DNA of 59,716 nt, filler included, from Dugesia japonica (lineage: Eukaryota), in assembly GCA_001938525.1 (NCBI GenBank). It is 4 parts of 4 records of this genome, joined end to end, with 100 filler letters (N's around TTAATTAATTAA, not from the genome) between each part and the next. Parts side by side here need not be neighbours in the genome. Positions count along the whole stretch, not along the records: positions 46,675 to 59,716 come from MQRL01602272.1; 3 more parts are not named here. One strand, given 5' to 3'. The notes under the pieces were generated by a model that saw only the letters and a program-made list of their open reading frames with translations, ran no database searches and had not been told where the DNA came from. This document shows, in pieces, positions 1-59,716 of the stretch; positions within the stretch are counted from its first letter, which is position 1; every line of letters starts with the position of its first letter. The position numbers and the translations under genes are program-made.

Positions 1-189
1 GTATCTAGAATGAGTTGACCTTCTGAATTAGGACACCCCAGTACAGTAGAATTACAAAAGGCTTCCTTGATTTTCCCAAAACTTGTCTCGCATTCCTTTG
101 TCCACATTATCTCGCGCTTTTGACCTTCGGTAGCTGCATATATAAGTGTAGCAAGTTGCGAAAAATTCTTTTTAAATTTTCTGTAATAA

Positions 190-414
190 TAGTAGTTGTT
201 TAATGGAATGGATGAACCCTATGTAATATTTTTTGATTTTTTCACTTTGTCAAAAATGGACGTTTTTGACGATTTTTCCGCTCAATGACAAAAACCCAAT
301 AATTTTAATCAATTTGCTAAATTGAATAAATTAAATAAATGAGGCCGCGTGAGAAATGGCGAAAAAATCAAAAAATATACCACAAGTCTCATCCAGCCCA
401 TTAAACAACTACTA
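190..414. mobile_element. ~225-bp foldback element (MITE or Polinton-like end) with ~55-bp terminal inverted repeats
   Basis: tagtagttgtttaatgg...tattttttgattttttc (190-243) is an imperfect reverse complement of gaaaaaatcaaaaaatata...ccattaaacaactacta (361-414). There is an internal hairpin gtcaaaaa-tggacg-tttttgac at about 249-270. Confidence 0.6.
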
Positions 415-477
415 CATTTCAATAAATTACATTATTTCAAATAAAATGAAATAATAATAAAAAGTTATAAAAAAGAC

Positions 478-3400
478 ATGCCAGCATTACGAGGAATTAA
501 TAATATTAATTTACCTTCAATTATAAGGAGAAATAGGATAAATAGAATTAATAGATTCACCTCTCGTTTAAATCGTCAAGAAGTACTGGGGATTAATAGA
601 TTGAGTACAATAAATGTTCACCACTATTATTTTAAGGAAATTATATCTAATGATTTATTTTTAACTGATAATATAAATACCTATTTATCTGGTTTTGAAA
701 ATACAATCAGAGATAAGATAGAACACTGTCCTTACAAGAAATTCAAATCTATAATATCCTGCACCGTTTATATGAAAAAAGATATATTAATTAACGAAGA
801 GATAGAAAATAGAAATACTTATAAATTATTTCAGTCGCATCCTTTAATTTGTTTTAAAAATAATTATGAAGAAATTTATGTAAGTAAAATAATGTTTTTG
901 ACAATATGAACAGATTACAAGGAAGCAATTGGAGAATAATAAGTTTTATTAGACCTTGGATTAGAATTCATTAGAGTTAAATTTTTACCTGGAGAGCATA
1001 TTGTAAATTTTCCATTTAGATCCAATTCAACAATAAATATTAAAACAAAAGATATTTTTTGCGTATTTTGGCATAATTTGCGTATTTATTTCCTCAGCCG
1101 GATAATTCACATCATAAAAGCGAATTTTAATATTATTCAAAATATTTTAAAGCAATAAATACTGATGTATTGGTGAAAAATATTATAGATCTAAATCAAA
1201 TAATAGAGACAGGTTTTTCAATAAATAAGATTAACCTTCTGGAAAAATTATTCAACATCTCTATAAATGTCCTTGAATTAGATCGAAAACCGCTTGAAAA
1301 TAATATAACACTCCGAAAAAGTTATAAATCATCTCCATTGCATATTTCTAATTATGAAATAAAAACTAATGTCTTCCAATGTTAAGTTTTAAATGATTTT
1401 CATTATCAATACTATTATAATCATAATTTAAGGTATTTTAAGGTGTAATAAATGTAAACTCTATCATATGGGAAAGTAAGATTTCTAGATAGTTATCCAT
1501 TATTACAAAACTCGATAGAGGTTATATCAAAATCATTAACAAAAGAAGAGAGTAAAATATTATATAATTTCTGTAAAGAAGAATCAGCAAGATTAACTCC
1601 AGACGTAGTAAGATTAACTTTAGGAAATACGACAAGTGATATTATAGCCAATCCTATAAATACATAAATAACTAATAATGTAGGTGGAGGATTAAATATA
1701 GAATCAGCAATTATTGAACCAGACGCTTTATTTGAACTAATTAAGAAAAATGGAATATATCCATATGAGTAGATTGATAATCCATCAAAATATTATGAAA
1801 CGTATTATGACTTAAATGGTAGATTTTTTCCTCTACCAAGATAATCGTTTTATTCGGCATTAAATGGAAAAGGAATAACTAAAGATGAATATAAAAGATA
1901 TAAAGACGTTTATCAATTATTTAGATGTCGAAATTTCATTGATTTCACAATCCTATATAACTATTATGGCTGATGCAATAGAAAAATTTAAAGCTATAAA
2001 TGATTTCGACATATTTTGTTTCAGCTTCTGCTTTAACATGGAAGAAATGTTTAAAACACACAGAAATTAAATTAGAATTATTACAAACGTAAGAAATGAT
2101 CGAATTCTTTGAAAGAGTAATAAGAGGAGGAATATCTATGGCATAGGAAACAGATATGTTAAACAAAAAAATAAATACAGTAATAAAGATTTTGAGGATT
2201 TCGTAGTATTAAATGATGAGGAATATCAAAATTTATTAAATGATTTTAAAATAAACGGAGAAAATACAACTAAACTTCTAGAGACTTTAAAATCTAATTT
2301 TCTATTATATATCGATGCAAATAATTTATACGAACATTCAATGAGTCAACCTTTGTCTTATAGTCATTTTGAAGAAGCCTCAAAAGAAGTAATTGATTGC
2401 ATAAACCGAAATCCAATGCAAACATTACAATTTATGTTTAATGAAGCAAAATAAATACATAATAACGAGTTTAATGTTGGTTATGCTTTTAAAGTTAATT
2501 TACAATATAAAGATGATGCAGCAAAATTAGCTAATAGAAAATATCCATTAGCTCCAGAGAAAAGAAAGATAAAAATAAATGAATTATCTAGCTATCAAAT
2601 AAATTTATTGAATCAATCAAAACAAAAGTTTGTTAAGACAGAAAAATTAGTTTTAGATCTAAATCCGAAAACAAACTACGTTGTATATTGGAAAAATCTA
2701 TAATATTATATTTAAAGAGGTATGGTTGTAACAAAAATACATGAAGTAGTTTAATTTAGAGAAAACCATGGTTAAAAGATTATATAGTTTATAATACAAG
2801 AAAAAGAACTGTAGCTACAACTGACTTTGAGAAAGATTTTTGGAAAGTAATGAATAATGTCTTCTTCGGTAAAACAATGGATAATATAAGATTAAGAAAA
2901 AATAAAGAATTAGTTTATTTTTCTTCTCTAAATAAAACTACTTTAAAAGCATAACCATCATTAAACTCGTTATTATGTATTTATTTTGCTTTATTATACA
3001 TAAATTGTAATGCTAGCATTGGATTTCGATTTATGCAATCAATTACTTCTTTTGAGGCTTCTTCAAAATGACTATACAAAGAATTAGTTAATACGCCAAA
3101 ACAATTTATAAAATGAACTTCTTAATAAACATTTAAAAGTTTATAACGATTTGATGAAAATCTATTCGCTTGTCACTTTACAAAGAAACAAATACAAATG
3201 AATAAACCAATTTACATTGTATTTGTTATATTAGAATTATCAAAGTTAAATATGTATAAAACTTTTTATGGAGAATTAAATCCTATATTAGATATCACAC
3301 CAATATATACAGATACTGATTCTTGGGTGCTTAAAATTAAATCAAATGATTTATATAAAGAAATAAGAGAAAAGAATTTAAAAGAAATATTTGATTTCAG

Positions 3401-3790
3401 TAATTATGATATAAATAGTAATACTTGGAGACAATTATAATTAACTCCTGAAGATTTAACTAAGCATAAGAAAGTAATTGGTTATTTTACAGATGAATAA
3501 GGAAAACAAATAATGTTAGAATTTTGTGCTTTATAATCTAAATCATATTGTCTTATAAATGAAAATAAGAAAGATGGAATTAAAGAGAAAAAGAAAAATA
3601 AATGGACAAGTAAAAGTGTTGTTGATAAAGAAATACACAAGAGTAATTATAAAGATGCAATAAAGAATGGTGATTTACAATATAATATTAATTATAATAT
3701 TAGATCAAAATTACATTATGTTTATACAGAAAAACAAAATAAAATATCTTTAAATCCATACGATGATAAAAGATTTTATTGCCATAAAAG
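478..3790 (+). pseudogene. Polinton/Maverick/adintovirus-type protein-primed DNA polymerase B, fragmented by stops and frameshifts
   Basis: Ordered pPolB motifs by manual translation: INIKTKDIFC (~1035), FLDSY (~1482), NGIYPYE (~1750), IRGGISM (~2120), YIDANNLY..SMSQPL (~2307), YPLAPEK (~2542), DFEKDFWKVMNNVFFGKTM (~2823), NKPIY..ILELSK (~3201), YTDTDS (~3306), KKVIGYFTDE (~3468), LNPYDDKR (~3750). Confidence 0.9.
2916..3077 (-). repeat. Inverted copy of pPolB sequence 2360-2495 inserted within the polymerase gene
   Basis: 2940-3075 is the reverse complement of 2360-2495 with a few mismatches. The insert is bracketed by the 12-bp direct repeat aaagaattagtt (2904-2915 and 3078-3089). Confidence 0.85.
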
Positions 3791-4022
3791 AATAAAAAAA
3801 TCATTTATAGAAATTTATAATATTATTGCATCAATACTTTTATTTCAACGGAATAAACAATTCAAAAGCTTACCAAAAATGTTAGAATCTTTTACATTAA
3901 AAACAAATTTTCAAATAAAAAGAACAACTTACTATGAATATATGCGATATTTAAAATCATCTATATATTTATTACAATCTTGATATTCAGCACAAAATAA
4001 TAACGATTTAATTAATTTTATT

Positions 4023-5340
4023 GTGATACACAATGTTTCAATTATTGATTTTGAACATTTAAAATTTTTAATTGATTTTACTAGCAGAGAACTTGAATGT
4101 TTAGCAAATCATTTTTGCAGTGACTATCGAAGTGACCTCGATCAACCGCGATCAAGCTGTGATCAACCGCGAACAGCCATGATTGCGATCAACCGCGGAA
4201 AATCACTAACAAAGACAAATACAAGTATTAACAACGGCAAAACAGCGAGAAAAGTAACAGATGAAGAAATATTTAATGAAATAGATAAACATCTCGTACG
4301 CATGAAAATTTAATAAATAAATATAATGGATAAATATGGAGATAAAATCGGCGCAGTTAAGTTATATTTGCAATGAGTTAAATAGATTGATCAATATCAT
4401 AAAAAAGAGAAATAAAAATCATTGTATTTTATTTTTCTGTTCAATATTTGGTTTATTATTATTTTATATTTTTACATTGATCTAACGTTTGAAATAATCT
4501 ACGTTTTAATCTGTTATGATCATCTTTATTAGATTCTTTTAACTCTTTTGATTTAATTGCTTTATTTAGTTCTTCTAGATCATATTTATCATAGTTTTTT
4601 AGCTATTGAACTAAAACTTCATTTTCAATATTAACATTAATAATTGTTTGCCCAGCTAATTTTACTGCTGCTTCATATTGTTTTAATTTAATAAATAATT
4701 TGGGCGCTAACGCTACTTTATTTGCATGTGATAAATTCTTCACAGCAATATAATCATCTTTAATTTCATTTTTAAATTCTTTACTATTAGCACAATAATT
4801 AATAATTTCGTTTGACATATTTTTTATAATTAATTTGTAGAATTTAATTGATCAGTTTTATTTTCTTCAATTAATTTATTATTTTCATTACCTATATCAT
4901 AAATAGTGTCACCCATTAATTCAATACAACGTATGTATTGTTTGCTTTTAATAAAAAGATCTAAATATAATTCAGCTTTTTTAATTATAGATAGCTGTTG
5001 AACTTTATGATATTCATCTTTAATTTTATTTTAAAACTCATTAGTATTAATTAGTTCTTCAAAACATTCATCCATTTTAAATTTAAATTTTTACTTTTAT
5101 TCATCATTAATCGATGTCCATTTAAATCTTTTTAAATTTTTTCGACTAATCTTTCATTTTCATTACTTAAATTAACATTTTTGATGTATAAATCTTCATT
5201 TTCTGCACTTAGATCATAAAAATCAGTAGCTAAGATTTGAATTGTTTCTTGTAGTTTACGTAAGTTTAAATATGATTCAAACGTAAATATAGATTTATCA
5301 ATTGAAGTTATTTTTTGAATGTTATCATATTCAAGTTTAA
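4023..5340. other. Decayed small accessory ORFs of the Polinton-like element (both strands)
   Basis: Short ORFs at 4023-4313 (+) and 4603-4818 (-) with pPolB-like composition lie directly downstream of the polymerase. There are gatcaaccgcg repeats at 4140-4198. No recognisable domain. Confidence 0.3.
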
Positions 5341-5421
5341 ATTTTGTGATGTGTTTTAATAATAGTAATTAATTTGTGTAGATTTTAGTAAACTCAAGTT
5401 CCTTTATTTAATTACAATAAC

Positions 5422-6927
5422 ATGGCGTCACGATCATTGCTGGAGGAACTTATCGACTGGTTAAATGAAAATAAGATGTTTTCAAAGAAATTTATAATTG
5501 TAAAAAATATTTCAAATCATATTACCGAATTCGAAAAATTTGCCGAAGAACAAAAAATTGGGGGTTCAACACAACGCTCAGAGAAGTTGTTGAAAAGTTT
5601 AGAAAAAGAAGCATTGTTTGAGCTACTATCAATTCCATAGTTTAAATCTAATAAATCGATTTATGAATGGCTGAAGACAAAGTTATATAAATTATATCAA
5701 ATCAAGGTAACTCCAATAATTAATATTTTATCCTTGAAGCAGGAAGATATGACTCTTAGACAGTATCTAACTGCTATCAGAGTTGCTGGAATTCGCGAAA
5801 TACCAGATTACGAAGAATTTGATAGAGAAAAGACTCTGTTATCAATATTTTTGAAAGGGCCTAATAATCGTTCGGCAGCCAAAGCCACGGAAATTATGAA
5901 ACCAAACACTCTGGAAGAAGCTTTCAATTTTATGAAAAAGGAAGATAAAACTTGAGATAATGATAAATTGCGAATTATAAGCAATGATGTTGATACAGAA
6001 AATGGGCAAGAAATGAAAATATTAAAACGAAAAATTATTGAGCTTAAAAATCGTATAAAGTATTTGGAAAGAAACCATGAAACAGATTCTCCAAAGTNNN
6101 NNNNNNNNNNNNNNNNNNNNNNNNNNNNNNNNNNNNNNNNNNNNNNNNNNNNNNNNNNNNNNNGAAATTGTAACAAACCATTGCTATGCAGGAACTGTAA
6201 CAAATCCGGACATATATCTCAATTTTGTCAAGCAGCAAAAGGATCTAATATTCAGAAAGACGTTTTTCGAAGACTAGAAGAAATAAATGACAATTCTAAT
6301 ATTGAATATGATGAAGCCAGTTGTAATTATGAAAAGGAATCTAAAGATAATGAATTTTTCAAAAGAATTTTTTGAAAGAAAGGAAAACTAAAAGACGAAA
6401 GGAAACAAAAAGAAATATCAACTACCCAGACGATACTATTAAGTTGGATGAATATATTCAATATTCAAGACACAAATTTCCAATTCCCAAAGGACAAAGA
6501 ACAATGATATCAAATAAAAGAAGCGAACCCGCAGCAAACAAACCAATAATCAAAGGCAAAGTAGAACAAGAAGAAGAGAAAAGTTTTTATAGATTCTAGA
6601 GCAGAGTCCAGCAGCATGGATTTTAAATTATTTCAAATGATCAGAGAAAAAGAAAAAGTCAAGCTGCTTCGATCAAAGAAGACGTTAACATGTGCAAACG
6701 GCTCACGAATTAAGGTGATTGGATATTCTTTTATAAATATAACTATAGGAAATAAAACTAATAGAATTAAGATGACTATTGTAGATAAATTGTTCCCAAA
6801 AGTTAAAATAGGAAAAAGGTATATGAAAAAAATGAACATTTCGATTTTACCAAAACTAGACTGTGTAACTGTAGATGAAATAAAAGTACCTTTCATNTCC
6901 AAAATAAGAAAGTTAGTGGAAAACTAA
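5422..6927 (+). pseudogene. gag: Gypsy gag (CCHC zinc knuckle) and aspartic protease
   Basis: CRNCNKSGHISQFC knuckle (~6187-6230). VFIDSRA at ~6583 is a degenerate DSGA protease site, followed by LTCANGSRIKVIG. Confidence 0.8.
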
Positions 6928-7429
6928 AGAGCACTATATCCGAGCGTCCAGATAATAGTGCGAGAAGTGTGAAGAGGGCTCAAATTTGTACAGTAAGAAT
7001 TATGTTAGAAAATACAGTTACAATTTTGGAAAAGAGGAAGTAACTGTTTTTATCGAGTGTGGATAGCCGTATTTTATGTTTGAAGGAAATTTTATTTAGC
7101 CCTTATAAAAATAAGTTAGCGAATATAGGGGTTTGTCTTATGTTAGAGAAACTGTTAAAATTCCAGTAAGAATAATTAACTTTAAAAATAAAGATATTAC
7201 AATGTTTAGAAATACGAGATTAGGCTGTATTGAAATTGTAGATGATACAGAAGATAATATTGGAAATATTAATAGAATATATCAAGATAGCGGGATAGGG
7301 CATATACAATGCTTAATGGATACGATTATGAACAGACCTTCAGTTGATATCGATAAAAAAACGAAAAATACTGTAATAAAGTTAATAACAGTAAAGATAA
7401 TTATGATATCGGACATTTTCCACTTTTAA

Positions 7430-9330
7430 AACACGAAATAGATGTAATTGATCTTAAAAATATCGCTCAACCATTACAAAGAGCTCCCTCATCTAGAGAG
7501 TAAAATCGACGAGATGATCAAAGATCATGAACAAAACGGAATCATACGCTAGAGTTCAAGTCCGTGGTCTTCACCTATTGTGGTTGTTCAAAAGAAATTT
7601 GGAGACATTAAATTATGGATAGACTATAGAAAATTAAACTCAGTTACTAACCGACCTATACATCCTATTCCAGATAACCAACAGTTGTTCGATTCACTTG
7701 CGGGATCAAGATTGTTTAGTGCACTTGATTTATCTAGTGGTTATTACAATGTAGAAATAAGTGACAACGACAAATGGAAAACAGCTTTTGCTACACGAAA
7801 AGGTCAGTATGAATTTATTCGTATGCCTTTTGGACTGTGTAAAGCACCAGCAACTTTTCAAAGATTAATTCATTTAGTTCTCAGAGAAGAAAATTTCGAT
7901 AAATGCTTAATATATCTCGATGATATTTTGATTTTTGGGAAAAGCATAGAGAAACACAGTGAAAGACTGAAAAGGATATTAGAGAAGATACGGCAGTCAG
8001 GAGTTAGGTTATCTCCCCAGAAATGCGTTTTTTTGAAAACTTTAGTAAAATGTTTGGGTCACATAATATCAAGCGAAGGAGTGACAACTGATCCAGAAAA
8101 AATTAGTGCAGTAAAGAATTAGAGTACTCCTAAGACAAATGAAGAATTATCAAGTTTTTTAGGGTTTTGCAATTATTACAGAAGATTTATTTGGAGATAT
8201 GTCAAAATCGTTAAACCTCTAGAAGATTTGTTAAGAAATGCAAGCATTACGAAAAACGAAAAAAATGTAGATTTAACATGGGAAGAATTTCATAAGGAAT
8301 CTTTTGAAAGTCTGAAACATGTTCTTAAAAGCGCACCAGTTTTATCGTATCCAAATAGGAATGAAATTTTCGTATTGGATACAGATGCTAGTCACTTTGT
8401 AATGGGAGCAGTTTTAAGTCAAATTCAAGATAACGAAGAAAAAGTAATATGCTATGGATCTAATAAGTTTTTGAAAGCAGAAAAAATGTATTGTATAACC
8501 AGGAAAAAACTCATGGCAGTGTATTACTTTGTAAAGAAATACATGCATTATTTATTGCGGAAGAAATTGATTATTCGTACAGATTACAAGAGTTTAACAT
8601 GGATGTTGAATTGGAAAAGACCAAATACATCACAGTACTGCTCCTGGATTGATGAATAAGTATGTAGGATTTTGAAATTCATCATCAAAAAGGACAATTA
8701 CATGCAAACGCAGGTGCACTTTCCAGAGAATTCCAGTGCGAAAAATGTGAAATAAAACATATCGACCCAAAAACTAGACAAAATGTCAAAGTGCTTTTAA
8801 TGCCATGTGCTGAGAGAAAGCAAGGAAATAAAATATGTTATAATATCAAAAAGTCTTTTACAGCGACATAACATAACATAACATAACTACTACCAAATAG
8901 TGGGAGTTATTCATATATTTTAGGAATCATCGATGATTTTTCTAGATACATAGCGTTAACACCATTGAAGAATATTTCTGCAAAGACAGTTAACGAATTG
9001 ATATTTGAAAGATTGATAGCGTACTTTGGTATTCCGAGGATAATTCATTCTGATAACGGAACACAATTTAAATCGGAAATAATGAAGAAATTGTGTAATA
9101 AATAACAAATAAACCAATTATTTTCAGCACCATATTATCATCAGGGTAATAGGCTTATATTACGCGTATTTAGAACAGCCAAAGACAAATTATATGCATC
9201 CTTTAAGTCGCATAACTAATCGTGGGTTAAAGCAATTCCTTTTGTTGAACTAAATATGAGATCATCAAGTAACAAAAAATTGTAGGTCTCACCTTATGAA
9301 ATTCAATTTGGAAAAAAGATGAATTTGAAA
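7430..9330 (+). pseudogene. pol: Gypsy pol: reverse transcriptase, RNase H, integrase core
   Basis: RT: SSPWSSPIVVV, IDYRKLN, LDLSSGY, MPFGL, YLDD (7913). RNase H: LDTDAS..MGAVLSQ. Integrase: IIDDFSRY, FGIPEIIHSDNGTQF, APYYHQGN. Confidence 0.95.
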
Positions 9331-9469
9331 CCAGATATTTTGACTGCCAATGTAAAAATTAACAAGATGGATTTTCAGAAAAACTTTAAACAACAAAGGG
9401 AGAGAATTACAAAAAAGAGAAAACAGATTCCAAAAGAAAATAAAGCTGAAAATAATGTTGATTGATTAT

Positions 9470-10260
9470 GAACACTTTCATTTTTATTATCCCTGTTTAT
9501 TAGGCGATTTTGATTTATAACTGCTGTGTAATGAAATCTGTTGTTATTTTCTAGTAATAACAAGTATATTTTCTCTCCATCTACTACTTTGACTAGTGTA
9601 TTATATCAAAATTTTGATGTTTCATTACTACATCATCTTTTTCATCCTCCACTGATTGTTGATTCCACGACAGAACATTAATGGATAGTTCTGGATTATT
9701 CTTCTCGAACCTTGGTATATCAATCAGTTTCATCGGCATATCCTCTTCATCAAATACAAGCTCCACCATTTATTTTTTATATAATGTTTCGCGGTTTCTA
9801 TTCTTTTCTTCAACTTGATCTTGTTTAGTGATAACAATAATATTGTAAATAAAACAGTAATTATCATCATTTTTTATGTTTACAATTGCTCTTTTCATTT
9901 TTAAATGTTTCGACAAATATTTGCAATCTTTGTAATTTTGAAATTTATTTCCAGTATTCGATTCAACATCCAACTGGAGCCTAGTTCGCTTCTTATTGTT
10001 ACATTTTCATTCAATTGGTTGATCCCATCTTCAAAAAGGTTATCAATTAATGCAACGGCTCTATTTGACTGTCTACAGGTTTTTAACTCTTTTTCTTCTC
10101 CATCAGCAGTTGTTGTTATCCTTTTAAACTCAACATGTAACCCATGACCTCTTATTCGTTTTTTTATATGTCATTCATGAGATTTCTTACGTTTTCTACT
10201 ATTTTGTGGTGTTTTGACTTGATTTGATAGCATATTAGTTATTTCAGATGGTATTTATTT
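9470..10260 (-). pseudogene. N-terminal fragment of a second Polinton/adintovirus-type DNA polymerase B gene
   Basis: Minus-strand translation gives SELGSSWMLNRI (GSGW-like), KRAIVNIKNDDNYCFIY and LLLENNNRFHYTAVINQNRL. These resemble N-terminal motifs of this pPolB family and parallel the ~1035 motif of the first copy. Confidence 0.7.
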
Positions 10261-10303
10261 TAGTTATACTTTGCGGAGTAGGAAGATATGAGAGCACCAA
10301 ATC

Positions 10304-10680
10304 ATGGCCCCTCAAGGGTGGCTGCCCCACCCCACCCCCCCGATGAGTCATATCCCCGTCCACTTTGGACTCCGCCCACTTTTTCCCACGCCTAATTTTT
10401 TTGGCCACGCCCACTTTTTTTGGCCACGCCCCCTTTCTTTTATTATATTTTTTATTTTTTTTACAATTTTTTTTTCTAAATTTTTTTTTACAGTTTTTTC
10501 TTTTTCAAAATTTTTTCAAAATTTTTTTTTTATTTGTTTAATTTTTTTTTAAAAATTTTTTTAAGTTTTTTTTTTTAATTTTTGTTAAAATTTTTTTGAT
10601 GAGTCATACTTTTATTCAAAATTTTTTTCTAAGTCAGAACAAAGACATCATACCCCCTCCCCCTACCCCCTACTCCCAAA
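10304..10680. repeat. GC-rich region with ccacgcc repeats and T-tracts, probable terminal or promoter region of the second Polinton-like element
   Basis: About four (gg)ccacgcc-like units at 10370-10432, gatgagtcata twice (~10342 and ~10598), and C-runs. It lies upstream of the minus-strand pPolB. Confidence 0.45.
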
Positions 10681-11231
10681 CACACAAATATTGCATAAAA
10701 GTTTACATAAATTGCATATAAGTCTATGTTATATTTTCTAACATAACATAGGTGTCTNNNNNNNNNNNNNNNNNNNNNNNNNNNNNNNNNNNNNNNNNNN
10801 NNNNNNNTAACATAGTTGAATGGGTAATTTTTACAAACATAACATAGATGTCAATGAAGTCTAACAAAAACCCAAAAGAACATCACACACAGTACACTAA
10901 TTGAGTATTATACACAGTAAACCATTGGATATTATACACATAGTAAACCATATAAAGTCATTAGATTCATACAATAAACCCAAAAGGTTCTTATAATACA
11001 CTCATTAAGATCTATAAAGTCATCTAATCCACAAAATTAACCCAGTATAGTGATATAATGCACACATAATATACTTTATATATTCATATAATGCAAATAA
11101 CATACCATATAATTCACACAATACATGAAATAATGTCATATAATACATATATTTAAACAAATAAAATCACTTAAATACATACAATTAACTCAATATAGTT
11201 ATATAATACACATAAATAACCCAATAAATTC

Positions 11232-11331
11232 NNNNNNNNNNNNNNNNNNNNNNNNNNNNNNNNNNNNNNNNNNNNTTAATTAATTAANNNNNNNNNNNNN
11301 NNNNNNNNNNNNNNNNNNNNNNNNNNNNNNN
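11232..11331. other. Artificial contig-joining spacer N44-TTAATTAATTAA-N44
   Basis: Six-frame stop linker centred in exactly 100 bp. The same spacer occurs at three places. Confidence 0.95.
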
Positions 11332-12175
11332 TATTATTATTATTATTATTATCATTTAACTGACGTTTTATTGATGGAAAATATATATTTTTAAAGCTTA
11401 TAAAATTTTATTTTTTTATTATTTTTTTGAATAAAAATTTTTGTCAATTTCTGATGAAATAATAATAACTTCATATAAATAATAATATAACAATTATAAA
11501 GGCTCTATAATTGGTTATCTGGAATAAAAGAATATTTAAAATCAATTATTAAAATTAAATCATTAACTTATATTCTCTAGTGATAAACTCTATTAATCAT
11601 TGTTTAATACCAGTTATTGGTTCACAGTAATTGGTTTATTTTCATAACTTTTTCAATTGAAAATAATTTGAAATTAAAAAATTATTTTTTATAATAAAAT
11701 AGTTAAAATTTATCAGCCTAGTTTCACAGCGGACAGAAATTTTTGTACACGTTTATTTATAACATTAAAGCGTCACACAAAATTATTTGAAATTATAATA
11801 ATTTTATACCAGTTCACGGTATAGAATTATATTTATCCAAATTTTATTAAAAAAACTTTATTAACTATTCACTAGTTAAAAATCATTTAACGTATATTTA
11901 ATAACAGATAACTATTAAAATTGTTTCTTCAATATTTACCTGTGTTATGTATGCTTATTATACACAAAACATTTTCTGTCTAGCCTGNNNNNNNNNNAAT
12001 GAAGAAAAGAAATAATTTACTATTTTTATATAAACATTTTTCTTTACTCTAATGTCAAATTACTATTTTCTCAGTATCTATTAAGACAAATGTTTAAAGG
12101 TTATTAATAAAATTTGCTCTTCTGTGATTAATTACAGATGTTTTATAAAAAAATAATCATAAATTTCAAAAAAAT

Positions 12176-13015
12176 AAAGAAAAAGGTTCAATCAAAATGA
12201 AATGTATTTGTAAAGAAATTCAGATTTTCGACACTTGTTGAATTAACCTGGTGAATTATTAACAACCCAGTTATTTATGAAACCATTCTACAGTGGACAT
12301 ATATTACCTTGGAGTAGTAATACGACCATCAGCCAAAGAATTGGTAAAATTAAAGTTGAAAGAATTCGAGCTGAGAGACTATCATCAAATGAAGAAATGA
12401 GATTGACTTCCCTCAGGTTATGAAAGTGAAGTCTTTAAACAATTTCAAGATTAAACATAATACTTTACCAGAAAAACATCATATTACATGAAAAGCATTA
12501 AGAAAAGGTTACATTTCTACACATCACAGAAAAAAACAGGAACAAATATTAATTAAATCGGAGAAACCTAAGATTAACTTGATTTTTAATAATTAAAATA
12601 ATTAACATTTTAAAAACTTTTCTAAAAAATTAGAGTTTTAATATAATAATATTGTAATGTTAATAAAATACATATATTATATATTTTAATACTGTATGTA
12701 TTAATTTTTTAAAGAGATTTACAATTCAATTTAATTAAAAAAAATTTTTTAAGATTTAATTTTAAAATAAAAAATTATAATTTAAATAGACCAATAGAAT
12801 TTTGATAAAAGATAAATAATTTTGTAGCAAAGATCTATTGTCGTTTTGAATCTTTCAAAAAGTCATCTTTCTTGAAGAAGACAAGTCTCAAAAATTTGAA
12901 TTTCTTTACAAATACATTTTATTTTGATCGAAGGTTTTTCTTTATTTTAATTAAATCTCAAAAAAGATCAAAGATTAAGTCCAACAATTATTCTCATAAT
13001 TATTGTAATTATAAA
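12176..13015 (+). mobile_element. Penelope-like retroelement 3' remnant with inverted pseudo-LTR piece
   Basis: 12470-12590 matches the GIY-YIG C-terminal region at 29329-29445. 12176-12238 is inverted relative to 12881-12943. 12967-13013 matches 58208-58256 in reverse. Confidence 0.65.
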
Positions 13016-13269
13016 ATAATAATAATAAGAAGACAAGAATAGTAATAATAATATAAATAATAATAAAAGTAATAATAAAAATAATAATAATAATAAAAAT
13101 AATAATAATAAAAATAATAATAAATTTGTAATTTAAATTTTTAAATTTTTGAGTGCTCAAATTAATGGAAAGAAAAATATTTGACTCAAAACATTAAATA
13201 AATTCTAATTACACTGTTATATCAGAACTACTTGAATATTTATTAATGTTTCCATGTATTTCATTACAG

Positions 13270-26513: not shown

Positions 26514-29099
26514 GTGAGAAATATTTTTCCTAATAAATACAATATCGATTCATTTTACAATCTCAGTTAAATCTGTTACTCTTAAAGTGAAATATCATTA
26601 TTCTAATCATAAGTTGCACTTTAATTTTCAGGAAATATTTTAATTTTGATGACTTTTTCTTTCAACTTTCCATTTGCCTAATTTTTTTACTGTCAGATAT
26701 TTTAATAAATCAACACATTTTGGAAAATTGCTTTTACGATCTGTCATACGAATCTCCAGTGGGATTTTATTGGAATTTTAATTAAATGTAAAATTAATTT
26801 AAATAATTCGTTTATCAAAATCTGGACTTTAATAGAACTGTACATTATCTAAAGTAGATAGATCTTCATATACTGGAAAAATCAATAAAATTAAAATTTT
26901 AAATCCGAAAAATTTGAAGTTTTTAGTCAATAATTTATTAAAAATCGAAACTGTTTTTTAAGTATATAATTTGGAATTTATTTTCAATTGATTATTATTG
27001 ATTTTCTCTACTAAAAGTATATTAAAAATAAGTAATAAAACTTATCACAAATAATTGATAATTAAAACAATTTTTTTATTGAAATATTTATTCAATCGAT
27101 AAAAAAACTGTTGAATTTTAAGAAATTAATTTTGATTTCTCTAATTATTATTATCTCTAATAATTATTTTACAATTATAATCTATTTAACATAAAAATTT
27201 TATCCCAACTGTTCTAATGGGGCGTATAAAAACTATAATTTTATGAAATTATATTATTCGAAAATTTCTTAAATAGTTTCCGCTGTTTTTATAAAATAAT
27301 AATGATTATTGATTTTTAGATAAATTTTGAAATTACCATGTTCAATTTAAAAGTTCATGAAATATTTATTTCGAATATCGATCAAGGAAAAATAATGAAA
27401 TACGAATATTTGAGTGAAATTATAAAAATAGCAATTTTCAAATGAATACAATTATGAATCATCGAGGTCTTATTAGTAACCGTTTATGTAAATATTTGTT
27501 AATATTAAGTCAGTGTTCATGAATTAAAATTGTTCAGGTTTTAGAATTTTTAAAAAAAATTTACCCCAACAAACTTTATTATAATAAAAGAAACTAATTT
27601 ATCATATCTATGAATAAATATTGATTTGAAATTTTTGACAAAAATATATTTTCTTAACAGATCCGAAAATGTTTTTCTGAAGTTATGTTTTTTAAATAAA
27701 TTTACAATTTTTTCATACTTTCATTTTAATTAAATTTTTTTTTAAAATTATATATTTTCTTTTATCACTCATTATTCTTAGAAGAATATCTACTGCTGGA
27801 ATTAATCAGAATTTCTTTATATTTCATCAAACCATAAATAGTTAAAGTACAAAGCTTATTGTTTAATGTTAAAGCCTGTATTTAAGGAAATAATTATAAA
27901 TTTCGAATAACAATCATTAAGAACCCAAGTGAGTAATAATTAATGGTCAAGTAGCCAATCACATTATTTTTCTCTATTTAATTTCCTACTATAAATAATG
28001 AAAAAATTTTATAGATCGAAATTATTTCTCCATTATACTCTAATTACAAAAGATCATAAATTCCGAATTTTGTATTAAATTTACCATATTAATGTATCAA
28101 TTTATAATTAGTTATTTATTAAGTATTTAATAATAAAACGAAAACGCAATTCATGTGAATACTGGAGAAAATTCCATAATTATTTCAAATAATATTTACC
28201 AGAATTTATTTTTTTTTCCTAGTCTTAAGATAATATCTGAACTACAGCGTTTATTTAGATCAATTTGAGTTATAGTATGTTTTTACATCAATGAATACAC
28301 GAAATACGCTTCTGATAAATTATGAAAATTTATGTTTCTATTTTCGTTACAAGAACATTTTTATTTAATAGGAAATAATTTGAAAACACTGAAAATTTCA
28401 TCACTAGTTGAAATTTAATTACTGATTCCTAGGCGCCAAAACTTTGTTTATTTCTCTTTCCTATTGGAAATGCTATTAAAAGAAAATGTGTGGCTTGATG
28501 AATCTATTAAACTTGATTTTTTTAATCATTGAAATATTTACTTTTAGAATTCGCTAGTATAAAAGATTTTTCAGTTTCATACAAGAGTATATTTTTAAAA
28601 ATAGTTTTTAGTTAAAAAATGATAATAATAATAATTATTATAGTATTATATTAAAAAAATAAATAACATGATTTAAAATAAAACTTTATTGTTATATATT
28701 TCGACAGATCAACCGTTATCATCAGACAAAATTGAAAAAAATGAGTTTATTCCGTCTGTATTAGTTAAACAAGGATTCAAGCAATCATACTGAATATAAA
28801 ATGGCTATAATTCTTAATTTTTAAAATTCTTAATATTTAAATTTTTAACTATTTTCCAATAAAAAATTAATTTATATTCAAATAAATTTTTTTTCTATAA
28901 TAATATTTCATTAAAATAACCATTTTAAACCTGTAATATCAAAATTTATTTCAAAAATATTTAAAAGTTTTAATTTTACATTGTATTTTAATTTTTTCAA
29001 AACCTTTAAAATAATAATTTTTAAATTGTTTAAACAAAATTTGAAATTTCAACATTCGCATTACAATTACTTTTATTTTAGTGCTCAGCAATATTATTA

Positions 29100-29710
29100 A
29101 CACCACCAAAACGATTGTGCTCTTGAACCATTGTACAGAGATGATGGACAGTCCCTCCAATGTATGTGGCACAGTTGTGGTCCCAATTCATTTGTGATGG
29201 TAGAATTATATGCAATAAGAAATATATCACTTAAAAAATAACACGCACCTTATGTAAGGATACATATTTAAGAGAAACATGCAGAACATCTCAAACAGAA
29301 AAAAAGCAAAAACAGAAAATTTCACCTGAAAAACATCATTTAACATGGAAAACATTAGGAACAGGTTAGCTTTCTACACCTCACAGGAAGAAACAGGAAG
29401 AAATATTAATCAAAGAGGACAAACCTAAAATCAATGTAATTTATAATAATTAAATAGACTTAAATAAATAATCTAAAATTATCCAATAAAATTTAATAAA
29501 ATGAAAAAAAATTTCTAATTTGGCCAACCCAATGAAAAAGTTAAATTCGTGAAGATAATAATCGAAAATTCGGATAATTATCAAAAAAGAAATAAAGAAA
29601 CAAAACATATATTGATCAAAGCTTTATTAAATTAAATCTGAAATGTGATAAATAATTAAGTTCAATACTTATTCTCACAATAATTATAATTGTAAAATTT
29701 TAATTTAATT
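29100..29710 (+). mobile_element. Penelope-like retroelement remnant (GIY-YIG endonuclease end plus 3' region)
   Basis: Translates to ...LREHAEH...HHLTWKTLG...RKKQEEILIKEDKPKIN, which fits the R..E...I....P.LN C-terminus of PLE GIY-YIG domains. Shares sequence with 12470-12590 and 12975-13013. Confidence 0.65.
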
Positions 29711-30203
29711 ATAAAATTAATTTATACAATAAAAACTCAATAATGAAAACTTTAATTTAATATTTTAAATATCTGGAAAATATTTACAATAAATCTATAA
29801 AATTCGTGGAATTTTTTCGTTTAGTAATTTTTAATTCACTGTTTAATATTTTAATTGGTATGCCTTGTACATTAAATATTTTAATTAATGTTTAAATATC
29901 TAGTATAGCAATGTTTGAACATGATTTACAAGTGTTGAGCATGAAAATATAACAATATAAAGTGCAATTATCCAAACGCATTGTTTTTTCTATTTCTCAG
30001 TACTGGTATTCAATATTTCCCCTATCTATAATAATCCATAGTAATATGAACAACTCATTTACCACATTTATTTGTTCTATTGCAACTATGCTCTTTTTAA
30101 AATTTTAATTAATAAAAGTTAGTACTGGATATAGACAATTTTACTTAAACTGAACGATACGGATTAATTTGACGAACAGAAACGCGCAATGATCAATTTA
30201 AAG

Positions 30204-30456
30204 CAAAGGTTTTCAATTTTTTTAGCAGTGTAACATTATTATATATTCTTCACAAAAGCGGAGCCCCACTATTAAAAATAAGTTATAAATAATAGATACA
30301 TTATTGAATACTCATTAAAAATTATTTCAAACTGAGAAAAATCAATGTATAACTTTAAAAACATCAAAAACTTTATAAATTATAAAATTTTACGGAGCAC
30401 TGGTAACTCTTCCGAAGAGCCCTTGAGCTGAGTAGAGCACGCATTGAAAACCACTG
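30204..30456. mobile_element. hAT-type MITE
   Basis: TIR caaaggttttcaa / ttgaaaaccactg with a perfect 8-bp TSD atttaaag. Confidence 0.8.
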
Positions 30457-31417
30457 ATTTAAAGCTTAATTTAAAGGTGTGGTTGAGAAATATATTATCA
30501 TAACATTTTGGATTTAATTTCAATATAATTGCGGGCAATTATCTATTTTAACAATTGTTTTATCAACTTGTTCAACAACAAAAAAATTTGAAGAAATCTA
30601 ATATTTTTAAATTAATAAGAACTTGAATTTTCTCGAAGAGATCTTATTTCGACGATTTTATATTGACCGGTGTAGTCATATCCAGTTCAACAAGTGTTTA
30701 ACATTTCTGTTTGATGGTGGGGATTGTGTGAATTACTGACCAACTTTTTAACATGCCCATTCGTATAACTAATGACGCTGTCGTCATCTAACGTATTGGA
30801 TTGTTTAGCAATGACTCATGTACAGATAGAAATTACTGTAAATATAAAATTACGACCACGTCGGCCTGATTTAAATGCATATGGTACCATCGTGTCTGTA
30901 ATGTGTGGTAATTATTTATCGTTCGTTTGACAGTTATTTTTAAATGAAAATAATTGGCTCACTATGTCTTGATAAATGCATGAATAATAACAACATGTGG
31001 CTACTTCTGTGTTTATTTGCATAACGAGCTGGTTTGAATAATGTCGATTTTTCAAACCAAATCATTTCCGTCTAAAGAGAAATGCTCACATTTTATAAGT
31101 GAAATTCAAATATTCTTTTCCTGATATTTGATTTGTTACATAATAGCCAGATAATCTTTATGAAAGTGTTACTATTTAATTAAGATGATGATATAATTAT
31201 TAATTAAACATTAATCATATTTTGCAATATTTTTCTGTTTAAAGACATTAAGTAATTCCTTTTTAATCAGTTAAAATTGATTCTTAAACAAAATAAATAT
31301 TTAATAAAATTGATAAGTAAATTTTTTTTAATNNNNNNNNNNNNNNNNNNNNNNNNNNNNNNNNNNNNNNNNNNNNNNNNNNNNNNNNNNNNNNNNNNNN
31401 NNNNNNNNNNNNNNNNN

Positions 31418-31539
31418 GCTTCGATCAAAACAAAACAAAATTTATTTGTAAAAAAAGTTCAAATTTTCGACAATAGTCTTCTTCAGAACTTCTTTTGAAC
31501 TTTTTTTACAAATAAATTTTGTTTTGTTTTGATCGAAGC
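31418..31539 (-). ncRNA. Palindromic Penelope pseudo-LTR piece containing a minimal hammerhead-ribozyme-like core
   Basis: ~45-bp perfect inverted arms. The minus strand reads gtt-CTGAAGA-a-GAC-tatt-GTC-GAAA-attt-gaac. Confidence 0.55.
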
Positions 31540-32904
31540 CTTATCTTATTTTAATGAAATAAAATTCAAAGTTCTATTATATCAACGAGAATATTTTTCA
31601 TATTTGAAAACTGATTAAGTATTATAAAGCTTCAGGCGGAAAATTCAATCATTAGAAAGAATTTGTTAAATACATATTGAAAATACTATCTAAATTCTTA
31701 GCTGTTTTTCTACGCCGATTTATTGCTTAAAACATTGCATTGGAACTCATATTTTATAATAATTGATCAATATTTAGAATTTTTCCAAAAAGACGTATTT
31801 TTATTAGTAAAACTTAATTTCGTTGAACATGTATTATCAATAAAATATCGACAGTTGATTGGTTGTAGAAATATCGATTCAACATGGATGATTGAATGGT
31901 ATTTTGTCATTGTTTTTTTCTGCTACACTAAGTCGTGTCTCTTAAACATGCAAACACCAATTATTTTGTTTTGATTTTGTGTCACATTTATTTTCAGGAT
32001 TAAATTTTTCTATTTTGTCACCATAGTAACTACCTATTGGAAAGGTGGTTTAAATTAATCTACGTAATTGTTCATATGTTTGTTATTTTTTGTAGTTGTT
32101 ATTATTATTTCATATCATTGCTGCTTACGATTTTCTTTTTATCTCAAAATTAAAATTTTGGCAATGAGTTTTATTTCAATATCAGTTGTAATTCGCTGAT
32201 GAAATTGGAAAAAAAATCTCTCAAATAAATTCGTAATTATTTACTTCAATTTTAACTGATTATATAAAAAAGAATTGTATTATCGATACATTTTGTTTTA
32301 TTTTTTGTGAGATTATTATTGTTTATTTAAAATTATTTTTAATTATAAAATAAAATCAGTAAGGAAAAAATCGCAATTTTGTTCTCAAATTATTTTCCCG
32401 CTATATTTCCGTTTCGGATCAAAATCTATTCAGAATTCTGATTCAAATAAATCTGATAAATTAATTAAGATATGCATGCAGGAGTGGTCTGAATAATCTG
32501 TATTTGAATTAAGTTCTATGGAAAATTTGTCTGGGAAAGGTTGCATAAATTTTAATTTTGTTTTTTCTAGCAAATTAGAATTAAATTTTCCAATAAATTT
32601 ATTTTGGCAATTATTATGATAAACAGCTAGTATTTTCAAATTTGCATCTCGTACTTTTTAATTTAAATTTTTTTGTATTAAAATTTCTATAAGAAAATAT
32701 CAGAAAATTTAATGTTCCTTTACAAATTTCTGTGGTATTTTTATTATTCTAGTATTCTAATTCCTATCAAATAAATTCACAATTAAAATTAGAGACGATT
32801 TCTTTTAATTTCACACATTCATCTCTAAAATGGCATTATTATTATGTTGAGGAAATAGTTCACGTGTCCAGTTAAAGTAACGATTTTTTATACAAAAATC
32901 TTTT

Positions 32905-33260
32905 CAAAAAACAAAATAATTGTCCACAACTTTCTGACAACGATCTCTAAGCTTTCGGATTTGGTCAAAGTACCATTCCTTCAGCTTTAAATAAAAAATT
33001 CTTGACATAATTTTTCAGCTTCATCGAATAACTCAATCGCCTATCTTTCAAAAAATTATGCATTAATCGGAAAGACTGTTGTCAGATGGAGCAACATCTG
33101 GACTATAGGCTGAATGTGACATAACATCGATACCGTCTAATTCTTCAGATCTGTTGCAGGTCTTTCTGGCGATATGCAGCTTTGCATTATTTTACTTTTG
33201 GACAAAAGGCTTTGTCCGCGGCTTTTGCATCCCGATTCTTTCTCCAATAATTATACAGAA
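32905..33260 (-). pseudogene. mariner transposase C-terminal fragment
   Basis: NNAKLHIARKT...VMSHSAYSPDVAPSDNSL corresponds to the mariner motif HDNARPH...HPPYSPDLAPSD. Confidence 0.8.
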
Positions 33261-33344
33261 ATACCGAAGCTCAAAATTTGTTATTTTATAATCAGGAATA
33301 ATAAAACTTTAATAATAATTTTTTAACAGCCTTATAAAATAATT

Positions 33345-33680
33345 TTATTCCAGGTGCTGCAGCTATACCAAAAGACACTATTGTGCAACAATACTGTCCA
33401 TTTTTCGAAGAAAATTCTGTTTTCTCTTGTGAATCTTTATATAACGGAAATTGATAGTGTGCATTACCCAAATCCATAGTACTAAAATATATTGAATCTT
33501 TCAAATTATCTAGTATTTCCTCTAAATTGGACATCGAAAATGCCTGTCTTTTTATGATTGCATCCAGTTTTCTAAAATCTAGACATAATCTAACGTCTTT
33601 CCTTTCTTTTTTCCCAACACATATTAACGGAGTGTTCCATTGCGAAATTACACTTCCTAATAATGCCATTGTCAAAAATA
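33345..33680 (-). pseudogene. Ty3/Gypsy reverse transcriptase fragment
   Basis: SQWNTPLICVGKK..VRLCLDFRKLD...FSTMDLGNAHYQ...KTEF...SFGIAAAP. Confidence 0.85.
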
Positions 33681-34635
33681 ATTCTTGATAGTAACGAACT
33701 TACTCTAAATTCTCATTTGGCTTGTTAATCAATATTTTTTTGCTCTCTGTACTCTTTCTTTATCCGTTGTATTGGTCCATACTTTGCTTCTATATTTAGT
33801 CATATTTAGTTTGATATTTCAACTCTTGAAACAACACAAAATCTTGAACCCTTAAAAGAAATTCGACGTAGCAGACCAAAGGATAAAAGAATGCAGAGTC
33901 CAATGGAGTTCACAAATTTGAAATTAAATGAAGAAAATGTGACAAAATGTGCATAAGAGAAAATCTTATCAAATAATCCATTAATAATTAAGGAAAATTA
34001 ATATTTTATTTGTTACGATAAATTATGTGTCATTGTTGAAATTAATTTAATATTTTTGTGGCACTTTTTTAATTATTTTAAAAATTGTGGCATATTTGGA
34101 ATTATTTTAGTTTTTATTTAGCATTTTTTGAATTATCCCTAGATTAAAATTCAAATTAATAAGAATATCAAGATACTTTTCTCAACTACCAAGAAACATG
34201 TGATATTCTTGTTTTTAAACATATAAATATTGTATATTGAATGATGAGTAACTGAGATAATGATCAGACAATCAGTTACCAATGTTTTCTTTTCATTAGT
34301 ATATGACATTGAATTTACTTCTGTATAAATATTTTTGACCATATTACAAGCAGGTATCCATTGTTTCAAGGTCGTATTCATTTTGATAACTGATATCAAT
34401 TATAATTAACCAAAAATAAATAAAATTATTCTTCATTTTCGTCCCAACTGAAAGATTTATTGTTCTCTAATTAATAACAACCTGAAAATAAAATATACGT
34501 TCATTTAAATCTTATTCATTTTAATTTACTAACAATATTTGAAATAAAAGTTAACATATTTGCATTAGTTAATAAATAATTTTCTTAATAATTTTGGTNT
34601 TTTTCATGAGTTTTTAAAACAATTTTATTTTTTAG

Positions 34636-35323
34636 GTTAGTCCTAAAAGTACAATAGTGAGAGTCCAAGACCTTATATTAAATATGCCGTATGTAGTACA
34701 TATTGCTGCATCTACATGTCAAGGAGAAGGAATTCGTTCTGCTGGTTTAATGCTAACAGCATCTTCTACCATTATAACGATGAGTCCTAATCTTATTGAC
34801 AGACGATCGGGACTCAATAATGGCAAATCTATTCAAGCTTCTGTAACAAAACAACCGTGGTTTATTAGTATAATGGTGGTCGGAGGGTGTTTGTGGTTTA
34901 TGATTTGCGCATTCATTTTAGTAGTTGGTCGCAGTATGTACTTACGTGGACTGATTTATAAATCTGGGTATTCCAACGGTACGAAATTAATAGCCAACAG
35001 TAATAGTCAGATTCCTGTTACATCTAGTAATGGTCGTTTAGCGAGTCACCAAATAGTTTCACATATGAATACAAACACGAATTCCAATGCCAGTGGAATG
35101 TACAAAGATTCAATAATACTTCAACCTTTAATTGGTACTTCCAATAGTGTCAGTCCAAATGAATATCAAACCGACCCTGGGGAAGCAATAACAAACTCTA
35201 CCTCAATTCATACAACTTTAATTCCCAACAGTAGCCAAAGAAGATTTCAAGATTCGATATCAAGTAGTAATAGCACTTGTAAAAGTTCAACTAGCCAACC
35301 AATTGACAAACAAAAACAACGAT
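34636..35323 (+). CDS. robo: Robo coding exon 2: end of FN3-3, transmembrane helix, cytoplasmic tail
   Basis: ttttAG acceptor in phase 0. Y.VHIAASTCQGEG completes the FN3 domain. QPWFISIMVVGGCLWFMICAFILVV is the TM segment. Donor GTATGT at 35324. Confidence 0.88.
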
Positions 35324-35966
35324 GTATGTGTTCTTTTTATATTTTATTTCAAATTGAAATTTTGAGTGAAATATCATTAATTATCTAACGAAAACTTCAA
35401 TAATTTATTGTAATTTTAAAATTTTCATTTAAATCAAAAAAAAAATAATAAAATTATAAAAACTAATATTTGAAATAATCGTGCTGATGTAATTTTTGAT
35501 GAGATGATGCATGTTTTACCACTAGTTAGAAACTATTGAAAATTAGTATTTGTTTAAAAAATTTTAGATTAGCAAAATTTCCAATTTTCACTCTATTGAT
35601 AATTAAAAAAGTGCACGTTTTTCTTCATCAAAAAATCTGTTACGAATTTACTAGGTGATGACTACATTTTCAGATTTTTATGGGAATTGATTGTTAAGTT
35701 ATAAACATTCTTTTTCATGTCGCAATTTTAATGATTGTTTTATCTTTGGAATATTTACATCAACCAGATAAAATAGATGAACTGATAACTTAAATAAATT
35801 ATTAATTACAATACAGATAAGTTTCCAACAGAGTTGGTAAATATTTTAAAATATATATTGATTTTTTTTTTAAAAGAAAAATTGTACTAATTCGATGGAA
35901 TAATCAATTTTATTTCATCAACCATCATCAGTAGTGTTAAATATTTTGACAATTACATTTAAACAG

Positions 35967-36226
35967 TGATCAATGCAATGAACATTTCTTCCAACAACGT
36001 AGCACCATATGCCAGCGCTTCTTTATTGCAACAAGTGATTGGGATCAGCACAAAAAATAATCTCAACAATTTTAACTATCCATTGAATAATTCTGGCCAC
36101 AGAAATATTTTGATGCCGTTTTCTGATTCAAATATCATTTCTAACAATTCAGATTTTATACACAACCAAATTTTCCAAACCAATTCTACAGACTGGGCCA
36201 TCAATATTCCAAGTAGAAATTCTTGA
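35967..36226 (+). CDS. robo: Robo final coding exon with CC1-like motif
   Basis: aaacAG acceptor in phase 1. VAPYASASLL resembles the CC1 motif (TPYATT.L). Stop at 36224-36226, with AATAAA downstream. Confidence 0.75.
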
Positions 36227-36750
36227 TTATTTCCTTTTTTCGTTTAAATATTTATTTAATAATTATTACAAATAAAAAAAATAAAAACAACTGGTCAATA
36301 ATTCGTGTCTGGTTTGATAAGTGAGTAATTTTATTGATAAAACTTTCCATGGGTAGAATGATTTAACAAGATTTAAACTTTCTTTTTAAACTTTGAGAAC
36401 TGTTAATCTATGACAATGTTTTCTCGCATTAAACCAAAAATTTTCTTGTTATATTTCTTGTTACTTTTTATGTTAAATAATTAATATTGCATGAAGTTTT
36501 ATGACTTATTGAATTATTTAGTTATGTCATGAAAATCTCTTCTTGAATATCTTTTTTTATTATATTTTTTAAAATTTAAATTAAAAGTTAAAATTCTTTA
36601 TCAAAATAAAATTTTTAACTTTGAATTTAGATTTTAAATTCGATCGATTGTTGTTAACAAATAATTATAGTAAATATAATTATAATTGCATAAAATTTTC
36701 AAATTTGAGAAAATTAAAAAAGCAAATATTTTTTTCACATTAATAATTTA

Positions 36751-37853
36751 TTGGATTGTAACAATTTTCCGTGATTTTATTTTTTTTTGTTATAAATTGT
36801 AGTTGGTTTAACCACACCATTTTTCTTATTGAAAAATAACGTTTGTTTGAAATCCCTTTTCGTNNNNNNNNNNNNNNNNNNNNNNNNNNNNNNNNNNNNN
36901 NNNNNNNNNNNNNNNNNNNNNNNNNNNNNNNNNNNNNAACAGTTTAGACATCTACTTTTATTCGTTTTTAATCGAGTTATAAAAGCTAAAGAAGCGGTTT
37001 GAGATATTCGTTACATAGAGAAGGTGTAATAGCCAAAAGTACTGTTCTATTGAAAAAAGATGAGCAATTCAATGTCGATCTATCGCCTCAAACTGAAGGT
37101 GTGGTTGCCACACCAGTTCATAGAAAGAAACAAAGAAATTCGTCTCCAAGTTTCTGTCCAGCACTTCGCCCAACATCAATCAACACAAGTTCATAAAAAT
37201 CAATTTCTCTACAGAATAATCGTGGGATATGATAAATGGTGTCGTTATGCTAACATGAAGGAAATAAAGGACTGGGTGGCTCCTGGATGCATGCCAGAGC
37301 CAAGAATAAAGCAATNTCGCCNAGAATATTATGATATGCAATTGGTGGGACTGATTGAGTTTAGTGCACTGGGAAATACTCCAGAAGAATAAGACGGTTG
37401 GTAGTAACCTATTTATATCCAAGTTGCATTCAAAAGAGAAGTCCAAATCAACAAATAAAAGTTATTCTAATCAAAGATAACGCCAAATCACACACAGCAA
37501 TTATTTTCAAGGTTATAATCAAAGAGCTCCAATGGAATGTTCTTCAACACCCTCCATATTATTCCGACCTAGCACCAATGAATTACCATCCTTTCCGTTC
37601 ACTGTATAACCAAATAATGAATATTACCTTTAACAACACGGATGATATGGAAAAGTGGCATAACTAATTCTTCGAGATCAGCTATAGTGAATTCTGGTTT
37701 TCTGGTATCGAAAGTACGGTGAGAAGATATTAGTAGGTCATAAATTATGATGGAGATTACATTATTGATTAAATTGTTATTGTAAATTGTTGTAATAAAT
37801 AAATGTTTTAAATTGTTATTAAAAAATAACGGAAAATTGTTACTATAAAAAAA
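36751..37853 (+). mobile_element. Decayed mariner (DD34D-type) transposon with TIRs
   Basis: TIR core gtaacaattttccgt / acggaaaattgttac. Transposase motifs WLPHQ, FLYRIIVGYDKW, LIKDNAKSH, LQHPPYYSDLAP..YHPFRSL. Confidence 0.92.
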
Positions 37854-40455
37854 TACAGATATAAATGATTTTTTTCTTTTTATTCACTAATTCTACATTT
37901 GCATTATTTAGTATAATTTATAAAAAAAATTATAAAAAAATATATTTTATTTAATTCATTATCGTGCTAATATTTACTAATAACATTAACTATAATATTA
38001 CAATGAAAATGTTTTATAATTAATAAAATAAATCAAGGAATAATTTCATTAAATGCATTCTGATAGTAAATCAATAATAGCATCAATATTTCTTTATATC
38101 AATTTTAAGCTGAAGTTATTAAGGAAGATTAAGAATGAAATTCGTACAAAATAATAATTGAAGGAAATGAATGAAACATAACGAATTATCATATTAATAT
38201 TTGATTAAATAACATTACTAGAGCATTGCATTTATACTTGCCAAATTCATTCAATAAAATTTAACCAATAATTTGATTCTAAAAAATTTACGTCACTTTA
38301 TTTAATAAATGTAGATCATTGAGTCATTAATTAAAATAATGGATTATTATATTGAAATAGGAAAGTAATAATGTAAAAAATATTATTTTAAATTAAAATA
38401 TTCTTTTCAGAGTTCTGAAAAGTAGAATTAATTGTGCTACTAATTTAGAGAAACTCAGTCAAGCATTGGTCTGTGTAATCCACTTCAACGGAAAATGAAA
38501 AATTTTTATAACCAGGAAATTTCACAAATTATACATGAATTAAAGGTCATAAAATATGCCGATCTTTTATATTTTCATTCTATTTCAAACTAGAATTTTA
38601 AATTTAGAACAGTTGAATAAGTTAAAATGGATTTATTAATTTTGATTAATTTGATTGACAGTAAAGTCAAAATAATAAATACCTAAAAATATCTGTTGAA
38701 TTTCGGGAAAAAATGTTTTTAAACTCATTTAAGAGAAGATTGTGCAATATAAATAGAAAATAGTTTCTTATTATTTTCAAGATTGCAAAAACAAAAATAA
38801 CATAATCAGTAACATATTGCTTATAATTCAATATTTGGATTGGTGGTATTTAAACTTTTAAACATTATTAGTTACTATAGCCTAAAAATATACATATTAT
38901 TAGTATTTTAAGTCAGCTCATTGTGTATGGCTCAGCAACAGAGTGGCAACATTATTTTTGAATTTCGATCTAAAAATTAATTCTATATTAAAATGATTAC
39001 CAAACTTTTCTCAAATATTAGAATGCTTTGAAAATATTTCATATTTATGATATGATTCATAAATAAATATCCAATAATAAATAAATTAATTAATAAATAA
39101 TATTAATCATCATTATTATTACAATTTTTATTATTATTTTTATTATTATTATTATTATTATTATTANNNNNNNNNNNNNNNNNNNNNNNNNNNNNNNNNN
39201 NNNNNNNNNNNNNNNNNNNNNNNNNNNNNNNNNNNNNNNNNNNNTTAAATTACAATCAATTATTAAATTTTAATTGATTTTGAATATTTGTAACACAGTG
39301 GTATCATTGATTTATGCTTATTTTTTATTTATAAAAACTTTTTTAAATGAGAATGCTAAGGATATATTTTTTGAAATGTTGAATGCTAAATTTAAATATA
39401 AATACAATGTAATATATTTTTAAGGTCTAAATATCTTCTGAAAACGTTGTTTAGGTTTAAAGTCTAACATTTTTAGATTTAAAAAATTTGCCCTAATAAT
39501 AGCTATTTGTAAAATGACTTTTACGTACATACAAAATTCAATTAAATAACTAATTAATTATAAAATAACATTTTCCCATGCATAATGCACATCTTATTTA
39601 TATCGCAGATCTGGTGATTCTTTAATGAAAATGTTCGGATAACGCTCACCTAGTAGAATGTCTATTTCTCATTTAATAAACAAATGCAAATTCTTTTAAT
39701 ACGTTTTTTTGTATAAATAACCCGTGCGTTATCGATTGGAAAATACGATAATTACATAAAAATGTTAATGGTTCTTTAAAAGTTTTTCCTTGCAATCAAT
39801 AGAAATTTCTACTTATAAAATTTTATATTTATTAAATTTTGTTTAAAGAAATTTTGTTTTCTCAATGATAATAGAAAAAATTTGCTCACACCTGATAAAA
39901 TTTTATCCACAACCACTTTGATTGGATCAAATTTTAAATTTTGATAAATTGATTTTTTCTATTTAATTTACTTTGAAAACTATCGTTTCAATTGATTGTT
40001 ATTCAATTAATTATTTTTTCTAAAAACTTACATATAATATTGAAAATTAATTTCTTGGTTAAAATTTCAAAATAAAATTTATAAAGTTTTATAATTTTCA
40101 TTTAAAATTATACCGTATAAAATACTTTCATTAATATTCAATTGCCTTTAATAATATTTTTACACAGAATTATATTTTCATATTCTTTTTTAGTTCAGTT
40201 GTATAAAAAATATTCCCAGAAAAATAATTATATATATTGTATATTTAACATTTATTTAATCAAGTTATTTAATCTTACCATGGAAACATTCACGTCGATG
40301 AAGGGCAACTAAATTTATTTCCTATTTTAGTTAGAAAACGGGGGCAAATTATTTTAAATGTCAATCAAATATATTAGAAACAGAAAATTTAGAAATAGAA
40401 TACATTAATTATGCATTATTTTTTTTAAATTTATTTATTTATTATTATTACTTAA

Positions 40456-40500
<45 letters not shown>

Positions 40501-43133
40501 CATAATAATAAAAATAATAATAAGTATAATTTTCTAACAAAATTTACAAATGGTTTTAAATTGGCATTGGACTTTAATAATTTCCAAATCTGGCTAGAAA
40601 TCAAAAGACATTTAAAATTAAGTGATTTGTTTGAAAACTCATTCATTAAAATAAAACGTGGTATAAATCTTGCCAGATTTTACCACTAGTCAAAAATAGA
40701 GTAATATATAGTAGAGTAAATATGAGTAATATTATTTTTTTAAAAAGCAAAACAAGAAAATGAATTTCATTAGTCTTATGACATTTAATATTCCATTTGT
40801 ACTGTATTTCTGGAACTTATCAAAGCATTGATAAACTTCCATATTTTTAATCAGTTACCAAACATAAATGATATTGTTTAAATATTAATGTTAAATATTA
40901 ATGAACGAACAGCGATCTAAGTCTTTAAACGAATTATATTATAATATATACCATAATTCTACCGTGAGTATGGAATCTACTCTAGTTTTCTTAAAATTGT
41001 GTACCGTATGTGTATGTTATTTTGTTAAAAAACATTTAACGGTTAGCATAAGTTTTTGGTTAAAGTTTCTCAAAACAATGTTGTTTTAAAATAAATTCTT
41101 AAATAAAATAACAAAAGAAAAACCGATAAAAATAATTGTGTAACAGTTTCTTTTAATTTTAAATCATGTAAATAAATTAAATTGTGAATGTTTTAAATTT
41201 ATTATATTATATCAATTATAAAGAATGAAAATGAAAAATTCTAAAGCCGCAACTAAACTTTAATTAGCCGGCGGTTCTTGTTCTGACATATCACTGATAT
41301 CATCATTCGGTTCATTTCATTCCAATTTTTTTTACTTCTCACTTTGTCCATCATGCACGTGTTAGTGTAGATATATACGTCATCTTTCCAATTGTCGAGT
41401 CCCTCTCTTATAAATCAAATAAGTTTTAGTTCCTTTCGGCTGCGGTTGGCAATGAAAAATCGATAGTAGTTTAAAAAAATAAAATTTAATATTTGTCTTG
41501 GCTTTATTTCTTTTTTCTTATTATAAAAATATTTAAAAATTTATACGAATTAAGAGAACTTTTCTGATCCAAAATATTAATGTTACTAAAACTCAAAATT
41601 AAATAGAATTTTTCATTTTAAGCAATATATGAAATATCATTTTTTTAATGTTTTGAAATAATTTAATAAAACAATAGACTCACGAAAAGGTTTTTCGTAA
41701 AATGAACAGAATTATTTTCTAATCTTTTAAATGGATTTTTCTTAAAAAGAAAAATCAATTGTGTTAAACATTTTAAAATTGATAATTTTCTTATTTTTAA
41801 AAAAAAATATCTGTAAATATTTATTAAAATTATTAAAATAAAAATTGAAATTATTTAAAATTTGGAATATTCGAAAAAGAATCGTGGAATATAGTTACTC
41901 AAAAAGCTGTGATATATTCCAATATTTCACTAAAATATTTGAATTATAAGAAATGAGACATGAACTAATGGGATAGATGATGGTATTCCGTGTGTCAAGT
42001 GAGATAGATGCATCATCAAAATGTATATGCTTCTATCCGAATAGCAGATATTGGTTAGGGTAATTCAATTAGACCAACTTGCTTTGTGAGAGAAGTATTA
42101 AGTTGAAAGTCGGTTGGATAAATAGAATTAGATTGCATGGTGTGTGTATATTTTACAAGTTCGGAGAAATTTGAAGCAATTCATCGGACTGTAGATATTT
42201 CATTAGTTCATAAAGTAAGTTCGTGTGTGAGTGCATTGATGATCCACGCCGTCGCTGTCATCACTACTGTAGTATTGAGCATCTGCTTTATGAACTTCAA
42301 CACACCTTGAGAGTTAGTAAGTGGTCATTGCTGTAAATCACAGAATTTGCTACTAGGACAAAATACTTTCAGTTTCATTATTAATTATTAATCCATGTAT
42401 AGATCGCATGATTGGAAATTAAATGGAATTTATATCTTAATAGCCGTTCGGACTTGCTTTGATGTTTACTAAATCGAATTTGAGAACAAAAAATCGTGGT
42501 TTAGAAAGAATATTTCTGTCGATAATTTTTTTTGTACTAAAAATATGTGAAATATTTTAATTGCATGCTTATTTTTTCAGCTGATCTTTGTAATTTTGGC
42601 ATTGCGAGTATTTTATTATCAAGCAGATTTTTTGTAAAAATGGGTCTTTGTTTTTTCATTTAGTATTCTAAATAGTATCCAATAACAATTTCAGTATGGA
42701 TAATAATTTTTAATAATTTAATTGAAGCATTATTTAAAAAGTTTTATTTAATTTGATTAATAGTATAATTCTTCATTAGCACTATTTCTCTTTAAAGAAT
42801 TTCAATTAAGAAAATAATATATTGCACAATATTGATTTTTAAAGTTTTAAAAAAACAAAATGTTACAGTTATCGAGATCATGTTATATTGGCTGTACAGA
42901 AAAACTTCTTTAAATTCAGCCTCGAACGCAGTTCGACCGTGATTTAATTCATTAAACCAGCGGTATATAGTAGGTTTATGGAGGCATAATCACCCAAAGT
43001 CTGAGTAATTTGATCAATGACTGTTGTTGAGTTAATCCAAACCGGCAATCGTAAAAAAGATGACAAGTTAAAATTTAAAACATTCAATAATGACTATTCA
43101 AACAAACGTTATAAATTCTTAATGTTGATAATA

Positions 43134-43276
43134 CAGTGATACCCCGGTTTTATATGCCAGGAATTCACGTTTCCCGTTGTTTGCATTTTATTTTAGTACC
43201 CGCCTTTCTAATATAGAATCTACGTTTCCCCTCTAATTATAAGTCCAATCCAAAACGTGAAAGCAGGGTTTCACTG
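43134..43276. mobile_element. Tc1/pogo-type MITE
   Basis: TA|cagtgatacccc ... cagggtttcactg|TA. Confidence 0.7.
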
Positions 43277-46200
43277 TAAGAATTATACTTTATCAGGAAA
43301 ATGTCAGATCGCACTTAGCTAAATTTGTGTGGCTAGTTCCAGTACATATAAAGCAACCCACGTATATAGAAAGTATTTTAATTTTAATGAAGTATAATAA
43401 TGCTGTTAATGCGTTATTTTCACTATATTCTGAGTGGATAAAATTAGGTAGGAAAAGAAATGAAAAGATATTCAAATTTAGTACATTAAACCACAGACCA
43501 AAAGTTCTAAGAATGTATTCCTGTAAATACGCAATCGAACTGAGAGAATAGTGTCTTGAAGAAATAAATTTCCACCTAAAGTTTTCTGTCTCGTAACAAA
43601 AGTCATAATAATTTGTAATTGTGTATTGTTTATTATACAAGATTTCACTCCTGCTGTGTCATATGAATCAATCTTGAATTATTTAAATTTCTGTTTATTA
43701 GCAAATTTGTGATAATTTTCTCTATTTACCATATGCAGTTATTTCTTTTAAATTTAATCCGTATAAATTATTTTTTACAGTCATTAAAACTAGGCTAAAA
43801 TTTCATTTTGTGAAATATTATTTATTTTATGATTTATTGTTTCTACTAGTCATAAATACTATTCTACTTTCATTAAAAATTTGTTTAATTTGAAATTCGT
43901 TATATGTTACAATATATCATCTGCTACCAAATAAATCTTTTTATTTTAAAATTAGAGTCTTATTACTGATAATGAAAAATTAATTTTCTTTTTCAAAAAT
44001 TATCTGACTTAATTTAATTTTACTTTATTGATAACAACTAGAACTTTGTTTCCCGAATTTCCTTCTAGGTTTGATTATTTCATTTATACATCCCTACCAT
44101 CAATTCATTAATAATATTAGATGTTTTTTATTCACTGACTGTAAATGTCGCCACTAGATAAACTTTACAGTAAATTATAAACATTTCGTTATCGAAAAGA
44201 TACTTGTATGTTGTTGAAAAAGTTTTATTATAATTTTCGTACTGACAATATAATTTATAAATAATTCATTATTATTTTTGTTTGATTTATCTGAATTATT
44301 CATAAATATACAGAATTTATTCAGATTTCTAACGTTAGATTTATTTCAAAAAAATTCTAAATACAAAAAATTTATTTTGTCGGATGAAATTTCTTTAATA
44401 ATCACAAAATTTATCTCACACTGTTGTTCAGTTCTTGTAAACCAGCGTTCTAAAAGCTTATTTTTTCATGACCAATACGAAAAAATCCAGTATGTTCAAA
44501 ATTACAACGTAGGGTGAAAACAAATTAATTAATTTAAAACTTTTTTACTATTAATTAGTCTATGAATTTCTTTAGTACTAAAATGAAATGTATGAACCTA
44601 AATGCTTCTGTCTGGTGTTTTATTTGTTATCTAATGAGGTCCCGAAAATATTCTGTGTTTGTGGACATCACTTTTTATGTAAAGATTATTCTAATTCTGA
44701 TATTTTCTTTATTAAAATATTTTTACATAACGTTCATTTTATTTTATAAAATCACATTTTTGTTTTATACATTTTTGCTTTGACAAATATATCTTTGGCT
44801 AAAGAAATATTTTGATTATTGTTACTGAATGCCTGAAAGAAAAAAGTTGTGTTTTAAATATTACTCTTGAGTTATGTTTTGGTTTATTCAGTATGTGATT
44901 TTGCATGATTCCGCTGTATTTCTCCTAGGCAGGAGATAATTTAATTACTGTATTACTTTCATTTGTTAATACAACATTATAAACACAGTTTTTCACCCAA
45001 ATTTTATTAATCATAACAAGGTTGTTCCGGAAAATTGTTTGCCTTATTTTATGAAATATTTAAATAAATATTCTTGTAATATTTTGGCACTACTAAAACG
45101 TTTAATAATTAAATTAAATAAATTAGTTTAAAATTAAAAGTACTTATAATTAAACAAAAGATTAAAATTAATTTATTAAAAAAAATTATAAATATCTTAC
45201 AAATTCGTTGCTTTGTTTTATTTAATTCAAAGTTAAATCAGAAGAGAGGTGTTTTAATATTATTTGATTTGAGTAGTCATTACTAAAATTATTTTTTAAT
45301 ACGTTTTAATCAATTATTTATTTATTTCATTGTATTTTTCGAAGTTACATACTTCCTACTAAAATATATCATTTATAAATAAATAAATACAATTTTCCTG
45401 AAACTATAAAATCTATTCCTTAAACAAATCTTGGACAATAGTTTCAGTTAGCAGAAACGAAATAAAAAATAAAAATTAATCATTTTATTTCGTAAAATTT
45501 ATTTGTACGTCTCGAATGGAAAGTCAACCAATTTTTCGCTTGAACTATTTTCTCTAACAAATCTTGATTGTCTAATTACTCTTCTATTTTATCTTATTAA
45601 AATTTTAAATATTTTTTTTAATTTTTGAATAAAATTTGATACCTATAATATTGATAACAATAACAGAATTTCGATTTTTTTTTGACAAATCAAAAATGAA
45701 CAGAATACGAATATTTTTCAATTAAATGACTTTTAAAATGCCATAAAATGTCTATATTTTAAATTTTCTAAAAATGTAATTAGTAATCAATTAATTTAAT
45801 TCATTGATATTAATAATTTTATAATATTAATTTTTCTATTATTAATTTTTAAACTAAAAATAATTGAAAATAATTCAAATGAATTGGCTTTTTGATATGA
45901 AATTTTAGAATTTATAAAAATAAAAAAATAATTTCAAGTATTTAATAAATAATTTAAAACTCAATTTTAAAATATATTTCTTTATATGTTTTGACAAGTT
46001 AACTATCATCTTCAATAAAATATTTTAATTTTTCAAAAAATACTATATATTAAAAATCTGATTACGTAATGAATTATTTAACTCCTTCAATAAATCAAAG
46101 TAATTGCAAATATTCTAAAAACACTTGAACAGACTTATCCAAATATTAATTTTTGGATCATGATTGAAAATCATCAATATTTCATAAATAACTCTCTCCA

Positions 46201-46574
46201 AATAATCTCTAAAGTTACTGCACAAAATTTTTAAATTATCGATATTATCAATTGATTTACCACTAATATTACGTCCAACAATAAAAATAATGTTTAATTG
46301 ATAAAAAAAGATCAATATTTTCTAGTTGAATATCTAATAAATTCGTCCTGATATTGTTCATTTCGAAATATTGAACTATCTGTGAAAATAGAAAACAAAT
46401 TTTTCATTTTTGCTCTTCGATAAAAGTTTCATTGATAAATACAGATCAATAGTTAACAAGTAAAAACATTTAGAAGTTTCCTCTTTTTATAATTATTTTG
46501 TTTCGCAAGTCACTTTTAATGTCATTATTTTTTTCTATATATTAATATGTGAATAAATATCTACCACCTACTAA

Positions 46575-46674
46575 NNNNNNNNNNNNNNNNNNNNNNNNNN
46601 NNNNNNNNNNNNNNNNNNTTAATTAATTAANNNNNNNNNNNNNNNNNNNNNNNNNNNNNNNNNNNNNNNNNNNN
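46575..46674. other. Artificial contig-joining spacer
   Basis: N44-TTAATTAATTAA-N44. Confidence 0.95.
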
Positions 46675-47127
46675 AACATCAACTAAAATAGCAAAACTTA
46701 AGTTTGACCGAGAAAAATTGAAAAAACATTGTCGAAATCCTGAGGATGCTTAACCGACACAAATAAAAATCGTTTTTTAAAGTTTTTATCCAAATTTAAT
46801 GATCTAAGTAGTATTCGATAGAGAATTCTTTACTGATTAAGCATAAAATNTATCAAATTAAATTACTTTGAAAAAATTTTACATTAATTATTAATTAAAA
46901 AATAATAAATATCTTAAAATTCATAATCAAACTATCTATTCTATAGAGAAATGTACGATGATTAAGGTCATGCACCAAGCACTTTTATAAAGCGTTTATT
47001 CTCTGTGCTGTTTTGTGTTGTTTTATTTTATTATTATAACAAGCATTAAATATAATACATAACACAGATATAGTAAAACAGTATATAGAGAAGTTTTTTT
47101 AACAAAGACATTACACAAATAACTGTT

Positions 47128-48500
47128 TTATTTATTAGATGTAGCAGCATATTGAGCTTAAATCCACTTTGTATTGGGCACAACAACACCATTTTTTTTA
47201 TCTTTCTCTTCTTGATGATATTTGATAAATGGTAAGGCTAACATTTGCTGAGGACATTTCTATGGTTGCGAGTGAAAATAATTTAATGTTTGTGTTTTAC
47301 CATCCAATAAACTATCCCACCCTTTAGCTTGTTGCGGATACAATCCGAAAAACTCAAATTCATATGGTATCTCAAATTTTATTTGATTGTGTGTACTCAT
47401 TCTGTTACCAGAGAGTCCAGGTAATTGAGCAGCTTTGGAAAAAAATTCTGGGCATGATATCTGCAGTGATATCCGGAGCCAAGTACATTGCATAGAATGT
47501 AATAAATTCATCAAATGTTTTACAGCCATAGTCTTTAATATTCTCGTTTTTGTACACTTTGATTTCTGGCACTGGTTTAGATACATCTTTCGCATCTAGA
47601 TTCCAATTGGTAGTTTTTACTCTGCATGGTAATTTATACATTTTACCGTCTGCATCAATTTTCTTCCATGTATAACCCATATTATCATATTCAGATGAAG
47701 TTGTGAAATTTTTATATTGATAATAATCAAATCTAAAATAATCACAATCATATTTATCATTAGTTGTGGTGTATGATTGTAAAAACCATTCAGCTGTTGC
47801 TTTTGGTGGTCCGCCTTTGCAAACATATGTGAAATTTATTTCTTATTGGGCATTAGTCAATGCTTGTCCGACATGATTAGCTCCTTCATATGGTAAAAAT
47901 CGATTAGTTGTAGTTTTATTTCATAGTGTTTCCTTTGTTAATTTCACCATAGCACCTTCATAAAAACCACGATATAAATGTTTATTATTTTCACATATCT
48001 CTTAAAATGCCGTTGCTTTCAAAGGCGGATCCATTAATGGACCAGTTAAATTCATATTATCTTCCCATTTTAATAATTCGGTATTACGAGGTGCGCCAGA
48101 ATAATCTTGAGTAGACACTTGACCAGTTGTTTGCAAATTATATAATTTTAAATGACATGGTTTTGGCCAAAAACATTGATAATTTCTAATTACTTCTAAC
48201 AATTCAGGATCTTGCCCTGCAACATGAAGATACCACCACTCCCAAGGAAAATTAAACCAGTCATCATTATCAGTATCACTAATATAAAACATGCCATTAT
48301 TAGATAAAGTAATAGTTTCACCTCCGTCCATCTCGTGGTGGAGAGTACCCCTATAATCTTCTATTGAACCAGATTGTTGTAAACCAATACTAGCAGATTG
48401 TGTAGCTTGTTTCATAAACGTAAGTGGTTAGATAATTCTTCAACGCACTCGGCGTACTGCTGAAAACGCTTTCTACGCGCCTTTAATATATTTTTCCATG
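47128..48500 (-). pseudogene. Parvovirus/densovirus-like jelly-roll capsid protein (endogenous viral element), disrupted
   Basis: WFNFPWEWWYLH...CHLKLYNLQT near the N-terminus and MPRIFF...STHNQIKFEIPYEFEF near the C-terminus parallel the parvoviral VP motifs (PW.Y..., PQI.IK, GQV..EIEWE). Intronless, with the stop overlapping AATAAA. Confidence 0.65.
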
Positions 48501-49675
48501 GTATGACCTTGAACTGCATATTATCATCTACTTTATGAGGTGGTGGCCGTCATTTATCTGCACATTCTTGATGTATTAATTCAGCTAAATAAGTACTAGC
48601 TCTATCTCTATTACCAGTAATATATGTCATATCTTCTAAATTAAATGATGATTGTGTCTTTGATGGAGTTGATGGTACACATGATGGTGAATGAGATGGT
48701 GTGTTTCCAGGTGGTGCTGGATTGAATGACGATAATGATGACGATAATTGACTGGATGCTCGTTTTCTCCGTAATAATCCACCAGTAGGCTCCCAATTGA
48801 TTGTACTACTACTTACTACAGTACTTGCTAAAGTGGTTTTTTTGCATTGGGATTGCCTCTAAGTTTCGCTGGTCGCTTTGATGGTTTACGATGAGGTCAT
48901 TTGCAATTTATTGTTTTCTCATTGGATGTATCGGTTTTTCTTTATCTGGAGGTTTATCATTACCCGAACTAACACGAGGATTTGTCGTTTCTGTTTGAGA
49001 TGTAGTTTGTGTGTATTGTGGTATATTATCAGTCAAATCACGACTTGCTAATTCCGCTCGTAAACTAGCAATAATAGATTTAAATTGTTGTTCATTATAT
49101 GCATTGTCTGGACTTTTACCGATAATTTCTTTAAGTAATTAATAAATAGCTGTACTAATAGCTGCGCTAGATATAACTTGAATAACACTGTCTGTTAAAT
49201 GAGACCATAATTTTTGTTTTAATTTGCCTTCAAGATACTTTTTCATAGCTTTCTTTATTTGATCTTTAACATATAAACAAAGCCATGCACCTGGGCCAAT
49301 AATACTAATAGCAATAGCAAAATCTTGTACTGTTGCAGATGGGCCATATTGTTGTTTAATTTTTAAAAATTCAGACCACATAGCTAAAGTTTCAGATATA
49401 ACAAATAAATGATCGTCTTTTTTACGTAATTCGTCTAATATTTTTCGAAAAATTTCATTTTTCTTATTTTCATCATGTTTTTCTTTGTCTTTCATAAAAT
49501 TTTCATATAATAAGCGTTTATTTGGTGGCTTTGGCCGCTCATAATGATATTTAGTATCTGGTTTAGGTGGGTTTAGTCGATTTTTGTCTTTATGATATAT
49601 CACATGATGACTAATTGTAGTAATATTAGCATCCGTACCACTAGTATGATTAAGTGCTGTGTGCGAACTAATCAT
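48500..49675 (-). pseudogene. Upstream viral ORF(s), possible VP1-unique or minor structural protein
   Basis: The 178-aa ORF continues past an in-frame stop (LLKEIIGKSPDNAY...) into Ser/Pro-rich and basic (LRRKR) sequence, on the same strand directly before the capsid region. Confidence 0.5.
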
Positions 49676-49862
49676 AGCTATTTTTCATAAAATGAAATAT
49701 ACTACGTTGCAAGACTTTAAATATTTAATAGAAAAATTATTTTGTTAATTTAACTAATTTATACTACGTTGTGGTATTTTAGAAAATTATATATAAAACA
49801 GCGCATAACCAGAATTTTATTTCACAACTTTATAATTTTATAAAACTTGAGTCTACGGTTAT

Positions 49863-50489
49863 ATGCATCAAAATGAGTCAACAAAGGAATCAGAACAATC
49901 CGACAGTGTATTACGCGGATATGTTATACAAATATGTTTTCATTTTATAATATAGGAATAGAATGAAGTCCAACCGATAATAACAGCAGTTTTCAGTCTA
50001 CCGATGGATCAATTCAATTTGCATACAACTTCTTCGAGTGAGGACGAGGAATCCGATACCAAACCTCTCTAAATAGACGAGATAACATCGGGAACACCGA
50101 TCACAAATTTTTACAATCAACGGACAAATCGGATGATGAGTACATGGCAGCGGTTGACAGCGTTGACGCTGATATTCGACAACACCTCAACAATATCCCA
50201 TTGCCATACGAAAGAAACGATAAATGTAATGCATCCGAAAATGAAAAAAATTTACAACAATGCTCTACTGACTCCAAAGGAAGAAAGCGTTTGTTTGAAT
50301 CCAGCACACATGGCATGGATATCATTGAACGAACCAGAAAACAGCCATTTAACTCTTCATCAGAGAGCACAACAAATAATGCCTCGATCAGTTTTAGAGA
50401 AGTATTCGGGATTCATCCAAGCCGAGATTCAATCGCTTGTATTATTTAATACTGTATTAGTTAATCAATATTATATCAAAAACGTATGA
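49863..50489 (+). pseudogene. Dual-frame overlapping ORFs, putative truncated NS1/NS2-like 5' region of the viral element
   Basis: TATATAAAA at ~49790 and ATG at 49863. Two frames (50133-50489 and 50144-50449) are open together and both extend upstream with few stops. No helicase motif is visible. Confidence 0.4.
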
Positions 50490-51169
50490 ATATGGTAATA
50501 TCGTGTATTTGTTGTTCTATATTAATAAACAAGATAATACCTTTTAAAGTTTTATTTTGGTATATAGAAAATATGTCAAAACCCCTAAAGCCTTATAAGC
50601 TAATATTAATTTATCAGAGAGCTACTTCCCGTAGAGGTCAGAGTCTCTGTAAATTTAAAAATCTGAATATCCAATAAAATTTATCGGTATTTATAGTGAA
50701 TTCAGCATAATACAACTACCACTCAAGTCTTAATGACACTTAATAAAAATACTTAAATTTTGCAAAACTCTTGAAATAAAATATTTTTTCTTTGTTTTAT
50801 TTATTGCTTTGCTATATTAAAATAATTGATTTTTTCCACTGATTTTTTTCTCTCGTTCAACAAAATCAACTAAATCAATTTCACCTGTCGACTTCTTAAA
50901 TGTTTACATAAAAATAAATTGTCTAGTAAAAATAAAATAAATAAAATGCGTTTATACAAAATATTAAAATAAACATAAATTGATTGTCTAAAGATCCNNN
51001 NNNNNNNNNNNNNNNNNNNNNNNNNNNNNNNNNNNNNNNNNNNNNNNNNNNNNNNNNNNNNNNNNNNNNNNNNNNNNNNNNNNNNNNNTTATCAAGTTGA
51101 TTAATAAAGTGTCTATTCATCGAGGGTTGTTTTTGATCATGGCTTGAAAGTTTAACTGAGAGTTGATTA

Positions 51170-54100
51170 TCTGATTGAGGATTGCTGAAATTCTTTTATG
51201 TTGTATGTGTGTATGTTGTTGTATTCGCATGCTTTATATTTACATGATCTCAACAAGAAGATGGCGCACGGAAATAGTTGGATTTTTTTGAAATCCTAAT
51301 TAGTTACATCCACGTCAGATATTTTGGCTCCGGAGTCTTCGATTTCTTCAATTTCCAGATGGTCAACTTGTCCATTTTTGAATCTCCAATGATTGCTTTA
51401 CCAGGCTATTCACTTTCTGATCGAAACAAGACCAAGTGTTTTGATTGTGTTACGGCGGAACCCAACATGTTTGAGCACAGGCTCATTTTCTTCACACCGC
51501 GATTCCAAACACCCGATGGTTATCGTCTCAAGGAGAATTTTTCATTTGTGTACGTTTTTTCTGGATATCCTCCTTGAGTGGTGTGTATTTTGCGATGCTT
51601 AAATCCCTCGCTAATTTTGGATTACTGGATGTATCATAGTGAGTCTTTACATCCAGTAATATAATTTGTTTACCCTCGCTATTTATTAGTTGCAAGTCAA
51701 CAAGATCAGTCCTGTTAACAAGGTCACAGATCTGATCGACGATGACTATAAAGCAAATGTGGACTCTAATAAACCTGGCAAGTAGATCAAGCAGATCATT
51801 GTGTTGCCCTGTTTTAAAAGCTGAAGAAGAAGGCAATTACACAAGACATGTGTTTGAGTTTCCAAGTAATAACCACAATTCCGATAGGATGTGAATGACA
51901 TCCGATGATTGCAACTTACTAAAAGTGTGCCTGTCCTTGCTTGGTGAATGAAACGTCATTCATTAGGTTTAATAGAGCTATCGAACAGCGGTTTGGTGGA
52001 TAGTGTGGATGCACAATAGCTTTAAATAGCGCTCCAGTTTTTGTCTAGGTGTTTCTTTGCCTTCAATTTGCTCAACTGAAAAGACCATGAAGCAGTTTGG
52101 TCATCGCTCTTTGGTCCTTCATAGAAATCATATAGTTTCCTTCATTGACTCAATCAATCACCTGTATTCAGACTCCTAGCTCGCTACGCTTGAATCTGAC
52201 TTGCAGATAGAATATTTTGTAGAGAAAAGTAATTGCGTTATGAAACTAAGACCACCAGCATTTGAGTTTTGAATTTGTGGTCTTAGTGTAGAGCTCTTTA
52301 GGTGTTTCGTGGCTGCATGAATTAAATCATTGCTGGCTAAATCCCGTACAGTCTCATCTGAACATTCAAGAATATTAAATGCCTGAACAAGAGATTATAC
52401 AGAGTATTCGTCCCTTGCAGAGTTTTAACCGACCCCCGTAATTTTTGGGAATTTAAAAGACAGTCATAGGTTGCCTAAAAGAGAAGAGAGAGAATTTTTC
52501 TAATGTAAGTGTGGATATGGTTGTTGATTGTCTCGGGCTCTGTAAGTTACGTAATTTTTGGAGTGGCCACTGCAATTGAATTTAATCAAAGAAAATGTTG
52601 AAATTCCTGAACGCGAACGTAAACTTTGAGTGAATAAAGGTTCGGTACGCGTGGATTTTTTGCCAGGGATAGAGAACCAAGTTTGTTATCTTTTCAAGCT
52701 CCTTGGCAGATTTTTCAAACATTTTTCTTGGAGTTTTGAAATGATCGGGGTCAAAGTCAACCCCATGGTGCCTATCAGAATCTAGGTGCTGAAGTTTACG
52801 GACAAGTTCTACCTTGATTGTAATTAGAACAAGATTGCTATTAACAGGGCAAGGTAAATATGCGCACTTACTCGGCCGAAAATCAAATCGAGTAGCTTGC
52901 ACAAGAAACACCAGCCGCGGGAGTCTTTGTCATCTCGCTTATGATTGGGTTAATTCCTATGTTGAACAATAACATAGATAAAGGACAGCCCTGTCGGACG
53001 TCTCTTTTGTTTGCAATAGGACTAGTGAAAGTTCCATTGCAAGTTTAGTAACTGGAGCAGTCGGAGTACAGTCTCTTATTAGATTGATGGAATTTTCATA
53101 GATACCTATTCTAGTGAGCTGACCAAGAATGTGTTTTATGGTAATGCTGCCGAAAGCATCTGCAACATCCAGGAAGTCGATATGCAAGTTAAATTTAGCA
53201 TATTGACTCTGCCTATTCAGCAGACATCGCAGCAGAAAATTGTGTACAGAACAGCCCTCCGACTCGACAGCACTTTTCTTGAAGTTGTGAAGCAGACTGG
53301 ATCTCTTGACCTAACTTGACAACGGAGATGTCGACAAGCCATGAATAGCTTGTACAAACAATGCAGCAAAGTTATTGGTCGTTATGATGATACTTCGCGG
53401 CATGACTTAGCTTTGACTAGTTTTGGAATTATCAGCGTCAAGTAACTTTTCCCACTGTCCGGAGTAATACCAGAAGATAGAATCTTCTTAAAAATTTGGT
53501 GTTATAGAGCACACTTTGGGTCTTCGGATTTCAGATCCTAGTACCTAATGTTATTTAAACAAGGAGCTGACACTGACTGGCCATAAAGTGTGCTTCTTAT
53601 TGCAGCCGCATCCGGGCAGTGGAATTGAAACCCATTCGCATAGGATTTTATAGGGGCGCAAAGATCCCAGTTAGTGGGGGGGCCAGCATCAGCTTTAGAC
53701 TGAAAATACTCTTCGAGATCGACCTGAGATAGAAAGCAGTCAGCTGTCATTTTGTTAGTGATCAGCTCAAAAACTGCTTTTTGAGAGGTATAGAACCAAT
53801 CTCGCCGGTTTATATCCAGTTCTGTGGGCTTTTTAGTTTTACCCTCACCTATTTTAAAATTCAAGGTTTTGGGTTTTACACATCGACAGAGTGAACAAAG
53901 ATGTAGAATGAATCTACAGCAGAATTGATATCACTTCTGTCGATGGGTGATAACATGTTGCTTATTTTACCCTGGTTAGTTTTTTTAGCCTCATGTTGTT
54001 TATTTGCGCTTTTGATTTTATCCAATTTATTTTTGTCCCCTTTGATTTTAATAAAATTTAGATATTTAGATTTAAGGCTAGCTATGTCAGCTCTTTTCAT

Positions 54101-54280
54101 TGTGTTGAAATTAGAGATCGAGCTGACAGCCACAGATTATCGGGATGCTCTCTTCATTGTTTTGAAGGTAAGTGGTTGGAACGAAAGGAGGAGTAATCAG
54201 AGTGATGTCATTTTTTCGATAAAACTCAGATATACACGCATAAAGTCTGAAAGATGTCGTTTTTTCAATGAAACCTAAAT
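51170..54280 (-). mobile_element. Decayed R2-superfamily (NeSL/Utopia-like) non-LTR retrotransposon with RT and restriction-like endonuclease
   Basis: RT: FLDVADAFGSI, VRQGCPLSMLLFNI, FRPSKC, LYPWQKIHAYRTFI. CCHC-like CG..LETQTHVLCNC. RLE: QHND, RTDLV..., LLDVK, KY. Confidence 0.88.
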
Positions 54281-54949
54281 TAGAATTTTAAAATTACTAA
54301 AAATAGTAATTTCTTTTATAATTTGTTTTACGAAACTAAATAATTTAAAATTTATATTTGCAGTTGATTGATATAAATACTACCACGTATTTTCAATCTT
54401 TGCACAATTTTGATGTAAATTTNNNNNNNNNNNNNNNNNNNNNNNNNNNNNNNNNNTGTAAATTTTGATCGACAACGCGAATTTAAATTCTAGAAAGTAC
54501 TGATTGGAAATTATTACTGAAATTATTTCTGCAAGTATTGATTAGAAATTATTTAAATAAGTAATTTCTTTATTCTTTTTTTGATAAAAATTATAGAATC
54601 CAGTTAAGATTAATTTTATTCTGTTAAAGACTAGTTTTTATTTATTTGACAAATTATTTTGAAGTCTGTTAATGACTTGTTGTTGAAATTTTGAAAGTCC
54701 GACATAGACTAGTTTTGATTAATTTATTTTATAATATATTATTATTATATTTTTGATTTTGTTAAAAAACCTCTTAACTACTATTTTCGCATAATTGTGT
54801 CCATTGATAGAAATTTTTATTTTGAGAAAACATTTCGGGTCAGCAACGTAAACTAGAAAGTAATTATTATATTATTTAAAATAAATCTAAATTTTTTGTG
54901 TATATCTTACATAAAATCCAAGTATCCAAATAACTATTCCGGATCGGGC

Positions 54950-56780
54950 TCCTAGAACAAATGACGTTAACAATTATGCGGGAAACGATAGAATATTTTG
55001 AAACTGATTATGTTAAAAATTATGTAAGAAAGATAGAACAATCTGGAACAAATGACGTTTAAAATTAAGCGGGAAACGATAAAATATTCTTATAAGGGAA
55101 ACTTAAAATTTTTTAAAAAGGGAAATTTTGATTTGTTTGAATATTGAAGTTTTGAAAAGGTTTTCGGCGAAAATTTGGATTTGGAGAATATTGGATTAGA
55201 AAGTAAATTTTGTATATTTTTATAACATTTTACTATTTTACTGTAATTGATTTGTAATTTAATTAAGTTGTAATTGATTTGTAAATAATAAATATATTTT
55301 ATTCTAAAGATCTTTAATTATTTTCAGCTATTTTTGTTGTAATGAATACAAAAGAAGAAGAAAATATTATTAATGACATGAGTATTCTTCACAATTCTGG
55401 AACTGATTACGATAAAAATTATGTGAGAAAGATAGAACATTCTGGAACAAATGACGTTTAAAATTATGCGGAAAACGAAAAAAAGAAAGATGATAATGGC
55501 GCATATATAGATGAGGATGAACTCCTTTATGTAGAGTGGTCGGAAGTTCAATCAATGCTAAGAGGAGAAAGAGCAAAGTGCGAATATGCGCGGAGATTTA
55601 GAAATATCACAGCTACAAGTGATAATCAAGGAAACCAACTATCTTCTCTCCAACTATCAAAGGAGATGCGACTAGAGTGTTGTTTGGAAGAGGCCTCGAT
55701 GTTGCCGGATTCCACTAATAGCTCTACACAGAAAATCACAAACGTACGGATTTTAGTGGGATCAGTCGACGAGGAAATGGAAGCCGAAAAGTTGCAGATA
55801 ATTCAGCAATTGATGGGTCTGAGAGTAATGGCCTCTGTGGAATTGGTCGAATGAAAATAAATGTATATAGTATTGAGATGCTGTTGCTTCCTATTGCTTG
55901 TCCATAGTAATGTGATATGTATGTCACAGTGTTGATTTATTTTAATTTTTTTATTAGTTTAAGAGCTGCAGAGGTGGCGAGTGATTTGATGACATTATTG
56001 TTTTAGTGTAACTAAATGAGAGTTTTGTATTTTTTATGCCTAAAAAATGACGAAGTGAGAGATTAGCATTTCAATAACTGAGTGATAATAACCTTACTGA
56101 TAATATGTCATAATTATGTGTTCATGCTTTCATCATTGTAAAACTATTTTAGTGAACAAATCGAACGAGGAAATGGAAACTAGAAAAGAGTTATGGACTG
56201 CACAGAAGCGATGGAAGGATGAGCGAAAGGAACTGAGGAACGAAATCTTGAGGCTGAAGGGACAAGTTATGAAGGCAACGGGAAAATTTAACAAACTTAA
56301 AGAAAAAGAGTTGTCTCTACAGCATGCAAATCGGCTCATGGCGGAAGTCATCAAAACATATTCAGGCCGTGAGAGCTCGATGTTCACCACATTAAGAACA
56401 CTGTGGCTGAATTATTCACATTTGTCCAATGATCTGATTAGTGCCAACAATACAGTGGACTTAGACGCAGATTAGCCAACTAAAAGAAGCGTAAATAATT
56501 AAATAAATGGTAAGCGAGTCGTTAGAGTATTTTTACATTATTAATTTTTGTAAAGTTATGGTGTCAAATTTTAACTGAGCATGTGAGAGATATTGCTGTC
56601 AGGGTTCAGAAATCTAATGAGTAAGACGCGATACTACAAAGTCGCGCTGAACCAGTAGAAAGAGGGGCATGTCACAGAGGTGAAACAAATGCTTGTGGTT
56701 TTTAGGTATGCCCTAGACGTTATGATGAAAGTATAAAAAATGAAAGTGTGAACAGAGAATTTAGAGAAAGAGTTTAAACA
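54950..56780 (+). repeat. Unclassified repeat or element with ~90-bp repeated units and short ORFs (55555-55854, 56116-56475)
   Basis: The unit gaacaaatgacgtt..aattatgcgg.aaacga occurs at ~54955, ~55046 and ~55445. The coiled-coil ORF resembles the one at 16800-17116. Confidence 0.5.
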
Positions 56781-57514
56781 TCAAAATCCTAAAAACCCAA
56801 CACAAGTAAAAAACTTATTAGTAAAATCGAGAAAAATCTTACATGAATCAATATTCTGACATTCAGTAAGAGAATGGAACTGGCATTTATCGTCGCAATT
56901 TATGGCTTTCGATCCTTTTCTATAGTGATTTCCACAAAGATGATTCTTGTGTTCGTTCGACCATTGTATTGTAGCATTTTGCTTTTAAGTAGAATTTTAG
57001 ATGAAATTTGGAAAAAATTTACAAATTTCATTCCCGACTGTATCCTTTTTACCAGCAAACCGGCTTCTTAGGGTAGTCGAGGATGTATCCAAAGCATCAG
57101 TCTCAATCATTGACTCAGCTTTATCAAATTGAGAAGAACCGTTTGTACACATTTGAATTATTAGAGGTAGGAATTGAATGACCACTGATGAATTGTAAAA
57201 GAACTGCTATTACCTCTGGACCATATAGTAATTGAAAAATTTACAAATACCATTATCAATAGGGATAAAAATCGACAAACTTTATTATTGACAAAATAAA
57301 TCTAAAAACAAGTACTTATTATGGGTTGCAGTATAATAGTAGCCAACAATAAACCATTGATTTTTGAAAAAATTAAAAGTGACTCAAATTGTAACATCAA
57401 GGTACCTATTAGATAGGGAATTTTACGTTAAGTAAGAAAAACATGGCTAGAAATTGCCAAACCTTATTGATAAAAATCTGTATAGATAAGAAAAAATTGA
57501 AAAAATAAATAGTC

Positions 57515-57570
57515 ACTCATAGGAATCGAACCCAAGTCTCAAAGTTCTTATCACTGGGCCTTCAATCAAT
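57515..57570 (-). other. tRNA-derived (SINE-like or pseudogene) remnant
   Basis: The minus strand contains a B-box GGTTCGATTCC preceded by aaggcc. No cloverleaf can be built. Confidence 0.3.
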
Positions 57571-58194
57571 AATTTTGAAAGATCATAATTAATACGGAAA
57601 AAATAATCAAACTATATCCTTGATCTCATGAAGAACAAGAACTTCAATAGTGGTTAGTAATTTTTAATTTTTTTAACATGAATTATTTAAATATTTTTAT
57701 TTTAGAAAAGAAAAAACAATATATATATGCATAAAAACAAATGAAAATGATTAATCGGTTCTCTTTAGAACCAATTATGATAATTTTGTATAAAGAATAA
57801 AAGATTTTATTATAATTATTATTTTCCATTAATATGTNNNNNNNNNNNNNNNNNNNNNNNNNNNNNNNNNNNNNNNNNNNNNNNNNNNNNNNNNNNNNNN
57901 NTTTATGTTTTATTACCATGAATTTAGATTTAGTAATATAACAAATAATATAACAAAAAATTATTCTCTAGGTGAACTTCAATTAAGTCCAACAAATAAT
58001 CAAAGTAATATTATACTTTTTTTAATATGATTAAAATAATTTTAAAAAATTTTTTTTCCGAATAATGATTATTTAATAAAATTACATAAAATAACAACAA
58101 ATAACATGAAGAATATTTTCATAACCATCAAACTTGATGTATCCTCGAGCTTTTCTCTTGACAGATCGGATCTAAACTAAAATTATTAATTTTT

Positions 58195-59560
58195 AAATAA
58201 AAAAAATCTATAATTACAATTATTGTGAGAATAGTTGTTGGACTTAACCATTGATCGCATTTGAGATATCATTAATATAAGAAAAAGCTTCGATCAAAAT
58301 AAAATAGTCTTCTTCTTCTTGTTCCTGAAGAAGACTATTGTCAAAAATTTGAACCTTTTTACAANNNNNNNNNNNNNNNNNNNNNNNNNNNNNNNNNNNN
58401 NNNNNAAAAAAAATCTACATTATTTTTATTTCTTTCTATCTTACATTGATACTGTTTTCTCAACGGAATAGACAGAGCTTGCATTTTGATGTTTGCTTCT
58501 ATGATATCAAGTATTTCTAGACTTTGATATCTACAGTCTAAATTCAATCTGTATTTTTATTATTTTCTTCACTTCTTTATAAAGTTCGATTGCTACTGTT
58601 GGTGGGCTTAGTTTAACGAACTATACGAGATTTTTCTTTTAAAATCTCATATTTTCTAGTTTTTTAGGATTGTAACTGAGCTTATCTTTACAATTATTTT
58701 TTCTCGTGGTGAATAAACTGTCAAGAAATTGAATTTCTACCAATGCTTGTAGCATATCTTGTAATTTCTTCTCCAACTTGTACCGGTACAATAACATCTC
58801 ATTGTTTGAAATCTCGGTCAACGGTGGCATAAATAGATCCAGATTATAATGCATCTTTAATATTTATGATTTATTTATTAATCATCTGGATAGATTGTCT
58901 GAATAATTCTGTGTTTAATTTTGGTTCAAAATTGCTTCAATTTTGTATTTGTAATTTTCCATGTAATCTTCATTGTTTATGTTGCATATCTCAATTTCTT
59001 TCATCATTTCAAATTGTCGGAACGAAGTTTTCTTCAAGTCTGTCTTTTTTAAACAAATTAATGAAAACTATGTTGCCCGCCTTCTATCTAAAATCACTGG
59101 TAAAAGTAGTATATTTATATTTATCATACCATTATTTATATTGAGGATAAATAGCATAAAGAATCTTGTAAAAAGATTAAGGCATGATATGTGATACACC
59201 GTTAATTATTTTATTTTTATATATGCACCAGAACAATATCTTCGTCAGTAGGGGGAAGCTAGCGCACCAGAAAAGCTGACTGGCATACCTCCTCCGCGGT
59301 CAGCCACTTTTTGCTGACTGGCTGTGCTACTCATTTTGACAGTTTTTATGATTTTTCCCTTGTTGAGTACTTTTTTCACTTAAATTTCATCATTTTTGAA
59401 TGATTGAGTACACTTTTTGAGTGGTTTTTAAAGATTTTTGACTGCTTATTTTGACTGTCGTCGACTTTTGAGTGCCGTTTTACTATTTTGGACTGCTGTC
59501 CGTTGTGCCATGTTCACACTAACTGGCACAGCAAAGCTGTGTTCAATTTTAAAGATGATC
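58195..59560. mobile_element. Penelope-like pseudo-LTR pieces (58195-58363) next to a decayed minus-strand ORF
   Basis: The pLTR sequence is shared with 12870-13013 and 31418-31539, and carries a hammerhead-like core at 58321-58354. The adjacent ORF fragments (LSYNPKKL) are assigned only by context. Confidence 0.5.
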
Positions 59561-59716
59561 ATTACTATCTTGCTTACAAACCTTATAGTATACCATTAAA
59601 ACCCTTGAAACCATTTTAAATTTAACGTAACTTAGTCAATAGGGATATTGTTCAAACTGTAATAAGTTGGTCATTTCTTACATGCTAAATTAGTTCTATG
59701 GTGAACCATTAAAAAC

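What the first reader, a model, noticed from the sequence alone, without database searches (positions are those of the whole stretch)
47128..50489. Parvovirus-like endogenous virus with head-to-head capsid and NS-like genes, as in a circular genome
Seen: a ~2.5-kb minus-strand cassette ending in a parvo-like capsid, and a plus-strand dual-frame coding region, start only ~190 bp apart and point away from each other. No long inverted terminal repeat lies between them. Known: ambisense densoviruses have NS and VP converging from ITR promoters, while divergent rep/cap around a short origin is the circovirus-like layout. Inference: either an undescribed circular ssDNA virus lineage with a parvo-type capsid, or an integrated end-to-end junction of a densovirus genome. 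The capsid call rests on motif resemblance, and the NS identity is weak because the region is truncated before any helicase.
Basis: partly seen in the sequence, partly recalled or inferred. Interest (0 to 1): 0.85.

Follow-up and report, generated by a model that had tools for sequence, protein, structure and literature searches.

The report
Back-to-back parvovirus-like genes in animal genome
An animal genome carries a broken virus-like insert, with several diverged relatives, in which a likely parvovirus-type coat gene and the start of a likely replication gene point away from each other across a 187-base gap with no hairpin, a layout that would fit a circular rather than the usual linear parvovirus genome but has not been shown to be one.

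Summary
The layout is real. A 2,548-nt broken minus-strand cassette (ATG 49675) and two overlapping plus-strand frames (ATGs 49863/49873) start 187 nt apart. The gap has no inverted repeat or hairpin, only a 12-nt direct repeat and TATA-like boxes facing both ways. About 98%-identical contigs bridge or overlap across it in runs of three studies, so it is not an assembly chimera. The capsid call has modest support: one 54-column match to a profile of vertebrate-parvovirus capsids (HH 45%, 0 of 150 shuffles); the fold was uninformative. The NS call is weak: likeness to an ambidensovirus NS1 N-terminus (12 of 1000 shuffles), cut by a host repeat before any HUH or helicase. Relatives 87-92% alike cover the cassette and appear to tile the same spacer, which favours a family-wide layout over a one-off scramble, but no single diverged contig spans it. 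Circularity is untested. No close homologue was found; the most sensitive search never ran. Verdict: an unclassified endogenous parvovirus-like element with an unusual layout, likely from a circular or end-joined template.

The parts
49139..49675 (-). N-terminal open frame of the structural cassette (178 aa; the frame runs on with stops to about 48810); VP1-unique-like position, no PLA2 motif
   Evidence: no family match
48430..48860 (-). Ser/Thr/Pro-rich linker with a basic cluster, in another frame, one stop at 48550-48552; the stretch 48733-49020 does not align in a diverged copy
   Evidence: (joint 48733-49020 in 3 of 4 runs)
47405..48427 (-). Capsid-like block, one frame, three in-frame stops (48002-48004, 47921-47923, 47843-47845); parvovirus-like motif at about 48105-48270
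47128..47460 (-). C-terminal piece of the capsid-like cassette in another frame, two internal stops; aligns in register with the last capsid strand but not significantly; AATAAA overlaps the stop
49676..49862 (.). 187-nt AT-rich spacer, likely bidirectional promoter: TATA-like box at 49723 (-) 28 nt before an initiator-like TCATT at 49695 (-); TATA-like box at 49790 (+); no hairpin
   Evidence: promoter function inferred
49698..49771 (+). Two copies of a 12-nt direct repeat (49698-49709, 49760-49771), 62 nt apart
   Evidence: 6 of 300 shuffles
49760..49801 (.). 42-nt piece of the spacer that also matches a very high-copy repeat of the host runs
   Evidence: may be chance at the 80% cut-off
49863..50449 (+). 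ATG pair (49863, 49873) and NS1-like frame (open 49967-50449 but for a stop at 50039-50041)
49992..50489 (+). Overlapping +1 frame, NS2-like by position only (stop at 50070-50072); its last codons lie in the flanking repeat
50461..50750 (.). High-copy host repeat that cuts the plus-strand frames
   Evidence: summed contig depth 250-810 against 8-109 in the bins of the cassette
46950..47127 (.). About 170 nt beyond the capsid stop that diverged copies share; a plus-strand stop at 47100-47102 faces the capsid stop across 25 nt; possible remnant of the NS 3' end (untested)
   Evidence: (X7 record 25)
46851..46947 (.). High-copy repeat at the left edge
   Evidence: depth 660-1,120; loose ends at 46947

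Best explanation
This is a broken, likely virus-derived insert with several diverged relatives in the same species, in which a likely parvovirus-type capsid cassette and the 5' part of a likely NS1/NS2 cassette face away from a 187-nt hairpin-free spacer, probably because the template was a circular or end-joined genome with that layout. Inferred working: the spacer would act as a two-way promoter (TATA-like boxes on both strands); the minus transcript would give nested capsid proteins without PLA2; the plus transcript would give NS1 and NS2 by leaky scanning of two ATGs 10 nt apart (a short intron or an indel behind the ATG pair would be needed, untested); the direct repeats might be NS1-binding sites. 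The circle would have been opened inside the NS gene on insertion, or the NS part was later lost beside a host repeat. Shown: coordinates, open frames, no hairpin, presence in other individuals, diverged relatives, the cut by a repeat. Inferred: protein identities, promoter function, shared layout, circularity.
For: Capsid motif: 5 of 21 weak PDB hits are 60-chain VP2 capsids on the same stretch, E 0.035-0.62; a profile of 22 parvovirus capsids ranks this block first of 600 six-frame tiles of the window, E 0.083; 2 of 2000 shuffles reach its score, HH probability 45%, E 2e-4, 0 of 150 shuffles. NS1-like N-terminus: score 55, 12 of 1000 shuffles; the aligned part ends at about NS1 residue 98 while HUH lies at 132-133 in 6 of 6 references, so beyond the cut. 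ATG pair offset +10 against +7 in 6 of 6 ambidensoviruses, same +1 frame relation. Gap bridged by 98% contigs in X1 and X6 and by two overlapping ones in X2, three studies. Diverged copies: pieces 87-92% alike along the cassette; net in-frame indels (48 and 3 nt) in the plus frames; stretches replaced at about equal length, as between virus strains. A 90% contig ties spacer 49733-49777 to the NS frame, and contigs of depth about 19-22 (closest copy 4.5-7.8) cover 49580-49674 and the region round 49689. At 4 internal stop codons every covering contig listed reads another letter, and at 3 more some do: the frames were open recently.
Against: No single diverged contig spans the spacer; the shared layout is pieced from short contigs (179 further pieces not shown). 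No origin-type stem-loop in the spacer. Capsid support rests on 54 columns; the top PDB hit was a spike fragment; the reference set was fetched with a motif beside the matching stretch, so searches are not independent; the C-terminal piece is not significant (15 of 100 and 1559 of 2000 shuffles); fold pLDDT 31. The NS match is 1 of 4 comparisons, low in complexity, against six references 92-94% identical to each other; the NS2 match is not significant (363 of 2000) and not in register with the NS1 match. Some diverged copies also carry frame-breaking indels, so they may be decayed duplicates. Integrated densovirus DNA is known to be scrambled (PMC5978394, passages). No reads 95% or more alike over 49300-50560 in 2 raw RNA runs, a quarter of each read.
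Confidence: 0.45

Rival explanations
1. An ordinary linear ambisense densovirus-like genome was joined end to end or scrambled once at insertion, losing both hairpins, and the host later duplicated that locus.
For: Scrambling of integrated JcDV DNA (PMC5978394, passages); head-to-tail densovirus concatemers in a tapeworm genome (PMC6880638, passages); head-to-tail bocavirus episome (PMC3125170, abstract). NS1/NS2 geometry and the facing stop 25 nt from the capsid stop resemble ambidensoviruses (29-31 nt in 5 of 6). High-copy repeats sit at both edges.
Against: No inverted symmetry left in the spacer, though both promoters of such viruses lie in the ITRs (PMC3820778, whole text); 187 nt against 1,213-1,233 nt for joined ends in 3 references; uneven divergence and in-frame indels among copies look more like separate virus strains.
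Confidence: 0.3
2. The virus was linear, but with both cassettes pointing outward from a central promoter towards terminal repeats that are lost here.
For: Same spacer evidence as the best explanation; the true ends are not seen because repeats and N gaps flank the insert. PEVE is recalled (not read) as two unique halves between inverted repeats.
Against: No hairpin in 46940-47040 (z -0.51) and no long inverted repeat in 46000-51500; the facing plus-strand stop beside the capsid stop hints that NS reached round to it (weak).
Confidence: 0.12
3. The plus frames are not parvoviral NS, or the minus cassette is not a parvoviral capsid; two unrelated pieces lie side by side.
For: No Pfam, PDB, atlas or protein-collection hit at usual thresholds; no HUH or helicase.
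Against: Both sides have the same diverged relatives and raised GC (0.33 and 0.38 against 0.19-0.23 in the flanks); dual open frames with the NS1/NS2 offset; capsid motif beats shuffles.
Confidence: 0.13

Closest known systems
Ambisense densoviruses (Densovirinae; six IMG/VR genomes L023-L028; AdMADV, PMC3820778)
   Same: Capsid and NS on opposite strands; overlapping NS1/NS2-like frames with two ATGs a few nt apart; weak NS1 N-terminal likeness; capsid cassette of similar size (about 850 against 805-811 codons).
   Different: Genes diverge instead of converge; no ITR or hairpin; no NS3 frame before the ATG pair; no PLA2 motif; capsid does not match their VP (HH 0.05%).
Vertebrate parvoviruses (22 IMG/VR genomes L001-L022, AAV- and bocavirus-like by their motifs)
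   Same: Best capsid motif match (PW..., N....PK...K..N.Q stretch), better than a true ambidensovirus capsid scores against the same profile (0.16%).
   Different: Those genomes are monosense; match limited to 54 columns at 24% identity; no NS match.
Planarian PEVE and PIVE virus-like elements (PMC3198968, section 8 read)
   Different: No sequence comparison was possible; the section read describes NS/Rep-like genes for them and does not mention a capsid facing away from NS.
Circoviridae and other CRESS viruses; polyomaviruses (layout only, recalled)
   Same: Replication and capsid genes diverging from a short two-way control region with direct repeats.
   Different: No nonanucleotide stem-loop in the gap; capsid cassette far larger and parvovirus-like; no Rep seen.
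Flatworm densovirus EVEs (Echinococcus EmuDNV, PMC6880638; PMC5013282; PMC13055364; passages)
   Same: Multi-copy parvovirus-related insertions in invertebrate genomes, some as head-to-tail concatemers.
   Different: EmuDNV has VP downstream of NS1 with ITRs of about 230 nt; here neither.

Membership tests
Parvoviridae | Parvovirus-type jelly-roll capsid | tested here: inconclusive
   One motif significant against shuffles; C-terminal strand in register but not significant; single-sequence fold pLDDT 31 and fold search meaningless.
Parvoviridae | NS1 with HUH endonuclease and SF3 helicase | tested here: inconclusive
   Neither motif in the retained 200 codons; the frame is cut by a repeat before the place where HUH lies in 6 references.
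Parvoviridae | Linear ssDNA genome with terminal hairpins | tested here: inconclusive
   No hairpin in the spacer or at the left edge, but the native ends may not be preserved.
Parvoviridae (most genera) | PLA2 domain in the VP1-unique region | tested here: not met
   No HDxxY or DxxAxxHD motif in three minus frames, one lone GPG; no Pfam hit. Not universal in the family (recalled).
Ambisense densoviruses | NS and VP converge from promoters in inverted terminal repeats | tested here: not met
   Genes diverge; best inverted repeat 9 nt, chance level; references converge in 6 of 6.
Ambisense densoviruses | NS2 overlapping NS1 in the +1 frame, ATGs a few nt apart | tested here: met
   Offset +10 and +1 relation of the two open frames against +7 in 6 of 6 references; met by geometry, NS2 sequence likeness not significant.
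Circoviridae / CRESS viruses | Nonanucleotide in a stem-loop between rep and cap | tested here: not met
   No NANTANTAC in the spacer; a TAATATTAC at 49628-49620 lies inside the capsid-side frame, half in a weak stem (z -1.14), and the 9-mer occurs 6 times in the window.
Circoviridae / CRESS viruses | Covalently closed circular genome | not testable with these tools
   Only short contigs and an integrated copy; no contig joins the two ends.
PEVE/PIVE | Sequence homology to PEVE or PIVE ORFs | not testable with these tools
   Paper not held; no sequence surfaced.
Bidnaviridae | Protein-primed PolB in the same genome (PMC4061559, passages) | tested here: not met
   No PolB-like frame in 44000-54000; polymerase-like remnants 43 kb away are a by-eye call without a Pfam hit.

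The most novel reading that the evidence does not exclude
A lineage of invertebrate viruses with a parvovirus-type capsid and NS1/NS2 cassette but a natively circular, hairpin-free genome run from one back-to-back control region, as in polyomaviruses and circoviruses: a layout intermediate between linear parvoviruses and their circular relatives, integrated several times in this host.
Probability: 0.25. Interest if true: 0.85.

Novelty: new variant of a known kind. Interest (0 to 1): 0.55.

Why it matters
Parvoviruses are defined by linear genomes with hairpin ends. A parvovirus-type capsid and NS cassette run from a central two-way promoter without hairpins would show that the gene set can live in another genome form and would bear on how linear parvoviruses relate to circular DNA viruses. 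Even the plain reading adds a deeply divergent, recently open capsid lineage in an invertebrate whose best motif match is to vertebrate parvoviruses. The question can be settled from existing long-read assemblies of the host species.

Tried and rejected
No whole genome held, so paralogues were seen only as short contigs. No hit: Pfam, PDB by sequence for the 340-residue block, N-terminal block and NS1-like frame, 5.8-billion-protein search (17, 35, 58; word-limited, weak), IMG/VR (18, 53, 54, 65, 78), metagenomes, atlas for two other open frames (42, 91; blanks show nothing), Rfam, earlier findings (37, 39, 43, 47; 98 gave three unrelated notes). One search returned 2 loci; the one opened (L029) matches inside a bacterial peptidase-like gene by a 7-residue word, so I treat them, and the 2 unlisted stretches, as chance. 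The full HMMER search of 1.84 billion representatives never ran (queue full in 10 of 10 tries). Single-sequence fold failed; a fold guided by parvovirus rows was not run because it would be circular. No RNA holder listed. Geminivirus-type nonamer at 49628 rejected. NS-profile hit near 10.5 kb rejected as low complexity. Whether the diverged copies evolved under coding constraint could not be tested: only 40 of 516 difference rows were shown. No paper describing this layout in ten searches; the library lacks most subscription journals, Repbase and the PEVE paper, and no supplements were opened.

Full report
Setting. The window is an AT-rich scaffold with N gaps. No whole genome is held.

Anatomy. 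The minus cassette runs from ATG 49675 to a stop at 47128 (2,548 nt) in four stop-poor segments with three changes of frame; an AATAAA overlaps its stop. The 340-codon central block has 3 stops where shuffles give 25 (0 of 1000 as low). On the plus strand two frames overlap from about 49990 to 50450, behind ATGs at 49863 and 49873. The facing ATGs are 187 nt apart. This spacer has no inverted repeat beyond chance (9 nt; 115 of 300 shuffles), does not fold (z +0.41), carries a 12-nt direct repeat twice (6 of 300), a TATA-like box 28 nt before an initiator-like word on the minus strand and a TATA-like box on the plus strand. The promoter words are recalled consensus motifs; their function is inferred.

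Is it a capsid? Standard searches found nothing. With the unbroken frame 48005-48427 alone, 5 of 21 weak PDB hits were 60-chain VP2 capsids, all on one stretch (E 0.035-0.62; the top hit was an unrelated spike fragment). A profile from all 22 parvovirus contigs fetched ranked this block first among 600 tiles of the window (E 0.083); 2 of 2000 shuffles reached its score, and profile alignment gave 45% probability, E 2e-4, 54 columns, 0 of 150 shuffles. The reference set was fetched with a motif beside that stretch, so these are one line of evidence. The C-terminal piece aligned in register with the last capsid strand but not significantly (15 of 100 shuffles). There was no match to six ambidensovirus capsids, and a true ambidensovirus capsid also failed against the vertebrate profile, which shows how insensitive the test is across subfamilies. 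The fold was uninformative (pLDDT 31). No PLA2 motif. I rate the capsid call at about 80%.

Is it NS? One plus frame aligns with residues 3-98 of an ambidensovirus NS1 (score 55; 12 of 1000 shuffles; 1 of 4 comparisons; six references 92-94% identical to each other). HUH lies at residue 132-133 in 6 of 6 references, which would be beyond the end of what is kept. The second frame is +1 to the first and the ATG pair is 10 nt apart, against 7 in 6 of 6 references; its likeness to NS2 is not significant (363 of 2000) and not in register with the NS1 match. At about 50460-50475 summed contig depth jumps tenfold or more: a host repeat cuts the frames. I rate the NS call at about 65%.

Is the layout real and shared? 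Four DNA-type runs were laid. Contigs about 98% alike bridge the spacer in X1 (49539-50135) and X6 (49561-50038) and overlap across it in X2; no such piece is listed for X7. These are three studies, so the junction is not a chimera of this assembly. Pieces 87-92% alike occur along the cassette and about 165 nt beyond the capsid stop. They show a net 48-nt and a 3-nt indel in the plus frames, a stretch of the linker replaced at about equal length, and also frame-breaking indels. At 4 internal stop codons (49139, 48002, 47921, 47158) every covering contig listed reads another letter, and at 3 more (47843, 50039, 50070) some do; 3 further internal stops have no row among those shown. The frames were therefore open recently, or some stops are assembly errors. 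In the narrower lay a 90% contig ties spacer 49733-49777 to the NS frame across about 130 unaligned letters; contigs of depth about 19-22 cover 49580-49674 and the region round 49689, where the closest copy has 4.5-7.8; summed depth over 49687-49729 is 40 and 59. This tiling suggests that diverged copies share the spacer on both sides, but no single diverged contig spans it and most pieces were not shown. Two raw RNA runs (2 of 7 offered, a quarter of each read, oligo-dT) gave no read 95% or more alike over 49300-50560.

How it likely came about. An intact end-to-end junction of a known ambisense genome is excluded: it would leave 1,213-1,233 nt between the ATGs in 3 references and inverted symmetry, since both promoters lie in the ITRs (PMC3820778, whole text). 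A circovirus-type origin is also absent. What remains is (a) a template with this layout natively, circular or end-joined without hairpins, (b) a one-off deleted or scrambled junction later duplicated, for which there is precedent (PMC5978394 passages; PMC6880638 passages; PMC3125170 abstract), or (c) a linear genome with outward-pointing genes. Uneven divergence between copies favours separate virus strains and so (a) or (c); a plus-strand stop facing the capsid stop across 25 nt, as in 5 of 6 ambidensoviruses (29-31 nt), faintly favours (a). I put (a) at 0.45, of which a natively circular virus is about 0.25.

Literature. Parvovirus-like elements are known from planarians (PEVE, PIVE; PMC3198968, passages and section 8) and other flatworms (PMC5013282, PMC13055364, PMC6880638, PMC10269781; passages). 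PMC7737747 and PMC4061559 (passages) treat parvoviruses and bidnaviruses as the linear ssDNA families. The PEVE paper was not held; what I say of its layout is recalled. Ten searches showed no description of a back-to-back parvovirus-like genome; Repbase, subscription papers and supplements were not seen and may already hold this element.

Verdict. Observation confirmed; interpretation partly supported. An unclassified endogenous parvovirus-like element, not a member of the ambisense densoviruses or of the CRESS families by their defining tests, with a layout worth one long-read analysis. Interest 0.55.

Noticed in passing
window 49760-49801: This 42-nt part of the spacer, starting exactly at the second direct repeat and holding the plus TATA-like box, matches a repeat of very high copy in all four DNA runs (summed depth up to 17,000 against 5-8). 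Shared promoter module or chance at 80% likeness; unexplained.
   Followed up: partly
window 24024-26570 and 34636-35388 (+): An 848-codon uninterrupted frame with five Ig and FN3 domains (Roundabout-like by architecture, name recalled), unusually long for one exon; a likely transmembrane exon follows at 34636.
   Followed up: partly
window 20267-20515 and 22341-22607 (+): Exons with Slo-like RCK domains of a calcium-activated potassium channel, ending only about 1.4 kb before the Ig/FN3 exon on the same strand; whether the two genes are nested was not checked.
   Followed up: partly
window 445-3983 (+): Broken frames with DNA polymerase B-like motifs by eye, possibly a Polinton-like remnant; no Pfam hit.
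   Followed up: partly
window 5956-8659 (+): Decayed LTR retroelement with RT and RNase H; a second RT-like fragment at 33292-33699 (-) by eye.
   Followed up: partly
window 52582-53930 (-): Decayed non-LTR retrotransposon-like frames right of the insert, weak RT hit E 0.12.
   Followed up: partly
window 46575-46674 and 50998-51088: Assembly gaps flank the insert on both sides, one with a 12-nt AT word between two N runs, so its wider context is uncertain.
   Followed up: no
window 55462-56475 (+): Two coiled-coil frames of a probable host gene, no clear family.
   Followed up: no
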